Source of the DNA: an uncultured Planctomycetales bacterium
GTDB lineage: Bacteria > Omnitrophota > Gorgyraeia > Aquiviventales > Aquiviventaceae
Assembly: GCA_964373835.1 (NCBI GenBank)
Contig: CAYJWN010000001.1
Span: forward strand, 1 to 58,360
Direction of reading: 5' to 3'
Length of the DNA stretch: 58,360 nucleotides
This document shows, piece by piece, positions 1 to 58,360 of this stretch. Numbering within the stretch: position 1 is the stretch's first letter; each line of letters begins with the position of its first letter. The notes beneath the pieces were generated by a model. The model was not told the DNA's origin. It saw only the letters and a list, made by a program, of their open reading frames with translations, and did not search any database. The position numbers and the translations under genes were made by a program.

Positions 1-166
1 TGACTCTAGAGTATAGAGACTGTTCCATCACTTCGTCAACAGGGTACTAGGCATGACGATGCGGAAGGGGGTTCCTATTAGATTTCCCCCGCTCCCGGTA
101 CGGTTCGCGCTGAGATGCGCGCGTCAGCCGCTCACTCATCCAGACCTTCTGTGTCTCGAGACGTAG

Positions 167-1147
167 TCAAATGGCATCCAGATCGGAATCTCCACCGTTG
201 GTTTTCCTGCACCAGACCGTTAACACATCACCACGTCCCACAAGACCCCCAAGTTTCATCAGAGTCATTCGTAGCTGTTGTTCCCAGCGATGGATGTTCA
301 GATTTTCCCGAAACCCTCGAGGGCCTAAATCACCTGTGGTCGCCCTGACAATGTCGAACCCATTGCGCTGACAGAGAAATCGAATCGTGTGCAGGCTATA
401 GCCGTAGCAATGGAAGGGCCAGTGCAGAGGCGAAAGTAACGGAGACCAGTCTCGTTTCCGAATGCGAAAATACATACGGATGGCTTCCAACATGAAGCTC
501 TCCAGATTGGGCACTTCGATAAAGAGAATCCCATCGCTCACCAAGACGCGATGGACCGCTCGGAGCAGCCCATTCGGATCGTCGACGTGTTCCAAGACCA
601 TATTGAGGGTCACCACATCGAAGGAAGCTTGCGGGATCGCGTGGTCGTCCAATGTGGTCCTCCAGATGGGCAGATGGTGTGTGGTGCTCGCGTGCGCCGC
701 CAGCCCCTCAGAGGGCTCGAGGCCCTGCACCTCCCAGCCGCACCGTTTGGCCACAGCCAAAAATTCCCCTTTGCCGGCTCCGACATCCAACAGTCTTCCC
801 TTGCGTCCGATCAACCGCTCGATCGTTTTCAAGGTCTGTTCGAGCGCTCGCCTAGGATTCTCGGCGTAGGGACGATATTCCTCCGCGTCACGATAGCCGT
901 GCGGGCCGTCAGTCTCAGGCAGCAGGATCAACGGATTGGTGTAGACAAACCCACAGTTCCTGCATTTGACCACATTCGTGACCATATGTGGCTCGGCCGG
1001 CGGCAACGGTGATGCCCCACTGTATTCCAGGTTGCCTCGGATTCCCAGCAGCCTGGGACGATCCAACCCGCAGACCCGGCAGGCGATATACGTCACCGTA
1101 TAGGCTCCCTCCGCTGTCGCTATCGCCGCCGTCCCGAGACCATTCAT
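167..1147 (-). CDS. Class I SAM-dependent methyltransferase with N-terminal Cys4 zinc ribbon
   Basis: Motif I LLDVGAGKGEFLAVAKRCGWEVQGLEPS. Zinc ribbon CRVCG...CRNCGFVYTNP. Start moved from the ORF-track 1399 to ATG 1147, which forms an ATGA overlap (1144-1147, read as tcat on the plus strand) with the upstream GT2 stop. Confidence 0.8.
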   Translation of the reverse strand: MNGLGTAAIATAEGAYTVTYIACRVCGLDRPRLLGIRGNLEYSGASPLPPAEPHMVTNVVKCRNCGFVYTNPLILLPETDGPHGYRDAEEYRPYAENPRRALEQTLKTIERLIGRKGRLLDVGAGKGEFLAVAKRCGWEVQGLEPSEGLAAHASTTHHLPIWRTTLDDHAIPQASFDVVTLNMVLEHVDDPNGLLRAVHRVLVSDGILFIEVPNLESFMLEAIRMYFRIRKRDWSPLLSPLHWPFHCYGYSLHTIRFLCQRNGFDIVRATTGDLGPRGFRENLNIHRWEQQLRMTLMKLGGLVGRGDVLTVWCRKTNGGDSDLDAI

Positions 1148-2292
1148 CTCGCAGCGCTCATGCGACCAAACGGCAACTTCACCACATACTGGATCCGGTT
1201 GAGCCACAGCGCCCAGGTGAGACAGAGCCGCCGCACCGAGGGGACAAAACATGGGGACAACAGGTAGCAGAACGGGTAGGAAAGGCTGGCGGCATAGCGC
1301 ATCGCCCCAAGACCTGTTCGCAATGACGCCGTGAAGACCGGAAGGCTCTGCCGGTGCTGATGCAAGACCGCTGAGAAAGCGCGACGACCAAGCCACCACC
1401 GGACGTCCCGCTTCAACGCCGCGTCCTCCTGAGAGGAAAGGCGCAGCGAGGTCCGCATTCTCTCCAACATCTGCTCAAGCGCTCGCACGACGTCCCGCAC
1501 TTCCCGTCGCGTGCTCCGGGCTTCCCAAAATGCCTCACCGCATTGCAAGAGACCACTTACCTGCTCGACCTGCTCGCTGGGGCAAAACGCCGCCACGAGT
1601 GACGCATGAGCCCGACGGACATTGTGCTGCCGAAGGGCATTGCGCTGAACGCTCTGCGACTGTCTGTGCATCCGAGCCATGACGAGCGCTTTTGGGAGGA
1701 CCCGGGCGTCGTGCCGATGGCGAACCAGCCGGCACCACAGCTCAAAGTCCTCGCAGGGAGCAAACGACACGTCATAGCCCCCGGCATCGATCACCACGGC
1801 GCGACGGTACATGACGGTCGGGTGGCCCAATGGAGATGCCGTGGTCAACAACGTTCCCAGAAACGCCCCGAAATTTTCGATCTTGAGCCCCACGATACCG
1901 ACAACCCGCCCGCTGGCTCGAAGCCAGTACATCAAGGTGCCGACTGCGGCGACGTTCGGCTGCGCCTCAAGCAGATTGACTTGCTGGCGCAGGCGGTCAG
2001 GGAGGCAGACATCATCCTGATCCATCCGCGCGACATAGGGTGCCCGTGAGAGCGCCAGGCCTTTGTTGAGCGATGCCGCCTGCCCCACATTCCGCTCGTT
2101 GCACACGAGGCGGATCCGCGGGTCGGCATACCCCTGGAGGCACGCGACGGAGCCATCCGTGCTCGCATCATCGATGATCACGAACTCAAAGTCTGTGAAG
2201 GTTTGGCTCAACACGCTCTCCACGGCCTGTGTCAGATAGGGCAACCCGTTATACACGGTCATCAACACACTGACGCGCGGGGTCCTGGTCAT
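1144..2292 (-). CDS. Family 2 glycosyltransferase
   Basis: VSVLMTVYNGLPYLTQAVESVLSQTFTDFEFVIIDDASTDGS, followed by ARMDQDD (DXD-type). Start set at ATG 2292 (MTRTPRVSVLM), 20 nt after the upstream stop, with GAGG upstream. The ORF-track N-terminal 117 aa is rejected. Confidence 0.8.
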   Translation of the reverse strand: MTRTPRVSVLMTVYNGLPYLTQAVESVLSQTFTDFEFVIIDDASTDGSVACLQGYADPRIRLVCNERNVGQAASLNKGLALSRAPYVARMDQDDVCLPDRLRQQVNLLEAQPNVAAVGTLMYWLRASGRVVGIVGLKIENFGAFLGTLLTTASPLGHPTVMYRRAVVIDAGGYDVSFAPCEDFELWCRLVRHRHDARVLPKALVMARMHRQSQSVQRNALRQHNVRRAHASLVAAFCPSEQVEQVSGLLQCGEAFWEARSTRREVRDVVRALEQMLERMRTSLRLSSQEDAALKRDVRWWLGRRAFSAVLHQHRQSLPVFTASLRTGLGAMRYAASLSYPFCYLLSPCFVPSVRRLCLTWALWLNRIQYVVKLPFGRMSAAR

Positions 2293-2312
2293 GGAGAACG
2301 CCTCGTGAGTGC

Positions 2313-3203
2313 TCAGCGAATCAACTCTGCCGGTGCGAGCTCTGTGCGCACGTATTCGGCGACCGCTTCCTGCCACGGTCGCATGAAATTTAGTCCCAGC
2401 AGGTCCAGTTTCAAGTTGCGCAGGACTTCCGAGCGCGCGCGGGGCGCCGGCAGTGGAAATTCGTCTGAAGAAATCGGCGTCATGGCGACGTCCGGTCGTT
2501 GGAGCGCGTCCCGAACGGCCATCGCGACATCGTATCGAGAGCCGGAGCCTGGATTGGCTATATGGTAGAGGCCGTAATAGCCTGTCGACAGCAGCGTACG
2601 AATCCCCTTCAGCAGATCCTTCGCAAAGGTGGGGCTCCCCCATTTGTCATTCACCACCCGCAACGGATTCTTGCCCTCGAGAATCAGTCGGGTAATCTTG
2701 CCGACAAATTTCTTATCCAGCGGTCCGCCGCCAATCATCCAACTGGCTCGCACGATGTAGTAGCGTGACAGGAGGGACGCAACGATCTGCTCCCCTGCCA
2801 GCTTGGACTGGCCGTAGATGTTGGCGGGCCGCGGCGCATCAAACTCGGTGTACGGGTCTGGTTTATCACCCCAGAAGACGCCGGCCGTACTGATATACAC
2901 GAGGACCGCCCCGGAAGCCTGACACGCCAAGGCGATATTCTGCGTGCCAATCGCGTTCGTATGGTAGGCCCAGTCAGGCTCCTGCTCACAGCGATCCACG
3001 TCAGTCGCAGCCGCCAAATGAAGCACCACTTCGGGCTTCGCGGACGCCACAGCACTCATCACCGCCGAGGGATCACGGACATCAAGGGGCGCGAAGTCCC
3101 CGATCATGTCGGTTAAGAACAGCTCATCATCCACAAACACCTGGGGGACATAGCTGCCCACCATGCCACCCGCCCCTGTCACAAGCATCCGTCGCGCAGC
3201 CAC
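2313..3203 (-). CDS. RmlD-like NAD(P)-dependent sugar-nucleotide 4-ketoreductase (extended SDR)
   Basis: MLVTGAGGMVGSYV Rossmann motif and canonical YGQSKLAGE (YxxxK). GTG start at 3203 lies 4-6 nt after GGAGAGGAGGG. Confidence 0.7.
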   Translation of the reverse strand: MAARRMLVTGAGGMVGSYVPQVFVDDELFLTDMIGDFAPLDVRDPSAVMSAVASAKPEVVLHLAAATDVDRCEQEPDWAYHTNAIGTQNIALACQASGAVLVYISTAGVFWGDKPDPYTEFDAPRPANIYGQSKLAGEQIVASLLSRYYIVRASWMIGGGPLDKKFVGKITRLILEGKNPLRVVNDKWGSPTFAKDLLKGIRTLLSTGYYGLYHIANPGSGSRYDVAMAVRDALQRPDVAMTPISSDEFPLPAPRARSEVLRNLKLDLLGLNFMRPWQEAVAEYVRTELAPAELIR

Positions 3204-3227
3204 CTGGCCCTCCTCTCCTTCACAGAC

Positions 3228-3980
3228 CTATTGGGGTAATACCCCGCAATCGACGTTGAGACATTGGCCGCTGATCGCGCCCGCGGATTCACTCGCCAAA
3301 AAATATACCGCCTCGGCGACGTCCTCGGCTGTCGGCAGGCGCCCGAGCGCGGTCTGCGCTTGCGTGAAGCCCCGGAGGTACTCGTGCACCGCTCCACCCT
3401 GTGCGGGCGACGCCGGCTCGGCTAACGCCTCAAGAAGCTGCTCGGTTTCCACATACACCGGGCATACCGCGTTGACCCGAATGCCCCGAGGGCCGAGCTC
3501 CTTCGCCAAGGCCTGCGTGATTCCGTTCACCGCAAACTTTGCGGCGCAGTAGGCGCTGTTGTTCGCGCTGCCGCGTTTACCGGCCAGACTCGACACATTG
3601 ACAATGCACCCGCCGCGGCCCAACGTCCGTGCTGCTGCTGCACAGCCCCACAACGTGCCCATCACGGTGGTCTCAATGACCTCGGCGGCGAACGCTTCGT
3701 CAATCTCCTCGACCGGGCGCCAGCGGGACACCCCGGCGCAGTTGATGAAGATCCCGAACGAGCCGAAACGTTCCGCGGCCGACGCGGCGAATGCCATGAG
3801 TTCCTCCCGCCGCCGCACATCGACGCGGCCGTGGACGATGTCCGCGGGCAGCGACGCTTCGCGGGGGGAGCGGGAACAGATCGCGACGGCATGCCCCCGG
3901 CGATGGAAGAGCTCCGCGATCGCCAAGCCGATTCCCCGGCTTCCCCCGGTCACCAGCACGCCCGGTTTTGGCTCGCTCAT
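3228..3980 (-). CDS. Classical short-chain dehydrogenase/reductase
   Basis: VLVTGGSRGIGLAIAELF, NAG motif (INCAG), YCAAKFAV (YxxxK). ATG 3980 forms an ATGA overlap with the upstream stop (3977-3980). Confidence 0.75.
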   Translation of the reverse strand: MSEPKPGVLVTGGSRGIGLAIAELFHRRGHAVAICSRSPREASLPADIVHGRVDVRRREELMAFAASAAERFGSFGIFINCAGVSRWRPVEEIDEAFAAEVIETTVMGTLWGCAAAARTLGRGGCIVNVSSLAGKRGSANNSAYCAAKFAVNGITQALAKELGPRGIRVNAVCPVYVETEQLLEALAEPASPAQGGAVHEYLRGFTQAQTALGRLPTAEDVAEAVYFLASESAGAISGQCLNVDCGVLPQ

Positions 3981-4729
3981 ATCGTCATCGCGGTGAACCC
4001 GCCGTCCACGGTCACGATGGAACCGGTCACGAAGCTGGCCGCGTCCGAGGCCAGCCAGAGCACCGCCCCGATCAACTCCTCCGGCCGGCCGAATCGCCCC
4101 ATCGGGGTATGGCTGAGGATCGTTCGCTTGCGCTTGGCATCGATAAAATGCTGGATGCTCCATTCGGTGGGAAAGAACCCGGGACGCAGCGCATTGACGC
4201 GCACCCGGGAGGGCGCCCATTCCCGCCCGAGGTTCTGGGTGAGGTTGGCGATCCCAGCCTTCGCGCACGAGTAGACGAACGCCTTGGACAGGGGTGGCCC
4301 CATAGATACCGAGGCGAAGTTAATGATACTGCCGCTGCGCTGCGCCACCATGGTTTCGCCGAACACCTGGCAGGCGTACAGCGTGCCGACGAGATGCACC
4401 CCGATGATGCGCTGGATCTCTTCGGCGCCGATCTCAAAAAAAGGCGTGGGGGCGTTAACCCCGGCCCCGTTCACCAAGACGTCAACCCGACCGTGCTGCT
4501 TGAGGATGGCCTGCCGGCACCGAAGGAGCTGTGCCTTCGACATCACGTCGCACTGGAGGTAGCCACCGGCGGCTCCGCCGCGACCCCGCGACGCCCGCGC
4601 TTGATCAACGACCACCACGCGCATGGCCGTCTCCCGCATGGCCTGGGCGAGGACCGAGCCAAGATGACCGGCTCCGCCGATGACCACGGCGACCTTATGG
4701 CGCAACTTGAACCGCTCGTCTAACGTCAT
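3977..4729 (-). CDS. Short-chain dehydrogenase/reductase
   Basis: VAVVIGGAGHLGSVLAQAM, NGAG, YSCAKAGIANLTQNLGREWA. ATG 4729 is preceded by GGAGA. Confidence 0.75.
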   Translation of the reverse strand: MTLDERFKLRHKVAVVIGGAGHLGSVLAQAMRETAMRVVVVDQARASRGRGGAAGGYLQCDVMSKAQLLRCRQAILKQHGRVDVLVNGAGVNAPTPFFEIGAEEIQRIIGVHLVGTLYACQVFGETMVAQRSGSIINFASVSMGPPLSKAFVYSCAKAGIANLTQNLGREWAPSRVRVNALRPGFFPTEWSIQHFIDAKRKRTILSHTPMGRFGRPEELIGAVLWLASDAASFVTGSIVTVDGGFTAMTI

Positions 4730-4776
4730 CGTGAGAGGTCTCCGGCTGCTGACGCGCCGCGCGGCGCAAAGGCGGC

Positions 4777-5802
4777 TCAGTCTGCCTGGAGACCAACAAG
4801 GGCTCGTGGCTCGGCATCCGCTCGACGTCGCTCCTGTCCCTGGTCGCGCTGGGCACTCGTCCACTGGATCGTTCGGCGCAGGCCCTCGTCAAAAGCCACC
4901 CGCGGGTGCCAGCCGAGCACCGCCCCGGCCTTTGAGGGGTCGCAGCACAGGCGCCAGGCTTCGTCCCGCCGTCCCTCAATCGCATTGACGCGGATCACCG
5001 CGCGACTGCCCATGAGGCGCCGAATGCGCTTCACGATTGCCAGCACCGAATAGTCTCGACCGCTGCCGATGTTGAAGGTCTCCCCGATGGCGCGCGGGTG
5101 CCCCGCGGCCCGAAGGCAGGCTTCCACCATATCCTCCACGTACGTGTAGTCTCTGGTCTGCCGCCCCGAGGTGATCTCGATATCCCGGCCTTCGAGAATC
5201 GCGCGGATCGTCGAGGGGATCAGCCGGTCGGGCCGCTCGTGGGGACCGAAGAACGTAAACAGCCTCAGGCTCACCGCCGGCAGACCGTGCCGCCGAGAGA
5301 AGAGGTCGGCCAGGTGTCCGGCGGCCGCCTTCGAGACCGCGTATTCGTTGAGCGGCCTGAGCGGATGGCGCTCCGAGAGCCGCGTCCGCTGGCTGCCATA
5401 CTCGAAGCAGGTGCCGGTGTGCACCACCCGCTCGACCCGCGATCCGATGAGCGACTCCAACAGATAGAGCGTGCCGAGCACGTTCGTTCCAAAGAGCAGC
5501 GACGGATCTGTGATGCGCGGATCGACACCGCAGGCTCCCAGGTGAAACACAATGTGCGGCTGCGTGCGTTCCACCGCCCGATGGATGTCCTGCCGGCTGC
5601 CCAAATCGCCGCGGACAACCTCCAGCCGGTCGGCACAGTCGTCCAGTGTAGCCAGGCTGGAGGAGGTGCGGCCCAGGACGACGACCTGCGCTCCCAGTTC
5701 GACCAGCTTTCTGACGAGGTGAGATCCCAGGAATCCCGTCCCTCCGGTCACAAGGACGCGTTTGTCGTGCATCGCGGCGGACTCGACCTCAGACGCGCTC
5801 AT
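4777..5802 (-). CDS. NAD-dependent sugar-nucleotide epimerase/dehydratase (extended SDR)
   Basis: VLVTGGTGFLGSHLVRKLVELGAQVVVLGR and YAVSKAAAGHL. Start is ambiguous: ATG 5802 overlaps the upstream stop by 14 nt, and ATG 5772 is the alternative. Confidence 0.7.
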   Translation of the reverse strand: MSASEVESAAMHDKRVLVTGGTGFLGSHLVRKLVELGAQVVVLGRTSSSLATLDDCADRLEVVRGDLGSRQDIHRAVERTQPHIVFHLGACGVDPRITDPSLLFGTNVLGTLYLLESLIGSRVERVVHTGTCFEYGSQRTRLSERHPLRPLNEYAVSKAAAGHLADLFSRRHGLPAVSLRLFTFFGPHERPDRLIPSTIRAILEGRDIEITSGRQTRDYTYVEDMVEACLRAAGHPRAIGETFNIGSGRDYSVLAIVKRIRRLMGSRAVIRVNAIEGRRDEAWRLCCDPSKAGAVLGWHPRVAFDEGLRRTIQWTSAQRDQGQERRRADAEPRALVGLQAD

Positions 5803-6568
5803 CAACAGGCTCACCCACAGCTTCCGTCTCCGGAACGGCGCGAGTGCTCCTCGCCTTCTGCGTGGCACCCCGGGCCGCGAGAAACCGCTGGGCGTTTTGA
5901 AGGAATTCAAAGACGGTGCTCAGCCGAACGGCTGACGCACCGCCCCTCCGCCGCAAATAGATGACGGGGACCTCCTTTACCCGCAAGCCGATCCGCTCGG
6001 CCTTGATCATCATCTCCGCATCAATAAACCAGTCGGTGGACACCAGCGCCAGCTGCTCGTAGACCTGCCGGCGCATCAGCTTTGGCATGGCGTTGATGTC
6101 CCGGCAGGAGATCCGAAACAGCCGCTGGAACAACCAGTTGTAGGCCATGCTTTGAATCCGTCGGCCGAGCCCGTCCCCCCGAACCACCCGGTAGGTTTTG
6201 ACGAGATCGTAGTGCCCCGTCGCCATCTCCCGCATGACCTGGACGAGGGCGTCCGGAGCCACCTGCCTATCACCGCACGTGAAGCCGCAGTAAGCCCCCC
6301 GGGCGTGCGCCAGGCCTGTCAGAATCCCGCCGCCGTAGCCCAGGTTGACCGGTGCGCGCACCATCTTGAGCTGCGAGAACTCCCAGGCCAGCCCTTCACA
6401 GATGGCGCCGGTCCGATCCGTCGAGCCATTGACGACGAGGATCAGCTCGTAGCGCCCTGCAAACGCGCCTTCCAACGCCTCGAGCAGCTCCTCCACGCTT
6501 CGCCCCACCACCGCCTCTTCGTTGTACAGGGGGATGACGATGGAAAACTCGGGAACGGATGCGGTCAT
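5789..6568 (-). CDS. GT2 glycosyltransferase, polyprenyl-phosphate sugar synthase-like (DPM1/ArnC-like soluble core)
   Basis: FSIVIPLYNEEAVVGRSVEELL, LVVNGSTDRTG, GDRQV. ATGA overlap with the upstream stop at 6565-6568. Confidence 0.7.
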   Translation of the reverse strand: MTASVPEFSIVIPLYNEEAVVGRSVEELLEALEGAFAGRYELILVVNGSTDRTGAICEGLAWEFSQLKMVRAPVNLGYGGGILTGLAHARGAYCGFTCGDRQVAPDALVQVMREMATGHYDLVKTYRVVRGDGLGRRIQSMAYNWLFQRLFRISCRDINAMPKLMRRQVYEQLALVSTDWFIDAEMMIKAERIGLRVKEVPVIYLRRRGGASAVRLSTVFEFLQNAQRFLAARGATQKARSTRAVPETEAVGEPVDERV

Positions 6569-8811
6569 GTCGCGGTGTGGAGGCCGACGACCTGGGCTGA
6601 GGCATGCTGGGCAAAAAAGGCTCGGAACCGTTCCAGGATGAAGCCGAGCATTTCGTCCGTCAGTCCGGGGTAGACGCCGATGAAGAAGGCGTTCCGCATA
6701 ATGGTGTCCGACTGTGCGAGTTCTCCATGGATGCGGCAGGCGATGTGGCGATAGCCGGGCTGGCGGAGGATATTGCCTCCGAACACCACGCGCGTCTCAA
6801 TCTTGGCGCTCTCCAGCCACTGCACCAGCGCGTCGCGCGAGACGCCCGGCCTGACGGTGATCGGAAACCCGAACCAAGACGGGTTGGCGCGGGGATCCAG
6901 CCGCGGCAGGATGAGCGCGTCCTCGTACGACGCCAGCCCTTCATAGAGGCGGCGGAAATTCCGCCGCCGCGCCTCAACAAATGCCGGCAGGCGATCGAGC
7001 TGGGCCACCCCAATGGCCGCCTGCAGATCCGTCGGCTTGAAGTTGTAGCCAAGGTTGGAGTAGATGTACTTGTGATCATACCCCCGCGGCAGGTCGCCGA
7101 GCTCCCAGCCGAACCGCTTGCCGCAGGTGTTGGATTCTCCGGGCGCGCACCAGCAGTCCCGGCCCCAGTCACGCACGGACCGAACGATCCGTGACAGCCG
7201 GGGCGCGTTGACCACCACCGCGCCGCCCTCCCCGGTCGTGATCTGATGCGCCGGGAAGAAACTCAAGGTGCCCAGTTCGCCGAACGTCCCCACGAGCTGC
7301 CCTCGGAATGTCGCCCCCAAGGCGTCACAACAGTCTTCAACCAAATAGAGGTGATGGCGGCCGGCGATCTCGCCAATGATGTCCAGGTCGCAGGGGTTGC
7401 CCAGCGTGTGCGGGATCATGATGGCCCGCGTCTTGTCGGAGATCGCGTCTTCGATGCGGTGGGGGTTGATGTTGTAGGTCCCCACCTCGCAATCGACGAA
7501 CACGGGGATGAGCCCGCTGTGGACGAGGGGGGCCAGGGTCGTCGGGAACGTGACGGCGGGGGTGATGACTTCGTCGCCCGCCTGAAGGGAGCGCTCCAGC
7601 TGCTTTGACATCAGAGCCAGGATGACCGTGAGGTTCGCGGTGGAACCGGAGTTCACCATGACCACATCGCGAGCGCCGAAAAACCGTCTCATGTTCTGTT
7701 CAAAGACGTCCCCATACGGCCCGAGGGTCAACCAGAAATCCAGCGCACTGTCGGTGAGGTTGACCAGCTCCTCCTCGCCGAACACCCGCCCCGCGTACTG
7801 GATGTGCGTCTGGTACGGGACGAAAGGCTTGGGGGCATGCACGCGCTGATAGTAGCGCCGCACGCTCTCGAGGATCTCCTGCTTCAGTGGATCCTGCGTT
7901 GACGGGTGGCTGCGCTGCGCGAACGTCACGTGGGTGTCGGCCCGCCAGTGTCGGCGAAACCGTTTCAGCGACTCGTTCAGATCGAGCGGTTCCGTCCCAA
8001 GCAGGCGCGTCAACTTCTCGCTCTTCAGCACCCCTCCCGAGCCCGCGGCCCGCGGCGCTCCCTGCGCGTCGGGCACGACCGTGATCCGGGCGGCATCCAA
8101 CGCCATTGCGCTGGCCAGGGCTCGCATCAACGCCGCCTCGGAGAGCCGCTCCTTTCCGATGACGTGCACCGTGCCCTCCACCCCCATGCGGACCAGTCGG
8201 ACGCCGGCTTCCGCCAGGTAGTCCACCAGCGTCGGGTGGCACCACTGGCTGCCGGCTGGTGAGAGGCGCCGGCCCGCCTGGAGCGCCCGCCAGACGGTCA
8301 TCGCGACATTCTCGGAAGCCCGGTCCCAGCCGAACGCCACCGAGGTGCGCACAATGAGATGGCGGGATGCCAGGGTGCGAACCGCCTGTTCCGCCTCCCA
8401 TCGCAGCTGACCGTAACGGCTCACCGGAGCCGGAGGAGCCTCTTCGGAGCAGAGTTCCTTGGCGCCCTCAAACACCCGCTCGGTGGAGTAATACACGAGC
8501 GTGGCGCCGTACCGGGAGGCGGTGCGAGCCGCATGCGCGATGCCGTCCCCGTAGAGCGCCTCGGCTTCCTCAAGAATGGTATCGCCTCCCCGCGTCCGCT
8601 CGCCGGGCGTCCTGACGGCCACGAAGACCACCTCCGGTCTGACCGATCCAACGCACGCGCTCACCGCCCTGGCATCTCTCAAGTCCAGCGGGAGGAGTCC
8701 CGTACCGGCTCGCGAACATCCCGTGCCGGCGACCTGGACGCCGTCCCGCTCCAACGCGCGGACGATGGCGCCGCCGATAAATCCTGACGCCCCAATGACC
8801 AACGCCTTCAC
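6565..8811 (-). CDS. rfbH: Fusion protein: N-terminal RmlD/epimerase-like SDR domain plus C-terminal RfbH/DdhC-type CDP-4-keto-6-deoxyglucose 3-dehydrase (E1)
   Basis: N-terminal domain: VKALVIGASGFIGGAIVRAL, with YGQLR where YxxxK is expected. C-terminal domain: NSGSTANL, FFPAHQITTGEGG (His at the position of the aminotransferase Lys), and Cys spacing C-X57-C-X-C-X7-C (DCC...RDCWCAPGESNTC). Start set to GTG 8811, about 6 nt after GGAGG. The ORF-track first 41 aa are rejected. Confidence 0.8.
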   Translation of the reverse strand: MKALVIGASGFIGGAIVRALERDGVQVAGTGCSRAGTGLLPLDLRDARAVSACVGSVRPEVVFVAVRTPGERTRGGDTILEEAEALYGDGIAHAARTASRYGATLVYYSTERVFEGAKELCSEEAPPAPVSRYGQLRWEAEQAVRTLASRHLIVRTSVAFGWDRASENVAMTVWRALQAGRRLSPAGSQWCHPTLVDYLAEAGVRLVRMGVEGTVHVIGKERLSEAALMRALASAMALDAARITVVPDAQGAPRAAGSGGVLKSEKLTRLLGTEPLDLNESLKRFRRHWRADTHVTFAQRSHPSTQDPLKQEILESVRRYYQRVHAPKPFVPYQTHIQYAGRVFGEEELVNLTDSALDFWLTLGPYGDVFEQNMRRFFGARDVVMVNSGSTANLTVILALMSKQLERSLQAGDEVITPAVTFPTTLAPLVHSGLIPVFVDCEVGTYNINPHRIEDAISDKTRAIMIPHTLGNPCDLDIIGEIAGRHHLYLVEDCCDALGATFRGQLVGTFGELGTLSFFPAHQITTGEGGAVVVNAPRLSRIVRSVRDWGRDCWCAPGESNTCGKRFGWELGDLPRGYDHKYIYSNLGYNFKPTDLQAAIGVAQLDRLPAFVEARRRNFRRLYEGLASYEDALILPRLDPRANPSWFGFPITVRPGVSRDALVQWLESAKIETRVVFGGNILRQPGYRHIACRIHGELAQSDTIMRNAFFIGVYPGLTDEMLGFILERFRAFFAQHASAQVVGLHTAT

Positions 8812-8854
8812 GTCACCCCTCCAGCCTGCACGACGCTGAGAGCCACATCGCGGG

Positions 8855-9850
8855 TCACGCGACCTCCCGCACGCTGCCCAGCAGCGCGGCACGGTACCAT
8901 GCAATGGTGTCCTGGAGCCCGGCCTCCAGGTCAAAGTGGGCCGTCCAGTCGAGGAGCTTGCGCGCCTTCGCCGCGGAGAGGTGCTGCGACCGGATTTCCC
9001 CGGTTGTGTCGTTTCGGATCTCTGGCGGCAGGTGCGCGCACCCCACGAGCCGCTGGATCACCTCCACGACCTCCAGGACGGTCAGAGGCGTTTCCGTGCT
9101 GAAGTTGAACGCTTCACCCCAGAGCCGCTCATCCTCGAGGCGCTCGGCCAGCCGAAGGTAGGCGAGGCTTGCGTCTCGCACGTAGAGGTAGTCTCGCACG
9201 TACTGCCCGTCGCTGCGAATCACCGGCCGCTCGCCAAACAGGAACGCGCGGATGGTCCCCGGTACGAGACGGCTCCAGTTCACATCGCCGCCACCATAGA
9301 CGTTGCCGCACCGGGCGATGGCCACCGGCAGGCCATAGGTGTGGTGATAGGCCTGGGCGAGCAAATCTGCGCAGCTTTTCGACACTTCATACGGATGCCG
9401 GCCTTGGAGCGGCATCGTTTCGGTATAGGGCAGCTGGTCCTGTGCGCCGTACGCTTTGTCGCTGGAAGCAATCACGACCCGTTTGAGGAGGCCGCGGTGC
9501 CTGCGGCAGGCCTCGAGGAGATGGTACGTGCCGCGGATGTTCGCTTCGAAAGTCGCCAGAGGCGCGCGGTGGGCTGCCCCGACAATAGTTTGAGCGCCCA
9601 AGTGAAAGACCGCCTCGACCTCATGCCCGTTGATGGCGCGCTCCACGGCCTCAAAATCTTCCAGCGAACCGTTCACAACCCCCACGTGCTGGATGGCCCC
9701 GCTGCGGTAGAGCTCCGACTGGGGATCCGCGTCGAGCACGAGCGCCACCACCTCAGCGCCCTGCTCGAGCAGGTCCTTCACCAGCCAGGACCCGATGACT
9801 CCCGTCGCTCCCGTGACCAAGACTCGACGCCCGCTCCAAAACGCCGTCAT
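8855..9850 (-). CDS. rfbG: CDP-glucose 4,6-dehydratase
   Basis: [28 protein letters not shown] is a typical RfbG N-terminus; [10 protein letters not shown] (YxxxK). ATGA overlap with the rfbF stop at 9847-9850. Confidence 0.85.
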
Positions 9851-10632
9851 GCCGCCTCCGCCTTGGCTGCCGCTCTCCAGGGAGCCTTGCCGCTGGCCCA
9901 CAACTGTTCCAGGAGTCGAAGGTCGCGCAGCGTATCCATGCACTGCCAGAAGCCGGTGTAGCGGTAGGCGACGAGTTGGCCGTCCTTCGCGAGTCGCTCC
10001 ATCGGCTCCCGCTCAAAAATGGTGTCATCCCCTTCCAGATAGTCCAGCACCTCTGGCTCCAGGACGAAAAACCCGCCGTTGATCCAGCCTTCGTTAATCT
10101 GCGACTTCTCGCTGAATTCCGCGACGAGGTCGCCGTCGAAGAGCAGGCCGCCGAAGCGGGCCGGCGGGCGCACGGCGGTCACCGTGGCCCATTTGCCGTG
10201 GGCGCGGTGAAAGCGGAGCAGCTCCTGGAGGCTGACGTCGCAGACCCCATCGCCGTAGGTCATCATGAAGGTCTCCTGGCCAAGCCACGGCGCCAGACGC
10301 TTGAGTCGGCCGCCGGTCTGGGTCGTCAGTCCGGTATCGACGAGGTGCACGGTCCAGTCCTCGGTCTCGCCGTCGTGCGTCGTCACGACCCCTTCCTTTA
10401 ACGACACGGTGAGGTTGCTGTAGAGGCGGTGGTAGTCGAGGAAGTACCGCTTGATCTCCCCCCCCTTGTAGCCCAGCGCAAGGACGAAGTCCGTCAGCCC
10501 GTAGGCCGCATACCCCTGCATGATGTGCCAGAGGATCGGCTGCCCTCCAACCTCGACCATGGCTTTGGGGCGAAACTCGGTCTGCTCTTGGAGTCGTGTG
10601 CCCTGTCCCCCACAGAGAATGACAGTTTTCAT
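9847..10632 (-). CDS. rfbF: Glucose-1-phosphate cytidylyltransferase
   Basis: [48 protein letters not shown] 10632 is preceded by GGGAGGAG with an 8-nt spacer. Confidence 0.9.
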
Positions 10633-10647
10633 CGATCGCACTCCTCC

Positions 10648-11640
10648 CTATGCTTGCCGAGCAGGCTGACCCGCCGAGCGATCCGCTGTGAACCGGTCTT
10701 CGCCCTGTGTCGATTCCCGGGCAAACCAATCAACGATGTGTTGCGCCGCGCGCAGCTCCATCGCCGCCCGCGAGGCTCTGGTTAAGGTCGCCACGTGCGG
10801 CGTACACAGGACCTGGGGCAGGCGCGCGAGCGGCCCGTCATACGGCTCCGCCTCAAACACGTCGAGCGCGGCACCCGCCAGATGTCCAGACGTCAATGCC
10901 TCGTAGAGCGCGGTCTCATCCACCAGGAACCCGCGCGCGGTATTCACCAGCAAGCTCCCGGATTTCATCTGTCGAAATTCCGCCCGACCAATCAGCGGGC
11001 CGTCCGCTGGCTGGCGGCTCGCATGGAGAGAAACAACGTCCGCCTCAGCCAAGAGGGTGGCAAGATCCCTGCGGGCCACGCCGGGCGGGACCGCATCCGC
11101 CGTCACCGCCGGATCAGCGATGAGGACGCGCGGCCCAAAGGGCGCGAGCAGGCGGGCCACCGCTCTGCCGATCCTCCCGAAGCCGACGAGCCCGATCGAC
11201 CATTCACCCAACAGAAACCCGGTACGCTTCTTCCATTGACCGGCCCGCATGTCGGCCAGATGCCAGGGGACATTTCGCGCCAGGGCCAAGATCATCGCCA
11301 CCGTCATCTGCGCCACGGGCTCCACGACTTCGTCGATGGTCGTAAACACCGCCACACCGAGATCCCGAGCCGCCTTCAGGTCAATGGCGTCGGTCCCGAC
11401 CCCGCAGCGACTGAGACAGCGCAGCTGCGGCAGCGCCCGCAACAGCTCGCCGGGATAGGGCTCAACCCCCGCAATCACCGCGTCCGCCCCCCGCAGAGCG
11501 TCGGCCATCACCTCAGGCCGCAGCCGGCGGCCCAGCGTATTGCCTCGAACCTCGCACCCGGCCGCCCGCAAGAGCTGGCGCGGGCGCTCGTCCTCCTCAC
11601 AGAACTGCTGGAGGGCCACGTACACAGTTCTTCCCTTCAT
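10648..11640 (-). CDS. D-isomer-specific 2-hydroxyacid dehydrogenase (PGDH-like)
   Basis: GLVGFGRIGRAVARLLAPFG, NTARGFLVDETALYEAL, GAALDVFEAEP. ATGA overlap at 11637-11640. Confidence 0.8.
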   Translation of the reverse strand: MKGRTVYVALQQFCEEDERPRQLLRAAGCEVRGNTLGRRLRPEVMADALRGADAVIAGVEPYPGELLRALPQLRCLSRCGVGTDAIDLKAARDLGVAVFTTIDEVVEPVAQMTVAMILALARNVPWHLADMRAGQWKKRTGFLLGEWSIGLVGFGRIGRAVARLLAPFGPRVLIADPAVTADAVPPGVARRDLATLLAEADVVSLHASRQPADGPLIGRAEFRQMKSGSLLVNTARGFLVDETALYEALTSGHLAGAALDVFEAEPYDGPLARLPQVLCTPHVATLTRASRAAMELRAAQHIVDWFARESTQGEDRFTADRSAGQPARQA

Positions 11641-12416
11641 GTGTGGGCGATCTCCCGCAGGACGGCATGCTGCGCCGGATCGTCATCCAGGCAAGCCTGC
11701 ACGAGCTCGACTTCTCGGGGTTCGTTGATCCCCCGGTAGCTCTTACTGAACTCCACGCTGCGCAGCGCGATATCGTGTTCGATGATGCGCGATTGATCAA
11801 TGGCCGAAGCCTCTTCAATCGGTGTTCGACGTAACTCCGCGTAGCGGCTCAAGAAGTCCCGGCGGTATCCCAGGATCCCCAGGATCGCGCGCACCGCCCC
11901 GAAACCCGGCCGGTCACTGAAGGCCGCGTGCGAAAGGTCGCGGGCGCAGTAGAGGATTCGGCCGGATACCGACACGACGCATTTGACGATGGCGTGATCG
12001 CTCAGCTCCGACGACGCCTCAAGCCGGGCGACCGCGTTCCACGCGCAGACGTCCGGCTCCGCCGTCATCGCTTCCACCATCCGCTGCAGGTCGCTGGGCA
12101 GCACGAGGAGCTCGTCGCCCTGCACGTTCACCACGTGCGTGCAGTCCACCTGCTGCGCCGCCTCGGCCACCCGGTCGGTCGCCGCCGGATGATGCGCGGC
12201 GGTCATGACGACGCGGCCGCCGAAGCGCCGAACCACCTGAGCGATTTCCTCATCGCAGGTGGCCACGACGACCTCCGTAAATCCGCGGCAGAGGACCGTG
12301 CGCCGTCGAACGTGCTCGATCATCGGCAGTCCTCCCACCTCAAGCAGCGGCTTGCCTGGAAAGCGGCTTGAGGCCAGGCGGGCCGGGATGATGGCGGCGA
12401 TCCGAACGCGGCTCAT
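11637..12416 (-). CDS. KdsB-family CMP-(3-deoxy-2-ulosonic acid) cytidylyltransferase
   Basis: IAAIIPARLASSRFPGKPLLEVGGLPMIEHV, VNVQGDE and GILGYRRDFL align by eye with E. coli KdsB (IIPARYASTRLPGKPL, VNVQGDEP, GIYGYR). ATGA overlap at 12413-12416. Confidence 0.75.
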   Translation of the reverse strand: MSRVRIAAIIPARLASSRFPGKPLLEVGGLPMIEHVRRRTVLCRGFTEVVVATCDEEIAQVVRRFGGRVVMTAAHHPAATDRVAEAAQQVDCTHVVNVQGDELLVLPSDLQRMVEAMTAEPDVCAWNAVARLEASSELSDHAIVKCVVSVSGRILYCARDLSHAAFSDRPGFGAVRAILGILGYRRDFLSRYAELRRTPIEEASAIDQSRIIEHDIALRSVEFSKSYRGINEPREVELVQACLDDDPAQHAVLREIAHT

Positions 12417-14011
12417 GCTGACTGCGGCGCGGCGCCGGCCGCCAGGGTCCCCTTCATCACCACGTGCGTGAACAGTGCCAACAGCGGTATCACATAGGGG
12501 CTGACCTGGACGAAATACCGCCCGTTCTCGCAACACGCCATATTGACGGCCAGGCTTCCCACCACGACGCCGGCGATCGCCGAGGCCATCGCACGTTCCT
12601 GCGTCGAGAGCGGCGCCGGGCTGCGGGCGCGACGTCCGCCCTCGGCCCGCCGCCACCGCGGAAGCCAGCGCCACAACAGACGCAGCAGCAGCCAGTAAGT
12701 CGCCAGGTACCCCTGCAGCAGCAACACCCCGCAGAGCCCACTGGCCCCGAGGAGCGCCTCCTTCCACGGCAACCAGGGAAGCAATTGGATGTCCTGCTGA
12801 GATTTATCCTTCAAGAGTAACGACAGCGTGCGCCACCCATCGACCAGATAGATGTAGTGCGTACGCAGCAGCTGCTTCAGGAACAGCAGCGGGTTGCGCG
12901 TCACGAAGATCCGAAACAGGTGCGTTGAGATGCGACTGTATTCGGCGGCGATGCGCGGCGACATCTCGGGCACCATGAAGGAGCGTAGGTAGGGGCGGCT
13001 GCTCAGGCGCGCGCGATCGGCCGCCACGATCTGCGCCACCCGGCGCTCCCCGTGCGCCTCCATGCACGCCTGCAGCGGGATGAAATCGAATGCCCTCTCG
13101 GGCGAACCCTCTTGCATGTAACAGGTCCCGTAAAACGGCCCCATCACCTCGACCCGTTTGGCGCGTTCGTAGCACCATAGATACCAATCCGGCGCGCCGG
13201 AGGTCCGGGCAAACGCCGCCAGTCGATCCTGGTCATAGCCGTAAGCCGCCCACATGAATTGGGCGACGTTCACCCCAGCCAGACTACTGGGCAAGAAACT
13301 CCCAACGGAGAGCACGTTTTTCGCGCTCAGCGCCAGAGCCACCACAAGAGGACCCGCCAACGCGACCGCGGTCCGCTGCCACCGCCTTGCGCGGGGTGCC
13401 TCCAACAACCACGTGGTGATGAGGATGATCACGGCGGTCGTGATAAACGCGACCTTCTGGAAGAGCACCAGGACCGCTCCGGTGATCGCCACAAGCCCAT
13501 CCTGTCGGAAGCCGCTGCCGGCGACTCTCCTCATCACGGCCCACGCAAAACACGCCACGAGCCCCACCGTATAGTGATCCAGCGTCGACCCCCCGTGCCA
13601 AAGCTCCAGAGGGATCAGGCCAAGGGAATAGATCATGGTCATCGTCCAGCCGAACCCTCGCCCTGCCCCAACCCGTCTGGCCATGGAATAGACCAGGACC
13701 ACCGCCACGCTGTTGAGGAGGAAGCCGGGCACGGGAACCCAGGTCACAAACGCACGACCGGGCCCGACGAGATGCAGCAGGACCTTGTGAATCAAAAACA
13801 TCCCGGGAGGCTGCGTATGGTCATAAAACAGATACTCCCAGAAGTGGTCCTTGAGCGCTTGGAGATAGGACTCCAGTACTTGGTCGACGGGGACCATCGC
13901 CTCCGCTGGCATACGGCTCCAGTACAACAACCGCACGCCCAACGAGAGGCTGAACAGCAGGAGTTCAGGCCATCGTCTCGACCACATCGACCGCTCCGGG
14001 GTTCGCCTCAT
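12413..14011 (-). CDS. Polytopic membrane protein, possibly a GT-C-fold glycosyltransferase or polymerase
   Basis: Many hydrophobic spans at both ends, with a soluble middle segment of about 150 aa. ATG 14011 is preceded by GGAGAG. I recognise no diagnostic motif. Confidence 0.45.
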   Translation of the reverse strand: MRRTPERSMWSRRWPELLLFSLSLGVRLLYWSRMPAEAMVPVDQVLESYLQALKDHFWEYLFYDHTQPPGMFLIHKVLLHLVGPGRAFVTWVPVPGFLLNSVAVVLVYSMARRVGAGRGFGWTMTMIYSLGLIPLELWHGGSTLDHYTVGLVACFAWAVMRRVAGSGFRQDGLVAITGAVLVLFQKVAFITTAVIILITTWLLEAPRARRWQRTAVALAGPLVVALALSAKNVLSVGSFLPSSLAGVNVAQFMWAAYGYDQDRLAAFARTSGAPDWYLWCYERAKRVEVMGPFYGTCYMQEGSPERAFDFIPLQACMEAHGERRVAQIVAADRARLSSRPYLRSFMVPEMSPRIAAEYSRISTHLFRIFVTRNPLLFLKQLLRTHYIYLVDGWRTLSLLLKDKSQQDIQLLPWLPWKEALLGASGLCGVLLLQGYLATYWLLLRLLWRWLPRWRRAEGGRRARSPAPLSTQERAMASAIAGVVVGSLAVNMACCENGRYFVQVSPYVIPLLALFTHVVMKGTLAAGAAPQSA

Positions 14012-15845
14012 TTGAGGGGACTCTCCGCATAATCGTGAAGTCTCTGATGGACGTCTCGACGGTATAGGGAAACCCCGGCGCCCCGCGGAGCCATCCTGCT
14101 TTCACCGTCGGCACCACCAGGTAGTCAGGCGACCCAAGCGCCGTGAGACAGCTCGAAACACCCGCCCAGTTGTGCGCTTCCCAGCTCGCGATCAGGCCCT
14201 CCTGCTGGGAGGTCTGATCGAGGAACCAGAGCTGTTTCGGGTAATCGAAGTAGAAGGCGATTGAATTTCCAGCCGGCATGGTGCGACCTGTTCTGATTTT
14301 CAGCGACGGATCGATATACAACCCTTTCCGACTGAAGGGGTAGATGCGCTCCGCGAGGGCCAAGACTGTCGCCGTGGGAGGAGTGTGATATCGGATGTAC
14401 TCATTCACCCCGACCCATTTCGCCCCAGGGGAATCGCCCATGATGCCGTGGGCAAACAGGAACCGGAGGTCCGGAGCCCGTTTGTAGACCACCCGTGCGT
14501 GGTAGAGCACGGTCGCCACGATGAAGGACAGGAGGAGCACGGTCGTTCTGGGGCTCGCCAACGTCGCCGCCCAGGTCCTTCCGAACGGACGGCGGATCCG
14601 CCGGATGAGCATCACGATTCCGGCGCTCACCCCGCACGCGAACAGCCACAATGCTGCCCGCTTCAGGAAGACCGGCGAGAGCCGCACGGTGGAATACTCA
14701 AAGAACGGGATGAGATACAGGGCGATGAGGATGGCCGCCCCCCAGAGCCTGCCGCGCCGCGCCCCCTGCATCAGCCACGTCATGGCCGCACAAGCCACCA
14801 CGGTGTAACTGAGCACCTGCGGCCACCAGGTGGACCGGTTCACCGCAAGCGCCTGGAGGAACGGGATCTTGATGGCGTCCGGCGCAAACGTGTAGTAGAC
14901 CCCACCGCCCAAGAACATCACCAAGGCGACGGCAAAAAACGCTTGGGCTCTCTCCCTGAGCTCCGGTGAGGGATACGGAACCATCATCGCCCCGATCAGC
15001 AACAGCAGATAGAGGTAGTTGCCGATGCCTCGCTCCAAATACGGGTTCGCTTCACTATTTTCGATCCACGCGACCGCGTGATCGAACACGAGTGCCGGCA
15101 CAGGGTCACCTCGATGCAGTAGAAAAAAAACCAGAAAGATACCCCCAAGGCTCACCGCCACCCCCACAGCGATGAACCGCCACCGCACGTGCCAGCGGTC
15201 CCGGACCGCGAAGAGCAGCGTGACCAGCGCCGGATACCACCCGTTTTTTACGGACAGCAGCCCCATGAACAGGCTGAGCGCCAGGGCGGCCCTCGCGCGG
15301 TATCCCCTGAACAGCCAGAGGGCCAGCAGGATCGCCAGGGGGCTGATGAACGTCGTCGCGCTGTGATTGTGCGCGGGAACAAGCATGGCCAGGTTGTCCT
15401 TGAACTGATGCGGGATCGCGAGTAGAGCGATGATCGCCAGCCGCTGGAGCCTGCCCTGCACGCCCAAGAGAGCGATGATCCGGTCGACGCTGAAGATGGC
15501 CAGGAACGCCAGGCCGAAGTAACACACGAAATGGAGCCGGTCATCCAACCACGCCTCCCCGACCAGATGGGCCGCCACATAAAAGAACGACATGAGCGTA
15601 GGCTGCCTGCCGGTCACGTACTGGTCGCCGGAGAAGCTCTCGAGATGGATCGCCTTGAAGGCGTTTCCCATATAGCCGCTGTGCTGCTCCAACGCGCAGA
15701 AGAAGGCCAAGGTATAGAGCACGGCAAACCCGAGGAGAGCGGCGACGTGGAGTACCAACGCGCGATGAGATTCCGCCGGAGCACGGACCGCCCACCTACT
15801 CTCCGCCCAGGATGACACGTGTCCCGCGGTACCGGTCTTCAGCAT
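13965..15845 (-). CDS. Polytopic membrane protein (about 12-14 TM plus a C-terminal soluble domain), possibly a GT-C-like transferase or polymerase
   Basis: Repeated hydrophobic helices through about aa 480, then a soluble tail. ATG 15845 forms a TAATG overlap with the upstream radical SAM stop. No WWDYG (PglB) motif is present. Confidence 0.45.
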   Translation of the reverse strand: MLKTGTAGHVSSWAESRWAVRAPAESHRALVLHVAALLGFAVLYTLAFFCALEQHSGYMGNAFKAIHLESFSGDQYVTGRQPTLMSFFYVAAHLVGEAWLDDRLHFVCYFGLAFLAIFSVDRIIALLGVQGRLQRLAIIALLAIPHQFKDNLAMLVPAHNHSATTFISPLAILLALWLFRGYRARAALALSLFMGLLSVKNGWYPALVTLLFAVRDRWHVRWRFIAVGVAVSLGGIFLVFFLLHRGDPVPALVFDHAVAWIENSEANPYLERGIGNYLYLLLLIGAMMVPYPSPELRERAQAFFAVALVMFLGGGVYYTFAPDAIKIPFLQALAVNRSTWWPQVLSYTVVACAAMTWLMQGARRGRLWGAAILIALYLIPFFEYSTVRLSPVFLKRAALWLFACGVSAGIVMLIRRIRRPFGRTWAATLASPRTTVLLLSFIVATVLYHARVVYKRAPDLRFLFAHGIMGDSPGAKWVGVNEYIRYHTPPTATVLALAERIYPFSRKGLYIDPSLKIRTGRTMPAGNSIAFYFDYPKQLWFLDQTSQQEGLIASWEAHNWAGVSSCLTALGSPDYLVVPTVKAGWLRGAPGFPYTVETSIRDFTIMRRVPSNEANPGAVDVVETMA

Positions 15846-17272
15846 TATCTCAGGATGAGGCGTCCGGCCGCCCGTAATCCGTACTGGGCATAATTCTTTG
15901 CCACCGCGAGCGATCGGATCCCCCGGATCGTCTGCCACACGTACGACGGCCGGAAGTAGAATTCGCGGGCCGCCCGGCGGATGATCTCCACCAGCTCCTG
16001 CTGCGAGAGCGCATAGCTAGAGATCATGGTCGTGTCATGTCCCGCGTAGGAATTCCCCACCAGGTCCCTCGGGTCGAACAATTTTCCATTCAGCGCGATG
16101 TCGTGGAACTCCGTCCCAGGAAACGGGTAGGCGGTATAGAACTCCGTAAAGTTCGGGTTCAGCTCTTTCGCGAACGCGATGGTCGCCTCCGCAGTTTCTC
16201 GTGTCTCCCACGGCAGGCCGAAAATGAAGTAGGCCGATGATTTAACGCCGTAGCGCCGGCACAGCCGGATCGCCCGCCTGGAGTCTTCAAGCGTAAGCGA
16301 CTTCTTCATCTTGTTGAGCAGCTCTTGGCTGCCGCTCTCCAACCCGAAGGCGATCAGCCAGCAACCGGATTTCTTCATCCACGAGATCTTTTCCTCATCG
16401 ATTGAATTGGCGCGGCTGTTGGCGCACCACTGGATCTTGAGACCCCGCTCGACGATCTCCTGGCAGACGCCAACCGTCCACGTTTTGTGCAGCGTGAACG
16501 TATCGGCCAGGAAGAGAAAATTCCGGATCCCGAACTTCGTCACGCATTCCTCCACTTCATCGACCACGTTCTTCGGCGATCGCATACGCAGCTTACTGCC
16601 CGAGACGACTGGAGCCAGACAGTAGATGCACTCAAACGGGCACCCGCGGCTAGCACTGATGGTCGTTTGGGGCTTGCCGGTATCCGGCCGGATGTACAGG
16701 GCGTTATCGATCAAATGCCGCGCGGGAAACGGGAGGCTGTCGAGATCCTGCTTCAGGGGACGCTTCGCGGTGTGCATGATCTCCTCCCCCTTGCGGTAGC
16801 TGATTCCCGCAACGGCGGAACAATCGGAAGCCGTAGCCAGCTCCGCGATCGCTTCTTCAGCCTCTCCCCTGACGATGACATCCAGTTCTGGGGCCAGCTG
16901 GAACGGGCTGATATCGTCGGCCAGAAAGTGGGCGCCCTTGGCGATCGTTAGCACATGAGGGTTCAAGCGCTTTGCGAGCGCGCAGGCCTGTAGGTCTTTG
17001 GGGAGGGTCGGCGTGGTCACGGAGATGACGACCATCTCCGGACGGAATGCGGCCATCTCCCGCTCCACATCGGCCCAGGTCAGGCCTAATGCCGGATAGT
17101 CCCGCAATCGGCACGTCACGCCCTCGCGCTCCAGACAGGCCGCCTCCGTGAGCAAATCGATCGGGGTCCTCAGGACCCCATTCACCATTTTCTCCACATC
17201 GGCCTGGCAACGATCCTCACGGACCATCTTGCCGGTTGGAGGATTGAAGAGCAGCGCCGTCTTCCTCGTCAT
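15845..17272 (-). CDS. B12-binding-domain radical SAM enzyme (class B-like)
   Basis: ASRGCPFECIYCLAP (CxxxCxxC), preceded by an N-terminal Rossmann-like cobalamin-binding-type domain. ATG 17272 is preceded by GGAGA with a 7-nt spacer. Confidence 0.8.
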   Translation of the reverse strand: MTRKTALLFNPPTGKMVREDRCQADVEKMVNGVLRTPIDLLTEAACLEREGVTCRLRDYPALGLTWADVEREMAAFRPEMVVISVTTPTLPKDLQACALAKRLNPHVLTIAKGAHFLADDISPFQLAPELDVIVRGEAEEAIAELATASDCSAVAGISYRKGEEIMHTAKRPLKQDLDSLPFPARHLIDNALYIRPDTGKPQTTISASRGCPFECIYCLAPVVSGSKLRMRSPKNVVDEVEECVTKFGIRNFLFLADTFTLHKTWTVGVCQEIVERGLKIQWCANSRANSIDEEKISWMKKSGCWLIAFGLESGSQELLNKMKKSLTLEDSRRAIRLCRRYGVKSSAYFIFGLPWETRETAEATIAFAKELNPNFTEFYTAYPFPGTEFHDIALNGKLFDPRDLVGNSYAGHDTTMISSYALSQQELVEIIRRAAREFYFRPSYVWQTIRGIRSLAVAKNYAQYGLRAAGRLILR

Positions 17273-17339
17273 GGTTGAGTCTCCATTTTCAGGCCCTCCC
17301 ACGGGCCCCTGTTGCCTCTCGCCGCATCCCACCTTTCAT

Positions 17340-18170
17340 TCATCCTCCAACGCTAGCCGGTTCGATCCAGTACCGCGCGCCATGTTTCCTTACGTGGTAG
17401 CTCTCATCAGTCCACAACGTTTGGCGGATCTTCTCATCCAGTCCCACAGCGCGCCCGTTCGCCTTCAGGGTTCCGGGCTTCTGCGCCGAAATCTTCAAGC
17501 TGAAGGCTGTGTATTTGGCGACCGGAAGTTTCCGTAGGACCACGTCGAGATACCGCAGCGGAATGAACGGGATGATAAAGACCTGGCTCAGCACGGCATA
17601 CACGAGCGGCGACCCGACGGAACACAGCGTGGCCAGAAACTCCTTGGTCGCATCGATCCACGCAGAGACCGGACCCCCGTAGACCTCTACAGCAATGTGC
17701 TCGAACCCCGACCGGCGGAACACAACTTCAAGCCCCTCATAGGTGAAACGCCAGTAATCCGAAGGGCACGCATGGTAATTCTGCCTGAAAGGGACGGTGG
17801 CGAGGATCGAGCCGCCAGGCCTGAGCACCCGCAGCGCCTCCTGGAGAACCTCCGGGTAGTTCTCCACATGCTCGAGGACGTACTCCAGGAGCACGCCCTC
17901 GAAGCTGGCGTCCTTAAACGGGAGCCTCGGCGCCCTGTTCACGACATGGACATGGGCGGAATCCTCGATATCCAGATTGATGACTCGGTCACCGATCGTC
18001 CGGCTCCCGGAGCCGATGTTCAGCACATGCCCATCCTGCGCCCGAACCCACCGGGCAATGAGATACGTCGGTGTGAAGGCGGGGTCGAAAACCCATTGCA
18101 TCACCCGGGAGATCCAGGGGTACCGCCGGATGGCAGCCTTGAGCTGTGCGCGCGGGTCCCGATCGGCCAT
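17340..18170 (-). CDS. Class I SAM-dependent methyltransferase
   Basis: VLNIGSGSRTIGDRVINLDI (motif I) and VLRPGGSILATVP (post-II/III). Confidence 0.7.
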   Translation of the reverse strand: MADRDPRAQLKAAIRRYPWISRVMQWVFDPAFTPTYLIARWVRAQDGHVLNIGSGSRTIGDRVINLDIEDSAHVHVVNRAPRLPFKDASFEGVLLEYVLEHVENYPEVLQEALRVLRPGGSILATVPFRQNYHACPSDYWRFTYEGLEVVFRRSGFEHIAVEVYGGPVSAWIDATKEFLATLCSVGSPLVYAVLSQVFIIPFIPLRYLDVVLRKLPVAKYTAFSLKISAQKPGTLKANGRAVGLDEKIRQTLWTDESYHVRKHGARYWIEPASVGG

Positions 18171-18174
18171 AGGC

Positions 18175-19632
18175 TCAGTCCACGATCCGGTAGGTCATCA
18201 CCCGCTCCTCCAGCCCTTCCATAATCTGCGCGGTCGAGCGCCCCGCCGTCAGCCCCTCTTCGATCCGCATGGCCATGTCGAGGCAATGGTCGGAGTTGTT
18301 GTAGTTGTACAGGCCGATGCGGCCCGTCGACAGAAGGTTCTCATACCGTTTCATGCTCGTGCAGAGGCGGGATAAGGTATTGCGATACTCCAGATCGTAG
18401 CGTGGGTAGAACCGCTTCGAGCGCTTCACGAACGTCCCGAGCACGCGTTGGCCGTTGATGATCCCCGAAGCGCGCAGATCCCGAACGCAGCGCTCACCGA
18501 GCTGCTCGTCGGTCGAACGCCAGCGGTCTCCGGCCTCGTCATCCACGATGTCGCAGCAGATCACCGTCTTGCCGTTTGGCACCATCGTCCGGCTCAGTTG
18601 TTTCTGCTCGAAGATCCGGCCGAAGATCTGCGCACGGTCCGGGTAGAAAATCCAGTGGTCATCTGTGAGCTGGTCGCACGACACCACGACATAGACGAGG
18701 ATCAAGTGACGGTACTGCAGGCGATTCGCCGCCTCGAGCATCGCCACGAGGTTGGGCTCTGAGCGGTGCGCCTGCAGCAGACCCCCCAGCACATCGAAGG
18801 GAATGGTGGACACCAACAGGTCGCATGGCAGGGTCGTCCGCTGTCCCTCGTGTTCGATGGTCACACCGGTCATCCGGAACTGTTCATGATGGATCGCGAC
18901 CGGCAGCGCCGAAGTCAGGACGGTACCCCCGTGTGCGATGATCTCTTCAGCCATCCGCTCCGGAATACGGCCGAAACCAGCCTTCGGGTAATAGAAGTGC
19001 GTCGCGTCGGTCATTGACGTCTCTTCTTTGACCTTAAGGACCCGTAGGAGCACATCGAAGAAGCTGCTGCTCGGGATGCGGGTGCGGGCAATGTCCGCGC
19101 TGAGGGTTGCTGGATCTCCCCAGACTTTGTCCGCAAGCGGCCCGAATACCAACTGATACAGATGGCGGCCGAAGCGCGCCGTCAGGTAGGCCTCATAGCT
19201 CGACCCCTGGCAGGCTCCGGCCAATAGCCGCAACCGCTCCGCCAGCGCGCTCGCGCCGGAGGCGACGATGTGCCGCAGCCCCATGCTCGTAAGCAGCTCG
19301 CGCATCTCGAGCGGGTATTTTAAATAACGATTGAACAGGTAGATGCGATGTTTCTTCTCATGCTCGAGCAGCTCCGGACCCATCAGGGTCCGTAACTCCT
19401 CGAGCACATCGGGTATCACCGAGAAGCACTTGTGCGGCCCGTAATCGAGCCGCATGTCGTCGTGGAGGAAGGTAGCGCAGAGCCCGCCGATGGTGCCCGC
19501 GCGCTCCACCACCGTGATTCGCCATGCACCTGTCCGCGCGAGTCGCCATCCGGCCGCCAAGCCGGCCACCCCGCCGCCAAGGATCACCGCGGACCGACGA
19601 GCGCCCGCTTGGGGCGCCTGATGCTCAGGCAT
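18175..19632 (-). CDS. FAD-dependent oxidoreductase (amine oxidase/phytoene desaturase-like fold)
   Basis: AVILGGGVAGLAAGWRLARTG dinucleotide-binding motif, followed by VVERAGTIGG. ATG 19632 is preceded by GGAG with a 6-7 nt spacer. Confidence 0.7.
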   Translation of the reverse strand: MPEHQAPQAGARRSAVILGGGVAGLAAGWRLARTGAWRITVVERAGTIGGLCATFLHDDMRLDYGPHKCFSVIPDVLEELRTLMGPELLEHEKKHRIYLFNRYLKYPLEMRELLTSMGLRHIVASGASALAERLRLLAGACQGSSYEAYLTARFGRHLYQLVFGPLADKVWGDPATLSADIARTRIPSSSFFDVLLRVLKVKEETSMTDATHFYYPKAGFGRIPERMAEEIIAHGGTVLTSALPVAIHHEQFRMTGVTIEHEGQRTTLPCDLLVSTIPFDVLGGLLQAHRSEPNLVAMLEAANRLQYRHLILVYVVVSCDQLTDDHWIFYPDRAQIFGRIFEQKQLSRTMVPNGKTVICCDIVDDEAGDRWRSTDEQLGERCVRDLRASGIINGQRVLGTFVKRSKRFYPRYDLEYRNTLSRLCTSMKRYENLLSTGRIGLYNYNNSDHCLDMAMRIEEGLTAGRSTAQIMEGLEERVMTYRIVD

Positions 19633-20596
19633 GGGCGGCTCCATCGTCCTGCCGGCGCGCGACAACGAGCGTTTGGCCGATCCAGTACGGGATCTGCGCG
19701 GACCCCACGCGCGTGGCCCGCGCGAACGCGTGCAGCCCGCGGGCTACCGGCCCCAGCAGTGGTTCGGCGCGAAAGAGGATGTAGTCGAGCTCCAGCGTCT
19801 GGAGATGCGGCCGCATCGTGATGGGGATAAACCCAGCCGCCTCGAGCATGAGCCGAAAGGTCTGTTTGGTGAAGTAGTAGTTATGGACGGAGATGATGAA
19901 CACCCACCGGCGGCCCATGAGCCGCGCGATCCAGGATCCGATGTCGGGGCAGTTCACCGCAATCAGTCCTCCAGGTGCCAGTAGACGCTCGCATTCGCGC
20001 AGGACCGATAGCGGATCCGCCGTATGCTCGAGGACGTCCCAGAGCGTGATCAGATCGAAGCTCTGCGTACGGTAGTGTCCGTCGAAGATCGTTCCGGGGG
20101 TCAACCTGATCCCGTAGTGCTCCTCACACCATTGGCATAGCCAGCGGTTGGGCTCGCATCCCGCAACCTCCCATCCGGCATCCTTCGCCACTTTGAGGAA
20201 CGACCCGCCTGCCGTTCCGATATCCAGCAGCCTGCCGGGCGGTTTGCGCCAGACCGAGTGCAGGATTTTGAGGCATCGGGCGAATGTCATCTCTCGCCCG
20301 GTGACCTGGGACGCGAACGTCTCATCCACCGTCGAGGCGTACCCTTCCAGGACGAGATCCGCTGGCACCCTTGGATTCACGTACTGCATCGTGCATCGGC
20401 GGCAGCGGACGAGCGGGTCCTCGAGCAAGGCATCGCCCGAAGGACGGAACTCATTCACCTGGATGGAGAGGGTCTTCCGCCGGGACGGATAGACGACTTC
20501 GGCGTCGTTGACCCCGCAGATCGGGCAGCGGACGCTCTCCAAGTCCACGATGGTCCTGGTGGTTGGTGCCGGCGCAATCTCTGACGTCATCGTCAT
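19625..20596 (-). CDS. Class I SAM-dependent methyltransferase with N-terminal Cys4 zinc ribbon (paralogue of 167..1147)
   Basis: CPICG...CRRCTMQYVNPRV, RLLDIGTAGGSFLKVAKDAGWEVAGCEPN. GAGGA lies upstream of ATG 20596. Confidence 0.8.
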   Translation of the reverse strand: MTMTSEIAPAPTTRTIVDLESVRCPICGVNDAEVVYPSRRKTLSIQVNEFRPSGDALLEDPLVRCRRCTMQYVNPRVPADLVLEGYASTVDETFASQVTGREMTFARCLKILHSVWRKPPGRLLDIGTAGGSFLKVAKDAGWEVAGCEPNRWLCQWCEEHYGIRLTPGTIFDGHYRTQSFDLITLWDVLEHTADPLSVLRECERLLAPGGLIAVNCPDIGSWIARLMGRRWVFIISVHNYYFTKQTFRLMLEAAGFIPITMRPHLQTLELDYILFRAEPLLGPVARGLHAFARATRVGSAQIPYWIGQTLVVARRQDDGAAHA

Positions 20597-20623
20597 CGCA
20601 TCCTCGTGAGGCCCGCGGTCCCG

Positions 20624-21595
20624 TCAAAAGGGCTTGCTTTCCTCAAGCGCATCTTCGCCGACCTTCTCGATCGGGGCGGAGCTTTCGCTGGCCGCGCTCT
20701 CGCGCGGCGCTCCTTGCAGCCGTCGCAGCAACGACTGGACCTCACGGAATCTCGCATTGATCGTGTTCAGCACCAGGCCGGCCAGAAAGACGGCCAACGC
20801 GGCGGCGAGGAACGCCACGCCGGCGGCCCGCAGTCCCGTGGTCCCCATGATGCCAAGGCCCCACAGCAGCGCACCGAACCCGGCCAGAACCCCCGATCCC
20901 ACCCCGAACACAAGGAGCGGGCGGTGATCCCTCAGCAGCATCAGGATGGTCAGGAGGATGCGGTAGCCGTCGCGGAACGTCCGCAGCTTGCTGTTGCTTC
21001 CGGCCGGGCGGCCCCGATAGCGGATCGAGACCTCACGCACGCTGAATCCGAGCTCCAAAGATTGGATGACCAGTTCGGTTTCCGTCTCGAAGCCGCCGGT
21101 GATCAGCGGAATGTGATTCAGGAAGCGGCGGTTGAAGGCCCGATATCCTGAGAGGATGTCGCGAAACGACGTCCCGAAGGACATGTTCAGGATCCCCGTG
21201 ATCAGATGGTTCCCCAACCGGTGGAACCTGCGGAAGGGGGTCCTCGCGTGCTCAAGCCGCGTGCCGATGACCATGTCGGCCTCATCGCGCAGCAGCGGCT
21301 CCAGAAGCAAGGGGGCGTCCGCCGCCTCGTAGGTGTCGTCCCCATCCAGGACGAGCACGATATCGGCTTTGGAGCGCTCAAAAATCGCCTGCAGGACGAA
21401 CCCCTTCCCCACGCGGCTGACGTTCCGCACTTCCGCCCCGGCGGCGCGCGCCATGTCGCTCGTCCCATCCGTCGAGCAATTGTCGTACACGATGATCTGC
21501 GCGGCCGGCAGGACACGCCGGACATCGCGGATCACCTTCCCGACTACCCCCGCCTCATTGAAGCATGGAATGGCGACCTCGATCGACGGGCTCAT
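20624..21595 (-). CDS. GT2 polyprenyl-phosphate glycosyltransferase (GtrB/ArnC-like) with C-terminal TM helices
   Basis: IEVAIPCFNEAGVVGKVIRDV, VYDNCSTDGT, LDGDDTY. Two hydrophobic helices near the C-terminus (LLVFGVGSGVLAGFGALLWGLG, VAFLAAALAVFLAGLVL). ATGA overlap at 21592-21595. Confidence 0.75.
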   Translation of the reverse strand: MSPSIEVAIPCFNEAGVVGKVIRDVRRVLPAAQIIVYDNCSTDGTSDMARAAGAEVRNVSRVGKGFVLQAIFERSKADIVLVLDGDDTYEAADAPLLLEPLLRDEADMVIGTRLEHARTPFRRFHRLGNHLITGILNMSFGTSFRDILSGYRAFNRRFLNHIPLITGGFETETELVIQSLELGFSVREVSIRYRGRPAGSNSKLRTFRDGYRILLTILMLLRDHRPLLVFGVGSGVLAGFGALLWGLGIMGTTGLRAAGVAFLAAALAVFLAGLVLNTINARFREVQSLLRRLQGAPRESAASESSAPIEKVGEDALEESKPF

Positions 21596-23112
21596 TGCGC
21601 AGGCTCCCAGGAGACACGCACCCCCAATACCCCCCAACTCATCAGGGTGGTATGGAGCGCGCGGTAGGGCGTCATCTCCATCTTCGTCCGGAACCGCCGG
21701 GAGGCGAAGTGGAACGGCTGAGCCACCAGGCTGCGCGGGTGGTAGCGCAGCTTCCACAGCAGGAACGCGAGGTAGAGCTTCAGCCGGAACCGGCTGAGCG
21801 ACGCGAAATCCTCCCGCCACGTCGGAGAGAAGTTCAGCTGCGAGTAATCGTCGTAGCCCGTAAACGCCTCGAAGATGTCTGAACCAGGCACCGGGGTGAC
21901 GATGAACAGCGCGATCTCATCGGTGCCGCTCTGGGCCAGTCGGCGGATGACATTCCACGTCATCCTCCGGTCCTCATCGGTCTCGCCTGGAAACCCGAGC
22001 ACGAAGCAGCACTGCGAGCGCACGCCCCGCGCGCTCATCCAGCCGATGAGTCGGACCGCATGCTCGAGGTCGAAGGGCTTGCCGATGCGTTTCATGACGC
22101 CCGGCGAGCCAGATTCCGGGGAGATCGAGACGTACCGGCAGCCGGCGCGCGCCATCAGCTCGACCGTCTCCTCCGACCGGATCGATTCGGCCTTTGTCCC
22201 CGCTGCGAATTTCCAGATGATCTGCACGTTGCGACCCATGAGCTCCTGGCAGAGCTGCTGCGTACGGCGGTCGTCAATCGTCGGGTTCACATCCTCAAGG
22301 TGAAACTCCGTGACACCGAGGGTGTCGCGCCAATGGATGATTTCATCCACGACGTTCTCCGGTGAGCGGCTGCGCCACTGGCGGTCGTTGGTCTCGGGGA
22401 TCACGCAGAACCGGCACGGATAGGGGCACCCCCGTGACGTCAACAGCGGCAGATAGCGGTCGCGCTCCATGGCGCCGTGCGCGTACCGGAGCGACCAGTA
22501 GGCCTCGAGCGGAAACAGCTCCCAGGCCGGCAACGGCAGCTGGTCCAGATCCTGGATCATGCGTGAGGGGGGCGTAAAATGCGTGCCGCGCGCATCACGC
22601 CATCCGATGCCATCGATGTTGTCCGGAGGCCGTCCCTGCCCGACGGCCTCCAGGAGGGCCACGAGCCGGCGCTCCGGCTCGCCGCAGAGCACGTAGGTCG
22701 CCCCGGCGTCGAACATCTCGCCCAGAATGCGCCGGAGCGAATAGGCGGTGACGGCTTGTGTGTTCTCCATGACCACGATAGCGGTCTGGGGACGCCGCCG
22801 GCGCACATACTTGAGGATTTCCTCCAGGGATCGATGGGACGTCAGGTTGATGGCGTAGAGCACGATCACATCCGTGTGGACCGGAATGCGCTGCTCGACC
22901 TGGCCGGGTGTTAAGCCGCGCACCATGAAGCGGCCTTCCAACCGATACTGGCAGGGCCGTTCCCCGAACGCATCGACCACGACGGCCGAATGAGAGGCGG
23001 CTTTGACCGCCGCCCCCGCATAGGCCAAAGACACGGGCAGGTACGGGATGCCCGTCGTGAAGGGGTCGGCGCGCAAGAGCACCAAGGCTGGGTTCACCAG
23101 CGTCACATGCAT
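21592..23112 (-). CDS. B12-binding-domain radical SAM enzyme
   Basis: TSRGCPYPCRFCVIP (CxxxCxxC) and N-terminal MHVTLVNPALV...IVLYAINL Rossmann-like domain. ATG 23112 overlaps the upstream stop by 10 nt. The ORF-track N-terminal 134 aa is rejected. Confidence 0.8.
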   Translation of the reverse strand: MHVTLVNPALVLLRADPFTTGIPYLPVSLAYAGAAVKAASHSAVVVDAFGERPCQYRLEGRFMVRGLTPGQVEQRIPVHTDVIVLYAINLTSHRSLEEILKYVRRRRPQTAIVVMENTQAVTAYSLRRILGEMFDAGATYVLCGEPERRLVALLEAVGQGRPPDNIDGIGWRDARGTHFTPPSRMIQDLDQLPLPAWELFPLEAYWSLRYAHGAMERDRYLPLLTSRGCPYPCRFCVIPETNDRQWRSRSPENVVDEIIHWRDTLGVTEFHLEDVNPTIDDRRTQQLCQELMGRNVQIIWKFAAGTKAESIRSEETVELMARAGCRYVSISPESGSPGVMKRIGKPFDLEHAVRLIGWMSARGVRSQCCFVLGFPGETDEDRRMTWNVIRRLAQSGTDEIALFIVTPVPGSDIFEAFTGYDDYSQLNFSPTWREDFASLSRFRLKLYLAFLLWKLRYHPRSLVAQPFHFASRRFRTKMEMTPYRALHTTLMSWGVLGVRVSWEPAQ

Positions 23113-23921
23113 CGTGCCTGCGTCACGGTTTGGCCGGCGGTATGAGCCGCCGCGCCGCGAAGCGTCCGCACGCACTCCCGCATGCGCTCGCCCCATTTCC
23201 ACAGGACAAACACGTCGGAAGCCAGGATGACGAACGTGTAACCAGCTTCGAAGGCGGCTTCGATATTCTCCCTCGTGGGGTCGACCAGCTGCGTCCCGCA
23301 CGCCTTCCCGTGCCGCCGGGCGGCGTCGATCACTCGCGCACACGCCTCCGCCACCCGGGGATGTTCCAGCTGGCCCGCCAGGCCCAGCGACCCGGAGATG
23401 TCGTAGGGGCCAACCATCACCCCGTCCACCGCAGCGGGCGCCAGGAGCGCATCGATCACCTGCACCGCCTGAATCGATTCCACCTGAATGATGATGGCCG
23501 AGCGGTTGTTCCACGTCGCCGTGTACTCATTGAACGCCATCCCATAGCCCTGGGCGCGGGCTACGCCGTAGCCGCGCTGGCCCATCGGGGGGTATTTGCA
23601 CCAGGCAATGAGCTGCTCGACTTCCTCTCGGCTCGTCACGTTCGGCATGATCACACCATCCGCCCCGGAATCGAGTAGGCGCGCGAGTTGCTCCCGGTTA
23701 TGGGAAGCCAGGCGCGGCAGGCAAACCGCCCCGCCTGCTTGCGAGGCCGCGATGATGCGCTGCGCCTGCTCCTGGCTGATCGTGCTGTGCTCAAGATCGA
23801 TGCCGATGAAATCAACGCCCGTCCGAGTGAACACTTCCGTAATCGCGGGATGCCCAAGCGACGTCCAGGCTCCGAACACGGGGGCGCGCTGCCTCAAGCG
23901 TGCCGCGAACGCGCCGTTCAT
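23103..23921 (-). CDS. HpcH/HpaI-family class II (pyruvate) aldolase
   Basis: FGAWTSLGHPAITEVFTRTGVDFIGIDLEHSTIS, IMPNV, VESIQAV and DGVMVGPYDIS are typical of HpcH/HpaI aldolases. Confidence 0.75.
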   Translation of the reverse strand: MNGAFAARLRQRAPVFGAWTSLGHPAITEVFTRTGVDFIGIDLEHSTISQEQAQRIIAASQAGGAVCLPRLASHNREQLARLLDSGADGVIMPNVTSREEVEQLIAWCKYPPMGQRGYGVARAQGYGMAFNEYTATWNNRSAIIIQVESIQAVQVIDALLAPAAVDGVMVGPYDISGSLGLAGQLEHPRVAEACARVIDAARRHGKACGTQLVDPTRENIEAAFEAGYTFVILASDVFVLWKWGERMRECVRTLRGAAAHTAGQTVTQARCM

Positions 23922-23931
23922 GCCGACCGCC

Positions 23932-24822
23932 TCATCGCTGACTCCGCAGCATCTGACCGATGGCGTGATGCACGCGGTAGACCACGGTGTAGCGGGGACG
24001 CTCGTCCGGACGATCCTCAATCGTCACGCGGCCCGGCTGGGTCGTACGGAGGAACACGCCCACGGCGGTTTCCGCCGTTCCGGTCTCGAGACGGTAGCAG
24101 TCCTTGGGCAGGAACCGATTGACCTGCCCGCCGAGGACCATGCGGTGACGGTACACCACGACTTCGCTCGCCGGACGGACGGTACGAATCCGGCTGATGA
24201 GTTCATCAAGATTGATCACGATGTAGGGCATCCAGCCCTCGTAGTGGTATTGGCAGGACCGGTCCGGGTCCCACTCGGTCGCCCCCACGTCGCGGGTGCG
24301 CAGGCGCACGATGACCGCCTCCGTCGCGCTGCCGAGCAGCTCGTCCAGGAACTCGAGGGGGCGGACTTGGTGGTGCACCACGTCTTTCGCGTAGACGACT
24401 TGCGGCGCCTCGACAATCCCCTGCTGTCTCAAGGCGTCACGCAACAACACCTCTGGATCGCACCAGTAGAATCGACCCACGGGATACTTGCGTTGCGCGC
24501 GGGCGATCACCGGCTCGGAGATGTCGAGCCCGGTGTACTGCATCGCCGGGTACCTGAGGCGCAGGTAGCGGTAGAACTCCCCAGTCGCACAGCCTACTTC
24601 GACGAGGTGGACGGGACGGCCCCGGTCGATCCGTGTATTCAGCAGGCGCACGTCATTGAACGCCTCGAAGTTGCGGATCAGGTTTGCGTTGTTGAGCCGC
24701 GCGCGGCCGTCAAAGTGAACGGCGTGGGTCTGGTGCTGCCAGTCGGCGTACCAGTCGGAGCTCATCGCTGGCGGGCGCTCCACGGCACGCAGAGGACTGG
24801 CGACAGCGGCCTGTGGGTTCAT
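23932..24822 (-). CDS. Class I SAM-dependent methyltransferase
   Basis: LVEVGCATGEFYRYLRLRYPAMQYTGLDISEPVIARAQ. ATG 24822 forms an ATGA overlap with the upstream stop. Confidence 0.7.
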   Translation of the reverse strand: MNPQAAVASPLRAVERPPAMSSDWYADWQHQTHAVHFDGRARLNNANLIRNFEAFNDVRLLNTRIDRGRPVHLVEVGCATGEFYRYLRLRYPAMQYTGLDISEPVIARAQRKYPVGRFYWCDPEVLLRDALRQQGIVEAPQVVYAKDVVHHQVRPLEFLDELLGSATEAVIVRLRTRDVGATEWDPDRSCQYHYEGWMPYIVINLDELISRIRTVRPASEVVVYRHRMVLGGQVNRFLPKDCYRLETGTAETAVGVFLRTTQPGRVTIEDRPDERPRYTVVYRVHHAIGQMLRSQR

Positions 24823-25442
24823 CGACGCTCCCCCGCTGCGGCGACGGTCGTCTCCCACTTGTTGCCCTGCACCATGAGGCGCGGGTCGCACACGAGGGCA
24901 TGCCAGACCACCGCCTGGAACGCCTCCGCGTGGGGCGTGACGAGCGCCGGATCGATCGTCGGGATGACCAGCACAATGTCACCCTGCTGCTTTGTGTAGC
25001 CGCCGTCCCGCCCGACGATACCGAGGACCTCCATGCCGCGCGCCTTCGCCTCGTCAATGGCCGCCACGAGATTGGCGCTGATGTTCCGCTCGCGGCTGCC
25101 GCCTCCCACCGACAGCACGAAGAGGACATCGCGCTCACACGCCCGGCTGACGCGCAACCACGCGGCGAAAACCGTCTCCCACCCCTCATCGTTGGTGCGG
25201 GCGGTCAGCTCCGACACGTTATCGACCGGTGTCGCGGCATCAATCCCTGCGAGCTTGCGGAAGTCGTTGACCGCATGGCTGCAGTTGCCGGCGCTGCCTC
25301 CCACCCCGCAGAGGAACAGCCGCCCGCCCTCATCCCGCAACCGACGCAGGCGTTCCACCATCTGGTCCACCACCTCGATGTCCAGCCGGCTGGCGATGGC
25401 GGTGCACGCGTCAAAATAGTGTCGGAGGAAGGACTGGCTCAT
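24819..25442 (-). CDS. SIS-domain sugar phosphate isomerase (GmhA/phosphoheptose isomerase-like)
   Basis: RLFLCGVGGSAGNCSHAVNDF, VLSVGGGS. ATGA overlap at 25439-25442. Confidence 0.75.
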   Translation of the reverse strand: MSQSFLRHYFDACTAIASRLDIEVVDQMVERLRRLRDEGGRLFLCGVGGSAGNCSHAVNDFRKLAGIDAATPVDNVSELTARTNDEGWETVFAAWLRVSRACERDVLFVLSVGGGSRERNISANLVAAIDEAKARGMEVLGIVGRDGGYTKQQGDIVLVIPTIDPALVTPHAEAFQAVVWHALVCDPRLMVQGNKWETTVAAAGERR

Positions 25443-26407
25443 CTGGACGATTTCTTGGCCACGATGCGCGCGAACGAGCTCAGGCCGTACTGTTGGAGGA
25501 ACGCTTGAAACGCCTCCTGGGCCTCAGCCGGCACCTCGACGATCTGCCGTTCAAAAACCGACAGCTGGATTGACGGATCATGCTGCAGGTGGGCTTGGAC
25601 GATCTCGACATCCAAGACACCGGGCGTACTCACCTCAAGCAGACCGAAGCCCGAGCGCTGGAGGAACGTCGACAGCCCCTGCAGACTGAAACAGTTCGCC
25701 CGATCCGGCGGGTAGAGGTAGAGGTTCCGCAGGCCCAGCACCGCCAGATCAAAGCCCGAGGAGACAAGCGCGGTCACGAACAACAGCCCCCCCTCTGAAA
25801 GCCGGCGGGACACTCCGCTGAGCAGCGCCTCCGGATCGTATGCGCGGTCCAACGACTCCAGCAGCACGGCGGCCTGCGCGATCGGCGCCTCCCCGCCACG
25901 AGCCAACGTCAACTCCGCCTCCCTCACCGTCAGCACCTCTGAGAACGAGCCGCTCTCATACAGCAGCTGGGAGAACTCACTCGGGGCAACCGCCGCCTCC
26001 AGAACCACCGGGCGTTGCATTCCCTGCAGCTGCAAGGCATCCTCCATCCATTCGAGCCTCGGCATGTAGACATTGTCCGTGCGGGACTGCGAAAGACTGG
26101 AGTGAAACGCCTCCGGTGAGTGCCGGTAGCGGTGGACGTCCTCGAGGAGGCGATACCACGCCTCCGGCTCGGGCATCTCGGCCAGGAAGAGACTACCGCT
26201 CTGGGCACACCGTGCATAGGCCAAGCCCTCCACATCGCCCCATGGCTCCATGGGCCCTCCCGACACCGGGGAACGCTGGCGCCGCACAGGAGGACCCCGC
26301 CGCGCACGGCGGCTTGCCTCCAGACAATACGCGCGATACCGCAGGAGCCCTTCGAGCGGCTTGACCGCGGCGAGCGAAAACGTCTGCTGAATTTGCACTG
26401 TCCGCAT
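25439..26407 (-). CDS. Hypothetical protein, probably a degenerate methyltransferase-fold paralogue
   Basis: Same overall layout as the Zn-ribbon methyltransferases, but motif I reads VVLEAAVAPSEF (no Gly-rich loop) and the Cys4 ribbon is lost. GGLLFVTA resembles the post-motif of methyltransferases. TGATG overlap at 26405-26409. Confidence 0.4.
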   Translation of the reverse strand: MRTVQIQQTFSLAAVKPLEGLLRYRAYCLEASRRARRGPPVRRQRSPVSGGPMEPWGDVEGLAYARCAQSGSLFLAEMPEPEAWYRLLEDVHRYRHSPEAFHSSLSQSRTDNVYMPRLEWMEDALQLQGMQRPVVLEAAVAPSEFSQLLYESGSFSEVLTVREAELTLARGGEAPIAQAAVLLESLDRAYDPEALLSGVSRRLSEGGLLFVTALVSSGFDLAVLGLRNLYLYPPDRANCFSLQGLSTFLQRSGFGLLEVSTPGVLDVEIVQAHLQHDPSIQLSVFERQIVEVPAEAQEAFQAFLQQYGLSSFARIVAKKSSR

Positions 26408-27426
26408 CAGCGCCGACTTCCTGCGAGCCCCGGCGCCTCTAGGGCATAGACGCCCCGGATGAGCTCCATGACCGCGAGGGCGTCCTCGAGCGTGCCGTGC
26501 GTCGCGGCATGGCGCTCGGTCACGGCGCGGAGGAATTCGTCCATTTCTTTCTCCCACGACTCATCGCGGTCGAAGTAGATGATTTCCTCGCGCGGGTTGC
26601 CGTACGCGAAGGCCTCGTCCTCGAACTGGCGCTTGCCGATCACCAGCTGTTCCCGCCCGTAGCTGCCGGTCTTCGACAGGAAACCGCTGCCCATGAGGTA
26701 GCCGTCCCGGCACCCGATCTCAAACCGGAACGTGTGCTTCCACATCGTCGCCGAGGAATGGAGAAACGCCGGCACCCCGCCGGCGGAGCGCAGCAGGACG
26801 AACGCGTTGTCCTCTAAGCCGGAGCCCCAAAAGGTATCGGTCAGGATCGCATGGGCCACCGTGAGGGGCCCCAGGAACATCCGGAACAAGTCGAGCATAT
26901 GGATGCCCTGGTCGAGGAGGATGCCGCCGCCCGCAATCTCAGGCTTGTTCCTCCAGCTCTCCCGGTAGTTGAGGCCGCCGGACTTCCCGTACACCCCTCG
27001 CATATAGAGGACTTCGCCGAGCCCACCGCCCTCCAGAATTGCCTTGGCCGCCTGGACCGACGGGTGGAGCCGGTGGTTAAACCCGAACACCAACGTGTGC
27101 GCGGGGACCCGGCTGGCCGCCTCCACAATACGGCAGAAGTCTTCCCAATTTCTCCCAGGGGGTTTCTCGCAAAACACATGGCCGCACCGGGACAGCGCCT
27201 CCACGCAGAGATCTGCGGTCACATGATTCGGCGTGCAGATGAACACCGCATCGCAGGCCTCCCAGGGAATCGGTGCGCCGGGAGCCAGGAGCGTCCCCTC
27301 GAGATTTGGCGTCGTCGGGTCCATCGCAGGATCCACGATGGTGATGTGCCGTACCGCGGGATGGTGGCGCAGAATCCTCGCGCGGATCTTCCCCATATAC
27401 CCATAGCCGAAGATCAGACACCGCAT
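26407..27426 (-). CDS. Gfo/Idh/MocA-family NAD(P) oxidoreductase
   Basis: MRCLIFGYGYMGKIRARIL, CEKP motif (VFCEKPPG), GGILLDQGIHMLD. TAATG overlap at 27424-27428. Confidence 0.8.
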   Translation of the reverse strand: MRCLIFGYGYMGKIRARILRHHPAVRHITIVDPAMDPTTPNLEGTLLAPGAPIPWEACDAVFICTPNHVTADLCVEALSRCGHVFCEKPPGRNWEDFCRIVEAASRVPAHTLVFGFNHRLHPSVQAAKAILEGGGLGEVLYMRGVYGKSGGLNYRESWRNKPEIAGGGILLDQGIHMLDLFRMFLGPLTVAHAILTDTFWGSGLEDNAFVLLRSAGGVPAFLHSSATMWKHTFRFEIGCRDGYLMGSGFLSKTGSYGREQLVIGKRQFEDEAFAYGNPREEIIYFDRDESWEKEMDEFLRAVTERHAATHGTLEDALAVMELIRGVYALEAPGLAGSRR

Positions 27427-29072
27427 TAGGCCCATTCCCTTGCGAGACCCGCCGATTCCAGGAATGCGTCCACGTGCTCCTCTGTCACTGGTTCCGCGTA
27501 GCGCGTGACGTACCGCACGGCCGCGTCCCACTCACCCCGCCGCTCTCCCGCCGTCTGCTCCTGCCGGAGGAGCAGCGCCGCGCACTCTTCAGGGGTCGCG
27601 CAGCGGACCCGCCACGCGTCCAAGCCATCGAGGGGATCCCGATCCCGCATCGCCGCCACCGAAAGGTAGATCGGGACCAGCCCGTGCAGGATCCCGTAGA
27701 AGACGGAAGAGGAACCTCGATACAGCACGGCCGAAGAGCGAGCAAAATCCTCCTCAATGCTGCGCTGCTCAGACAGGACGATGTTCGGCTGCTGGGTCAG
27801 ATCCATGGAGACGAGCCGTACCGCGCTGGCGATCGGTACCTCCGGATGGCATCGCAGGACAAAGGTGTAGGAGGGCAGCCGCTGGGCACAGGCATAGGCG
27901 AAGGCGAAGAGCGCCGTGACCTCCGCGTGGATCCCCTCCGGCGTCACCAGGATGGTCCGTCGGGAGGGATCCGCAGGCTGTTCGACGCGGATCGTCTGGG
28001 CTCGGAAGCTCCCAAAACGGATCAGCCGCGTGCGGTAGGGTTGGTGGCCTGCGCGGAGACGCTCGAGAGGGATTTGTCCCAGGCACAAGACAACGTCGGC
28101 AGGGGCGGCGCCGAAGACGGTCTGTGAGGGACGGGTGAGTGACAGCGACTCGCGAAACACCGTCGTGTGCTGATAGCCCACCACCCGGCAGGAGGCATCG
28201 GCGGTTTTCGCGCCCCCCCGTAGGCAGTACTCCCAGGCGTGTCCTTCATGGAGCATGAGCAATGCCCGTGGACGCCACGTCCGCACCGCGGCCCGCCCCA
28301 CCCAAAATGCCAGAGCGGCCAGCGTGGTATTGGGTACCAGGCAGTCCCGACTCGCCAGGAGGCTGATCCGTCTCACCAAGGGATCATGCGTCTGTGCGGC
28401 AAGGCGGCGAAGCCGGATCCACGTCTTGAGTTGCTGCCACAGCAGGCGAAGTGGCGCAAGGATCGGCACCAAAGCGAGCTCCGGCAGTCGAGCGATCGGC
28501 GACCTTGTGCAGTATGCCTTCGCAAACCTCGTCCAGCTGCCGCCGGTCACATCTGTGCAGAGCAGGAGCATCCGCACACTCCGCCCCGTCAGTCGATGCT
28601 GCAAATCCCCATAGTAGAAATCGCGATCGCCAGCTGGCCGACGGGTGCCAAAGCAACACGTTCTTCCCACCACGTCGAACCGCTCGCGCCTCAGCGCGGC
28701 GAGCTCACGGCCCAGTATGACACGGAGCCAGAGTAGTCGGCCGCAGAGAACGAGCGCGTACAGGACGCATAGACCAACACGGTTCATAGCCGTATCTCGC
28801 GCTCCGGCGTCAAGCTGCCCGCGAAGGTCCAGACGACCCTCACTCTGCTCGCGGAGCACCTCTTCCTGGATCTGGTGCAGTGGGTACTTCACGTACATCC
28901 ACCGGATCGCGCGCACAGGAAGCTCCGGACACAACCGATGCACGGTGTCCAGCGCCTCCGCGAGTCGCTCAATCGAAATCGGTATCGACTGCAAAGGAAC
29001 GTGAAGGTTTCCCGCACCGCTGTGGCGTGTTTCGACTGAAGCCGTCGTCAGGGTAGACCCTTCCAAGCCCAT
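27426..29072 (-). CDS. Hypothetical protein (548 aa); possible GT-B-like transferase with one N-proximal TM helix
   Basis: Coding is supported by its tight TGATG/TAATG coupling on both sides. A hydrophobic helix reads LCVLYALVLCGRLLWL. The C-terminal segment RTILVTPEG...VLYRGSSSVFYGILHGLVPIYL resembles the C-terminal half of GT-B enzymes. I recognise no family. Confidence 0.4.
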   Translation of the reverse strand: MGLEGSTLTTASVETRHSGAGNLHVPLQSIPISIERLAEALDTVHRLCPELPVRAIRWMYVKYPLHQIQEEVLREQSEGRLDLRGQLDAGARDTAMNRVGLCVLYALVLCGRLLWLRVILGRELAALRRERFDVVGRTCCFGTRRPAGDRDFYYGDLQHRLTGRSVRMLLLCTDVTGGSWTRFAKAYCTRSPIARLPELALVPILAPLRLLWQQLKTWIRLRRLAAQTHDPLVRRISLLASRDCLVPNTTLAALAFWVGRAAVRTWRPRALLMLHEGHAWEYCLRGGAKTADASCRVVGYQHTTVFRESLSLTRPSQTVFGAAPADVVLCLGQIPLERLRAGHQPYRTRLIRFGSFRAQTIRVEQPADPSRRTILVTPEGIHAEVTALFAFAYACAQRLPSYTFVLRCHPEVPIASAVRLVSMDLTQQPNIVLSEQRSIEEDFARSSAVLYRGSSSVFYGILHGLVPIYLSVAAMRDRDPLDGLDAWRVRCATPEECAALLLRQEQTAGERRGEWDAAVRYVTRYAEPVTEEHVDAFLESAGLAREWA

Positions 29073-31282
29073 CAGGCTAAGATCTCCTCGGTTGCGGCCA
29101 AGGGTGCACCACTGGGAGGCCTGACGGACACCGCATCGGCGCTGTCGCAGTTGATCGGCATCACCGTCTCTTTGCCCCACCGCGCTCTGTAGCGCTCCGC
29201 AGCGTCCGCCATCACCGTGTCCCGATCGAGCCCCTCCTGGAATCCCACAAGCAACCACTGGAGGTAGGTGCCCATGCGTTCTGCGGCCCGTCCGTCGCGG
29301 AACGGATCGAGCTCCTGGAGCATCGGCGACCAATCTCCGAATCCGAGTACCCCGCCGGGACGCTCCCAGTGCTCACGGCAGGCCTTCCACAGCGCCGACC
29401 ATTCGGTGAAGACCACGCGCCCAACGCCCAGCCGGTACAGCGGGCTCACGGACCAGCCCTCCCGGTCGAGCATTAAGGTCGGCACGCCGGCCAGCGCCGC
29501 TTCCACGCCGGCCGTCGCCGCGCACAGATGGCCGTGCACCATGACATCTGCGGCCAGGGCTGCAGCCGCGGGCGGGCAGCTGCCGTGCAGGGCGCCGCCT
29601 TCATACACGAGGCATCGGCCGGTGGCCTCGGCTCGTTCCAGGAGCTCGGCTACCGGGCCGAGCCGCTGGCGTAGCGTGGAAGGAACCTTTGGCTTCATCA
29701 ACACCGCCAGCCATGGCTCCTCGAGCACTCTCTCGAGGAGGAAGGCATAGTTCTCACGCGTCATCCCATGGCCGAAACTCCACCGCTCATCGGCGTGAGA
29801 ATTCTCATCGGAATAAGCCAGGATATGCTTCACACCGCGCTGATGGAGATGCTGGCGTACGTGCTGAGCTTCCACCCGAAGCGCCGCAAACCGGTGGTCG
29901 CCGAGGTAGCCTGTCACGACGTAATAGGGAATCCTTGACCCGGCGCGCCGCTCCATGTCGGCCGAGACCGCAGAGAAGCCAAACATGATATCGACCGAGG
30001 CGGCAGCTTCAGCCGCCGGATGCGATTCATACGAGCGCTGGTAGCTCACAAAGAGTCCGCCACGCTCTTGAAGCGCATCCGCGATGGCGCAATGGAGGGC
30101 GTCGAATTTCATCCACGACACATAGAGCTTCACCCCGTAGGAGCTGAAGAAGTCCACCCAGAAGGCCCGCGCGGTCTCGTACATTTGGAGGTGCCGGGTG
30201 AGCCACGAAGTCTCCGCACCAGGGGGGCTGGACACCAGTCCAAGATCGAGCGGCCGGGGAGGGGTAAGTCGAGGAAGAAACACGGGGGCTTCCGGGACCG
30301 TCGTGCCCTGTCGACCCACGGCCACCGCCGATATGCCATGCGTGCCCAGTTCGTCCCATTTCTGCGTATCCAACGGATCGGCGGCGACATTGAAGACGAC
30401 GAGCACGTCTTGAGCCAGCAGAGAGGACTGCTGCCAGAAGAACACGTCGGAATACCGTTCCGGTCGCGACAGGTTAAGGTGGCCATAGTATTCCACCGCC
30501 AGCAATGGCTGTCCCCTTGACCGGCGTGCTCCCTCTGAAGCCGCACGAGGCAAGGCGGTGCCCCGTCGACGCCACAGGCTCATGCCTCGACGCACGACTA
30601 TCGCCGTTCGATCACCCGCGGTCTTCACCGCCTGGACCAGCTGAGGGTGCAGAACGCGCTTCAGGATGGTTCGCATGCTTCCCAATGAGGGCGTCGTCGG
30701 GATCACCTCAAGTCCCTGCCGGTCCGCATACTGACGCAGTGCGTTGAACCACGGCCGGCGTTCCAAAAAGACCACGGGCGTTGACGACCCGCGCTGCCCC
30801 GCGAGCTTCCACCGACACACCCGGAGGACCAAGACGGCCCGCAACAGCGTGTCCCACCCGGTCAAGTCAATGAGCGTCAAGGCCTTCGAGAGGTACATCG
30901 GCAATCGGCCGCGGTCCGCGCCACAGACCAGCGCGCGCTGGAATCGCGGATCCTGCAGCGCCGCCGCTCGCACCTCGGCCAAATCCTCATAGGCCACCTT
31001 GTAGCGGACGAGCATCCCGTCTTCACGGATGTCGACCAGGCGAAACCGAAGCGGTTCAAGTATCACGCCAGCGAACCTCGCCCATACCCGTGCGATCCCG
31101 AGCGCGACGCGGGAGCCCTCGATCACATAGCAGACCCCATCACGCCGGCCCTGGCGCGTGAGCCGCAGTAGGCGGGGCCAAATATCGAACCACCAGCTGC
31201 GGACGGTCAGCCGCTCAACGAAGTAGACCGGACCGGCTTCTTCCCTTCGAGGATGGGACGGCGTGCGTGAACGTTCGCGCAT
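29072..31282 (-). CDS. Hypothetical protein (736 aa); possible GT-B-like/capsule-type transferase
   Basis: Coupled by TGATG overlaps at both ends. The C-terminal segment VMVHGHLCAATAGVEAALAGVPTLMLDREGW resembles a GT-B nucleotide-sugar-binding half. I recognise no family. Confidence 0.4.
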   Translation of the reverse strand: MRERSRTPSHPRREEAGPVYFVERLTVRSWWFDIWPRLLRLTRQGRRDGVCYVIEGSRVALGIARVWARFAGVILEPLRFRLVDIREDGMLVRYKVAYEDLAEVRAAALQDPRFQRALVCGADRGRLPMYLSKALTLIDLTGWDTLLRAVLVLRVCRWKLAGQRGSSTPVVFLERRPWFNALRQYADRQGLEVIPTTPSLGSMRTILKRVLHPQLVQAVKTAGDRTAIVVRRGMSLWRRRGTALPRAASEGARRSRGQPLLAVEYYGHLNLSRPERYSDVFFWQQSSLLAQDVLVVFNVAADPLDTQKWDELGTHGISAVAVGRQGTTVPEAPVFLPRLTPPRPLDLGLVSSPPGAETSWLTRHLQMYETARAFWVDFFSSYGVKLYVSWMKFDALHCAIADALQERGGLFVSYQRSYESHPAAEAAASVDIMFGFSAVSADMERRAGSRIPYYVVTGYLGDHRFAALRVEAQHVRQHLHQRGVKHILAYSDENSHADERWSFGHGMTRENYAFLLERVLEEPWLAVLMKPKVPSTLRQRLGPVAELLERAEATGRCLVYEGGALHGSCPPAAAALAADVMVHGHLCAATAGVEAALAGVPTLMLDREGWSVSPLYRLGVGRVVFTEWSALWKACREHWERPGGVLGFGDWSPMLQELDPFRDGRAAERMGTYLQWLLVGFQEGLDRDTVMADAAERYRARWGKETVMPINCDSADAVSVRPPSGAPLAATEEILA

Positions 31283-32493
31283 CAGCGCTTCAACCACTCG
31301 ATGAGCGTCCGGGCGCAGCGCTGCGCGTCCTCGGCACGCAGCCCCACACTGCACGGCACGCTGATCCCCCGGTCGTAGAGCGACGGGGTGTGCTCGATGT
31401 TGACCGTTTGGCAATCCCGGTACGGCGGCAGCCCATGGATGGGATGCCACAGCGGTCGCGCCTCAAATCCCTGCTCGGTCATGAACCGGATCGCCGCCTG
31501 TCGCTCGGCACGCGTCGTGCCGGGTGGCAGAAGCACCGTGTAGAGCCAGTACGTCGCTTCAACATGCGGTGGAACGTGTATCCGTGTGATCGCCGGCGAA
31601 CGTCGCAGCAATGCTTCGTAGGTGCAAGCGATCTCTCGTTTCTTTGTCAGGAACCCATCCAACTGCTCAAGCTGGGCTACCCCAAGCGCCGCTTGGAAGT
31701 TGGTGAGTCGGTAGTTGTAACCGACCTCATGGTGGATGTATTCTACCTCGTCGTCCTTTGCCTGGGTGCTGAGATACCTGGCATGCCGGGCCAACTCGGG
31801 TTGATCCGTCAAGAGCATCCCGCCACCGCCAGTCGTGATGACCTTATTGCCGTTGAAGCTGAGGACGCCCACATCGCCGAAGGTCCCCACGTGGCGACCA
31901 GCATACTTGACGCCGATCGCCTCCGCGGCATCTTCAACCACGCGCAGACGGTACTGCCTCGCTAGCGTCATGATCCGGTCCATTTCACAGGCCGATCCGA
32001 GGAGATGAACCGGCAGGATCGCACGGACCGGCCGCTCAGTTCGTCGGTCATAACAGATGTCGCCACGTTGCTCGCATTCCTCAGCCAGGAATCTCGCCAC
32101 TTGCTCCACATCCATTTGCCAAGTGACAGGATCAGCGTCGATCAATACCGGGTGTGCCTGGCAGTAGCGAATGGCGTTGACCGGAGCAATGAAGGTCAGG
32201 TCCGGCACTAAGACTTCATCCTCTGGCGATACGCCCACCACCTTCAACGCCAAGTGTAGAGCGGCTGTCCCGTTGACGAGGGCAACCGCATGCGTCACAC
32301 CAACGTACGCCGCGACCTCACGCTCGAAGCGTTCGACAAATGGCCCAGCGGACGACACCCAGCCGCTGTCCAGGCAGGCTTTCACATATCGCCACTCGTT
32401 GCCGCGAAAGACCGGCTCACTCAACGGTACGGTGCGGCGCCGACGGGAGGACGCCGCACGCTCAGATGACGTAAGCGCCTGCACGGTACTCAT
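31282..32493 (-). CDS. legC: DegT/DnrJ/EryC1-family PLP sugar aminotransferase, LegC-like
   Basis: VPLSEPVFRGNEWRYVKACLDSGWVSSAGPFVERFE, NGTAALHLAL, SFNGNKVITTGGGGMLLT (Schiff-base Lys present). ATG 32493 overlaps the legB 3-prime end by 32 nt. Confidence 0.8.
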   Translation of the reverse strand: MSTVQALTSSERAASSRRRRTVPLSEPVFRGNEWRYVKACLDSGWVSSAGPFVERFEREVAAYVGVTHAVALVNGTAALHLALKVVGVSPEDEVLVPDLTFIAPVNAIRYCQAHPVLIDADPVTWQMDVEQVARFLAEECEQRGDICYDRRTERPVRAILPVHLLGSACEMDRIMTLARQYRLRVVEDAAEAIGVKYAGRHVGTFGDVGVLSFNGNKVITTGGGGMLLTDQPELARHARYLSTQAKDDEVEYIHHEVGYNYRLTNFQAALGVAQLEQLDGFLTKKREIACTYEALLRRSPAITRIHVPPHVEATYWLYTVLLPPGTTRAERQAAIRFMTEQGFEARPLWHPIHGLPPYRDCQTVNIEHTPSLYDRGISVPCSVGLRAEDAQRCARTLIEWLKR

Positions 32494-33466
32494 CAAGATG
32501 TTCGCGAACCCACGCCACGGTCAGCGCCAACCCATCCTCCAGCGACACCGACGGCTGCCAGCCCAACAACTCCCGCGCCAGCGTCGCATCGGCCACCAGC
32601 CGTTCCACCTCACTCTCCTCAGGCCGCACACGCGACGCCTCCTGCTCCAGGGTGACCGTCGCGCCGGTGCGCTCTGCGATCATGGCGACCAAGGCCTGGA
32701 TGCTGGTTTCACGGCCGGAGCCCAAGTTGATCGTGCGGCCCACCGCGGCGTCCACCGCGGCCGAGCGCAGGAACCCCTCGACGATATCGCTGACGTAGTT
32801 CATGTCGCGGGTCGGGCTCGTGTTGCCCAAGCGGACGATGGTGTCGGTCAAGCATTGGGTGATGATCGTGGGGGTGATCGCCCGTCCCGACTGCCGCGGG
32901 CCGAATGTATTGAACGGCCGGATGGTCACGACCGGCACGCCGTACGACAGATGAAACGCCTCCGCCAACTTATCTGCCCCGATCTTCGTGGCCGCGTAGG
33001 GAGACTGCCCCCGTAGCGGATGCGTCTCCGCGATGGGCACGGTGCAGGCCGTGCCGTACACCTCGCTCGTCGAGGTGTGGACCACGCGGTCCACGCCGTA
33101 GTCCCTGGCCGCCTGAAGGACGTTGAGCGCACCGACGACGTTGGTCTGTACAAACGAGCTCGGCGCCTGATACGAGTACGGGATCGCAATCAACGCCGCC
33201 AGATGAAATACAACCTCCTGACCCTTCATCGCCTGGAGGACACTGTCCCGGTCGCCGATATCCCCGGGGATCACCTCCACGTCATCCTTCATCGGCATGT
33301 GGTCGAGCCAGCCCCAGCTGCCGTCGCTGCGATAATGCACCAGCGCCCGCGTCGCAGCCCCGAGCTCCACCAGCCGCTCGGTCAGATGGCTGCCGATGAA
33401 GCCGCCGGCGCCCGTCACCAGGACGCGCTTGCCCTTCCAGGATGACTCGGTCCATGCCTGCGTCAT
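32462..33466 (-). CDS. legB: NAD-dependent nucleotide-GlcNAc 4,6-dehydratase, LegB-like
   Basis: KGKRVLVTGAGGFIGSHLTERLVELGAATRALVHYRSDGSWGWLD, YAATKIGADKL. ATGA overlap at 33463-33466. Confidence 0.8.
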   Translation of the reverse strand: MTQAWTESSWKGKRVLVTGAGGFIGSHLTERLVELGAATRALVHYRSDGSWGWLDHMPMKDDVEVIPGDIGDRDSVLQAMKGQEVVFHLAALIAIPYSYQAPSSFVQTNVVGALNVLQAARDYGVDRVVHTSTSEVYGTACTVPIAETHPLRGQSPYAATKIGADKLAEAFHLSYGVPVVTIRPFNTFGPRQSGRAITPTIITQCLTDTIVRLGNTSPTRDMNYVSDIVEGFLRSAAVDAAVGRTINLGSGRETSIQALVAMIAERTGATVTLEQEASRVRPEESEVERLVADATLARELLGWQPSVSLEDGLALTVAWVREHLDEYRAGAYVI

Positions 33467-34536
33467 TGGGGATGCCAACCCTTCGCTTGCGCCTGCGCCT
33501 GCTCGTAATCGGCGGACTGCCCGATGTCCAGCCAGTACTCCCGAACCGGGAAGCTCACGACCTCCCGCCCTTCCTGCAGCAGACGCTGGATCAGATCGGT
33601 CATATCGAACCGCTGGCCGTTTGGAATCAACCCATAGACGGCCGGCTCCAAGAGATAGATGCCCGCATTGACGAAACAGTTGAGGACCGGCTTCTCGCTC
33701 AATCCGACCACCCTCGACCCGTCGCACTCCACGACCCCGTAGGGCATCTGGAGGTCGTACTGGCGGACGGCGACCGTCAGATCCGCCTGATGCTCTCTGT
33801 GGTAGATGAGCATCGCCCGAAAATCCACCTGCGTGAGGATGTCGCCGTTAATAACCAGCGTCGTCTCTTTGGGCGCCTCCAAGAGTCCGAGTCCGCCGAC
33901 CGTCCCCAAGGGGTGATCTTCCTCCACATAGGAGAGCTCCACGCCAAACTCCCGTCCGTCGCCGAAATGTTCGGTGATCTTCTCCGGCTTGTGGTGCGTC
34001 GTCACTTTCACCCGCGTGATCCCGGCCTCCCGCAGTTGCTGAATGATAATCTCCAGCACCGGTCGGTCGCCGACTCGCAGCATCGGCTTGGGCAGGTCGT
34101 CGGTCAGGGGTTGGAGCCGACGGCCCCTCCCGCCTGCCATGACGATGGCCTGCAACGGCAGTGGCTGGTTCGGCACGAACTCATCGAGCGTCACCAGCCC
34201 GGCCACCCGCTGATCGGCGCCCAGCAGCGGCAGGTAGAGGAGATTGTGCTGCTTCAAGAGCGCCGCGTAAGATGCCGGGTCCTGGCCGATCGGCGCGGTC
34301 AGTGGCGTGGCAAACGGGGTTCCGGCTTTGCGCGCCAGCAGCGCGCTCACCGGCTCTTCCAGATCGAGGCTCGCAAGGATGGCGCGCCGGACATCGCCGT
34401 CGGTCACCGTGCCAATGAGCCGGCGCTCCTCATCAATCACGAGCGCGATGCCAATTCGGTTGCCGTCCATCCGGGTCATCGCCTCGCGCAGCGAGCTGCG
34501 GCTGCCGATGCAGAAGGTCGTCAGATCGGTGTACAT
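33463..34536 (-). CDS. CBS-pair plus sugar-1-phosphate nucleotidyltransferase (PtmE-like)
   Basis: The N-terminal CBS pair (IALVIDEERRLIGTVTDGDVRRA) is followed by AIVMAGGRGRRLQPLTDDLPKPMLRVGDRPVLE. GAGGGGAAG lies upstream of ATG 34536. Confidence 0.75.
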   Translation of the reverse strand: MYTDLTTFCIGSRSSLREAMTRMDGNRIGIALVIDEERRLIGTVTDGDVRRAILASLDLEEPVSALLARKAGTPFATPLTAPIGQDPASYAALLKQHNLLYLPLLGADQRVAGLVTLDEFVPNQPLPLQAIVMAGGRGRRLQPLTDDLPKPMLRVGDRPVLEIIIQQLREAGITRVKVTTHHKPEKITEHFGDGREFGVELSYVEEDHPLGTVGGLGLLEAPKETTLVINGDILTQVDFRAMLIYHREHQADLTVAVRQYDLQMPYGVVECDGSRVVGLSEKPVLNCFVNAGIYLLEPAVYGLIPNGQRFDMTDLIQRLLQEGREVVSFPVREYWLDIGQSADYEQAQAQAKGWHPQ

Positions 34537-34557
34537 GCGCTTCCCCTCGTCATCGCC

Positions 34558-35787
34558 TCACGAGACCTGATGGCGGAGTGTCCACGTCCCGCCCTTCTTG
34601 GTCCACAGGTGCGGCGGGCGGAACGCGTCACAGAGTTCTAAAAACCGCTCCGGCTTCATCCCCAAGTCGTCCATGACCTCACGGAAGAAGCGTTCGGGGA
34701 ACTCGCCTTCAAAGCGGCGGACCAAGGCCACCCCCTCCTCACGCGTGAGGTGCTTATTGCGGATCTCCTGCGAGGCATCGGAACTGGCCCGGCCCAGGCC
34801 GAACTTGATGTAGCTCGTGTAGTAGTGCAGGCCGTCGTACTTATCGTCGAGGCTATTGTACTTGCTGTACGTCCCCTCGGTCCGGACCGGGTTGGCCTCG
34901 AAGCCCACGTGTTCGACCGCATAGTAATAGCTCTCCTGCGGCGTCCACTTCACGTAATAGCCGAGATAGCGGACTTCGATCTGCGACCGCGCCAGCTCCT
35001 GGGTATCCGCGGGCAGATAGGGACTCAGGTCGTTGAGCGACAGCCCGTACCGTTCCATGAGCTCAGGCACCGGATGGCCGGCCAGGAAGATCTCCGAGAG
35101 GTGGCGCATGGCGTAGTACGAGGCATCCCGCAGCGAGCTGGCCGTGTCCGCAAGAGGGTTGCCATACTCCGCCTCATTTTCCCCATAGAAGATCAATCGG
35201 ATACCCTCCTTGAGCGCGATCTTCGGCGCAATGTTCTTCTGCCCCAGGATGAACGTCTGGAAGGGGTGAAGGAGCGTCTCGATCGCCAACCGTGTCAGGA
35301 GCCGGTGCACCTGTTTATTGGGCTTGAAGGTCACGTTGTCAAATCCGCCCACTTCCAACCAGTTCTTGAAATTTTTCCAGCCGATCTCGGTGTAGAGGGC
35401 GGGCGGCCACGTCACGGTTAAGGGGTGCATACCGTAGCGATACTTCAGCACGTGCGCGGCATACACGCTGTCCTTGCCGCCGCTGCCAGGGACCAGACAG
35501 TCGTAGTCGCCGTTGGTCCGCCGATGCGCATCGAGCACCCGCACGAGTTCCCGCTCGCGCGCGGTCCAGTCAATCTGCTCCTTGTGTTCAGCTACACGGC
35601 AGGCATCGCAGACGCCCTCCGCATCGATGTGGAGGGTCCGGACCTTCCGGGCGGGGGTATGCTGAAACTCCACACTTGAGCAGGGCCGCTGGTTTGACAT
35701 CACGCACCGGCGGCAAAAGACAACCTGCTCAGGCAGACCGTACATGGTCGGCGCGGGTTCCGTCAGAGAAACCGTACGCTCAGACAC
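34558..35787 (-). CDS. N-acetyl sugar amidotransferase (WbpG/PseA/PtmG family, PP-loop ATPase)
   Basis: N-terminal Cys cluster FCRRCVMSNQRP...CDAC and PP-loop CLVPGSGGKDSVY. GTG start at 35787 is preceded by GAGGTG with a 4-5 nt spacer. Confidence 0.85.
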   Translation of the reverse strand: MSERTVSLTEPAPTMYGLPEQVVFCRRCVMSNQRPCSSVEFQHTPARKVRTLHIDAEGVCDACRVAEHKEQIDWTARERELVRVLDAHRRTNGDYDCLVPGSGGKDSVYAAHVLKYRYGMHPLTVTWPPALYTEIGWKNFKNWLEVGGFDNVTFKPNKQVHRLLTRLAIETLLHPFQTFILGQKNIAPKIALKEGIRLIFYGENEAEYGNPLADTASSLRDASYYAMRHLSEIFLAGHPVPELMERYGLSLNDLSPYLPADTQELARSQIEVRYLGYYVKWTPQESYYYAVEHVGFEANPVRTEGTYSKYNSLDDKYDGLHYYTSYIKFGLGRASSDASQEIRNKHLTREEGVALVRRFEGEFPERFFREVMDDLGMKPERFLELCDAFRPPHLWTKKGGTWTLRHQVS

Positions 35788-36463
35788 GGGTCACCTCACG
35801 AGGTGCGCGGACTTGCGCGGCGAATGCGGCGTACAGGCGCAGGCCCATCGGGCCGCTGCGCTCCGGATGGAATTGGCAGGCGAAGAGATTGCCGCGCTGG
35901 AGGCTCGAACAAAACTCGAGGGAGCCGTATTGCGTGGTCGCCAGAACGATCTCGTCGTGGGCGGGTCTGACGTGGAACGAATGGACGAAGTACATGAACG
36001 CCCCCTCAGGAAGCGCTTCGAGGCACGTGCCGGCCCAGGAACGGCCTGGCGGTTTCATGATCCGGTTCCAGCCGACTTGAGGCACCTTCAGTGGACGCGA
36101 CCCTGGGCGCGGATCCCGGAGCCTCACCACGTCCCCCTCGATCGCCGCCAAGCCGCGATGCCGGCCGAACTCTTCGCTTTCTGACATTAACAGCTGCATC
36201 CCAAGACAAATCCCCATGAACGGTTTGCCGGATTGAATGAGCTCCCGGAGCGCTTCCACCAGCCCTCGCCGGGACAGTGTCGCCATCGCATCGCCAAACG
36301 CCCCGACTCCCGGCAGGATGGCCGCCTGAGAAGCCAGCAGCTCATCGGCGGAAGAGGTCACGATCGACGGTAAACCCACGTGCTCGCAGGCCCGTTGGAC
36401 GCTGAAGAGGTTGCCCATGCCGAAGTCCACGATGGCCACCCGCGCGCCGCCTGTCTCAGGCAT
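35780..36463 (-). CDS. HisH-like glutamine amidotransferase subunit (paired with WbpG-type amidotransferase)
   Basis: RVAIVDFGMGNLFSVQRACEHVG, GICLGMQLL (catalytic Cys), QFHPERS. Overlaps by 8 nt on both sides. Confidence 0.85.
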   Translation of the reverse strand: MPETGGARVAIVDFGMGNLFSVQRACEHVGLPSIVTSSADELLASQAAILPGVGAFGDAMATLSRRGLVEALRELIQSGKPFMGICLGMQLLMSESEEFGRHRGLAAIEGDVVRLRDPRPGSRPLKVPQVGWNRIMKPPGRSWAGTCLEALPEGAFMYFVHSFHVRPAHDEIVLATTQYGSLEFCSSLQRGNLFACQFHPERSGPMGLRLYAAFAAQVRAPREVTRV

Positions 36464-37325
36464 GGATGACCTCGCCTTCGCTGTCGCGGCACGGCACGCC
36501 CTGGGCGGCCAGGAACGTCTTGAGTTCCCGGACGGTGGTGTCTTGGATATTCGAGAACCCCTGCCGCGTCTTGAGGTACTCGGTGTTCCCTTCACCCACA
36601 CGCACGGCTGGTTCCTGCAGCGTCCGCACGACCCCGTAGTGGAGCAGCGAGGCCAGACAGACGGCATCCGCCTGACCCTGCGCCACCACATCGTACACAT
36701 CGCTGGGCCGACCGGCCCCGCCGCAGGCGATGACGGGAATGGCCACAGACTCGGCCACCTGCCGTGTTAACTCCACATCAAACCCCTTGCCGGTGCCCTC
36801 GCGATCGATGGACGTCAGCAAGATTTCCCCGGCCCCCAGCTCGGCCACCCGCCTAGCCCATCCCACCGCATCCACGCCGGTCCGCTGACGGCCGTTCTCC
36901 GTGTACGCCTCGTAGTGTCCATCGGACGTCTTGATCGCTTCGATGGACACCACGATCGTGGAGGACCCGAATCGCTGGGCGGCGTCTCGAATCAACTCCG
37001 GCCGCTGGATCGCCGCCGTATTCAGCGACACTTTGTCTGCCCCGACCCGCAACACCGTCCTCATATCCTCCACCGTCCGCAGCCCTCCACCGACGGTCAT
37101 GGGGATGAAGATTTCTCGTGCGGTTCGCTCAATGATATCCAACAGACTGTTGCGCCCGTACAGACTCGCCACGATGTCCATGTAGAGCAGCTCATCCGCG
37201 CCCTGCTCGTAATAGCGGCGCGCGAAGTCTTCCGGCTTGCCGAGCACGCGCAGACCCTCCAGGTGAATCCCTTTGACGAGGTTCGGACCTTTGATATCCA
37301 GGCGTGGAATGATACGCATGCTCAT
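36456..37325 (-). CDS. HisF-like cyclase/ammonia-channel subunit (paired with HisH-like)
   Basis: MRIIPRLDIKGPNLVKGIHLEGL, PMTVGGGLRT, ADKVSLNTAA, SIDREGTGKGFD. ATGA overlap at 37322-37325. Confidence 0.85.
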   Translation of the reverse strand: MSMRIIPRLDIKGPNLVKGIHLEGLRVLGKPEDFARRYYEQGADELLYMDIVASLYGRNSLLDIIERTAREIFIPMTVGGGLRTVEDMRTVLRVGADKVSLNTAAIQRPELIRDAAQRFGSSTIVVSIEAIKTSDGHYEAYTENGRQRTGVDAVGWARRVAELGAGEILLTSIDREGTGKGFDVELTRQVAESVAIPVIACGGAGRPSDVYDVVAQGQADAVCLASLLHYGVVRTLQEPAVRVGEGNTEYLKTRQGFSNIQDTTVRELKTFLAAQGVPCRDSEGEVIHA

Positions 37326-37993
37326 GGCCGATCCACGACGGCTTCATGCAGCGGTGCCGCCGGCACGCCCACCACGGTGGTATGTGGTGCCACATCGCAG
37401 ATCACCACTGCTCCAGCGCCGATGAGAGCACCCTCACCAATCGACGCGCACTGCCGCACGACGGCGCCGGCGCCGATGTGGGCCAGCGCGCCCACGCGCA
37501 CGGTGCTGCAGAGCGTCGCCCCCGTGGCCACATGGACATGGTCGCCGATGGCGCAGTCATGCTCAACGACCGCCGCGGTGTTCACGATCACATTCACCCC
37601 GATGCGCGCGCCGGCATGAACCACCGCATGCGGCAAGATCACGGTGCCCTCGCCGATGATCGCCGAGGGCGAACACACCGCCGAGGGATGACACACGCGT
37701 AGCGGCGTCAGGCCCTGCCGCAGGGCCAGCTCAAACAACTGTCGCCGCGGCTCGTTGTCGCCGATGCCACCGACCCCGACGACAAAATGCCGAATTCCTT
37801 CGCGCCAGAGGTCCGGTAGCAGGTCGTCGCCGCCACGAATCGGCACGCCGAGTACCTCGCTGCCCCACCGCGATTGATCCGCATCCAGCACCGCCTGCGG
37901 AAGCGCTGTCTTGCTTGCGCGCAAGCACTCAATGAGCACGCGCGCGTGGCCGCCCCCGCCAAGGACCACGCACCTCGGCACGTCAACGGGCAT
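37322..37993 (-). CDS. NeuD/PglD-family hexapeptide-repeat sugar N-acetyltransferase (LegH-like)
   Basis: N-terminal Rossmann-like CVVLGGGGHARVLIECL, followed by left-handed beta-helix repeats (IGEGTVILPHAVVHAGARIGVNVIVNTAAVVEHDCAIGDHVHV). Confidence 0.75.
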   Translation of the reverse strand: MPVDVPRCVVLGGGGHARVLIECLRASKTALPQAVLDADQSRWGSEVLGVPIRGGDDLLPDLWREGIRHFVVGVGGIGDNEPRRQLFELALRQGLTPLRVCHPSAVCSPSAIIGEGTVILPHAVVHAGARIGVNVIVNTAAVVEHDCAIGDHVHVATGATLCSTVRVGALAHIGAGAVVRQCASIGEGALIGAGAVVICDVAPHTTVVGVPAAPLHEAVVDRP

Positions 37994-39182
37994 AGCCGCT
38001 CGCCTGCGGTTCAGCGACGTCCATGTGGCCAGGCAGATCGATGAATCGTTTCCGAATGAGTCGCGCATCCAATGTGATGTCCTTCAGGCGTCCGACGATG
38101 ATCTCAGCCGCATCGCCGTGTCTGTGCGGGTTCTGCAGTCCGCGCAGACACGCGCGGAATGCCGGAGCAAGGGCTTGAGCGATGCCGCGGGCGATGTCGG
38201 CCCGGTGAGAGCCCACATCGATGACGTTCTCGGCTCGGACCCGTCCATCCTGCCGCGTGCCGATGTTGACCGCCGGCAGTTCAAAGGACGGCGCCTCGAT
38301 AATCCCGCTCGAAGAGTTACCGACCATGGCCGCCGCGCACGCCATCAGACTGAAGTACGCTTGCGTGCCGAGATGCTCAACGATCTGGGCGTTCGAATGT
38401 CGTCGGACAAACGTTTCAATCGCCTCCCAAATCACCTGACGGCCGGTATCCGCGTTGGTCCGCGTGAACACGATGGGCCGATCCACCGGCTCCAGCGCGT
38501 GAAGCAATTCGCCGATCTGCCACGAGGCCTCCTCGTGCTCGAGCGTCGCCGGATGATAGGTCACGACCAGCGGTGGCGGCTCGAGGCGGACTCCCGTGCG
38601 TCCGTGAAGCTCTTCCGGTGAGAGCCTCGCCAACGCCTTCAGGTTATCGAGACTGAGAGCCCCAGAGACGACCACCCGCCAGGGTTCTTCGCCCATCTGG
38701 ATCACCCGCCGGGCATACGTTTCCGTGGAGACGAAATGCAGGTGGCTGAGTTTGGTGATCGAGTGGCGCAGAACGTCATCCATCGCTCCGGCGGTCAGCT
38801 CGCCGCCGTGCAGATGGGCCATCGGGATCTTGAACGGCACCGCGGCCATCGCCGCTGCGTGTACCTCGAACCGGTCCGCGACCAACAGGAGCAGGTCGGG
38901 ACGCTGACGGCCAAACGCTTGGGCGAAGCCCAGCACGCCCAACCCCATCGACTTGGTGATCCCTTCCGGCGTATCCGAAGCCACCAGCATCTCGATGCGC
39001 TCGGCGATCGGAAACCCATCCGCTTCGATCATCGCGATCGTGCGTCCCAACCCGGGCACCAGGTGGCTGCCGGTCACATACAGCCGCAACTCAAGCGATG
39101 GGTCCCCATGAATCCGTCGCAGAATCGGCAGGCACACGCCGTAGTCCGCTCGGTCCCCAGTGACGACGCCGATCGTGCGCAT
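37983..39182 (-). CDS. legG: Hydrolysing nucleotide-sugar 2-epimerase (NeuC/LegG-like)
   Basis: MRTIGVVTGDRADYGVCLPILRRIHGDP, AHLHGGELTAGAMDD, VGNSSSGIIEAPSF. ATG 39182 lies 1 nt after the upstream TAA. Confidence 0.85.
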   Translation of the reverse strand: MRTIGVVTGDRADYGVCLPILRRIHGDPSLELRLYVTGSHLVPGLGRTIAMIEADGFPIAERIEMLVASDTPEGITKSMGLGVLGFAQAFGRQRPDLLLLVADRFEVHAAAMAAVPFKIPMAHLHGGELTAGAMDDVLRHSITKLSHLHFVSTETYARRVIQMGEEPWRVVVSGALSLDNLKALARLSPEELHGRTGVRLEPPPLVVTYHPATLEHEEASWQIGELLHALEPVDRPIVFTRTNADTGRQVIWEAIETFVRRHSNAQIVEHLGTQAYFSLMACAAAMVGNSSSGIIEAPSFELPAVNIGTRQDGRVRAENVIDVGSHRADIARGIAQALAPAFRACLRGLQNPHRHGDAAEIIVGRLKDITLDARLIRKRFIDLPGHMDVAEPQASGYAR

Positions 39183-39183
39183 C

Positions 39184-40755
39184 TTATGCCGCCGCCCCCT
39201 GCAGCTTACGGAGTTGCTTCGCCGGGACCCGCGGGTGGTGTCGGAAGTCCGGAATGAATGGCTCGCCATGGCGCTGCCGCCACGCCTGCTCATACGCATC
39301 GATGCGCTTGAGATCCCGCTGGACCATGAGTTCCCGCAACCCCAGGAGTTCGACGGCGTTGAAGTTCTCGCTGATGACCGCGGTAATTTTCGTCGCATCG
39401 CCGAGATCCAGGAGGAACGCCTCTAAATCTCCGTCATATTGCTCCAGGATGCGGTCCTTGTAGGTGTAGTACCACTCAGAGCCTGGATAGGGGGTGGCGA
39501 AGAACGGGATGACTTGGATCCCCATCCGCTCCCACGCGTGGACGCTGTCCCGGATGCTGTCGAAGAACTCATCCGGAAACCCGACGATCTGGTTGGGGAT
39601 CGGGCGGATGCCGGCCTCGATGGTCCACCGCAACGACCGCTCATTCAGCGCCGCCGTCGTCCCCTTGCCCAGGTTCTTCAGGATGCGATCGGAAAACGAT
39701 TCGTAGCCGTAGAGCAACTGGCTGCAGCCCGAGTTGAACAGCGTCGCCAACAGCTCATGCTTCACGAGGGTGGCGTGGCTCGTCCCGCCCCAATGGACCC
39801 CGCGGCAGCTGGCATCATGGGGTTTTTTGTCGCGGCGGCAGGTCGGCTGTAGGCCTGCCTTGATCCACGCCTGCGCAATCTCCGGGAGCCATTTCCAATG
39901 GCTGTACGAGTTCATCGTCATGAGGTTCTCATCGAGGAAAAGAACGAAATCGATGCCGAAGCGATCCCGGGCGTACTTCACCATATCTACCACATACTGC
40001 GCGCTGTGCCAGCGGATCTCCCGCTTATAGGTGAACTCCACATCCCGGCCCTTGGGGCCCGCGGTGTACTGGAGATCTCCGGCAATGCCCAGGTGGAAAC
40101 AGAAACGGCAGATCAGCGAACAGCCGTAGCTGGCGTTAATGTCCAGCCGGCGCTTCGAGGTGAACGCTTCTTCGCTGTAGAGCAGCTTGCTGTGTTTCCA
40201 GTAGATCTCCAAGGGAAAGAGCTCCCACGCGGGGTAGGGCAAACGATCCAACTCTGCCATGCTGATGATGGGACGGATATCGGTGAGCTGAACCTGGCCC
40301 TTCGCGTCCCGATACGCAATGCCTTTCACCTGCGCCCAGTCCTGTTCGTTGCGGTCGACGCGGTTCAAGATCTCCGGAAAAGTCAGGAACGCCTCTCCGA
40401 TCACCCCGATGTCAACCTGCGGCAGGAACGTCATGACCTCAATCGGCATGCTCGTCAGCACGCCGCCCCCGAGGACGATGAGAGCTTCTGGCGCATGCCG
40501 TTCGGCCTCCCCGACGATTTCCTTGATGGAGCCGTAGCCGGTCGTAATGCTGCCGACCGCAACGATATCCCAGGCGTCGGCTTGCAGCGCCTCGCGCAAC
40601 GCCTCATCGCCCAACCGCCAGGCATTGGCGTCATAGACCTGCACTTGATGCCCCTGCCGCACCGCGATGGCCGCCAGGAGTGCAATCCCGTACGGGACGT
40701 GTTTCGGATCGTCCTCTTCGCGGATTACGGGATTGATGAACAGCACTTTCGCCAT
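39184..40755 (-). CDS. B12-binding-domain radical SAM enzyme
   Basis: MAKVLFINPVIRE...IVAVGSITTG (B12-binding-like Rossmann) and ASYGCSLICRFCFH (CxxxCxxC). GAGG lies 7 nt upstream of ATG 40755. Confidence 0.8.
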   Translation of the reverse strand: MAKVLFINPVIREEDDPKHVPYGIALLAAIAVRQGHQVQVYDANAWRLGDEALREALQADAWDIVAVGSITTGYGSIKEIVGEAERHAPEALIVLGGGVLTSMPIEVMTFLPQVDIGVIGEAFLTFPEILNRVDRNEQDWAQVKGIAYRDAKGQVQLTDIRPIISMAELDRLPYPAWELFPLEIYWKHSKLLYSEEAFTSKRRLDINASYGCSLICRFCFHLGIAGDLQYTAGPKGRDVEFTYKREIRWHSAQYVVDMVKYARDRFGIDFVLFLDENLMTMNSYSHWKWLPEIAQAWIKAGLQPTCRRDKKPHDASCRGVHWGGTSHATLVKHELLATLFNSGCSQLLYGYESFSDRILKNLGKGTTAALNERSLRWTIEAGIRPIPNQIVGFPDEFFDSIRDSVHAWERMGIQVIPFFATPYPGSEWYYTYKDRILEQYDGDLEAFLLDLGDATKITAVISENFNAVELLGLRELMVQRDLKRIDAYEQAWRQRHGEPFIPDFRHHPRVPAKQLRKLQGAAA

Positions 40756-40763
40756 GCTCAGCC

Positions 40764-41792
40764 TCAGGCCTCAACACCGCACCGAGTTCCGAGAAAGTCC
40801 TTGAGCGACGACCACTGAATCGGATCGCCGAACAAAATACCGCCCTCAGTGCAATTGTACGTTTGTGTGGCGGCCTGGGCCGCCATTTCCAGGAACGAGT
40901 CACGATACCAGTGGTACGCCGGATCAGTCACCCACGTTTCCTTGAGGTACGGGTTCGTGACCGGGATCAGCGCCTCCTGGGCCCGATCGCCGAAGAGCTC
41001 TTTCAGTTCCTTGTAGTACTGCGTCTTCTCCATGGGGGTGCCGGGCGCATAGCTGAAATCCATCCCCACAAGGGCCACCTCGCGTTTCTTGAGCACTTGG
41101 CTGGCCACCACCCACGCCGCCGCGCCGACGTTGCCGCCGCTGACCATGCACGGAATGCGGGTGCGCCGGTAGAGTTGGCGCGTGACGCTGTCAGGACGGT
41201 CAAAGTCATCCATGAGCGGATTCCACCAATAGAGGTTCATTCCGGATTCCTCACACCGCCGCCGGACGTTGGGCGCAACGCTGGTGCAGATAACGGCGCT
41301 GATCGACGGACCATGGCGATTCACCAGGCCGATCAGTTCCCGGTTGCGCTGCACTTCATCGACGCCGAGGTACGGATCCAAATCCTGCCGACGGAAATAG
41401 TCATCCCCGTCCTGACGAAACTCCAGGTCCGGATCGCCAAACCACCGGCACACCCTCGCTGGATGAGGATCGAGGCTGACGAGGTAATCAGGCACCAGGC
41501 CGTTGCGCAGGCAGTAGCCCAATGCTCCATCAGCTGCGATGATGTCGCCCTCGTAGCCACTTTCAAGGATGTCGGCGACCGGAGCCTTGCGGTGCAGACT
41601 CGGCCCGGCGCCGATGACGATCGCCGATGGTGAGCGGTTGGCGCTGACGCTGGCCGCCAGATCCGCAATGGTGAGACGGACGTGGGGCAGGTTCTGCTCC
41701 ACGTTGGCCAGCGCCTGTGCCGTTGACCGCTGCGCGGTCAGCGCGGCCATACGGCTAACGAGCTGTTGGGCGAGCGGCGTCATCCTTTTCAT
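40764..41792 (-). CDS. DUF115/MptE-like (motility accessory factor Maf core-like) protein
   Basis: AIVIGAGPSLHRK...IIAADGALGYCLRNGLVPDYLVSLDPH matches the DUF115 core as I remember it. Start is uncertain (ATG 41792, 41783 or 41750). The longer choices overlap the small ORF 41755..41961. Confidence 0.65.
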   Translation of the reverse strand: MKRMTPLAQQLVSRMAALTAQRSTAQALANVEQNLPHVRLTIADLAASVSANRSPSAIVIGAGPSLHRKAPVADILESGYEGDIIAADGALGYCLRNGLVPDYLVSLDPHPARVCRWFGDPDLEFRQDGDDYFRRQDLDPYLGVDEVQRNRELIGLVNRHGPSISAVICTSVAPNVRRRCEESGMNLYWWNPLMDDFDRPDSVTRQLYRRTRIPCMVSGGNVGAAAWVVASQVLKKREVALVGMDFSYAPGTPMEKTQYYKELKELFGDRAQEALIPVTNPYLKETWVTDPAYHWYRDSFLEMAAQAATQTYNCTEGGILFGDPIQWSSLKDFLGTRCGVEA

Positions 41793-41961
41793 CCATCCAC
41801 ACAAACGTGCCCTTCTTCATCACGAAACACAGGCTCCCCCCGAGCTTCGCCAGCGCGCTCTTCTCGAACTGATCCGTCAGATCCTTCTTTTTCGTCTTCC
41901 GGACCGCGAGTTCGCCCTTGCCCTTCGGGAGCCGATAGTTGCCCTTTAGGAATTTCGGCAT
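41755..41961 (-). CDS. Small Lys-rich hypothetical protein (68 aa)
   Basis: ATG 41961 is preceded by GGAGGG with a 7-nt spacer, directly after the legI stop. Sequence: MPKFLKGNYRLPKGKGELAVRKTKKKDLTDQFEKSALAKLGG... I recognise no family. Confidence 0.4.
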   Translation of the reverse strand: MPKFLKGNYRLPKGKGELAVRKTKKKDLTDQFEKSALAKLGGSLCFVMKKGTFVWMDEKDDAARPTAR

Positions 41962-41977
41962 CCGTCACCCTCCGTGC

Positions 41978-43030
41978 TCACTCGACCATCCCCCAGGTCA
42001 ATACCGTACCGGCGGCGATGTCCGTTTTCGCCGTTCGGCCGATGAGCTGCGGACGCAGCGCCGGCGGCAGGCCGGTGCCCGGCCGCTTGATGGCGATGAG
42101 CCGCTCCGTCAACCGTGTACCTGCCGGAATAGCCAAGGCCGCCACCAGGCTCTTGCGCGCGACCGCGGCGGTATCGGCCTCCCCGGCCGTCGGCCGCTTC
42201 TGTCCATCCCCAAGCGCAGCCTCCACCGCCCGGATGCCGCGCACCAATGCGGAAAATTCCTGAGGTTCCGCTGAGACCTGGTGATCTGGACCCGGCAACG
42301 ACCGATCGAGCGTCAGGTGCTTTTCGATCACGCAGGCGCCTAAAGCGACGGCGGCGAGCGCCACTTCGATGCCTGCCGTATGGTCCGAGTACCCGACAGG
42401 GACGTGAAAGGCGTCGGCCATCGTCTGCATCGCCCGCAGGTTGGCTTCGGCAGCATTGGCAGGATAACTTGACACACAGTGCAGCAGCACCAGCTGATCG
42501 TTGCCAGACTCGTGGATCGCCTGCACCGCAGCGTTAACCTCGCCCAGATCCGACATCCCTGTAGACAGGATGATCGGTTTCGCTTTGCGCGCCACATGCG
42601 AGAGCAGGGGCAGGTTCGTCAGCTCACCAGAGCCGATCTTGAACGCCGGCACCCCCACACCCTCCAGGAGATCGGCGCTGTCTTCATCAAAGGGCGTTGA
42701 GAGGAACAAGAGGCGCTGCGCCTGCGCCTGCGCCTGAAGTTCCGGAAACGTCGCCGGAGGAAGCTCAAGACGACGGATCATCGCCAACTGCGACTCAATT
42801 GCCTCGGTCGCCTTCCGCTGATACTCGGCCTTTGGGGCCACAGGACTCACGAGCCGTTCGGCCTTAAACGTTTGAAACTTGACCGCATCCGCCCCAGCCG
42901 CGGCCGCCGCATCGATCAGGCGTTTCGCCAATTCGACGCGCCCATTATGATTGACCCCGGCCTCCGCGATGATGAAACAGCGCTGCCCCGGACCCACCAG
43001 GCGGCCGGCGATCATCACGGGACTTACCAT
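41978..43030 (-). CDS. legI: Nonulosonic acid synthase (NeuB/LegI family) with C-terminal SAF domain
   Basis: RCFIIAEAGVNHNGRVELAKRLIDAAAAAGADAVKFQTF, GYSDHT, C-terminal SAF-like IKRPGTGLPP. Start is ambiguous (ATG 43039, 43030 or 43015). The ORF-track N-terminal ~143 aa is rejected. Confidence 0.85.
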   Translation of the reverse strand: MVSPVMIAGRLVGPGQRCFIIAEAGVNHNGRVELAKRLIDAAAAAGADAVKFQTFKAERLVSPVAPKAEYQRKATEAIESQLAMIRRLELPPATFPELQAQAQAQRLLFLSTPFDEDSADLLEGVGVPAFKIGSGELTNLPLLSHVARKAKPIILSTGMSDLGEVNAAVQAIHESGNDQLVLLHCVSSYPANAAEANLRAMQTMADAFHVPVGYSDHTAGIEVALAAVALGACVIEKHLTLDRSLPGPDHQVSAEPQEFSALVRGIRAVEAALGDGQKRPTAGEADTAAVARKSLVAALAIPAGTRLTERLIAIKRPGTGLPPALRPQLIGRTAKTDIAAGTVLTWGMVE

Positions 43031-43869
43031 GCGGTCCATCCCCCATCCACCACCAGGCTCTGTCCGGTCACATACGCGGACAGGTCGCTGGCCAGATAGG
43101 CCACCGCCCCCTTGAGATCTCCTTCCGTCGCCATGCGGCCCAGGGGTATACGCGCCACGTAGCGCTGGTGAAACATCTCCGGCTGGTCGCGCCAAATCCC
43201 ACCGGGCGTGATGGCATTCACCCGAACGTGCGGCGCCAACGTGGTCGCCAGATACCGCGTCAACTGGAGCAGTCCCGCCTTGGACACCCCATAGGCAGCC
43301 GGATTGGCCATGTCCGTACCCTCGTAGAGATGGGGATCGGGCGCCGCCAGGCCGTAGATGGAGGCGAAGAAAATCACCGTCCCATGCCCCGATTCGACCA
43401 ACGCCTGCTTGGCTTCTTGGACCATGACAAAAGCAGAAGTCAAGTTCACCTGCATGGCGGCGTTCCACGCCTCTACGGTCTGCTGGTCAAACGGCACGGC
43501 CCATCCCGGCACGGGCGTCGTACCGACGTATGCCGCGCAGTGGATGAGAATTCCAATCCCACCCATCGACTCATGGGCCTGGCGAATCGCGCGGCGGGTC
43601 GCCTCCTCATCGCGCAGATCGCAGGGCAACGGCACCGCGCGTCCGCCCTTCGACGACTCTCCAAGCGATTTCACCCGTTGCTCCACCGCCGCCCCATCGT
43701 GGTCGAGCACGGCGACGCTGGCTCCCAACTCCATCAACGTCTCACAGATCACGGAGCCGACGTGCCCTGCCCCTCCTGTCACGAGCGCCTTGCGCCCGGA
43801 CAGGTCCATGAGTTGGGCAAGCGACCGTGCGCTGCGTGTGAGGCTGACGTCCGAAGCGGAGCCTCTCAT
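43024..43869 (-). CDS. Short-chain dehydrogenase/reductase
   Basis: KALVTGGAGHVGSVICETL, YGVSKAGLLQLTRYLA. ATGA overlap at 43866-43869. Confidence 0.75.
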   Translation of the reverse strand: MRGSASDVSLTRSARSLAQLMDLSGRKALVTGGAGHVGSVICETLMELGASVAVLDHDGAAVEQRVKSLGESSKGGRAVPLPCDLRDEEATRRAIRQAHESMGGIGILIHCAAYVGTTPVPGWAVPFDQQTVEAWNAAMQVNLTSAFVMVQEAKQALVESGHGTVIFFASIYGLAAPDPHLYEGTDMANPAAYGVSKAGLLQLTRYLATTLAPHVRVNAITPGGIWRDQPEMFHQRYVARIPLGRMATEGDLKGAVAYLASDLSAYVTGQSLVVDGGWTAW

Positions 43870-44612
43870 CGCACCGGACTCTCGCTGAGCCACGGCAGCA
43901 CAATGCGGCCGCTTTTCACCAGCAGCTCTGCGCGCTCAAACTGCTCCACGGTGTCGATCGACATCGCGCGTGATTCCGGGATTTCGTACAAGCGGTGCCG
44001 GCCATCCTGACGCCACGAGCGCGCCGACCGCACGAAGGCTGTGCGCCACAGGTAGAGCGAGCCGTTGATGCGGTAGACCGGCCGCACGTCCTGCCGGCGC
44101 TCCACGCGGGCCCCCTCCTCGAAGAGATCCCCCATCCACCCGTCTCGCTCCACGACACAATGCCAGATCGGGTTGAACTCCGGTCTCGACACCCCAATCA
44201 CCCCATCAGCGCGTGGCTGTTCTTGAAGGCGGCGCATGGCGCCGGAGATATCGGCAGGTTCTCGGGCCGGCGAGGTCGGATCCAGGAGGAGCAACAGATC
44301 ATACGACGCCGCTTCACGCGCCTCCACATGGGCCAGCGCATGCTGAAGGACCGGCCAGATCGGCGTGTCATCCTGGGCCAGCGCCGCCGGACGCACAAAC
44401 GGCACGTCGGCGCCGAAGCGCACCGCGACCTCGGCAATCTCCGGCGAATCCGTCGAAACGATGCACCGACCAATCTCAGGGCACAACTTCGTATACAAGA
44501 TCGTATGGGCAATAAGCGGCAGCTCCGCAAACGGGCGGAGGTTCTTGCCGGGCAGCCCCTTCGACCCGCCCCGCGCCGGAATAACTGCCAGGATTTTCGG
44601 CGCCGATCTCAT
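43866..44612 (-). CDS. legF: CMP-nonulosonic acid synthetase (acylneuraminate cytidylyltransferase, NeuA/LegF-like)
   Basis: ILAVIPARGGSKGLPGKNLRPFAELPLIAHTI. ATGA overlap at 44609-44612. Confidence 0.85.
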   Translation of the reverse strand: MRSAPKILAVIPARGGSKGLPGKNLRPFAELPLIAHTILYTKLCPEIGRCIVSTDSPEIAEVAVRFGADVPFVRPAALAQDDTPIWPVLQHALAHVEAREAASYDLLLLLDPTSPAREPADISGAMRRLQEQPRADGVIGVSRPEFNPIWHCVVERDGWMGDLFEEGARVERRQDVRPVYRINGSLYLWRTAFVRSARSWRQDGRHRLYEIPESRAMSIDTVEQFERAELLVKSGRIVLPWLSESPVR

Positions 44613-45592
44613 GGATACTCCACCCGTTCCTCGCACCGTTGCGCTGACGAGCGCCGAGCGGCGTCACAAACCGCCAACGCGCTCACCCCGTCGTCCCCTG
44701 TGGCAAGCCGTGGGTCATGCTGATCCCAGGACGCGTCAAGGAAGGCGCGGGCCTGGGCCGCAAACATCTTGTCACGGGTCTGGGCCGGACGTTCTACGTG
44801 AACCGGTTTGACGTCCGCTTCGATGGTCGCGGTTCCGGCCACCCCATCCCACTCAATCGTTCCGCGCTCACCACGAACCGTCAGACGCCTGCAGGACGGT
44901 CGCGAGAGGTAGTCAAGTTGCACAGACACCACACACCCCGTCGCTGTTTCCCAACTCACGTCCGCAAGCTCCTCTGCCTCAATCCCTAGCCGCCCAAAAT
45001 TCTTAAGACGTCCTTGTAGGCGCTGCGGCCAGCCGAAGAGCCAGCCCGCGTAGTCAATCTCGTGGATCAGGTCCCGGAGGACGCCGCCCTCGTGGGCCCG
45101 CGCGGAGTACGAATCTTGATACGGCCGGTCCGGCCGCCACTCGGGCAGGTACGACTGACAGGTAATCCGCACCGCGTGCAACGGACCCAGCTCCGGCAGC
45201 CACTCCCGGCATCGGGTCAGCGACGCGGAGAATCGCAGCACGCAGCCCACGAAGACCTGCCGTCGCAGCTGGAGCGCGCGCTGAAGCAAGCGATGACCCT
45301 CCGGTGCGTCTGTCGCCAGCGGCTTCTCGATGAGAACCTCTAGCCCGTGCTCCATGGCCGTCAGCGCGTCCGCGGTGTGTCGGCCGGTGTCGGTCGCCAC
45401 CACACAGTGGGAGGCTCCCTGCGCAGCCGCTTGGTCAAGATCCGCGGTGACCCTGTACCCTCCCCGCCGCAATGGGCTGAGGCGCTCCGGGCGCACCGGA
45501 ATCGCCAGGGGCTGCACCCCCGGCATCTGGCGGAGCACCTCGATATGACGCAGTCCGATGGTCCCGGTCCCGAGCACGGCGACAGTGGTCAT
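44609..45592 (-). CDS. Gfo/Idh/MocA-family oxidoreductase
   Basis: MTTVAVLGTGTIGLRHIEVL Rossmann N-terminus, with GAGG 7 nt upstream of ATG 45592. The alternative ATG 45655 would form an ATGA overlap with the upstream stop. Confidence 0.7.
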   Translation of the reverse strand: MTTVAVLGTGTIGLRHIEVLRQMPGVQPLAIPVRPERLSPLRRGGYRVTADLDQAAAQGASHCVVATDTGRHTADALTAMEHGLEVLIEKPLATDAPEGHRLLQRALQLRRQVFVGCVLRFSASLTRCREWLPELGPLHAVRITCQSYLPEWRPDRPYQDSYSARAHEGGVLRDLIHEIDYAGWLFGWPQRLQGRLKNFGRLGIEAEELADVSWETATGCVVSVQLDYLSRPSCRRLTVRGERGTIEWDGVAGTATIEADVKPVHVERPAQTRDKMFAAQARAFLDASWDQHDPRLATGDDGVSALAVCDAARRSSAQRCEERVEYP

Positions 45593-45651
45593 CTGGCTGC
45601 CTCGGCTGGTACGAGGCTCCTCCCTTCGGCGGTCGCTGACAACCGCACGGT

Positions 45652-46359
45652 TCATAGGAGTCCTCCGTTGATATCAAGGACTGCGCCGTTGATGTACGAG
45701 GCCGCGTCACTCGTGAGGAACGCGATGGCCTGGGCGACTTCGCTCGGCTCAGCCAACCGGCCGAGCGGATTCGCGCGCGCCGCCGACCGGAGGCGAGCCC
45801 TTGGCACGGCGCGCAGTAACATCTCGGACCTGGTTTCCGATGGGCAGATGCAGTTAACCGTGATATGGTTTTTGCCAAATTGGGCCGCTAGCTGACGGGT
45901 CAGGCCGATGACGGCGTACTTTGAGCTGGTATACGCCAGGGAGGCGCTTCGACTGTACGAACGCCCCGCGATGGACGACAGGTTCACGATGCGCCCATAG
46001 CGCTGCCGGCGCATGTGGCTCAACGCCTGCTTGCAGCAGAAATAGGTCCCGATGAGATTCGTCCTCAAAACAGCCTCCCAGTCCGCCAAACGCAACCGCA
46101 GCGGGTCGGTCATTGACACGATACCGGCGCAATTGACTAGAATGTCGACCCGTCCTAATCGCTCGACGATCCGGTGGAACGCCCGCGTCACCGATCGCTC
46201 CTCTCGCACATCACAACGGATGGATGTGTCAGTTTCGGCAAGAGACCGCGAGAGGCCGACGGTCCGGACGGCTTGCGCTCGGAACAGTTCGAGAGTGGCT
46301 CGGCCGATCCCACTGGACGCTCCTGTGACGACGGCCACCCGAGACTCCTCACGCGACAT
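45652..46359 (-). CDS. Short-chain dehydrogenase/reductase
   Basis: VAVVTGASSGIGRATLELF, NCAG, YTSSKYAVIGLTRQLA. Confidence 0.75.
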   Translation of the reverse strand: MSREESRVAVVTGASSGIGRATLELFRAQAVRTVGLSRSLAETDTSIRCDVREERSVTRAFHRIVERLGRVDILVNCAGIVSMTDPLRLRLADWEAVLRTNLIGTYFCCKQALSHMRRQRYGRIVNLSSIAGRSYSRSASLAYTSSKYAVIGLTRQLAAQFGKNHITVNCICPSETRSEMLLRAVPRARLRSAARANPLGRLAEPSEVAQAIAFLTSDAASYINGAVLDINGGLL

Positions 46360-47521
46360 AGACGTGTTCCATGTCCCTCGCCCCGCAGGCCAGCCGGATC
46401 CCCGGCGTCTCGCTGGTGCACCGGATCTCATGCGTCAACCCGCGGGGCAAGGAGACGACATCGCCCTGCGTGGCGGTCAGCACCGTCCCATCGCCGAGGT
46501 GCCACTCAAAGGTCCCTTCCAGGACAATCCACCACTCGGCATGGGTCACATGGCAGTGCTTGCGCGCCCCCTCGCCGGGCCGCTGGCAGATCAAGGCGAT
46601 TTGGTCGGTGGGGCTGTAGACCAGCAGATAGAGCCAGGGGGCCGGTCCCATCCGTTGCTTGATCGCGTCGAGGTTGCTGAGCCGTGTGTTGGCTCCTGAA
46701 TCCTCAAACCGTGCGACCCCATCACGCCCGATCAGGTCGTGCAGGCACCGCTCGATTCCCAGCACGCGCTCCGAGAAGCGAAACTGTCCCAGCCGTTCCT
46801 GCTGACGACGATGCTGGAGGCATGCCTCGATCATGTAGAGGTCATCCCACGTATCAGCATCCAGGGCCTGGATGCGATCGAGGACAAACGTCCCGGTCTT
46901 GCCGCAAAAGGTCGGGCCGGGCTCGCGCGGGTCGTTCCGCTGATACGAGGCCATGAACGAGGCCGTCTTCCAGCCGGAGAGCGCCCAGGTGATGAGCTGG
47001 ACCGGCTGCAACGTTTGCGTCGGATCTTTCTTCGAAGCCGAGAAGTTCAACGGCGCACCCTGATACAAGGTTTCAGTGTATCGCTCCTCCACGGACAGGA
47101 GTGAATCATAGCCGTCCCGCTCGAGGGTCTCCATGAACGTCTTCAGCGTGTCCGACTTCACCAGCGGCGAAGTCGTGTGGACGAGGGCCAGAGCACACGG
47201 TTCGCGCTGCTCCATGAAGTCATAGAGAAAGTGGTCGTGCGTCTGGCATCGGCTCCCAGTGCACTGACGCGATGCGTTGCTCATCAGGCAGGTCGAACCT
47301 CCTCGCTCCGGCCGGCGGCTGTAGAAGGAGACGCCGAGCATTGAGGCCATGGTCCCGAAGATCTCATGCTCCGAGTTGATGTAGATCTCGTCGAACACCC
47401 CGCTCTCCTGGCAGACCCGCGCCGCATAGAAAGCCAGCGGTGCCCCATCCACCAGGAGAAGGTTCTTGTCCGGAATCCGGGTGCTCCCTAGCAGCGCCGG
47501 AATCAGCGCGATGCGCTTCAT
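46349..47521 (-). CDS. Fusion protein: NeuA/KdsB-superfamily cytidylyltransferase domain plus C-terminal cupin domain
   Basis: MKRIALIPALLGSTRIPDKNLLLVDGAPLAFY (CTP-transferase type 3). There is a Cys-rich insert CLMSNASRQCTGSRCQTHDH. C-terminal cupin: HCHVTHAEWWIVLEGTFEWHLGDGTVLTATQGDVVSLPRGLTHE. ATGA overlap at 47518-47521. Confidence 0.7.
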   Translation of the reverse strand: MKRIALIPALLGSTRIPDKNLLLVDGAPLAFYAARVCQESGVFDEIYINSEHEIFGTMASMLGVSFYSRRPERGGSTCLMSNASRQCTGSRCQTHDHFLYDFMEQREPCALALVHTTSPLVKSDTLKTFMETLERDGYDSLLSVEERYTETLYQGAPLNFSASKKDPTQTLQPVQLITWALSGWKTASFMASYQRNDPREPGPTFCGKTGTFVLDRIQALDADTWDDLYMIEACLQHRRQQERLGQFRFSERVLGIERCLHDLIGRDGVARFEDSGANTRLSNLDAIKQRMGPAPWLYLLVYSPTDQIALICQRPGEGARKHCHVTHAEWWIVLEGTFEWHLGDGTVLTATQGDVVSLPRGLTHEIRCTSETPGIRLACGARDMEHVYVA

Positions 47522-48603
47522 CGGACCGTCGAGCGCCCCGACAGATGCGCCACTTCGTACTCCCGGCAGAGCCGATCCAGCACTTCCATGGCGGCGGGCG
47601 TTGCCTGCGCGGCCGCAAACTGCCTGCGCAGGGATAGTTCGTCCGCCTCGGTTGCCCCCCTCTGAGGCGGCTGCCACCCGTTGTCTCGGTAGACCTTCAG
47701 TTCCAGACCGTCGGCGATCAGGCGTCGAGGTACGCGCTGCCGCCGCAATTCCCGTCGGGTCGCCGATGTCATGGTTGTCCCCATGACTCGTTCCAACTGG
47801 TGGAGGTACGGCCAAGGCTCCAAGACAAATTGTTCAAATGGGATCGTCACAATCCGCCCGGCCTGCGCAGCACTCACATGGTTCAGGATGGTGTTGCGCA
47901 GCCGTCCCAGGTGGTCGATAGCATAGATCACGCGGTCCATCTGATCGCAAGAGAGATAGCGCACCTCCCACCCTTGGGCGAACCACGGCACAGCCCGTTC
48001 CCCCGCCTCCACCCAGATGGTGAAATCTCGGACATCGGTCCCGTACCGCGCAATATAGAGAAACCACTGCTTGAGCATGTAGAGCGGATGTCGGACGACT
48101 TCAACGATCACGAGGCGATCGTCCAGCGCCTCGATCAGCGGCTCACTGATCGGCAGGAGATTATGCGTGATCAGATTCAGGATGGGCCGCTCGCGCGCGA
48201 TGCGTCGCATGCTCGCCTCCCCATCGGGCTGGAAGAGGCGCCGCAGATAGCGCCAGGCGCGTGGATGGCGAAACGCACTGGAGAGATCCGCCGGCCGGAA
48301 GTTCGTTTCCCGGGACGCCGACAGGTCATACAGATCCAAGTCCGTAAGCATACGTACCATCGCCACCGCCGCATCGTCGGTAATACGCCCCAGATACCGC
48401 AGCGCACAGATGTACTCGAGCGGGTAGTTGTACTTCTCCACTTCGACACGATCGAGCGCGCTGACGATCGCCGACAACAGCGTCTTGCCGCATCCCGGCA
48501 GCCCGTCCACACAGACCACGCGCTCCGCCAGATGAGGCGGCCGGATAACCCGCACCGTTTCGGCGGGAGCGCGCAGCGACGGCGCCTCGCTCGTGAGCGT
48601 CAT
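47518..48603 (-). CDS. P-loop protein, sulfotransferase- or kinase-like
   Basis: VCVDGLPGCGKTLLS (Walker A / PAPS 5-prime-phosphosulfate-loop-like), and later VVRHPLYMLKQW, which resembles the RDP-type 3-prime-phosphate motif of sulfotransferases. ATGA overlaps at both ends. Confidence 0.45.
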   Translation of the reverse strand: MTLTSEAPSLRAPAETVRVIRPPHLAERVVCVDGLPGCGKTLLSAIVSALDRVEVEKYNYPLEYICALRYLGRITDDAAVAMVRMLTDLDLYDLSASRETNFRPADLSSAFRHPRAWRYLRRLFQPDGEASMRRIARERPILNLITHNLLPISEPLIEALDDRLVIVEVVRHPLYMLKQWFLYIARYGTDVRDFTIWVEAGERAVPWFAQGWEVRYLSCDQMDRVIYAIDHLGRLRNTILNHVSAAQAGRIVTIPFEQFVLEPWPYLHQLERVMGTTMTSATRRELRRQRVPRRLIADGLELKVYRDNGWQPPQRGATEADELSLRRQFAAAQATPAAMEVLDRLCREYEVAHLSGRSTVR

Positions 48604-49232
48604 CGCACGCTGGCTCCCAGGGGTTCGGCCGCGGCCACGCGGCGCTTGCGGACCGGCGGGCGCTCGCGGGTTGCCGCGATGACGAGGTCGCAGACCGCCA
48701 GCAGCCAGATGTGGTGCGTCATCTCCACCACGTTGTACGAACGGCTGTTGACCCAGAAGTTCAGATCCCCTAACTGCCGGAGTGGATTCGTCGCCGCAAA
48801 GCCGGTCAAGGTCACCAGCCGCAGGCCGCGGCCCCGCGCGTAGCGGGCAGCATTGACCATGTTCATGGACTTGCCGCTGGAACTGATGAGAATGACGAGA
48901 TCACCCGAATCGGCATAGAACTCCAGCGCCTTCTCCACCCACCGCTCGTAGCCGAAGTCATTGGCCAGGCACGTAATCAGGTCGGTCTCGTTGAAGTTGA
49001 CGCAGCGGATCCCCGCGGCCTTCGTGAAGTCCACCGCGCAGTGGCTCGCCATGGCAGCGCTGCCACCGTTGCCCGCGATGATGACCTTGCGGCCTTTGAC
49101 ATGCGCCTCCACGATCATCGCCTTGAGGGCCACGAGCTGATCCAGGACCCCGCCCTGAAGGAGCATCGTCCGGAACCGCTCGAGGTGCTCCGCCAGCCAG
49201 CTGCGCTCGTCCCCCACCACCGTGTTAGCCAT
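48600..49232 (-). CDS. SIS-domain sugar phosphate isomerase (GmhA-like), second copy
   Basis: KVIIAGNGGSAAMASHCAVDFTK, ILISSSGKSMN. Confidence 0.75.
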   Translation of the reverse strand: MANTVVGDERSWLAEHLERFRTMLLQGGVLDQLVALKAMIVEAHVKGRKVIIAGNGGSAAMASHCAVDFTKAAGIRCVNFNETDLITCLANDFGYERWVEKALEFYADSGDLVILISSSGKSMNMVNAARYARGRGLRLVTLTGFAATNPLRQLGDLNFWVNSRSYNVVEMTHHIWLLAVCDLVIAATRERPPVRKRRVAAAEPLGASVR

Positions 49233-50265
49233 TGGCGTACACCTTGTCGACGAGCTTCATCAGCGTCAGCGCATCCCGCGACATCCCGATCGTCACGGGC
49301 CGGTTCTGCTCGATGGCGGCGAGGAAGTGCTCGACCTCGTAGCGCCACGAGTTGTTCACGTCGAACCGGAAGTGCTCCTCATCGCTCCACGTCGCCGCCG
49401 GCGCCGTCGTGCGGTTCTTCACCACGGTCATCACCTCTTCGCCATAGGTACCCGAACTGGTCAGGAGCCCGTTGATGACGATGTAGCCCTTCTCCAGGAA
49501 GATCTCCAGTGAGAAGAGGTGCCGCCACTGAGTCATCGTGGAATGCAGCGATGCCACCACCCCCTGCCGGTTGCGCAGGATGGCGAAGACGTTGTCCTCG
49601 ACGTCGAGCTTCCAGTAGAGGTTCGAGACGTACGCATGCACCTCGTCGAAGTCGCCCCCCATCAGCAGGAAGAGGTCCAGCATGTGGATGCCCTGGTCGA
49701 TGAGGATGCCGCCGCCCGCCAGCTCACGCTTGGCGCGCCAGGTGCTGTAAAAGCTCTCATCGACGCTCTTGCCGTAGCGGCCGCGCATCCACAGCAGCCG
49801 GCCGTAGACGCCTGAATCGACTAGCTCCTTGGCCTTCTTGATGCTGTCGTGGTGCCGGTGGTTGAATCCGTACATCAGCTTGGAGCCTGACGACCGCTCC
49901 GCCTCGATGACCGCTTCGACCTCGCGCGCGGTGAAGGCTGGGGGTTTTTCGCAGAAGACGTGCTTGCCCGCCTTGAGGGCGGCGATCGTCAGCGGCTGAT
50001 TGAAGGCGTTCGGAGTGCAGATGAACACCGCCTCCACCGCCGGGTCGGCCAGCAACGCGTCGGCGGTGGCGTAGCGCTGAACCTCGGGCAGCAGGACGGC
50101 GGGCTGGGGCTCTGCGATTGCCACGACCCGTCCCTTCCCGTTCTGCGCGATCACCTGATTGCGGATCTGTCCCATCGTGCCAAACCCGACGATGCCGATG
50201 TTGATCAGCCTGCGGCGCGCTTCCTGTGTCCTGGCCTTCGGGGTAGCAATCACCGACTCGGGCAT
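49225..50265 (-). CDS. Gfo/Idh/MocA-family oxidoreductase
   Basis: INIGIVGFGTMGQIRNQVIA, VFCEKPPA, GGILIDQGIHMLD. GGGAGGTGG lies 5 nt upstream of ATG 50265. Confidence 0.8.
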   Translation of the reverse strand: MPESVIATPKARTQEARRRLINIGIVGFGTMGQIRNQVIAQNGKGRVVAIAEPQPAVLLPEVQRYATADALLADPAVEAVFICTPNAFNQPLTIAALKAGKHVFCEKPPAFTAREVEAVIEAERSSGSKLMYGFNHRHHDSIKKAKELVDSGVYGRLLWMRGRYGKSVDESFYSTWRAKRELAGGGILIDQGIHMLDLFLLMGGDFDEVHAYVSNLYWKLDVEDNVFAILRNRQGVVASLHSTMTQWRHLFSLEIFLEKGYIVINGLLTSSGTYGEEVMTVVKNRTTAPAATWSDEEHFRFDVNNSWRYEVEHFLAAIEQNRPVTIGMSRDALTLMKLVDKVYANG

Positions 50266-51356
50266 CGCACCACCTCCCGACAGTCTCTCAACGTCTGCAG
50301 ATACTCACGGCACGCCCCCCTCAGCCGCTCGTCATTGCGGTATCGGTCGCGGAAGACCTGCCCTGGTCCGCGGAGGAGGATGAGGGTCAGCGCGTCCTCC
50401 GTGTTCTTTTTATCGCGGCTGAGGGCGGTGAAAAACCGCTCCTCCGGCAGCGGGGTCTGCTCAAAGCCGGCGTAGTTGGCGGCCAGCAGCGGGTGCAGCT
50501 CGTCGTACGCCGCCGGCTGCAAGAACCCGAACTGCACAGAGAGGAAGTTTGCCAGATCCATGCCGATCGTGACCGCGATGCCGTGCGGCACGGCGTAGTC
50601 CGTCGCGCTCTCAATCGCGTGGCCGAAGCTGTGGCCGTAGTTCATCACCAGCCGCTCGGCCCGGTCGAACTCATCCGCCTCGATCTTGGCCTTCTTGATC
50701 TCCAGCGAGCGTCGGAGGTAGTGCGTCATGAGATCGGAGTCGTGCAGGAGCCGCGGGTAGTCGGCCGCGATGGCGCGCGCGTCCTCCCAGCCGGCGATGA
50801 TGTGGACCTTGATCATCTCCCCAACGCCCGAGCGTACGTCAGCCTCTGGCAGGGTCTTGAGCACCTCGGTTGAGATGACGATGTCGTCCGGCGGCGTGAA
50901 CGTGCCAAGCTGGTTCTTGTAGCCACCGACGTTCAGCGAAGATTTAGACCCGATGCAGCTATCCGCCTGAGCCAGAAGCGTTGTGGGGTAGAACCGCCAG
51001 CGGAGCCCCCGTAGCAGCGTGGCGGCAAGAAACGCGGTGATGTCCTGAACGATCCCCCCGCCCACAGCAATGAGCCGGTGGGTCCGCCGAATCCCCTTCT
51101 CCAGCAGGAACGTCACGTACGCCGGCAACTGCTCCAGCGATTTATTGGCCTCCGTCGGCTCAATCTGCAAGACCGACCGGCTAGCTAGTGCCCGCGCCAG
51201 GCGGCCCTCGTAGAGCCGGGCCACGCGCGCATCGATGAGCAGGTGCTCGTCGGCCCCCACACCCCCCTCCAGCCCGGCGAACGCCGGCCCGAACCGAACC
51301 GTGTACGGCCCGCGGTGCGACTGAATCACCAGATCACGCACAGACAAATCCTCCAT
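50250..51356 (-). CDS. 3-dehydroquinate synthase-like sugar phosphate cyclase superfamily protein
   Basis: LIAVGGGIVQDITAFLAATLLRGLRWRFYPTTLLAQADSCIGSKSSLN, GVGEMIKV, NYGHSFGHAIES...PHGIAVTIGM (DHQS metal/NAD motifs). First ATG at 51356; the ORF-track start at 51362 is TTG. Confidence 0.8.
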   Translation of the reverse strand: MEDLSVRDLVIQSHRGPYTVRFGPAFAGLEGGVGADEHLLIDARVARLYEGRLARALASRSVLQIEPTEANKSLEQLPAYVTFLLEKGIRRTHRLIAVGGGIVQDITAFLAATLLRGLRWRFYPTTLLAQADSCIGSKSSLNVGGYKNQLGTFTPPDDIVISTEVLKTLPEADVRSGVGEMIKVHIIAGWEDARAIAADYPRLLHDSDLMTHYLRRSLEIKKAKIEADEFDRAERLVMNYGHSFGHAIESATDYAVPHGIAVTIGMDLANFLSVQFGFLQPAAYDELHPLLAANYAGFEQTPLPEERFFTALSRDKKNTEDALTLILLRGPGQVFRDRYRNDERLRGACREYLQTLRDCREVVRCPSR

Positions 51357-52086
51357 CAACAATAATCTGCTGGCCGGTCAGGTACGAGTTGTCTTCACTG
51401 ACGAGAAACCGCACGTAGCGCGCCAGTTCCTCTGGACGGGCCAACCGTCCGATCGGGATCAGTCGGACCATCTCGGCAATCCCCTGTTCACCCAACACAT
51501 GGTGCGTCATATCGGTGTCGACGAACCCTGGAGCCAGACAATTTACCAGGACGTTATGAGCAGCAACTTCCAAAGCAAGCGCCCGGCTGAGCCCAAACAG
51601 ACCAAACTTGCTGGCTGAGTAGGCTGCACGTCCCGCTTTGCTGACCACACCAAAAATTGAAGTAATATTGACAATCCGTCCGAATCTACGCCGGCACATG
51701 CCTGGCACCACGGCCTGGCAGAACCTAAATGGCGCCACCACGTTCACCTGCTGGATCCGCAGGAAGTCTTCAAGCGCATAGGTGGTGGTGGGCCCTGCCT
51801 TGTTGATGCCCGCGTTATTGACGAGGATGGACAGTTCCATCTCCGCAACGGCTCGTAGAAGAGCGTCCAACTGCCCAGTGTCTGAGAAATCGCAGTTCAC
51901 GTACCGGCAGCGTGCGGGGAACTTGCCCTGTGGTGAGGTGCCGGTCACGGTGACGTCAAGACCGGCCTTGACAAGTTCCGCCGCGACCGCGGCCCCAATC
52001 CCACGGGTACCCCCGGTAACAAGCGCCTTCTTCAGACGTGGTGTGGACCGAGCAGAAATCCGCCGCACCTTAGTTGCTGTGCTCAT
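51334..52086 (-). CDS. Short-chain dehydrogenase/reductase (FabG-like)
   Basis: KKALVTGGTRGIGAAVAAEL, NNAG, YSASKFGLFGLSRALALE. Confidence 0.8.
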   Translation of the reverse strand: MSTATKVRRISARSTPRLKKALVTGGTRGIGAAVAAELVKAGLDVTVTGTSPQGKFPARCRYVNCDFSDTGQLDALLRAVAEMELSILVNNAGINKAGPTTTYALEDFLRIQQVNVVAPFRFCQAVVPGMCRRRFGRIVNITSIFGVVSKAGRAAYSASKFGLFGLSRALALEVAAHNVLVNCLAPGFVDTDMTHHVLGEQGIAEMVRLIPIGRLARPEELARYVRFLVSEDNSYLTGQQIIVDGGFVCA

Positions 52087-52119
52087 GGGTGGACGTGTTC
52101 ACGTGAGCCATGATCAACC

Positions 52120-53940
52120 TCAGACATATAACTTGGCGTACTCCCCTTGCACATGCATTAATGCCTCGTGTGTTCCGTTTTCAATAATCCGCCCGCCTTG
52201 TAGGAGCACAATCTGATCAGCCCCTTTAATCGTGCTGAGTCGATGAGCAATTACAATGACCACCGTGTCCTTGCGGAATGATTCGATGGACACGTACACG
52301 GCTTTTTCCGTCAGATTGTCGAGCGCGCTGGTGGCTTCATCAAAGATCAAGACTTCCGGCCGCCTCAAGATGGCCCTGGCAATCGACAATCGCTGGCATT
52401 GTCCGCCGGACAGCTTGACTCCGCGGTCTCCCACAACAGTCTCATAGCCCTCAGGCAAGCTCAAAACGAACTCGTGGAGCTGGGCGAGCCTCGCCGCCCA
52501 CTCGACTTCTTCTTGAGTCACGGCGCTATCCCACAGGGCGATGTTTTGGCGCACGCTTTCGTTAAACAGGAACACGTCCTGCGGGACGTAGCCAATCTTC
52601 CGACGCCACGCCGCTAAGTCCAACTCTTCAAGGTCGATCCCATTGACGAGGATCTTGCCTGACGTGGGGCGGAACAACCTCATGAGCAGGTTCGCCAACG
52701 TACTTTTGCCTGACCCGGTTGGGCCGACGATTGCCGTGATTTCTCCACGGGTCATCTTCATGTTGAGACCCGTGAGGACCATCGGAAGCGCCGGTCCATA
52801 TTGAAAAGCCAGGTCCACCAACTGCAATTCCTTCACCCGTCCGCTCCGTAACCCTCCCCGTGGCTCCGTCGGTGTGGACTCCAGGATCTCCTCGATCACT
52901 TCCACATGTCGCCACTCACTCCGTAATTGAACGTTGGTTGAATGGACCGTCGCAAAAAGCGGGCTCAGACGCCTCAAGGCCACAAAGAAGACCACGATCT
53001 CGGAAAATTGCATGTGAACCCACCGCCAACCCAACGTGATGCCTGCCAACGCAATCACCACAATCCCAACGACCACTTCGTTCAAGCAGTTCGTGCCATG
53101 CTTCAGCCAGACCAAGCGCCGCCGCGGCACGAGCTCGCCAGCCAAGACCGATTCCTGCTGCGCAACAACGCTGGCTGCCAGCCCATGCGCCTTCATGATC
53201 TTGAGCCCATCAATCGCATCGACATCGATTTCGTTTTCCTTGGTATTGAGCTCATAAATCTGACGTCCGCACTCCGAAGATTTTCGGTCGACCGTGCCCC
53301 GCCACACCTGCACCCAGACCAATGCCGTGACACCCACGCCCAACGTTGCCCACCATGAGAGATAGAGCATCAACCCAACCAGGACGAAGCCGTTGAATGC
53401 CGATGAGAGGAGTATGAATGTCAAGTAGATGAAGTTATACATCGACCTGGAAGGCGTGTTGACGTCAAAGAGAATCGATCCACGGCCCTTCGCCAGCAAA
53501 TACCCGTACTCAGCCTCCAGCATCTTGGTCAGCAAGGTGAGCTTGAATTCGCGGCGGAGCTTCTGGGCGATCACTGTCCCAACATACTGTTGGATCGAAA
53601 AGAATGCACTGCGCAGGATGGCCATGCTCGTGACCATGGCCAAGAAGACAAAAAGGATGATGTTCGTGGTCGTGCTCAGCCCTACCGCCTTCATCGCTGA
53701 GACCACCATGACGACAATTCGGTTCTCTGATGCGCGTTCCGACTTCATTGCAATATCGAGCAGCGGCACGCCAAGCCCCACCGTGGTCATCTCCAGCATC
53801 GCGACCGCAAGCATCAGCCCAAACACGGTTGCGAACTGCCACAGATGAGGACGGATCGCCGCCCTCCAGTAAAACCCCTGGAACCACCGGCGCGGAAACA
53901 AGACCGCGCGTCGAAGCAACTGACTAATTGGCTCTCGCAT
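52120..53940 (-). CDS. Fused TMD-NBD ABC exporter (MsbA/PglK-like half transporter)
   Basis: Six-helix N-terminal TMD. Walker A GPTGSGKSTLANLL, signature LSGGQCQRLSIARAIL, Walker B LIFDEATSALD. No clear SD before ATG 53940. Confidence 0.85.
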   Translation of the reverse strand: MREPISQLLRRAVLFPRRWFQGFYWRAAIRPHLWQFATVFGLMLAVAMLEMTTVGLGVPLLDIAMKSERASENRIVVMVVSAMKAVGLSTTTNIILFVFLAMVTSMAILRSAFFSIQQYVGTVIAQKLRREFKLTLLTKMLEAEYGYLLAKGRGSILFDVNTPSRSMYNFIYLTFILLSSAFNGFVLVGLMLYLSWWATLGVGVTALVWVQVWRGTVDRKSSECGRQIYELNTKENEIDVDAIDGLKIMKAHGLAASVVAQQESVLAGELVPRRRLVWLKHGTNCLNEVVVGIVVIALAGITLGWRWVHMQFSEIVVFFVALRRLSPLFATVHSTNVQLRSEWRHVEVIEEILESTPTEPRGGLRSGRVKELQLVDLAFQYGPALPMVLTGLNMKMTRGEITAIVGPTGSGKSTLANLLMRLFRPTSGKILVNGIDLEELDLAAWRRKIGYVPQDVFLFNESVRQNIALWDSAVTQEEVEWAARLAQLHEFVLSLPEGYETVVGDRGVKLSGGQCQRLSIARAILRRPEVLIFDEATSALDNLTEKAVYVSIESFRKDTVVIVIAHRLSTIKGADQIVLLQGGRIIENGTHEALMHVQGEYAKLYV

Positions 53941-54147
53941 GAGATTGGGTGATCATTCGATAGATCGGCATGACATCACGTGGGAGGGCAAGCCCTCTGC
54001 GCCAAAGAGCATGAGGTCGTACACGACGACCGAGTAGCCGGCCGCCGGCAAGTTTGGGGACCAACACCGTTCCTCGACCAGTGGCCATCGTGATCACTGA
54101 CACGCTTTCATGTGAGATGAGGGAAACACAGATGTGGACCCGTCCCC
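53941..54147 (-). promoter_or_regulatory. Only sizeable non-coding gap in the window; candidate promoter/leader for the about 54-kb array
   Basis: This 207 nt lies between the transaldolase stop (TAA 54148-54150) and the ABC exporter start. I could not identify a convincing -35/-10 pair by eye. Confidence 0.3.
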
Positions 54148-54891
54148 TTAGGACACGGTGGAGGGTGCGGACAGCTCAAGGCGCAGCCCAGCCTTCACGG
54201 CATCCTGTCGGAACATCCGGACAGTCTCCACTGAAAATTCCGTGAGGTCCTTGCCGACCAGCGGGAGTTTGGCCAGCACCTCGCTCGTGGCGGTAATGAT
54301 GTGGCAGCCCACCGCCTCCGCCTGGAAGATGTTCAGCAGCTCCCGCGGGCTGGCCCAGATGAGTTCCATGCGCGGGCGGGCACGCATGATCCGAAGGGAC
54401 TCGGCGACCAGCGGCACGGGATCGCGACCGGTATCAGCGATCCGTCCGGCAAAGATGGAGATGTAGCTGCTCAGCTCTTCGGCCATACAGGCGGTGATGT
54501 CAGCGACTTGTTGTGGCGTCATCACGGCCGTCACATTGAGTTTGACGCCCGCCGCGGAGAGCTTGCGGATCAGCGGGCCGGAGAATTCGCCACACGTGTT
54601 CGTCACGGGAATTTTCACGTAGACGTTGCCCCCCCACGAGGCGATCTCGCGCGCCTGCCGCTCCATATCCGCGAAGTCGTCCGAGAATACCTCAAAGGAA
54701 ATCGGCCGGTCCGCAATGAGGGCCAGCACCTCGCGCGCGAAGCGGCCGTAGTCGCGGACACCCCCTTTGCGCATCAGCGTCGGGTTCGTAGTAAACCCCG
54801 TGATCAGCGGATTCCTGGCCAGCTCCGCCATCGTCGTCAAATCGGTCCCGTCGGCGAACAGCTTGACGTGCAATTCGCGCACACCGCTCAT
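54148..54891 (-). CDS. Transaldolase/fructose-6-phosphate aldolase family protein (short TalC/FSA-like type)
   Basis: LFADGTDLTTMAELARNPLITGFTTNPTLM, VYVKIPVT (Schiff-base Lys), SIFAGRIADTG. GGGGAG lies 6-7 nt upstream of ATG 54891. Confidence 0.75.
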   Translation of the reverse strand: MSGVRELHVKLFADGTDLTTMAELARNPLITGFTTNPTLMRKGGVRDYGRFAREVLALIADRPISFEVFSDDFADMERQAREIASWGGNVYVKIPVTNTCGEFSGPLIRKLSAAGVKLNVTAVMTPQQVADITACMAEELSSYISIFAGRIADTGRDPVPLVAESLRIMRARPRMELIWASPRELLNIFQAEAVGCHIITATSEVLAKLPLVGKDLTEFSVETVRMFRQDAVKAGLRLELSAPSTVS

Positions 54892-54934
54892 CGGTTGCTC
54901 CCCTGTAGGTGACGATCCAGGAACACGGTCCGGT

Positions 54935-55648
54935 TCATGGCATCTCTGATGCGGTCGTCGCCGCGAGGGCCGGCGTCGGCGTGGGAAACGAGGAGACAAC
55001 CTCCAGCCGTTCATCAGGCAGGGGTGTCGTCGACAAGGACGGCATGCCGGGCATGGGCAGCACGATCATCCGCTCATGGGAGATGCCCAGTGAGAAGAAC
55101 CGCTGCAGGCCTGATGCCATATCGGACAATGAGGAGATGATCAGCCGGTCATAGGCGGAAGGTGGGATCTCTTCGATGCGCTGGACAGGATGCCCCAGAA
55201 AGTGCTGTCGAACGGTGGACTCATCGACGACGCCGACAAGCTCCAGGCCGATTTCTCGAATGATCAGGAAGGCGATCTCGGCCAGCTCCCCGGTCCCATA
55301 CAGCAGGACGCGATGGTGGCCGGTCTGGGCCAGGATGGCGAGCTGCTCGCGCAAGCAATGCCGCACCCGGCCGTACAACTGAAGGGAATACTGAATGAAT
55401 TCGTAGGTCAGGCGGGATTTTTCGAGAATGCCCGTCGGGGTGATCAGGTAGCGAATCCGATTGGGCTTGGTTCCGCTGATCTTGATGTAACCTTTCTTCA
55501 CTAGGCGCCGTAGCATCAAGTTGGCCAGCCCCAGCGCCACGCCGATCCGCTTGGCCAGTTCCCGTTGGGTGGCGCTCGGATTCTGCGTCACTTCCTCAAG
55601 GAGCGACATGTCCCGATAGGAGCTCGGCTCCATGCGGCCTCCAGTCAT
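54935..55648 (-). CDS. Winged-helix DNA-binding protein fused to a Rossmann-like domain (putative regulator)
   Basis: [33 protein letters not shown] (wHTH), then [35 protein letters not shown] overlap at 55645-55648. Confidence 0.6.
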
Positions 55649-55860
55649 GCGCGGCCGCTTTCCTTCCGAAACCAGCTGATGGTGCGCTGCAGTCCCTCAT
55701 CTAACCCGATTTTCGGCTCCCAGGAGAGCTGTTGTCGCGCGCAGGTCAGGTCCGGCCGCCGGTGCTTGGGATCGTCCACCGGCAGGAGACGGAACTCGAT
55801 GCGGCTTCCCGTGACGGGCACGGGCTTCAGGACCGTCAGGGCTAGCTCGCGGGAGTCCCA
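55645..55860 (-). pseudogene. 3-prime remnant (about 70 codons) of a second, divergent UDP-glucuronate decarboxylase-like gene
   Basis: [60 protein letters not shown] parallels [62 protein letters not shown] of the intact gene at 56459. No N-terminal part is present in any frame. Confidence 0.6.
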
Positions 55861-55939
55861 GAGCTTTTTCAGCCGAAGCGAGGCGAGCCCGCGCGTGGGC
55901 TGAATGACAAACGTCGCCTGTTGGCTCATGGGCTGCGCC

Positions 55940-56038
55940 TCACAAACGCCGATAGGTGCGCTCCCGGAATGCCAAAAGCTTCGCCAGATCTTCCGCAATG
56001 AGCTGCAGCTTGCGCTGCACGAACTCAGGGCGCACCAT
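55940..56038 (-). pseudogene. Truncated HepT/HEPN (DUF86) toxin remnant, 32 codons
   Basis: My own translation gives ATG GTG CGC CCT GAG TTC GTG CAG CGC AAG CTG CAG CTC ATT GCG GAA GAT CTG GCG AAG ... TGA, i.e. [32 protein letters not shown]. It starts inside the last 14 nt of the nucleotidyltransferase gene, as in mntA-hepT pairs. It resembles HepT N-terminal helices, but the Rx4-6H part is missing. Confidence 0.45.
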
Positions 56039-56462
56039 GAAGCTCCTGCGAAATGAACGCCATCTTCTTGTGGAACAACGTCTCCTCCAGGGCTCTCAGG
56101 TCAGCCGAGTCCATGAAGTCGCGGTACGCGAAGGCCTTATACTCAAGAAAGTCCAACGGCTCACCATACAGCAGGGTTCCGCCGCTGAGGATCTCGTACC
56201 GGAACAACGGATCGGCTTGGCGCAGCAAGACCACATCCACCTCGTATCCAGCAAAGACATCCGACAACGCCTGGGAGGCGGCCCCCCACCACTCCAGGCT
56301 TCCGTCGCTGCGCCCAACGAGTGCGAGGTCCACGTCACTTTCTGGTCCTGGCGGCGGTGTCCCAGTGGAGCGCGATCCGTACAGGATGACCAGTTGAAGC
56401 CCCAGCTCTTGGCAGACGCGCTCCAGACGTTGCGCGTCATAGCTGACAAACGGCGAGGTCAT
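56025..56462 (-). CDS. Minimal nucleotidyltransferase (MntA-type antitoxin-like), now orphan
   Basis: [26 protein letters not shown] (GS...DxD NTase motif). ATG 56462 forms an ATGA overlap with the UXS stop (56459-56462). Confidence 0.7.
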
Positions 56463-58360
56463 CTGGTGCTCAAAGCGGCAAACCAACCCATCGTGACGGA
56501 AAGCCCCTCCTGTAAGCTGACGCGCGGTCGCCAGCCGTTTAGCAGCCGCGTGGCCACCGTGATATCAGGACAGCGCTGCTTCGGGTCATCCTGCGGCAGG
56601 GGGCGAAACACGATCGGGCTCTTGCTGTTCGTCAACTCGAGGATGCGCTGAGCGAGCGCAAGAATCGTGTACTCCTCAGGATTGCCGAGGTTGACAGGGT
56701 CGTGATAGTCGGCCCGGGTCAGCCGGACAATTCCCTCGACCAGATCGTCAATATAGCAGAAGGAGCGGGTTTGGCTGCCGTCGCCAAACACGGTCAGGGG
56801 TTCCCCGCGGAGCGCTTGGGTGACGAACGCGGGGATTGCGCGGCCGTCTTCGGCTCGCATCCGTGGACCGTACGTGTTGTGGCAAAATACCCCATTCCCT
56901 GCCACGAAATTTTCAGTACCCGGAACGGAGAAGTCGTACACAAAGTTCGTCGGCTCGCAGGGTTCGATCGCGGTAATTTTCGACCAGATCAAATCGCCGG
57001 TTCGCGTGGCGTTGAGGGTTTGCCGAACGCCGGTATCCCACCGTAAGACGTCAAAGGAATCCACCTCGCAGACCGTGACTCTGAAAAACGGAAACCGACG
57101 ATCGCCGTATCGTTGACGAAACCTGGTCGTATACTGTCCTACGGAAGCCACGATCCCAAAACGCAGCAAAAGATACGTCAGATCGGTCGCCAGCTCTTCG
57201 CTCGTGGTGCTGAAGCACAATTCGTTACCGAGTTTTTTCCCACTGTGGGTCCCATCGCCTTCCCGGTAGCCCTCCAAGACATGCTTGACACGAGAGAGCG
57301 GCAACTGCATCACCCACGCTGGAATTCTCTTGTCGCGGAGCACACCGATCATCTCATCGAAGAGCACATACAACAGCTGCGAATGCACAAACAACCCAGG
57401 AGCACGCTGGCGGCTGGCCGGAACCATGACCGTGTGACACCCAAGACCGGTGAGAATCGCTGCGGCCCGATCGAGGAACACCTGGTCCGAGGAGAATGTC
57501 AACAAGGCACTCTTGCCGGGTTGACGATGTGACGAGCCCTCAGCCAAAAAGAACCCAATCAGCCAGAGGAGGTCCGATGTCAGCGGGATCGTGGCTGGAA
57601 GCCGAATACGCGCTCCACCTTTGTAGACACGCAGCTGGGCATCAGACGGAATGGCCACACCCAATCGACGAACCACCGCAAGGGGCAACATCCCTTCGCG
57701 CCAGTACTTCCGCAAAGCGCACGAGAGGCCGTTGTTGAGTCGCTTCGCATGGAATCTGTTGCTAGCAGCCAAGAAGGTACGGATCTCCCCACGACGACGC
57801 TCGATGACCTGCCGCAGTGAGGGGGAGTGGATGGCATAATTCCACAAGGCGTCTTCGGATCGTCGTTGCATCAGTACTTCAGCCAGATGGAACGCCTCCA
57901 CGTCCTTTTCAACGACAGGAACACGCGCTGGAATCGCGACGTAATCACCCACTTGTAGCTGTCGGACAGGAATAGCGGTTGGCTGGCTATGTGCGTCCCT
58001 CGTAAACACGCTATGATCCCCCGTCACCTTGACCCTCCTGCCGTACCGAAGAGACAGGGCGTAGCAGTCCGTGTGACAGGGGTGCTTAATCATTGCGCTG
58101 ACGGGCGCAAGTGAAATTTGACACGTCACTGGATCAAACGTCGGCACCAAGATGCTGGGAGACTCGAGCGCCAACCGTGACTCCACTCGGTTCACGTAGG
58201 TTCCGATCGGTTCAAGATGCATATCATGATCGTTAAAAAGCATCACGGTCTCATCCGCGAGGATGCTGTTAAAGATCCTGACGATGCGCGTATCGACGCC
58301 ATGCGCCCGGTGATAGGCCATCGTCATGGCTTCGGCGAATCGCTTCGCCTCGTCGTAGAC
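56459..58360 (-). CDS. UDP-glucuronate decarboxylase (UXS)/extended-SDR dehydratase-like gene, 5-prime partial (continues beyond the window), interrupted by an intein
   Basis: The reading frame is open to the window edge: [31 protein letters not shown] | intein | [49 protein letters not shown]...[15 protein letters not shown]. The Rossmann N-terminus lies outside the window. Confidence 0.85.
56876..58267 (-). mobile_element. Full-length intein (464 aa) with LAGLIDADG homing-endonuclease domain
   Basis: The intein splits the conserved RIFN|TYGPRM motif. Block [11 protein letters not shown] (Ser1), block [11 protein letters not shown] (TxxH), LAGLIDADG-like [12 protein letters not shown] and [12 protein letters not shown], blocks [25 protein letters not shown], followed by Thr+1. 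Codon positions were verified on the nucleotide sequence (aac 56878-56876, acg 56875-56873). Confidence 0.85.

Follow-up and report, generated by a model that had tools for sequence, protein, structure and literature searches.

A putative pseudo-reductase domain of the RmlD type is fused to an RfbH-like 3-dehydrase (E1) in an uncultured bacterium

Among O-antigen sugars, the 3,6-dideoxyhexoses are textbook examples. To our knowledge, almost all that is known of their biosynthesis comes from Salmonella and Yersinia, in which the 3-dehydrase E1 has a dedicated reductase, E3, as its partner. In the ascarylose pathway, the 4-reductase is AscF, whose step is analogous to that of RmlD. The ddh modules of Salmonella and Yersinia include the gene for E3 (PMC5399914). 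SpnQ of Saccharopolyspora spinosa, a TDP-4-keto-2,6-dideoxyglucose 3-dehydrase and an E1 homologue with PMP and a [2Fe-2S] cluster, has no dedicated E3; general systems, either ferredoxin with ferredoxin reductase or flavodoxin, supply its electrons (PMC8987622).

The window analysed here (the whole stretch of DNA, 58,360 nucleotides) carries a gene string of this kind (Table 1). As in E1 (AscC/DdhC/RfbH) of Yersinia pseudotuberculosis and Salmonella, the dehydrase has a His-for-Lys replacement, the cysteine motif C-X57-C-X-C-X7-C and upstream rfbF and rfbG genes; unlike these enzymes, it bears an SDR domain of 300 aa at its N-terminus, neither its module nor its genome yielded an E3 (DdhD/RfbI) gene, and its source is an uncultured lineage whose genome is small. 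SpnQ differs in its TDP substrate, its secondary-metabolite pathway and its lack of an SDR fusion; the window protein, for its part, passes the cut-off of the RfbH equivalog model and is accompanied by a CDP-forming RfbF. A literature search found no description of an RmlD-like::E1 fusion. The arrangement is an uncharacterised variant of the known asc/ddh-type pathway. The explanation that we favour, with somewhat better than even confidence, is that the protein belongs to a family of fusions between an RmlD/AscF-type 4-ketoreductase and E1, and that here the reductase half has become a pseudo-reductase, general donors supply the electrons and a stand-alone SDR finishes the sugar.

Table 1. 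Coordinates of the fusion gene, its domains and residues, and neighbouring genes in the window
Feature	Position	Strand	Remarks
Stand-alone RmlD homologue (296 aa, YGQSK)	2313..3203	-	TIGR01214 243.5 bits, cut-off 224; PF04321 242.7 bits
Stand-alone extended SDR (~331 aa, YAVSK)	4777..5772	-	PF01370 191 bits
GT2 glycosyltransferase	5789..6568	-	PF00535 87.5 bits
Fusion gene: RmlD-like SDR domain + E1/RfbH 3-dehydrase	6565..8811	-	748 aa plus stop
E1 domain (aa 305-748)	6568..7899	-	NF011936, alignment to 3BCX/3BB8
[2Fe-2S] ligand Cys563	7123..7125	-	
[2Fe-2S] ligand Cys555	7147..7149	-	
[2Fe-2S] ligand Cys553	7153..7155	-	
His522 of E1	7246..7248	-	
[2Fe-2S] ligand Cys495	7327..7329	-	
SDR domain (aa 1-293)	7933..8811	-	Rossmann GASGFIGG kept; ends in helix ESLKRFRRHWRADT
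R137 of YGQLR (family: YGxxK)	8401..8403	-	
Y133 of YGQLR	8413..8415	-	
STERVFEG in SDR domain (family: STDYxFDG)	8467..8487	-	
rfbG/ddhB-like CDP-glucose 4,6-dehydratase (331 aa)	8855..9850	-	TIGR02622 212.7 bits, below cut-off 278
rfbF/ddhA, glucose-1-phosphate cytidylyltransferase (261 aa)	9847..10632	-	TIGR02623 353.9 bits, cut-off 300

The fusion is encoded by a single ORF (6565..8934, minus strand) with no internal stop, and the likely start of the gene is a GTG at 8811, preceded by a GGAGGGG Shine-Dalgarno sequence. In the protein, a short linker connects the RmlD-like SDR domain to an RfbH/E1 domain that is complete; Pfam places RmlD_sub_bind at ORF residues 43-326 (119.5 bits) and DegT_DnrJ_EryC1 at residues 387-767 (291 bits). 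An assembly or frameshift artefact that unites two genes is almost inconceivable: nothing was found in its favour, and a second assembly by another assembler (Logan, run ERR4904390) matches window positions 5519..11811 base for base, without a stop or frameshift at about 7.9 kb, and calls the same 748-aa gene. Moreover, at least 120 independent homologues have the same junction and a conserved helix ahead of it, and the Lys-to-Arg change in the SDR domain (codon CGA) requires at least two base changes. The attachment of an RmlD/epimerase-like domain to the N-terminus of RfbH, as proposed in the initial annotation, is therefore genuine.

The E1 domain is predicted to be an intact 3-dehydrase of the RfbH/DdhC type. 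It scores 638.6 bits against the NCBIfam RfbH equivalog NF011936 (cut-off 423; profile positions 5-438 of 440), and its 444 aa can be aligned over their whole length with Yersinia E1 (PDB 3BCX/3BB8; E 1.5e-146). The expected His-for-Lys replacement is indeed present as His522 in FFPAHQITTGEGG, aligned with FYPAHHITMGEGG of 3BCX, and stands where aminotransferases have the Schiff-base Lys. A script count gave exactly the cysteine spacing that had been counted at first, with Cys495, Cys553, Cys555 and Cys563 as the ligands, and all four are invariant in 64 fusion-family members. Among the near-invariant E1 columns, one of 178 is altered in the window protein (family median 2), and the identity of this domain to the family is 71%, against 72% among other members. 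The domain would remove the 3-hydroxyl in a PMP- and [2Fe-2S]-dependent reaction. A cluster-free 3-dehydratase of the ColD type was also considered and excluded, as all four Fe-S cysteines are present and ColD structures score 207 bits versus 493 for E1.

The substrate of this reaction, CDP-4-keto-6-deoxy-D-glucose, would be made by RfbF and RfbG. The classical rfbF-rfbG-rfbH order recognised earlier stands, with rfbF above its model's cut-off and called identically in the Logan assembly, and with an rfbG-like gene directly upstream of the fusion, albeit below the TIGR02622 cut-off. TIGR02622 is nevertheless the best NCBIfam match of the latter protein, which shares 33% identity with Salmonella RfbG and 59-61% with RfbG of relatives.

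A survey of domain architectures showed the fusion to be neither unique nor unusual. The same architecture occurs in at least 120 protein clusters, which is a lower bound on the size of the family, and in about 45-49 metagenome loci, distributed over several bacterial phyla and archaea. The best 120 matches are all about 740 aa long with PF04321 plus PF01041, and the general layout, to which the window protein conforms, is an SDR domain, a helix ESLKRFRRxWRADT and E1 in one ORF. In a tree of E1 domains, the fusions group in a single clade with support 0.955; the window protein branches within that clade, beside canonical members. The family norm is YGxxK and STDYxFDG, and T-D-Y, YxxxK and the remaining RmlD motifs are conserved in canonical members; because these motifs are intact and an RmlC-like gene is often found directly upstream, the canonical members are, as far as sequence can tell, very probably working dehydrase-reductase fusions, in which channelling to reduction is plausible. 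The usual arrangement in uncultured bacteria and archaea thus differs from that of the enterobacteria, with the finishing reductase fused to E1 and no E3 gene found. In a scan of genome contigs with an SDR-domain alignment, at least three true fusion loci (L022-L024) were present among the matches listed, the others being generic RmlD genes. As well, a search of a representative library with the SDR domain found stand-alone counterparts of about 300 aa; this library is clustered at 50%, with fusions collapsed, and gives no family size.

The SDR domain of the window protein departs from this norm. YGQLR does stand in place of YxxxK, at residues 133-137, as had been noticed, but it is not a trait of the architecture, since 110 of 114 aligned members have K137 and an altered motif is specific to the window protein and a few other lineages. 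By hhalign, positions 133 and 137 correspond to Y128 and K132 of RmlD, so that of the RmlD triad (T104, Y128 and K132 in Salmonella RmlD) Thr110 and Tyr133 are retained, while the Lys equivalent is Arg137; the Rossmann GxxGxxG is present as GASGFIGG (residues 7-14). Among SDR columns conserved at 95% or more, 17 of 62 are altered, compared with a family median of 1. They include D111E, Y112R, D115E, the GPY motif, T157, D188, T248 and R257-P258, corresponding in RmlD to the VDxxE region, T104-D105-Y106, K132, NDQ and SRP, and the canonical reductase residues of STDYxFDG, YGxxK, GGVDxCE and the RP loop are not all kept. The domain averages 49% identity to the family, against 61% among other members. 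It shares the RmlD_sub_bind fold with dTDP-4-dehydrorhamnose reductase RmlD (278 columns with the Salmonella protein, hhalign probability 99.9%) but reaches only 106 bits against the RmlD equivalog TIGR01214, under the cut-off of 224, and differs from RmlD in its Arg for the catalytic Lys, in its lack of the D-Y of STDY, of NDQ and of SRP, and in being joined to E1.

These losses suggest that the fused domain no longer reduces the sugar, some sixteen family-invariant positions having been lost along with the catalytic Lys, and that it might persist as a folded, selectively constrained pseudo-enzyme module, which would be a clean case of a retained pseudo-reductase. Of the two roles suggested at first, the non-catalytic scaffold fits the 17 altered columns better, and channelling to reduction is unlikely in the window protein. 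It could still be argued that the domain is an active 4-ketoreductase with Arg137 in place of Lys, in a bifunctional enzyme that releases the finished CDP-3,6-dideoxyhexose, as canonical members very probably do. In some SDRs, Arg is a partial substitute for Lys, and with Tyr133, Ser109, Thr110 and the glycine motif surviving in a domain that the AF2 model folds confidently, residual reductase activity is possible. However, the Lys-to-Arg change is accompanied by the 16 further near-invariant ones, the same positions are gone in lineages that have also lost the catalytic Tyr and Lys, and a stand-alone SDR of the kind seen next to unfused E1 is encoded two genes downstream; we therefore regard an active fused reductase as rather unlikely.

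Loss of the active site is not confined to this protein. At least nine separate lineages of the family lack the same active-site positions and still keep the domain. In ten representatives of these degenerate lineages, the same 17 positions are lost, with Y112 and K137 kept in none, while 49 of 88 positions are retained, the C-terminal helix included; several degenerate lineages lack the nucleotide-binding glycines too. In three close pairs, degenerate SDR domains have dN/dS values of 0.12-0.23. An RmlC-like gene accompanies two of nine degenerate lineages versus 12 of 20 others, a trend that is not significant (p about 0.1 after clustering), and it is absent from the window's module. The family thus offers a natural experiment in which the reductase half was repeatedly inactivated and never discarded, which suggests a second, structural function for the SDR domain. 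In the AF2 monomer model, the domain is folded with mostly high pLDDT, and there is no confident inter-domain contact (pTM 0.63, linker pLDDT below 50), so that the case for a probably structural role is drawn from retention and dN/dS. A non-catalytic RmlD fold has a precedent in MAT2B, the RmlD-like regulatory beta subunit of human methionine adenosyltransferase 2, which is known for a regulatory and binding role rather than a catalytic one. MAT2B (PDB 2YDX, 4NDN) is the closest solved structure by sequence (E about 1e-16), though it is unfused, has unrelated partners and resembles the window domain at the level of fold and family only. A stronger version of the structural role, which we hold to be unlikely, would make the RmlD-like domain an obligatory non-catalytic partner of E1, serving in folding, in dimer architecture or as a dock for general ferredoxins where E3 is missing; this would explain why at least nine lineages keep it under purifying selection after loss of the reductase site.

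The initial annotation had also remarked on the absence of E3 from the 58-kb window; none was found there, nor in the whole genome. PF00970 and PF00175 each match only one protein of 235 aa, which has no ferredoxin domain. As no E3-specific model occurs among the best 25 of 28 NCBIfam matches to FNR-like proteins, Salmonella RfbI was used as a probe, taken from an unannotated gap between rfbC and rfbF in the Salmonella record, and tblastn over the whole genome returned nothing beyond the same FNR-like protein, which aligns to RfbI residues 90-305 and lacks Fer2. All 18 relatives from the same family that were searched encode this protein as a conserved stand-alone product of about 240-290 aa. 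A ferredoxin domain hidden in the open frame at the end of its contig (C77) was excluded, since the orthologues of the 18 relatives begin to match at much the same point, nearly all of them in frames of 240-290 aa.

In five relatives with stand-alone RfbH, and likewise in three genomes that carry a canonical fusion, nothing matched the Fer2 portion of E3, and no canonical E3 was found among 49 fusion loci, whose flanks extended to at most 10 kb. Across this genome, these relatives and these loci, the evidence points to the missing Fer2-FAD-NAD E3 as the norm, in parallel with SpnQ. At 93.65% completeness and with 184 contigs, the assembly leaves room for an E3 gene (DdhD/RfbI/AscD) in unassembled DNA, which would provide the classical electron supply. 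This is quite improbable given the relatives and fusion loci that also lack it, and given that the Salmonella and Yersinia E3 genes lie within the ddh module, yet the whole 58-kb contig around this module has none. Nor does the absence appear to be tied to the fusion, because relatives with stand-alone RfbH also lack E3 and SpnQ uses general donors. The relatives with stand-alone RfbH also speak against the proposal that the fused SDR itself replaces E3, by passing NAD(P)H reducing equivalents to the PMP-glucoseen intermediate or by docking the electron donor. Fusion and E3 absence do co-occur throughout the family, and the domain is kept under constraint after its reductase residues are lost; but one-electron transfer calls for a flavin or metal centre, which an SDR does not have, several degenerate lineages lack the nucleotide-binding glycines, and the E1 cluster cysteines are invariant, so the cluster is still needed, which makes this replacement highly improbable.

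Under the favoured explanation, general redox proteins would deliver electrons to the E1 cluster without a dedicated E3. The likely donors are a split pair that would be the counterparts of the two E3 halves, namely the 235-aa FNR-like flavoprotein and a 106-aa plant-type [2Fe-2S] ferredoxin encoded on another contig (C33). The two are concrete candidates for the reduction of an E1-type enzyme outside the enterobacteria. The ferredoxin gene adjoins a Rieske oxygenase, to which it may be dedicated.

The 4-keto product would then be finished by the stand-alone SDR at 4777..5772, which probably reduces the 4-keto sugar and is a candidate CDP-4-keto-3,6-dideoxyhexose reductase/epimerase that might render the fused domain redundant. 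It is 37% identical over 303 aa to an SDR encoded immediately downstream of rfbH on a plasmid of Azospirillum, and its homologues adjoin E1 in two relatives (G039, G036) and in three loci (L113, L118, L121). Among others, the degenerate locus L116 has no replacement SDR within about 9 kb. The finished sugar might be passed to the GT2 enzyme, whose gene is translationally coupled to the fusion, its ATG overlapping the fusion stop (ATGA); the best matches of this enzyme are weak and are the polyprenyl-phosphate sugar transferases ArnC, PgfS and AglJ, with all NCBIfam scores far below cut-offs. In addition, the RmlD homologue at 2313..3203 belongs to the same co-directional gene string and is a possible second reductase.

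The fusion gene is read on the reverse strand in a single stop-free frame from 8934 to 6565, and its likely start is a GTG at 8811, preceded at six bases by GGAGGGG, which gives a protein of 748 aa; the same 748-aa gene was obtained by an independent gene call on a second assembly. Pfam assigns roughly the first 285 residues to RmlD_sub_bind and the remainder to DegT_DnrJ_EryC1. The C-terminal part, E1 (RfbH/DdhC, the PMP- and [2Fe-2S]-containing CDP-4-keto-6-deoxyglucose 3-dehydrase), matches the NCBIfam RfbH equivalog NF011936 at 638.6 bits (cut-off 423) and aligns end to end with the Yersinia E1 crystal structure (3BCX/3BB8, E 1.5e-146); the N-terminal SDR part scores just 106 bits with the NCBIfam rmlD model (cut-off 224). 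The E1 hallmarks named in the initial annotation, His in place of Lys (His522 in FFPAHQITTGEGG) and the C-X57-C-X-C-X7-C spacing (Cys495, Cys553, Cys555, Cys563), were confirmed by a script, which also placed YGQLR at residues 133-137 of the SDR domain. The fusion stop overlaps the ATG of the glycosyltransferase family 2 (GT2) gene.

Positions of the genes discussed, in the window and in other DNA
Feature	DNA	Positions	Strand	Remark
Stand-alone SDR	window	4777..5772	-	two genes downstream of the fusion
GT2 gene	window	5789..6568	-	
SDR-E1 fusion	window	6565..8811	-	
rfbG-like dehydratase	window	8855..9850		directly upstream of the fusion
rfbF	window	9847..10632		upstream of the fusion
Large membrane protein	window	12413..14011	-	upstream of the module
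Large membrane protein	window	13965..15845	-	upstream of the module
Last gene	window	56459..58360	-	runs off the contig end
Ferredoxin gene string	L005 (contig C33 of the window's genome)	251..2764		
FNR-like gene by RfbH	L168	11352..12041		230 aa
FNR-like gene by RfbH	L178	5376..6149		
FNR-like gene by RfbH	L179, L180, L181			

The fusion is not an artefact of assembly. A stop or frameshift separating two genes near 7.9 kb was sought in an independent assembly and is absent, as a 13.9-kb contig of the Logan assembly of run ERR4904390 is identical to window positions 5519..11811. The comparative evidence is the stronger argument: the best 120 database matches share these two Pfam domains without exception and measure ~735-770 aa, or ~1100 aa with an intein, and the junction region, used as query against metagenomes, matched over its whole extent in ~45 further loci. 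Source labels among these best 120 matches include Omnitrophica, Chloroflexi, Rokubacteria, Vicinamibacterales and one Thermoplasmatota archaeon. The fusion first seen in this one sequence is thus a shared architecture, and both it and a missing E3 are common; a search of the literature for an RmlD-like::E1 fusion found no description. In the ~1100-aa homologues P0063, P0074 and P0088, a ~350-aa intein (Pfam LAGLIDADG_3 and Intein_splicing) sits at query residues 552-556, within the C-x-C of the E1 [2Fe-2S] motif. In a 636-aa protein (P0121), the fusion partner of this SDR type, whose RFRRHWRADTH helix is present, is another extended SDR in place of E1.

Across 114 aligned members, the SDR domain of the family is a well-conserved RmlD-type reductase: Gly7, Gly10 and Gly13 are retained in every member with its N-terminus present, S109 is invariant, and D111 (113/114), Y112 (109/114), Y133 (113/114) and K137 (110/114) are nearly so, the Salmonella RmlD equivalents by profile alignment being T104-D105-Y106, Y128 and K132. 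The altered YGQLR motif is real in the window protein but is not a family trait. In this domain no member deviates more than the window protein, which differs at 17 of the 62 SDR columns conserved to at least 95% (family median 1), while it differs at 1 of the 178 such columns in E1 (family median 2). Likewise, its mean identity to the family is 49% in the SDR domain, against 61% between other members, and 71% against 72% in E1. The changes include D111E, Y112R, D115E, G119E-P120L-Y121C and K137R, as well as T157S, D188S, T248D and R257G-P258S; the Arg137 codon, CGA, lies at least two changes from either Lys codon. With so many columns changed, the earlier proposal of a non-catalytic scaffold suits this sequence better than channelling of the product to reduction. 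An AlphaFold2 model based on 64 sequences of the family (mean pLDDT 84, pTM 0.63) gave no evidence of a fixed inter-domain contact in the monomer; both domains are well folded, and the weak segments are 72-78 and 250-258, both with lost motifs, the linker 294-304 and the cluster loop 550-588.

Such losses have recurred. Tyr133 or Lys137 is absent in 14 of 136 non-identical fusion proteins, and these degenerate proteins fall in at least nine separate places in the E1-domain tree, where the window protein clusters (support 0.978) with canonical members, which have intact STDYxFDG and YGxxK motifs. Of the positions with at least 90% conservation in canonical members, 10 degenerate representatives lost the same 17: none keeps Y112 or K137, while D74, T157 and T248 each survive in one and R257 in two. 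A further 49 of the 88 positions, including the C-terminal helix RFRRxWR, are still at least 90% conserved in these representatives. In the SDR part, dN/dS was 0.12, 0.21 and 0.23 in three close pairs whose domains are degenerate, the two most divergent pairs having dS near saturation and hence rough values that are clearly below 1; a fourth, near-identical pair had too few changes for an estimate. Loss at the same positions, retention of the others and dN/dS below 1 together argue, at the sequence level, that the degenerate domain is no longer selected as a reductase and is still selected as a protein. Proteins of ~300 aa that stand alone, share 40-43% identity and end in the same helix, their motifs intact, indicate that the SDR domain originated as a reductase gene in its own right. 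What is specific to the window is a reductase domain that is catalytically degenerate yet retained and constrained; such domains have arisen independently at least nine times. The known pathway is thus represented here by an uncharacterised variant, which poses a testable pseudo-enzyme question.

The absence of E3 from the window was upheld and extends to its genome as assembled (93.65% complete), where Salmonella RfbI (324 aa, Fer2-FAD-NAD, taken from an unannotated gap in a Salmonella record) matched a single protein, of 235 aa and encoded on contig C77, across RfbI residues 90-305. This FNR-like protein, which lacks Fer2, is also the only match there to PF00970 and to PF00175, and since its orthologues stand alone in 18 of 18 same-family relatives, nearly all in frames of ~240-290 aa, it belongs to the core proteins and has no ferredoxin domain. 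Canonical E3 was found in none of 49 fusion loci, and the ferredoxin part of RfbI had no match in three genomes with canonical fusions or in five relatives with stand-alone RfbH; the absence is thus general and independent of the fusion. None of the four cluster cysteines varies within the fusion family, so E1 still requires electrons. SpnQ, a characterised homologue that likewise has no dedicated E3, takes its electrons from ferredoxin or flavodoxin systems of general use (PMC8987622). No flavodoxin was found in the window's genome, and a 106-aa plant-type [2Fe-2S] ferredoxin adjoins a Rieske oxygenase; the split FNR-like protein together with a ferredoxin would be the simplest electron source for E1. 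The ferredoxin gene lies in a tight string with those of a 395-aa protein of unknown family and the 341-aa Rieske-type oxygenase. In a metagenomic lineage with stand-alone RfbH, a 230-aa FNR-like gene without a ferredoxin domain lies directly downstream and matches RfbI residues 95-319 at ~22% identity, possibly representing a short E3. The open frame at the C77 end (7854) begins with 18 residues that recur identically at the start of contig C31 (2-55), so these contigs probably abut.

In ascarylose biosynthesis, AscE acts as the 5-epimerase and AscF as the 4-reductase. The ascarylose branch runs ddhDABC, then ascE and ascF (PMC5399914), and this order is mirrored by canonical fusion loci, many of which have rfbF and rfbG, then a gene for a small RmlC-like protein (149-160 aa) and after it the fusion. 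In the window, the gap between rfbG and the fusion is only 43 bases, and the sole RmlC gene of the genome lies in an rml operon on another contig. The window also encodes an RmlD homologue of its own at 2313..3203. The RmlC-like gene occurs in 2 of 9 degenerate lineages against 12 of 20 canonical ones, which is only a trend (p ~0.1). The stand-alone SDR of the window aligns throughout its length, at 37% identity, with an SDR whose gene comes immediately after rfbH on a plasmid of Azospirillum, and relatives of the window's genome have rfbF, stand-alone rfbH and rfbG followed by an SDR of this type. In these relatives (L199 in G039, L200 in G036) the E1 gene precedes the 4,6-dehydratase, an order (rfbF, rfbH, rfbG, SDR) unlike both the window and the enterobacterial one. 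Such an SDR also lies between the RmlC-like gene and a degenerate fusion in L118 and L121, and among ~35 canonical loci only in L113. We infer that the stand-alone SDR would finish the sugar and that its presence would have relaxed selection on the fused reductase site. As the fusion is absent from all 60 relatives searched, it was probably acquired by transfer into a lineage already using the stand-alone SDR.

The two large membrane proteins of the window have no Pfam match at E<=0.001, and phmmer does not relate them to the PMT_2 proteins found after the fusion in L006 and L020. In the last gene of the contig, the host part reaches ...RIVRIFN and resumes after ~470 aa, which reads like a UDP-glucuronate-decarboxylase-type SDR split by a large intein-like insert.

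Follow-up and report, generated by a model that had tools for sequence, protein, structure and literature searches.

Layout of the gene set and its neighbours

The window (the whole stretch of 58,360 nucleotides analysed here) carries a set of seven minus-strand genes encoding, in order, an SDR, a DHQS-like protein, a Gfo/Idh/MocA oxidoreductase, a GmhA-like SIS isomerase, a sulfotransferase-fold protein, a cytidylyltransferase (CT)-cupin fusion and a second SDR. The set, its position and its family assignments were first described from the letters alone (the sequence-only reading), and all were upheld by Pfam and NCBIfam (Table 1). Consecutive genes overlap by 4-16 bp, and a gap of 33 bp separates the set from an ABC exporter. 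The module had been taken to end with SDR2, but the overlapping chain runs on through a Gfo/Idh/MocA gene, a CT gene, SDR3 and NeuB with overlaps of 4-7 bp, and its downstream edge is therefore arbitrary. These further genes are part of a legionaminic-type pathway that is translationally coupled downstream of the set.

Table 1. Features of the gene set and of related genes in the window.
Feature	Position	Strand	Support
NeuB	41978..43030	-	Pfam + NCBIfam
SDR3	43024..43869	-	Pfam + NCBIfam
Cytidylyltransferase, LegF-like	43866..44612	-	Pfam + NCBIfam
Gfo/Idh/MocA, PtmF-like	44609..45655	-	Pfam + NCBIfam
SDR2, classical SDR	45652..46359	-	adh_short_C2 9.2e-52 (Pfam)
Cytidylyltransferase-cupin fusion	46349..47521	-	CTP_transf_3 1.9e-11, Cupin_2 6.2e-12 (Pfam)
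361-aa sulfotransferase-fold P-loop protein	47518..48603	-	AlphaFold model + Foldseek
GmhA-like SIS phosphosugar isomerase	48600..49232	-	SIS_2 4.1e-13
Gfo/Idh/MocA oxidoreductase	49225..50265	-	Pfam 4.7e-27 and 3.3e-22
DHQS-like, TIGR04425	50250..51341	-	PF01761 1.8e-31, PF24621 3.8e-29
SDR1	51334..52086	-	adh_short_C2 3.6e-50 (Pfam)
MsbA-type ABC exporter, directly upstream of the set	52120..53940	-	ABC_membrane + ABC_tran
Transaldolase family	54148..54891		PF00923, 136 bits
SerA/PdxB-like D-2-hydroxyacid dehydrogenase (2HADH)	10648..11640	-	2-Hacid_dh_C 1.1e-50

The 80 genome loci with a DHQS-like protein contained no homologue spanning at least half of the window's exporter; exporters of the same architecture lie beside the cassette at several other loci and resemble it in the ATPase half alone (41% identity, 227 residues). 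The transaldolase had been suggested to supply sedoheptulose 7-P; the gene exists, but none was found near any of the 80 related loci.

The DHQS-like protein is 363 aa long with a GTG start, in agreement with the public gene call; an alternative open reading frame of 370 aa with a TTG start reaches 51362. It scores 448 bits against TIGR04425, above the NCBIfam cutoff of 400, and 245 bits against the aroB model, under its cutoff of 305, and true AroB proteins are just 33-36% identical to it. Judged by sequence, it is not AroB and the set is no shikimate remnant, which agrees with its earlier placement outside that pathway. TIGR04425, 'AroB-related putative sugar phosphate phospholyase (cyclizing)', is typed 'hypothetical equivalog', is spread over many bacterial phyla and some archaea, and takes in 73 of 74 homologues drawn from related loci. 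No paper on the family was found in the literature, nor any link of the gene set to a described nucleotide-sugar pathway; the sequence-only reading likewise could map the set to none. The catalytic residues of DHQS and those contacting NAD, Zn, phosphate and substrate are all invariant across the 74 family members, and the phosphate-eliminating chemistry is therefore expected to be retained; we propose from sequence that the protein carries out an NAD+/Zn-dependent step eliminating phosphate. SDR1, whose gene shares 8 bp with the start of the DHQS-like gene, is a classical FabG-type short-chain dehydrogenase with a homologue immediately upstream of the DHQS-like gene at 75 of the 80 genome loci, and is proposed to act as ketoreductase for the ketone that would remain once phosphate is eliminated.

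Gene context and the remaining proteins of the set

SDR + DHQS-like is the unit that stays invariant over the 160 related loci, and in all 80 genome loci (80/80) the DHQS-like gene has a glycan-locus setting. Loci of the window's context type (class A, n = 50) carry Gfo (43), 2HADH (39) and SIS (30), together with a KdsB/NeuA-type CT in 43/50 (30/34 of the well-flanked loci), and NeuB within 10 kb in only five. In most loci of class A (39/50; 30/34 well-flanked) a 2HADH homologue follows the DHQS-like gene directly on its 3' side, and the architecture most often seen among well-flanked loci consists of {2HADH, CT, Gfo, SIS, SDR, DHQS-like}, with neither aldolase nor NeuB. Optional partners are an HpcH aldolase and YhcH/cupin proteins. 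Of the 25 class B loci, 24 have either an HpcH-like aldolase or else a NeuB-like synthase, an FGGY kinase or both, and in none is the aldolase combined with the other two; either is a route to an alpha-keto-acid phosphate. YhcH/DUF386 (the sialic-acid anomerase family) or a cupin adjoins or is fused to the CT, and Maf/MptE-like transferases are present at 13 loci, which indicates a real anomeric sugar. The conserved unit is thus SDR + DHQS-like within a Gfo–SIS–2HADH–CT cassette (± HpcH aldolase), not the seven genes that had been read as one co-occurring set.

Indeed, three of the seven are seldom found elsewhere among the 80 loci. A sulfotransferase-like gene is present at only four, in varying positions, the cupin fusion is rare, and a true orthologue of SDR2 (61% identity) occurs only at L001, the closest locus, the best match at the others being merely an SDR1 homologue; it is uncertain whether SDR2 belongs to this module or to the PtmA-like portion of the legionaminic set. 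The 361-aa protein has no Pfam or NCBIfam match, although a few of its 654 homologues match PF13469. Its AlphaFold (AF2) model (pLDDT 87.7) matched PAPS sulfotransferases in Foldseek, with TPST1/2, the CurM and OLS sulfotransferase domains and Stf on top (E ~1e-6), and at the locus L013 an unrelated sulfotransferase adjoins the DHQS-like gene. The modelled fold makes the earlier suggestion of sulfation plausible, and the protein is a lineage-specific accessory, possibly a sulfotransferase acting on the product or the glycan.

The cassette's Gfo/Idh/MocA protein (upstream of the SIS gene) has glucose-fructose oxidoreductase, levoglucosan DH, DgpA and aldose-aldose oxidoreductase as nearest solved structures, and we propose it as the sugar-phosphate (aldose C1) dehydrogenase. 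The best named relatives of the SIS protein are GmhA, yet it scores 75 bits, far under the NCBIfam gmhA cutoff of 209. It retains the phosphate-binding SSSGKS and NDFGYE motifs and, relative to B. pseudomallei GmhA, H64, with E68 replaced by D, Q175 by E and H183 by L, so that one GmhA catalytic/zinc histidine is gone. The CT-cupin fusion, whose P-loop is IPALLGSTRIPDKN and has no canonical 'PAR' arginine, is proposed to CMP-activate the acid, and its cupin domain may handle the ring or anomer form. The set in the window and its closest relatives, L001 and L084, have no adjoining 2HADH or HpcH. The window's 2HADH, which in NCBIfam matches phosphoglycerate dehydrogenase best (186 bits, below cutoff), lies 38 kb from the set in the same glycan cluster, beside CDP-hexose genes, and is a candidate for the missing step.

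A phosphatase in the slot of the pair, and the proposed pathway

In otherwise orthologous cassettes, the SDR + DHQS-like slot is filled by an inositol-monophosphatase (IMPase)-family gene. Of the loci whose Gfo is orthologous, 38 carry the pair, all without an IMPase gene, and eight carry an IMPase-family gene (PF00459, 132-162 bits), all without a DHQS-like gene; 36 of the 38 were gathered through searches using the DHQS-like protein as query. The two alternatives share one slot in two distinct gene arrangements, and a pair-bearing locus (L008) and two phosphatase-bearing ones (L118 and L133) are 70-80% identical in six genes (HpcH, KdsB-like CT, methyltransferase, Gfo, SIS and 2HADH). Swap-bearing cassettes have a Gfo with 39-56% identity to that of the window's set, and application to the window locus is an extrapolation. 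Pair-bearing loci have no phosphatase, though the presence of a SIS enzyme points to a phosphorylated intermediate. Since CT, aldolase and the other genes keep 70-80% identity through the exchange of phosphatase and pair, the product is more likely still a transferable ulosonic acid (a deoxy variant) than a cyclitol. The sequence-only reading had offered a CMP-activated heptose-derived or carbocyclic unit; the CT and NeuB counts of class A are in line with a CMP-activated C7-derived acid, but the cyclitol is disfavoured by the swap.

On sequence grounds we favour, tentatively and with slightly less than even weight, the reading that a widespread cassette, of which the region holds one copy, makes a CMP-activated acidic sugar without a NeuB-/KdsA-type synthase, phosphate being lost by DHQS-type elimination and ketoreduction. 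The SIS protein would isomerise a phosphorylated C7 sugar, in all probability sedoheptulose 7-P, which the Gfo enzyme would oxidise to an aldonate 7-phosphate. The phosphate would then not be hydrolysed; the DHQS-like enzyme would transiently oxidise, with NAD+, the hydroxyl that lies two carbons away from the carbon bearing phosphate, allow beta-elimination and re-reduce. The outcome would be a methyl ketone at the terminus, and its reduction by the coupled SDR would give a terminal-deoxy sugar acid. The 2-keto group would be set by a 2-hydroxyacid dehydrogenase, in the window probably the distant one, and the CT-cupin protein would make the CMP-sugar, to which, in this lineage, the sulfotransferase-fold protein may add sulfate. 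The finished unit and the legionaminic-type acid would both enter one surface glycan. We infer a terminal-deoxy ulosonic acid as the product, a carbocycle being less likely.

Several observations stand against this pathway. As all DHQS residues are conserved, cyclisation like that of DAHP would be expected of a C7 2-ulosonate 7-phosphate; to avoid it the 2-keto group must be introduced later, which the pathway assumes. The three loci without an adjacent 2HADH or HpcH, the distance of the proposed 2HADH, the lost SIS histidine and the CT P-loop lacking its arginine are further points of this kind, as are the extrapolation of the swap to the window locus and the use of the DHQS-like protein as query in gathering 36 of the 38 pair-bearing loci.

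It is unlikely, though worth serious weight, that the DHQS-like enzyme instead cyclises a C7 2-ulose or 2-ulosonate 7-phosphate to a dehydroquinate- or valiolone-type ketocyclitol, which the SDR reduces to a carba-acid that is CMP-linked or serves as aglycone or substituent. The substrate could be cluster-made or central, DAHP-like or sedoheptulose 7-P-like, and a quinate-like acid would be CMP-linked through its tertiary hydroxyl. All characterised members of the superfamily of sugar phosphate cyclases cyclise (PMC12904256), every residue of the cyclising DHQS is invariant here, and by sequence score bona fide DHQS are the closest solved structures, ahead of DOIS, EEVS and DDGS. The class B aldolase, or NeuB-like synthase and kinase, could build a DAHP analogue. 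Quinate is isosteric with the pyranose of 3-deoxy-heptulosonate, so a KdsB-like enzyme might accept it. However, a saturated tertiary carba-centre is unfit as a glycosyl donor, the CT, aldolase and Maf-like transferases are the same as in the phosphatase versions (70-80% identity), an anomerase-family protein stands beside the CT, and characterised sugar phosphate cyclases do not need the obligate adjacent SDR.

Less probable still is that the pair makes a small cyclitol or deoxy-keto unit from a central metabolite for decorating various glycans, with Gfo, SIS, 2HADH and CT independent and the phosphatase exclusivity coincidental. The pair does occur in two very different contexts (classes A and B) and occasionally alone (L005, Magnetospirillum), and the Gfo–SIS–2HADH–CT cassette is also found without it, but the perfect exclusivity in one slot and the absence of another phosphate-removing enzyme from pair-bearing cassettes argue against this. 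We regard as quite improbable that a paralogous PtmA/PtmF/LegF-like set modifies legionaminic acid or its precursors, as made by the neighbouring genes, without producing a separate sugar. Leg clusters typically hold SDR/Gfo/CT trios, as in a characterised cluster with adjacent PtmA (SDR), LegF and PtmF (oxidoreductase) (PMC4481668). The set is translationally coupled to leg genes and L001 likewise has NeuB within 10 kb, but NeuB is that close in so few class A loci, and phosphatase-containing sister cassettes mostly have no NeuB homologue nearby. The Leg pathway is also not known to involve a phosphate ester, which DHQS chemistry requires. That the DHQS-like gene serves the organism as its aroB, or is a shikimate paralogue that is redundant, is hardly credible: Pfam shows DHQ_synthase domains alone and public annotations name homologues '3-dehydroquinate synthase', but its model scores and identity, the glycan-locus setting with an SDR partner (80/80), a true aroB additionally present at L072 and, as the sequence-only reading had stated, no other shikimate gene among the ~50 annotated window ORFs all speak against it.

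Relation to known pathways

With AroB (TIGR01357) and the sugar phosphate cyclases (aminoDHQS, DOIS, EEVS, EVS, DDGS and EboD/DEI synthase) the DHQS-like protein has in common the two-domain fold (PF01761 + PF24621), the GGGxxxD NAD motif and every residue with which DHQS binds Zn, phosphate and substrate, and oxidation, phosphate elimination and re-reduction are thus expected alike. Unlike AroB, it forms its own NCBIfam family (~35% identity), always lies in glycan/nucleotide-sugar loci with the obligate SDR, is interchangeable with a phosphatase and may not cyclise. The family is absent from the cyclase classes of a 2026 review (PMC12904256).

In the Kdo (KdsA/KdsC/KdsB) and Kdn/Neu5Ac-9-P pathways, a phosphorylated sugar-acid is dephosphorylated just ahead of activation by a KdsB/NeuA-family enzyme, and the sister cassettes hold their phosphatase at the equivalent slot, of the IMPase family rather than HAD. 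Unlike these pathways, most loci have no PEP-dependent synthase, the alpha-keto acid seemingly coming from Gfo and 2-hydroxyacid dehydrogenase and/or HpcH pyruvate aldolase, and the window has a lyase and a reductase in place of the phosphatase. By analogy, the proposed transient NAD+ oxidation, terminal beta-elimination and reduction to a terminal methyl resemble the NDP-hexose 4,6-dehydratase/reductase route to the 9-deoxy terminus of Leg/Pse, although here phosphate would leave a free sugar-acid phosphate, whereas there water leaves a nucleotide sugar, and the fold is that of DHQS and not an extended SDR. The partner enzymes belong to the families of SerA/PdxB (phospho-aldonate 2-dehydrogenases) and GmhA (sedoheptulose 7-P isomerase), and the reactions proposed for them are copied from these; both are far under equivalog cutoffs, and the SIS catalytic/zinc site is altered. 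The CMP-legionaminic pathway (LegB/C/H/G/I/F + PtmA/PtmF) is adjacent, co-transcribed and probably bound for the same glycan, with SDR, Gfo/Idh/MocA and CTP_transf_3 families in common, but NeuB, aminotransferase and acetyltransferase are all missing from the module itself, which in most genomes is found without any NulO genes.

Taken together, the cassette most likely yields a second activated acidic sugar for the cell surface, besides legionaminic acid. In it, a DHQS relative and a reductase occupy the place that an ordinary phosphatase has in related cassettes.

Gene content of the module and its setting

The window is a single long glycan-biosynthesis cluster with a GC content of about 63%, encoded almost entirely on the minus strand. 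The seven genes that the sequence-only reading had placed at 45652..52086, together with the families it had named for them, were all found there with Pfam and NCBIfam, and its remark that no other shikimate gene is present was borne out by a scan of about 50 window ORFs, which contained none. Neighbouring module genes overlap by 4-16 bp and SDR1 is separated from the ABC exporter upstream by a gap of 33 bp. The chain of overlaps runs past 45652 into a second Gfo/Idh/MocA gene, a PseF/LegF-like cytidylyltransferase, a third SDR and NeuB; thus the operon is longer than seven genes and the lower edge of the module is interpretive. An ORF called mechanically at 41978..43893 (minus strand) fuses SDR3 and NeuB, and the 496-aa 'NeuB' ORF is an over-extension.

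Genes of the module and two genes further along the operon.
Feature	Position	Strand	Source
SDR1	51334..52086	-	Pfam, NCBIfam
DHQS-like protein, 363 aa, GTG start as in the public gene call	50250..51341	-	Pfam, NCBIfam
Gfo/Idh/MocA	49225..50265	-	Pfam, NCBIfam
SIS protein	48600..49232	-	Pfam, NCBIfam
361-aa protein, no Pfam or NCBIfam match	47518..48603	-	
CTP_transf_3 + Cupin_2 fusion (CT-cupin)	46349..47521	-	Pfam, NCBIfam
SDR2	45652..46359	-	Pfam, NCBIfam
SDR3, 281 aa, between cytidylyltransferase and NeuB	43024..43869	-	Public gene call
NeuB, 350 aa	41978..43030	-	Public gene call

Downstream of the module lies a legionaminic-type nonulosonic acid set (4,6-dehydratase, DegT aminotransferase, PglD-like acetyltransferase, NeuC-like epimerase, NeuB and cytidylyltransferase) that also holds a HisH/HisF pair, a B12-binding radical SAM enzyme and a Maf/MptE-like transferase, and further along the window there are CDP-hexose genes, a D-2-hydroxyacid dehydrogenase, several GT2 glycosyltransferases, methyltransferases and more radical SAM enzymes. 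At 34558..37325 (minus strand) the HisH-like glutamine amidotransferase and HisF-like cyclase genes adjoin a 409-aa ORF that has no Pfam match and clusters with genes accompanying HisH/HisF in related loci; we take the three to be a WbuX/WbuY/WbuZ-type trio, which suggests that the legionaminic-type acid bears an acetamidino group. Three radical SAM genes were located on the minus strand (39184..40755, 15845..17332 and 21592..23514), two with B12-binding domains and one inside the legionaminic operon, and the related locus L001, from a Nitrospiraceae MAG, also has one (6650..8008); they are candidates for C-methylation of the nonulosonic acid. CMP-linked ulosonic acids with ten carbons (C10) have recently been reported in Magnetospirillum gryphiswaldense (bioRxiv 10.64898/2026.04.20.719630). 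The stretch at 6565..11640 (minus strand) contains glucose-1-P cytidylyltransferase, CDP-glucose-4,6-dehydratase-like and D-2-hydroxyacid dehydrogenase genes and a 789-aa ORF with both RmlD-like and DegT-like domains, perhaps two genes run together by over-extension of the ORF, and CDP-hexose genes recur near TIGR04425 genes in other genomes. Four large ORFs of 532-792 aa with no Pfam match (12413..14011, 13965..15938, 27426..29333 and 29072..31450, all minus strand) are candidates for unrecognised glycosyltransferases or polymerases. Upstream of the module, the ABC exporter is accompanied by a small gene of the transaldolase/FSA family and a MarR-like regulator. An NDP-sugar dehydratase/epimerase gene also located there (56459..58327, minus strand), which has a UDP-xylose-synthase-like 'RIFN' motif, is split by an intein that carries a LAGLIDADG homing-endonuclease domain (Intein_splicing 68.8 bits, LAGLIDADG_3 47.7 bits) and is flanked by Epimerase/GDP_Man_Dehyd segments.

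The SIS protein scored below the cutoff of the GmhA equivalog (75.5 against 209 bits). Compared with the catalytic and zinc residues of B. pseudomallei GmhA, H64 is kept, E68 is replaced by D, Q175 by E and H183 by L, and the phosphate-binding SxSGKS and ND(F/Y)GYE motifs of GmhA are retained; judged by these residues it is a GmhA-like phosphosugar isomerase, an identity as GmhA itself not being demonstrable. CT-cupin matches PF02348 over residues 4-143 (44.7 bits, cutoff 22.6) and falls below the PseF equivalog cutoff (55.7 against 205.7 bits), making it, by domain, a putative member of the CMP-ulosonate synthetase family. In its P-loop, IPALLGSTRIPDKN, the CTP-binding Arg of the canonical 'PAR(G)GSK' has become Leu, a change common to the window and loci L001, L020 and L023; this sub-lineage reads 'IP(A/V)LLGSTR(I/V)PDKN' against the canonical 'IPARGGSK', with the first arginine gone, whereas 'PAR' is retained in other members of the same cytidylyltransferase cluster. 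A protein of the YhcH/DUF386 type, YhcH being a sialic-acid anomerase family, adjoins the CT-cupin gene in L001 and L084.

The 361-aa protein has 654 homologues, all annotated as hypothetical, a few of which (50-55% identical) carry PF13469; the window protein itself gave no Pfam match, PF00685 and PF13469 included. Its AlphaFold model is confident (pLDDT 87.7) and in Foldseek every one of the 19 matches at E <= 1e-3 was a sulfotransferase, the top ones being TPST1/2, the CurM and OLS sulfotransferase domains and mycobacterial Stf1/9 (best E 1.4e-6; target-normalised TM-score at most 0.61). The model thus places the protein in the sulfotransferase fold, and the earlier label 'sulfotransferase/kinase-like' is right at the level of fold; the 5'-PSB-like loop, GLPGCGKT, is kinase Walker A-like. 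The protein is present in only 4 of 80 related loci. In L013 a different, Pfam-recognisable sulfotransferase adjoins the DHQS-like gene, and since no homology between the two was detectable by BLASTP, sulfotransferases recur here at fold or family level only.

A characterised legionaminic cluster has a PtmA/PtmF/LegF trio (PMC4481668 Table 5), which SDR2, the second Gfo/Idh/MocA protein and the second cytidylyltransferase resemble, and by this analogy SDR2 may belong to the legionaminic set, SDR3 being an equally good PtmA candidate. Among the 80 genome loci, a true orthologue of SDR2 is found in L001 only.

The DHQS-like protein and its SDR partner

The DHQS-like protein matches NCBIfam TIGR04425 over model positions 1-347 of 348 with 447.9-448 bits (cutoff 400, E 2e-134); the model is named 'AroB-related putative sugar phosphate phospholyase (cyclizing)' and typed as a 'hypothetical equivalog'. 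The score against the aroB equivalog TIGR01357 lies below cutoff (245.5 against 305 bits) and identity to true AroB proteins is 33-36%. Ranked by sequence score, the closest PDB relatives are DHQS structures (120-143 bits), followed by DOIS (94), the EEVS ValA (81) and DDGS (72). A tblastn search of plasmids returned true aroB genes only (33-36% identity) and no TIGR04425 members.

The protein has the full set of AroB catalytic, Zn and phosphate residues, and alignment to DHQS structures recovered all the NAD, Zn, phosphate and substrate ligands. For what we take to be the A. nidulans DHQS site (R130, D146, K152, N162, E194, K197, K250, R264, N268, H271, H275, H287 and K356), the equivalents are R118, D134, K140, N150, E182, K185, K223, R237, N241, H244, H248, H260 and K318/K319. 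The catalytic, Zn and phosphate columns show no variation in 74 homologues, in an alignment built from the 363-aa form whose positions run seven lower. With all ligands present and these columns invariant, the enzyme almost certainly keeps the oxidation, phosphate-elimination and re-reduction chemistry of DHQS. The sedoheptulose-7-P-using EVS clade also nests close to DHQS (PMC5133447), so proximity to DHQS is no proof of a DAHP substrate. A 2026 review of cyclitol biosynthesis covers the products of DHQS, DOIS, EEVS and DDGS as well as EboD, without an entry that resembles TIGR04425 (PMC12904256); full-text literature searching gave no paper that ties a DHQS-like/TIGR04425 enzyme to nonulosonic acid or CMP-sugar loci.

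The TIGR04425-type family is large, with at least about 6,900 protein clusters among the scored candidates and at least 597 DHQS-like loci in species-representative genomes, covering Nitrospirota, Pseudomonadota, Desulfobacterota, Bacteroidota, Verrucomicrobiota, Patescibacteria, SAR11/SAR86/SAR116, Firmicutes and some archaea. Examples of carriers in culture are Desulfosudis oleivorans, Joostella sp. CR20 and Lachnospiraceae NC2004. TIGR04425 was matched at E <= 1e-90 by 73 of 74 full-length homologues from related loci, the sole exception being a true aroB that adjoins a family member in L072. Directly upstream of the DHQS-like gene there is a classical FabG-type SDR in 75 of 80 loci, an arrangement that the window shares; this SDR-partner criterion for TIGR04425 is our own derivation, not that of the curators. 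In L005, from a Magnetospirillum sp. MAG, the SDR and TIGR04425 pair stands alone (9298..11083) beside an AFG1-like ATPase, with none of the cassette gene families within 10 kb.

Two types of neighbourhood surround the DHQS-like genes. Class A (50 loci, the window included) is characterized by Gfo/Idh/MocA (43 loci), a KdsB/NeuA-type cytidylyltransferase (43), a SerA/PdxB-like 2-hydroxyacid dehydrogenase (2HADH; 39) and a GmhA-like SIS protein (30), with an HpcH/HpaI aldolase in 17, a PF04199 'cyclase' hydrolase in 11, YhcH/DUF386 in about 10, NeuB in only 5 and Maf-like transferases in some. The commonest set in the 34 well-flanked class A loci is 2HADH, cytidylyltransferase, Gfo/Idh/MocA, SIS, SDR and DHQS-like, without aldolase or NeuB. 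Class B (25 loci, among them L058, L060, L067, L069, L072, L080 and the archaeal L044, L065 and L077) has an acetolactate-synthase-like TPP enzyme in every locus and a cytidylyltransferase in none; 24 of the 25 have either an HpcH-like aldolase (13) or a NeuB-like synthase and/or FGGY kinase (11), the aldolase never occurring alongside the other two, and CDP-hexose genes (CDP-glucose 4,6-dehydratase/E1-type, yersiniose-like) and a polyprenyl-phosphate-type GT2 are often present.

The closest genome locus to the window is L001, with 61-70% identity over the module. No homologue spanning at least half of the window ABC exporter was found in the 80 related loci, although several have an exporter of like architecture beside the cassette. 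Two proposals were rejected by these comparisons. The transaldolase that the sequence-only reading had linked to the module as a source of sedoheptulose 7-P has no counterpart near any of the 80 related loci, which rules against a dedicated supplier, and the HpcH aldolase and the Gfo/SIS/2HADH enzymes are not alternative routes to one substrate, as both co-occur in loci.

A phosphatase in the slot of the pair, and the predicted product

Metagenome contigs searched with the window Gfo/Idh/MocA protein as query yielded many cassettes with orthologous Gfo/Idh/MocA, SIS, 2HADH, HpcH and KdsB-like/cytidylyltransferase genes that are without the SDR and DHQS-like pair. In these, a gene of the inositol-monophosphatase family (IMPase; PF00459, 132-162 bits) fills the exact slot of the pair, in two arrangements: Gfo-SIS-IMPase-2HADH against Gfo-SIS-SDR-DHQS-like-2HADH, and IMPase-2HADH-Gfo-SIS against SDR-DHQS-like-2HADH-Gfo-SIS. 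When loci with an orthologous Gfo/Idh/MocA gene and both flanks at least 3.5 kb long were counted, the pair occurred without IMPase in 38, IMPase without the DHQS-like gene in eight, and neither in two. L008, which has the pair, is nearer to the phosphatase loci L118 and L133 than to other pair-containing loci, with identities of 77-79% for HpcH, 73-78% for the KdsB-like protein, 75% for a methyltransferase, 78-80% for Gfo/Idh/MocA, 71-72% for SIS and 70-73% for 2HADH. This high identity indicates that the swap is recent and that the remaining pathway is unchanged. The pair-containing cassettes have no other enzyme able to take off the phosphate implied by the SIS step.

The phosphatase cassettes (L093, L095, L096, L106, L108, L110, L113, L114, L116, L118, L120 and L133) consist of Gfo/Idh/MocA, GmhA-like SIS, IMPase and 2HADH, optionally with HpcH aldolase and a KdsB-like cytidylyltransferase, and appear able to make a CMP-activated acid on their own, with neither NeuB nor KdsA; no published description of them was found.

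We infer that the pair takes the same phosphorylated intermediate as IMPase, phosphate being lost by elimination rather than hydrolysis. DHQS-type elimination would leave a ketone at the carbon adjacent to where the phosphate ester had been, which would account for a ketoreductase as obligate partner, one gene (phosphatase) giving way to two (lyase and reductase). The product is most likely still a true 2-ulosonic acid, with a terminal deoxy group as the difference, because near-identical cytidylyltransferases, aldolases and methyltransferases serve both versions of the cassette and because anomerase-family/cupin proteins and Maf-like transferases accompany the version with the pair. For loci without aldolase, like the window, a chemically coherent route of six steps can be drawn, in which SIS would isomerise sedoheptulose 7-P to a heptose 7-P, Gfo/Idh/MocA would oxidise this to heptonate 7-P, by analogy with glucose-fructose oxidoreductase, the DHQS-like enzyme would convert heptonate 7-P to 7-deoxy-6-keto-heptonate, SDR1 would reduce the latter to 7-deoxy-heptonate, 2HADH would oxidise it to 7-deoxy-hept-2-ulosonate, by analogy with SerA/PdxB, and CT-cupin would activate this to the CMP-sugar; the sequence of these steps is assumed, as are the C7 skeleton and the stereochemistry.

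In the main rival model, cyclisation of a 2-ulosonate 7-phosphate would yield a dehydroquinate-like carbocycle, and its reduction a product isomeric with the deoxy-ulosonate, both being C7H12O6 for a C7 skeleton. Every characterised member of the DHQS superfamily cyclises, and the completely conserved DHQS residues speak for this rival; against it stand the downstream enzymes, unchanged between pair and phosphatase cassettes, and the tertiary carba-centre, which would be chemically useless as a glycosyl donor. We regard as unlikely a CMP-linked quinate-like 'carba-ulosonic acid', a carbocyclic mimic of a heptulosonic acid, sulfated in the window lineage, and either built into a surface glycan or kept as a stable nucleotide-linked metabolite. 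The comparisons lean towards a deoxy-ulosonic acid rather than the cyclitol that the sequence-only reading had offered as one option. Its proposal of a CMP-activated, heptose-derived or carbocyclic, possibly sulfated unit is supported in part: the module stands as real and unassigned, its conserved core and its boundaries differ from those first drawn, and the transaldolase has no part in it.

Relation to known pathways and implications

The proposed deoxy-ulosonate route resembles the Kdo and Kdn pathways in that a phosphorylated acid is dephosphorylated and then CMP-activated, and differs from them in that the window-type cassette has no PEP-dependent synthase and a DHQS-family enzyme and a reductase replace the phosphatase. 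The kinds of enzyme are already known (DHQS superfamily, SDR, Gfo/Idh/MocA, SIS, 2HADH, KdsB/NeuA-type cytidylyltransferase and the sulfotransferase fold); what is new is their combination, the lack of a PEP-dependent synthase and the presence of the DHQS-family enzyme and reductase in place of a phosphatase. There is a realistic chance that the module holds either the first non-cyclising phospholyase of the DHQS family or a pathway that leads to a CMP-linked carba-sugar.

In very many genomes and metagenomes, from bacterial phyla and some archaea, TIGR04425 genes carry the annotation '3-dehydroquinate synthase'; this mis-annotation is systematic and can inflate calls of 'shikimate pathway present' in MAGs. 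Their placement in CMP-sugar cassettes is a concrete, testable hypothesis of a new nucleotide-sugar pathway and, since the pair stands in for a phosphatase, of a new use of DHQS chemistry, either deoxygenation of a sugar-acid phosphate or formation of a carba-sugar. Should the carba-ulosonic reading be true, the product would rank as the first carba-sugar in the ulosonic-acid class as well as the first carbocycle activated with CMP; should the best-supported reading be true, the enzyme would be the first non-cyclising member of the DHQS superfamily, deoxygenating a sugar-acid phosphate in the phosphatase's stead. Untargeted CMP-sugar surveys are now starting to reveal unassigned CMP-sugar species (bioRxiv 10.64898/2026.04.20.719630), and the cassettes described here point to novel acidic surface sugars in environmentally important groups, among them Nitrospirota-like bacteria, SAR11/SAR86/SAR116, Verrucomicrobiota and Bacteroidota.

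Follow-up and report, generated by a model that had tools for sequence, protein, structure and literature searches.

A non-functional recombination scar with an orphan antitoxin gene, ordinary and of an already known kind, lies close to one end of the window, by which we mean the whole stretch of 58,360 nucleotides that was analyzed. With a probability of roughly 0.6, we read the scar as the trace of one gene-replacement event, in which a segment made up of a UXS gene, mntA and the beginning of hepT displaced a resident UXS by an illegitimate join. The host probably belongs to Candidatus Omnitrophota; for the regulator at the junction, the best named relative is 72% identical. All features of the junction lie on the minus strand, in the gene order UXS, mntA, hepT stub, filler, UXS remnant and wHTH regulator, and a transaldolase gene comes after the regulator. 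The features are as follows.

56459..58360, minus strand: intact UXS (UDP-glucuronate decarboxylase) with a clade A C terminus (Pfam Epimerase, GDP_Man_Dehyd, Intein_splicing, LAGLIDADG_3)
56876-58267, minus strand: LAGLIDADG intein of 464 aa inside the UXS (extein/intein limits, Pfam)
56025..56462, minus strand: mntA-like minimal nucleotidyltransferase of 145 aa (Pfam Polbeta, homologues)
55940..56038, minus strand: N-terminal stub of hepT (HEPN/DUF86 toxin), 32 codons and a TGA (own HepT profile)
55849..55939, no strand assigned: filler of 91 nt between the two truncated genes (no profile match)
55645..55848, minus strand: 3' UXS remnant of clade B, 67 codons (55848-55648) and a stop at 55647-55645 (UXS profile, tree)
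54935..55648, minus strand: wHTH (MarR/HTH_24-type) regulator (Pfam HTH_24, E 1.5e-11)

The junction was reproduced on contigs of two other sequencing runs, located via an identical mntA protein. These contigs agree with the window over 2.2-2.5 kb across the junction, from the UXS end through mntA, stub, remnant and regulator into the first part of the transaldolase gene, at 99.96% and 100% identity. G+C content is flat across the junction, at 0.59-0.65 throughout, and a search for a G+C step there found none; promoter or terminator sites were also sought at the junction, and none were found.

The initial annotation had ended the intact intein-bearing UXS at 56459 and coupled it by an ATGA to an MntA-like gene, and both the sequence and Pfam agree. 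Indeed, the UXS stop codon (TGA 56461-56459) overlaps the mntA start codon (ATG 56462), and the mntA protein matches Pfam Polbeta (E 8.9e-13) and NTP_transf_2 (E 2.4e-5). Its homologues are 46-61% identical, the closest among the matches listed being P0003 (61%) and then P0002 (57%); elsewhere, mntA homologues occupy unrelated contexts. An alignment of the window MntA with five homologues contains 46 invariant columns, including G29, S30, D43 and D45, which the window protein shares by construction, being itself one of the aligned sequences. The motif G29 S30...D43-x-D45 is read as GSX12DXD, and its spacer has 12 residues, not 10, in the whole subfamily. As judged from its sequence, mntA looks intact and potentially functional, and it is a predicted orphan antitoxin gene with no partner at the locus. 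The gene called after the closest homologue, P0003 (L017 2927-3151, L018), is 74 aa long versus about 149 aa, gives a weak HepT-like match, and may be another shortened toxin gene.

The hepT frame opens at ATG 56038, before the end of mntA, so that the two genes overlap by 14 nt (56038-56025), and a TGA ends the frame at 55940. A complete mntA-hepT pair, formed by P0002 (mntA) and P0049 (a 149-aa HepT), has an overlap of the same length, 14 nt (L019, 2916-2929). A Pfam search of the 32-aa hepT peptide gave no match. A profile of our own, representing 120 HepT proteins, recognized the stub with its positions 1-33 (38.2 bits, E 2.3e-13), which bears out the initial description of a HEPN partner starting at this ATG, overlapping mntA and stopping after 32 codons. 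Over 26 aa, the stub is 65% identical to residues 1-26 of P0049. Beyond codon 32 the same profile found no HepT signal downstream in any frame; hence hepT has been removed, and not merely interrupted. The RX4HXY RNase motif, which occupies residues 104-111 in full-length P0049, is absent from the stub, and the stub is therefore unable to be a toxin. What is left at the locus is a predicted remnant of an MNT/HEPN system, with no working member.

An internal deletion of hepT that kept both the N and C termini was also considered, as a tblastn match of the string 'HLSAFVRR' (in another frame, 55958-55935) to the C terminus of P0049 had suggested it. This match is due to chance, the motif being present in P0049 only, of 120 family members; the frame scored -4.9 bits with the HepT profile, and the C-terminal reading was dropped. 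The bases at 55958-55935 are better taken as stub codons 27-32, which fit the 'FRDASYEEV'-type sequence of the family. A second MNT/HEPN pair, which is complete, is encoded elsewhere in the same genome (G000 contig C115:2025-2607, minus strand). It belongs to a different, shorter subtype (translation read by eye), and its HEPN protein has the sequence RDRLIH.

The hepT stub and the UXS remnant are 91 nt apart, so that the gap noted in the initial annotation is present but longer than the 80 nt or so given there. The filler between them matches neither the HepT nor the UXS profile, neither the rest of the genome nor those loci of relatives that were compared with it, and its fold is not unusual (z -1.7). 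Past the filler, a profile of the UXS proteins of five relatives picked out the remnant over positions 247-310 of 313 (73.7 bits, E 3.1e-24). Profile searches, the check that the initial annotation had proposed for the two stubs, are thus significant for both. The second UXS C terminus that it had described is real; its length is 67 codons instead of about 70, and its identity to the intact UXS is higher than the 40% estimated by eye, amounting to 51% over 53 aa (BLASTP, E 9e-13) and to 46% over all 67 columns. At the DNA level the two UXS ends are about 60% alike (conserved marks counted by hand) and share no long word.

Homology of the remnant to UXS is present in the C-terminal segment (…LPxDDPKQRxPD…W.P…L.EGL..T..WF); the N-terminal Rossmann fold (TGGAGFIGS) and the catalytic Tyr/Lys region are not in the remnant, which covers positions 247-310 of 313. 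In this frame, the 50 codons that precede the homologous part gave no match to the UXS profile, and the boundary of the remnant at about 55848 is therefore sharp. An extension of the remnant further upstream, based on the likeness of 'KKLWDS' to 'RKLMDS', yielded no profile match whatever and was rejected. Homology drops abruptly on either side of the 91-nt stretch.

The remnant is little decayed. It keeps 20 of 21 strongly conserved UXS columns, and the sole violation, a Q to H change, also occurs in the full-length gene mL086; intact genes violate 0-2 of these columns. When the remnant was compared with L107, the metagenome locus with the closest regulator, dN/dS was 0.30 (dS 0.83), and the N-terminal 88 codons of the regulator gave 0.05 against the same locus, both figures being noisy. 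These values fit a gene that was under constraint for most of its divergence from L107 and was freed recently. With one of the 21 conserved columns broken in the remnant, the exchange event is probably recent.

The ATGA overlap of the remnant with the wHTH regulator was described correctly in the initial annotation: the stop at 55647-55645 overlaps the regulator ATG at 55648. A second in-frame ATG lies at 55633, with a GGAGG ahead of it. It lines up with the start of the homologues (M, four residues and then YRDM), and the resulting 232-aa start was chosen by the gene callers of the two Logan contigs that span the junction. The start codon of the regulator is thus uncertain and may be either 55648 or 55633. 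Compared with L107, the window has 15 extra nt just after the ATGA (55633-55647), and these contain both the GGAGG and ATG 55633. The insertion may have given the regulator a ribosome-binding site of its own after loss of the coupled upstream gene.

At the other side of the junction, the contig end at 58360 falls within the intact UXS. The 5' 143 codons are missing from the gene, and this N-terminal part is absent from all the rest of the 184-contig assembly. The intein, an intact one of the LAGLIDADG type, is inserted between ...RIFN and TYGPRM... (FN/TYGPRM). UXS genes with an intein occur commonly in public data and span many phyla. The intein of the window is rare in its phylum, being found in 2 of 400 other genomes at 51-54% identity, and in both of these a downstream UXS remnant is absent. 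The closest intein-UXS (P0169/L121) is 88% identical in amino acids and 84% in nucleotides; the genes downstream of it are SxtJ, DUF5989, DegT and GFO, with no toxin-antitoxin (TA) pair. Another intein-UXS (L122 123-2462) is 74% identical to that of the window, yet has a clade-B C-extein; finding the same intein in both UXS clades is expected of a homing element. Using the intein-UXS as tblastn query, we obtained further intein-like matches, 25-30% identical to the intein part, on contigs C153, C5, C20 and C14 of the same genome (G000), which appears to hold several inteins.

The intact UXS and the remnant come from two lineages. Of 23 full-length UXS orthologues read from relatives within the order (21 from the same family), none has an intein. 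Over the last 67 columns, the remnant is nearest to the orthologues of G049 (61%), G046 (57%) and G005 (56%), and the intact copy to those of G044 (63%) and G009 (62%); the upstream extein part of the intact copy is 87-89% identical to G044 and G010. The indel state separates two sets of UXS, and the intact copy and the remnant differ in it. In a maximum-likelihood tree built on the 140 C-terminal residues, UXS divides into two clades, each supported 97/99; the intact copy falls in clade A and the remnant in clade B, together with mL086, mL107 and G049. The two were joined in 0 of 200 bootstrap trees. An origin of the remnant by local duplication of the intact UXS is therefore ruled out. G049, from the same family, has two full-length UXS orthologues on different contigs, L134 (G049:C16) and L135 (G049:C45).

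Ranking relatives by RpoB fails to name one of the two copies as foreign, both clades having carriers among the closest relatives (87-89%). Since neither copy is callable foreign from phylogeny alone, the direction of the exchange rests on the synteny of L107. This locus came from a collection of 36 metagenome loci gathered with the regulator as query, among which its regulator is the closest (86.5% over the 89 aa on the contig). Directly upstream of it lies a complete, intein-less, 313-aa UXS of clade B, with the C terminus ...EGLQRTIAWFRNESRRA followed by the stop. The L107 protein ends in ...WFRNESRRA and the remnant in ...WFRKESGRA, each followed by a stop codon, and the remnant is 65.7% identical to the C terminus of the full-length L107 UXS. 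In L107, too, the UXS stop overlaps the regulator ATG as ATGA; hence this UXS-regulator overlap is ancestral, and the remnant is the leftover of an L107-like resident gene. The arrangement of L107 is the state that would be expected before the event.

Other relatives also have the uninterrupted UXS-regulator arrangement that the initial annotation had suggested looking for. In 12 relatives belonging to the order, one contig carries both UXS and the regulator, separated by between 85 nt and about 9.5 kb, and in the metagenome relatives a transaldolase gene follows the regulator. The arrangement of the window itself does not recur as a conserved gene in 119 related loci (570 kb), which contain no mntA or hepT. 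The UXS-regulator interval varies among relatives. In G016 (L012 3347-5164) it holds a 605-aa multi-pass membrane protein, ATGA-coupled to UXS, and in G013 (L011) it is of about equal length, some 1.9 kb. The regulator orthologue of G013 lies in two frames, of 145 and 156 aa (L011/L083/L084, G013:C90:20579-21231), and is probably frameshifted.

The core of the initial reading, replacement of a resident UXS, agrees with the clade difference between intact copy and remnant and with the L107 synteny. We infer that the exchange ran from an L107-like ancestor to the present state in a single step, and that the recombination was illegitimate at one of its ends. In the ancestor, a clade-B UXS free of any intein would have been linked to the wHTH regulator by an ATGA overlap of stop and start codons, and the incoming DNA would have consisted of a clade-A intein-bearing UXS, mntA and the first 32 codons of hepT. 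On the left side, homologous pairing would have taken place within UXS or ahead of it, outside the contig; the left crossover lies past 58360. On the right, an illegitimate join would have placed the incoming end, along with 91 nt of filler, near codon 247 of the resident UXS. The toxin would either never have come whole or have been cut at the join, leaving mntA a harmless orphan, and the old UXS would owe the survival of its final 67 codons solely to the adjoining regulator.

One illegitimate join would explain both truncations, that of hepT and that of the resident UXS, at once, so that the later toxin loss assumed in the initial annotation is not needed. Its other assumption, that the intein-UXS and a TA pair arrived jointly, is not backed by the closest intein-UXS (L121), which is without such a pair. 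Nor does the visible sequence back its third, that the site marks an exchange boundary of the glycan locus, since the left crossover falls outside the contig. A donor with the order UXS-ATGA-mntA-hepT was searched for and none was found, the best mntA among the matches listed being 61% identical.

The two genes next to the intact UXS can be compared with type VII HepT/MntA (HEPN/MNT) TA modules such as SO_3166/SO_3165 of Shewanella oneidensis, in which MntA proteins have a GSX10DXD motif, HepT has an RX4HXY RNase motif, and HepT is neutralised by MntA through AMPylation (PMC7641770). As in these modules, mntA of the window lies upstream of hepT in an overlapping frame, its MNT protein belongs to the Polbeta/NTP_transf_2 type and carries a GS...DXD motif, and RX4HXY is present in P0049, a member of the partner family of the stub. 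In contrast to them, hepT of the window is down to 32 codons, with the RNase motif gone and no toxin left, and the MntA subfamily has a motif spacer of 12 residues instead of 10.

The event as a whole resembles homology-facilitated illegitimate recombination (for the pattern, see PMC3240628), which has been proposed as the mechanism by which effector genes are displaced in the T6SS and Rhs loci of Vibrio cholerae, with immunity genes and 3' gene ends left as orphans (PMC5361080). The likeness would consist in a conserved 5' anchor (on the side beyond the contig end) combined with a putative non-homologous 3' join, in the 3' end of the old gene being pushed downstream and persisting as an orphan, and in the retention of a protective gene without its toxin. 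The window differs in that the displaced gene is a housekeeping-type sugar-nucleotide enzyme and no toxin, and in that the orphan antitoxin would have arrived with the incoming DNA and not stayed behind. Gene remnants at junctions are also known from exchanged polysaccharide (O-antigen or capsule) clusters. The window shares with these a conserved frame, UXS ... regulator-transaldolase, with an interval of anywhere between 85 nt and 9.5 kb in relatives, and a truncated gene at the junction, but a single junction is visible in it.

Both truncations could also have come from a single deletion, if two copies had first stood in tandem (UXS-A, mntA, hepT, ..., UXS-B, regulator) and a later loss had taken away hepT in its 3' part, any intervening DNA and UXS-B up to codon ~246. 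In TA systems, the survivable order of loss is that the toxin goes and the antitoxin is kept, which is what such a deletion would have produced, and the two full-length orthologues of G049 are a precedent within the family, though on different contigs. However, no tandem UXS pair was seen in the 119 related loci, and 91 nt unlike either gene are not what a clean deletion leaves behind. An earlier acquisition of UXS-A and the TA pair would still be required, which adds steps, and we regard a deletion from a tandem state as unlikely.

Less probable still is a history of separate events, in which the mntA-hepT cassette came and decayed independently of the UXS replacement; a mobile TA cassette could, for instance, have landed on the downstream side of the new UXS, its hepT being cut later by a nonsense mutation or a minor rearrangement. 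The closest intein-UXS without a TA pair downstream is consistent with such a history, as are the mntA homologues in unrelated contexts, which show that the pair moves on its own. But a hepT gene that shows no HepT signal past codon 32 in any frame has been removed, not interrupted, and the breakpoints in hepT and UXS-B, 91 nt apart, are unexpectedly close if they arose independently.

A replacement of the resident UXS by the UXS-mntA-hepT segment leaves room for a more specific trigger, namely the homing endonuclease of the intein itself, an idea that we consider doubtful. The enzyme would have cut the intein-less resident clade-B UXS, and repair would have used the diverged clade-A donor; copying would have continued beyond the end of the donor UXS, taking in mntA and hepT sequence, before the end was joined illegitimately to the resected recipient. 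Intein homing involves co-conversion of flanking extein sequence, and the locus fits in having a new UXS allele with an intact LAGLIDADG intein at FN/TYGPRM. Homing in its normal form is not known to duplicate an extein end or to carry neighboring genes along, in which the window differs. A downstream remnant was looked for at five other intein-UXS loci and none was found, which leaves this trigger unsupported. If it were true, intein homing between diverged alleles would drag neighbor genes along and leave an extein remnant.

We think it very improbable that the remnant frame was retained as a functional leader ORF of 94 or 117 codons (55998 or 55929 to 55645), ATGA-coupled to the regulator. 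The frame is indeed open over 117 codons, its coupling is ancestral and the decay of the remnant is slight; against this, the 50 codons that lead up to the homologous part are without any match, a search for promoter-like sites gave none, and such a short gene occurs in no relative examined. Moreover, the second ATG, 15 nt downstream of the first, has a GGAGG Shine-Dalgarno sequence, lines up with the start of the homologues and makes coupling unnecessary, and the dN/dS of the remnant is six times that of the regulator. An assembly chimera, with the UXS loci of two strains wrongly joined in one contig, might be suspected in a metagenome-assembled genome of 184 contigs with a contig break inside UXS, but it is hardly credible given two independent assemblies of other runs with the same 2.2-2.5 kb and two UXS ends that offer nothing to mis-join on.

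Displacement of a resident UXS in a single replacement event is the reading we retain. For annotation, it means that the 32-codon frame and the 94- or 117-codon frame should be entered as pseudogene fragments and mntA as an orphan. The scar opens no long-standing question. It is a clean natural case of an orphan MntA antitoxin beside a toxin stub, and the junction dates and orients one exchange, probably recent, at the UXS-regulator junction of a surface-glycan locus in what is probably an uncultured Omnitrophota lineage.

Follow-up and report, generated by a model that had tools for sequence, protein, structure and literature searches.

The right-hand end of the stretch of DNA analysed (58,360 nucleotides, hereafter the window) most probably (probability about 0.88) encodes a canonical class-1 intein (Ser1...His-Asn/Thr+1) with an embedded LAGLIDADG endonuclease, located in a UDP-glucuronate decarboxylase (UDP-xylose synthase, UXS) gene, between the equivalents of Asn176 and Thr177 of human UXS1 (hUXS1), and predicted from its residues and motifs to splice and to home. 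The intein is real and canonical, and its insertion is already common in public databases. Inteins are usually described as restricted to proteins of replication, repair and nucleotide metabolism; here, an intact and apparently mobile one interrupts a glycan-precursor enzyme within its active-site region. Since the mechanism is a textbook one, a single copy is conceptually nothing new, and its value is that of a data point.

Anatomy of the intein

A sequence-only reading had placed an intein at 56876-58267 in a UXS-like gene, leaving the strand unstated. Translation of this interval on the minus strand gave exactly 464 codons without a stop (SILADETV...NGVFCHN), preceded by RIFN and followed by TYGPRM, and the assignment was borne out by profile and fold matches. 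The features of the interrupted gene, all on the minus strand, are as follows.

56459..58360, minus strand: UXS-type extended-SDR gene, open at the right-hand window end
58268..58360, minus strand: 3' end of the N-extein, 31 codons (VYDEAKR...VRIFN) with the SDR YxxxK inside; from translation, aligning to hUXS1 Tyr147/Lys151...Asn176; the gene extends past the window end
56876..58267, minus strand: complete 464-aa intein (Hint splicing domain, linker/DNA-recognition-like region, LAGLIDADG homing endonuclease); from Pfam, AF2, Foldseek and phmmer
58238..58267, minus strand: splicing block, with the Ser1 nucleophile codon at 58265..58267; Ser1 in 120 of 120 homologues
58013..58024, minus strand: block B TxxH, Thr82-Gly-Asp-His85 (TGDH, intein aa 82-85); T82, D84 and H85 invariant in alignment A1
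57533..57574, minus strand: LAGLIDADG motif 1 (aa 232-245, ...FFLAEG), catalytic acidic Glu243; Glu243 in at least 90% of A1, and G238, A242 and G244 invariant; aligns with LLGYYVSEG of PI-PkoII
57245..57289, minus strand: LAGLIDADG motif 2 (aa 327-341, ...YREGDG), catalytic acidic Asp338; Asp338 in at least 90% of A1, and G333, G337, G339 and H341 invariant; Pfam LAGLIDADG_3 covers aa 330-382
56897..56947, minus strand: splicing block; V443, D445, F446, E452, N453, F454 and G457 invariant (A1)
56876..56896, minus strand: splicing block G, NGVFCHN, ending in His463-Asn464; TIGR01443 match; His in 118 and Asn in 121 of 121 sequences
56459..56875, minus strand: C-extein, 138 codons plus TGA stop (56459..56461); from translation and hUXS1 alignment

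All splicing blocks named in the sequence-only reading (Ser1, TxxH and a terminal HN followed by Thr+1) were located and are near-invariant in 120 homologues. The Thr+1 nucleophile (56873..56875), with which the C-extein begins within its TYGPRM motif, is kept in 121 of 121 sequences (120 homologues aligned). The two LAGLIDADG-type helices noticed earlier correspond to aa 232-245 and aa 327-341, with a PF14528 match, and the earlier numbering of the insert as aa 21-484 is a count from an internal ATG at 58327.

The profile searches for Hint and LAGLIDADG domains that had been suggested as a check returned matches in both Pfam and NCBIfam. Intein_splicing (PF14890, E=2.5e-19) and LAGLIDADG_3 (PF14528, E=8.7e-13) both exceeded their gathering scores, and NCBIfam TIGR01443 (intein_Cterm) reached 29.6 bits against a cutoff of 15.6; with all three above their cutoffs, the intein assignment does not reflect chance. 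The NCBIfam intein_Nterm profile scored 23.1 bits, slightly below its cutoff of 24.5. An AF2 model of the intein was predicted with high confidence (pLDDT 92.8, pTM 0.91), apart from one low-confidence loop (aa 340-345) directly after LAGLIDADG motif 2, and the leading Foldseek matches to it were all intein-endonucleases (PI-PkoII, Tli/Pho VMA, PI-PfuI and PI-SceI). The modelled endonuclease core (alpha-beta-beta-alpha-beta-beta-alpha) matches the endonuclease domains of PI-PkoII, PI-PfuI and PI-SceI as well as the free-standing I-DmoI (TMt 0.6-0.67).

By both sequence and structure, the best match was PI-PkoII, the Pol-2 intein of the Thermococcus kodakarensis DNA polymerase (2cw7/2cw8; Foldseek top match 2cw7, E=6.6e-31, TMq 0.70; phmmer against PDB, 2cw7, E=3.4e-24). 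Both combine a Hint splicing domain with an additional DNA-recognition-type region and a LAGLIDADG endonuclease of two motifs (LLGYYVSEG and FLEGYFIGDG in PI-PkoII), but they are only about 21% identical, differ in length (537 aa in PI-PkoII versus 464 aa) and have different hosts, that of PI-PkoII being an archaeal family-B DNA polymerase. In splicing-block logic, the window intein resembles the RadA intein of Pyrococcus horikoshii (Pho RadA) and other Thr+1/Ser1 class-1 inteins, and its C-terminal splicing region aligns to 4e2u/2lqm (E about 1e-4). The Pho RadA intein also uses Thr+1 but, unlike the window intein, it is a mini-intein without an endonuclease, begins with Cys1 and resides in a recombinase.

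Host enzyme and intein-less relatives

Removal of the insert joins RIFN to TYGPRM just after the YDEAKR region, as the sequence-only reading had it; this was confirmed by translation and by an alignment to hUXS1 that is free of gaps. The spliced extein matched human UXS1 (4gll/2b69) with E=2.8e-51 and without a gap across the junction, the next family following at 1e-27, GDP-mannose 3,5-epimerase at 1e-24 and RmlB at 5e-15. Equivalents of hUXS1 Tyr147, Lys151, Asn176, Thr177 and Arg277 were all found in the exteins: YDEAK of the visible N-extein is the SDR catalytic Tyr-x-x-x-Lys, aligned to Tyr147/Lys151, and the C-extein carries the UXS-specific arginine (DDPKQRCPD), aligned to Arg277, which is invariant in UXS and replaced in epimerases (PMC3438964, also the source of the hUXS1 residue roles). 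The comparison with UXS homologues proposed earlier thereby identified the host gene as a UXS orthologue, whose enzyme activity is predicted from these residues. With 31 codons of N-extein inside the window, the UXS-specific Thr118-Ser119-Glu120 and, at the N terminus, the GxxGxxG NAD site fall beyond its end; their counterparts in intein-bearing homologues read GGAGFIGSH and ASTSEVYGDP (A1 consensus; P0002 sequence).

The nearest exteins in GTDB genomes belong to Omnitrophota MAGs (L002-L005, L007 and L029; 71-80% aa identity), in all of which the gene is intein-less and continuous, and which share with the window the downstream synteny of HTH-regulator and transaldolase genes. The uninterrupted motif R[IVL]FN[TV][YFH]GP is present at 78 intein-less loci, the junction in L003, for example, reading CGCATCGTGCGGATCTTCAACACCTACGGCCCGCGCATGCGCGCC. 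These loci come from a contig peptide scan that defines the empty site and its synteny and not the prevalence of the intein: five of the six query peptides were copy-specific and the remaining one, QDDPKQRC, is a motif of the extein, which explains why the scan returned intein-less UXS genes in 79 of 80 cases.

The opposite outcome, in which close intein-less homologues would align continuously through the 464 aa, was looked for and not found: the homologues lack the segment. A normal accessory domain of an enzyme subfamily is accordingly a reading to which we give practically no credence, the one observation in its favour being that many homologues also have the segment. It was rejected on the matches to Hint and LAGLIDADG domains, by profile and by fold, on the absence of the segment from close orthologues and human UXS1, in which the junction is contiguous, and on the boundaries, which fall exactly at Ser1 and at His-Asn/Thr+1.

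Composition, divergence and predicted function

The lower G+C content reported for the insert was reproduced: 56.2% in the intein (GC3 64.9%) against 62.6% in the C-extein (GC3 75.4%) and 63.2% in the window, with just 0.5% of 1392-nt windows in the sequence having a G+C content as low as that of the intein. Compared with its nearest relative (L081/P0001), nucleotide identity was 86.5% for the intein and 70.8% for the C-extein, and the same codon was used at identical residues in 71% and 48% of cases, respectively (Fisher p=2e-6). Synonymous divergence (dS) from the same relative was 0.55 for the intein and 1.83 for the exteins, a contrast that is drawn from one sequence pair by the simple Nei-Gojobori method, with 158 extein codons near saturation and a lower intein GC3 that could bias the estimate. 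The low divergence is not uniform along the intein, the final 64 codons having a dS of 1.2. The genes neighbouring the L081/P0001 copy differ from those of the window copy. As read from these substitution patterns, the common ancestry of the two inteins is shown to be younger than that of their host genes, and the dN/dS values (0.10 for the intein, 0.11 for its endonuclease core and about 0.1 for the exteins too) show purifying selection on the intein. Low intein dS, a dN/dS of 0.10 and low G+C together point to a functional, horizontally moved element, and the invasive origin proposed in the sequence-only reading gains support from composition and synonymous divergence.

These data also bear on whether the intein may be a vertically inherited, fixed passenger that still splices while its endonuclease is dead and homing has been lost. 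Inactive endonucleases are frequent in full-length inteins, and the low-confidence loop of the model sits right behind LAGLIDADG motif 2. We nevertheless regard this as unlikely: both catalytic acidic residues and their surrounding motifs are kept, the dN/dS of the endonuclease core is low, the composition is atypical for the window, the closest host-gene relatives are without the intein, and synonymous divergence from a relative in another genomic context is far lower in the intein than in the exteins.

Decay, with either a splicing-defective intein or a pseudogene and UXS function supplied by another copy, appears highly improbable. The N-extein is only partly visible, so that a frameshift or stop could lie upstream, and a 62-codon 3' UXS remnant at about 55660..55848 indicates that a second UXS was formerly at the locus and that gene turnover has occurred there. 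Against this, the visible gene runs for 633 codons without interruption, all splicing residues are intact, intein and exteins alike are under constraint, and the UXS stop overlaps the start of the next gene (ATGA), which suggests an expressed operon. A 32-aa stub gave the impression of being HEPN-like; it had no match in Pfam.

Under the favoured reading of an active class-1 intein, and following established class-1 chemistry, one precursor of roughly 780 aa would be translated and undergo an N-O acyl shift at Ser1. The resulting ester would be attacked by Thr+1, cyclisation of Asn464, assisted by His463, would release the intein, and an O-N shift would restore the RIFN-TYGPRM peptide bond; the products would be an ordinary UXS (about 315 aa) and the free intein (about 52 kDa). 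The endonuclease of the latter would be expected to target UXS alleles without an intein, cutting at the highly conserved site where ATCTTCAAC meets ACCTACGGCCC, and repair of the cut allele would copy the intein in (homing). The unspliced precursor is very likely inactive, since the insert comes between the Rossmann/YxxxK half of the enzyme and the half that binds substrate and carries the Arg277 equivalent. Provided that the genome has no second UXS elsewhere, it is reasonable to infer, as had been proposed, that precursor supply depends on splicing.

The intein might have been co-opted as a conditional switch (responding to temperature, pH or a metabolite) that gates UDP-xylose for the adjacent glycan cluster, a reading that is compatible with the favoured one and which we consider very doubtful. 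In its favour, an insert in the active-site region should leave the precursor inactive, the UXS gene heads a large cluster for glycan and nonulosonic-acid biosynthesis, the allele persists in many phyla, and other inteins, such as that of Pho RadA, are documented to splice conditionally (cited in PMC4760082). On the other hand, no sequence feature points to regulation, Ser and Thr as catalytic nucleophiles are not open to the known disulfide/redox traps, and a sporadic distribution with signs of horizontal transfer is what a selfish element predicts.

Distribution and related inteins

Inteins at the UXS site occur in at least 120 database clusters, which span many phyla of bacteria and archaea; among the carriers are Rhodothermus marinus (P0072), Thermus composti (P0095), Omnitrophota (P0058), Gemmataceae (P0086), Nealsonbacteria (P0054) and Altiarchaeales (P0055). 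These database proteins (UXS or 'NAD-dependent epimerase/dehydratase' proteins; 52-89% identical to the full-length query) represent the same allele as the window copy, sharing the host, the RIFN/S...HN/TYGP site, the Ser1/Thr+1 chemistry and the domain set. The window copy is distinct in sequence, its best database match (P0001) being 88% identical and in another genomic neighbourhood. The sequence-only reading had called the host unusual, and this holds only against published surveys, in which COG categories L (61.5%) and F (21.7%) dominate among bacterial intein hosts (PMC4760082); in the databases the allele is abundant and crosses phyla.

A literature search that took in the main article of this survey returned no paper describing this intein allele. 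In the established UDP-xylose pathway, UDP-glucose dehydrogenase acts one step before UXS; no gene for it was present in the window. An intein in the archaeal form of that enzyme (UDP-GlcDH, COG1004) provides a published precedent among nucleotide-sugar enzymes, differing from the window intein in host fold and insertion site and reported from Euryarchaeota (PMC4760082 Table 2).

Related inteins sit at the homologous position in proteins resembling dTDP-glucose dehydratase and in other extended SDRs, the latter left unassigned to a subfamily by NCBIfam (best partial matches GalE and LegB). For distant homologues, only those with intein boundaries checked by eye were used, automated regex N-junctions having been wrong for several. 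The loop after the YxxxK helix of extended SDRs, in which 'xFN' is followed by 'T/S/C-x-G', could conceivably be a major intein insertion hot-spot undescribed in the literature, affecting at least two subfamilies (UXS and RmlB) and others in bacteria and archaea, with splicing perhaps gating UDP-xylose supply post-translationally in clusters like that of the window; we hold this to be quite unlikely. Were it true, inteins would have colonised glycan-precursor metabolism far beyond the replication- and repair-centred picture given by surveys. The breadth of the allele, together with the related inteins in the sister SDR family (dTDP-glucose 4,6-dehydratase), could merit a short survey paper. 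R. marinus and T. composti are experimentally tractable carriers, and the cysteine-independent Ser1/Thr+1 chemistry could suit engineers seeking redox-insensitive inteins.

Current names vary among the databases: intein-bearing UXS proteins are called 'GDP-mannose 4,6-dehydratase' or 'hypothetical' at NCBI, while JGI names some copies 'nucleoside-diphosphate-sugar epimerase/intein/homing endonuclease'. InBase has also contained 'Ter Ndse' entries that may be sugar-epimerase inteins.

Intein and host enzyme

The intein-bearing ORF, on the minus strand, enters at the right-hand window edge (58360) and has 633 sense codons before its TGA stop (56459..56461); within it, positions 56876..58267 (-) translate as exactly 464 stop-free codons with the C-terminus NGVFCHN, in agreement with the coordinates and length assigned to the insert in the sequence-only reading. 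The Ser1, TxxH, terminal His-Asn, Thr+1 and two LAGLIDADG-type helices recognised there were all present, and were located at exact positions.

Motifs of the intein
58238..58267, minus strand, splicing block A
58013..58024, minus strand, TGDH (TxxH)
57533..57574, minus strand, LAGLIDADG motif 1 (14 aa)
57245..57289, minus strand, LAGLIDADG motif 2 (15 aa)
56897..56947, minus strand, splicing block F
56876..56896, minus strand, splicing block G

The low G+C content claimed for the insert was borne out (56.2%, GC3 64.9%, relative to 62.6%, GC3 75.4%, in the C-extein and 63.2% in the window); only 0.5% of same-length windows across this sequence were as low. Its assignment as an intein was upheld by Pfam profile searches, which matched both the Hint-type splicing domain (PF14890, E=2.5e-19) and LAGLIDADG_3 (PF14528, E=8.7e-13), and after removal of the insert the Epimerase and GDP_Man_Dehyd SDR models spanned the junction unbroken. 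With NCBIfam, the intein C-terminal model scored above its cutoff and the N-terminal model slightly below (23.1 versus 24.5 bits), while the other matches were to the intein portions of archaeal and bacterial intein-bearing proteins. Among solved proteins, PI-PkoII (the Pol-2 intein of T. kodakarensis) was nearest in sequence, at E=3.4e-24, with both LAGLIDADG motifs aligned. PI-PkoII was also the best fold match (E=6.6e-31, TMq 0.70) to a very confident AlphaFold2 model of the intein (67 homologues as input; pLDDT 92.8, pTM 0.91), the top PDB matches of which were exclusively intein-homing endonucleases (further, Tli VMA and Pho VMA inteins, PI-PfuI and PI-SceI); lower-ranked matches were of mini-inteins to the splicing domain and of I-DmoI to the endonuclease core. 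The insert is a genuine, intact class-1 LAGLIDADG intein, and probably a mobile element.

The spliced extein (169 aa visible) aligned with human UDP-glucuronic acid decarboxylase 1 (hUXS1, 4gll/2b69) at E=2.8e-51, the second-best family being 24 orders of magnitude weaker, and this alignment to UXS, proposed earlier as a check, was gapless across RIFN-TYGPRM. Numbered as in the published hUXS1 structure (PMC3438964), the extein has the equivalents of Tyr147 and Lys151 (YDEAK) and of the UXS-specific Arg277 (KQRCPD); the Thr118-Ser119-Glu120 signature was found in intein-bearing homologues (ASTSEVYGDP), the counterpart in the window's own N-extein lying outside the window. These features identify the host as a UXS orthologue, which is more specific than the earlier 'UXS/RmlB-type' description. 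The insertion point lies between the equivalents of Asn176 and Thr177, and the intein comes between the NAD/YxxxK and substrate-binding halves of the enzyme; before splicing, the precursor would presumably lack activity.

Splicing would start with an N-O acyl shift by Ser1, the first step in established class-1 intein chemistry, followed by transesterification by Thr+1, cyclisation of Asn464 with His463 assisting, and an O-N shift restoring the RIFN-TYGPRM bond; this would yield a UXS some 315 aa long together with a free intein-endonuclease of roughly 52 kDa. Redox traps are known among Cys inteins and, since the nucleophiles here are Ser and Thr, are not applicable; the window intein contains no sequence feature for or against conditional splicing.

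Empty sites, selection and horizontal movement

When one genome from each GTDB species was scanned (six query peptides, five of them specific to the window copy, and thus no measure of intein prevalence), 80 loci were recovered, 79 of which have the UXS gene without the intein. The closest exteins among them, in six Omnitrophota MAGs (L002-L005, L007 and L029; 71-80% amino acid identity to the window), each aligned to the spliced window sequence as one unbroken segment with the junction uninterrupted. That the 464-aa segment might be an ordinary domain of the enzyme is contradicted by these close homologues, which lack it and are contiguous at the junction. The DNA of 78 empty sites is conserved save at third codon positions, and could plausibly serve as the target of the endonuclease. 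From UXS downstream, the window and two of the intein-less loci (L003 and L005) have one gene order in common (UXS, winged-helix regulator, transaldolase/FSA gene). The window thus most probably stems from an Omnitrophota-like bacterium. As an intein-bearing UXS (P0058) also occurs in Omnitrophota, alongside the intein-less relatives, the phylum carries the intein patchily, a pattern that a mobile element would be expected to leave.

All 464 intein codons are open. In the best 120 database homologues, on which conservation was scored, Ser1 was constant (120/120), as were the terminal Asn and Thr+1 (each 121/121), and the penultimate His was nearly so (118/121); Thr82, Asp84 and His85 are invariant, and the LAGLIDADG acidic residues Glu243 and Asp338 are at least 90% conserved inside otherwise invariant motifs. 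The nearest relative, P0001, is encoded on a JGI metagenome contig (L081; JGI 3300027835 contig Ga0209515_10028206) on which the neighbouring genes (SxtJ, DUF5989, aminotransferase) are unlike those in the window. Between the two, nucleotide identity is 86.5% in the intein and 70.8% in the exteins, and identical residues use identical codons in 71% and 48% of cases, respectively (Fisher p=2e-6). By the Nei-Gojobori method, dS amounts to 0.55 in the intein and 1.83 in the exteins, a contrast from one sequence pair and a simple estimator, with a short extein sample near saturation; the dN/dS values are 0.10 (intein) and 0.11 (endonuclease core). Along the intein dS is uneven, at 0.37 in the N-terminal part and 1.2 in the C-terminal 64 codons, a rise that may reflect a recombination breakpoint. 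Read most simply, these sequence comparisons indicate that the last common ancestor of the two inteins is younger than that of their host genes, which would imply horizontal movement, and that purifying selection on the endonuclease has been maintained. The open frame, the conserved residues, the dS contrast and a dN/dS of about 0.1 suggest that the intein is alive, and lend support to the earlier proposal of an active or recently active homing element.

Inteins in UXS and other extended SDRs

In a published survey (PMC4760082), 61.5% of bacterial intein hosts belong to COG category L and 21.7% to category F, the top 15 bacterial hosts include no sugar-nucleotide SDR, and archaeal UDP-glucose dehydrogenase is among the hosts. 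The sequence-only reading had called the host unusual; the replication and repair bias agrees with the survey, but rarity does not hold, the allele being present in at least 120 clusters at 90% identity. Each of the best 120 has PF01370/PF16363 together with PF14890, at 52-89% identity to the window protein, and 119 also have PF14528 (the exception being P0030). As the lowest-ranked of the matches listed still scored 737 bits, many more intein-bearing clusters exist. Carriers named among the matches listed include Rhodothermus marinus, Thermus composti, Gemmataceae, Omnitrophota, KSB1, Nealsonbacteria (CPR) and Altiarchaeales, and some copies are labelled 'nucleoside-diphosphate-sugar epimerase/intein/homing endonuclease' by JGI. 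The UXS intein allele is thus already common in sequence databases and apparently undiscussed in the open literature, no paper on an intein in UXS or an epimerase/dehydratase having been found in the searchable literature.

The intein alone, searched against representatives clustered at 50% identity, matched 75 clusters at E<=1e-30; every one of the nearest is an extended SDR that carries its intein at the same xFN- position (hyphens mark the insertion point). P0124 is a dTDP-glucose 4,6-dehydratase (spliced extein TIGR01181, E=5e-83); P0126 and P0138 are other extended SDRs, with top NCBIfam matches (GalE and LegB) that both fall below cutoff and near the dTDP-glucose dehydratase score; P0190 (YAVAKV, RPYN-S...HN-TYN) resembles P0138, by motif only; and P0175 and P0181 have Cys1/Cys+1 in place of Ser1/Thr+1. 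Remoter relatives occur in classical hosts: family searches identified Top6B and a FlaI ATPase, and a RadA-like protein was assigned from motifs only. The xFN- site looks like a superfamily-wide intein hot-spot, of which no description was found in the literature. The window copy thus belongs to a set of SDR inteins that is large, old and diversified and that appears largely unremarked in the literature; the possible hot-spot common to extended-SDR sugar-nucleotide enzymes is the part deserving follow-up.

The inteins of these six SDRs are LAGLIDADG inteins about 30-45% identical, in which the nucleophile pairs co-vary (Ser1 with Thr/Ser+1, Cys1 with Cys+1). Three more extended-SDR (epimerase/dehydratase) paralogues in the window, all on the minus strand, are intein-free, with the homologous-site sequences RPFNTFGPR (32462..33727), LRLFT-FGPH (4861..5760) and RCGNVYGG (8894..9826).

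Neighbouring genes and the glycan cluster

The UXS stop overlaps the ATG of a nucleotidyltransferase gene (ATGA, 56459..56462).

Features directly downstream of UXS
56025..56486, minus strand, minimal nucleotidyltransferase, MNT-type antitoxin-like (Pfam Polbeta, 1e-12)
about 55939..56038, minus strand, 32-codon ORF overlapping the nucleotidyltransferase stop
about 55660..55848 (in ORF 55645..55998), minus strand, 62-codon 3' remnant of a second UXS

The 32-codon ORF, which had no Pfam profile match, looks like the truncated beginning of a HEPN/DUF86 toxin, and with the nucleotidyltransferase possibly represents a toxin-antitoxin pair minus its toxin. The remnant directly after it is well preserved and comes from a different UXS gene (extein-HMM positions 247-308 of 311, E=2.5e-20; 57% identity to the database protein P0002 across the 60 aligned C-terminal residues); it abuts the regulator gene, at the exact end point of the intact intein-less UXS in the Omnitrophota synteny. 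Most economically, the locus formerly had two UXS copies, or gained a UXS-MNT-HEPN segment, and a subsequent deletion took the greater part of both the toxin gene and the other UXS. This suggests that the intein-bearing UXS is the sole copy left at the locus, by gene replacement or deletion.

The remainder of the window holds a long minus-strand glycan and nonulosonic-acid cluster downstream of UXS (about 37983..53940), which also encodes two GFO/IDH/MocA oxidoreductases and two classical SDRs; no UDP-glucose dehydrogenase was found in the window.

Genes and ORFs of the wider window
54148..55014, minus strand, transaldolase/FSA gene
52120..53940, minus strand, ABC exporter
50250..51362, minus strand, DHQ-synthase-like enzyme
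46349..47815, minus strand, cytidylyltransferase-cupin fusion
41978..43468, minus strand, NeuB+SAF
40764..41804, minus strand, MptE-like (PF01973) protein
37983..39398, minus strand, UDP-GlcNAc 2-epimerase
29072..31450, minus strand, ORF (792 aa) without significant Pfam match
27426..29333, minus strand, ORF (635 aa) without significant Pfam match
47518..48603, minus strand, ORF (361 aa) without significant Pfam match
34558..35787, minus strand, ORF (409 aa) without significant Pfam match

The last four are long ORFs of the glycan cluster, and their boundaries are uncertain because some overlap neighbouring ORFs; the sole Pfam match of 34558..35787 was a non-significant one to FtsH_ext (E=0.19). 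The pairing of the DHQ-synthase-like enzyme with the neighbouring transaldolase/FSA gene hints at a C7-sugar or cyclitol branch.
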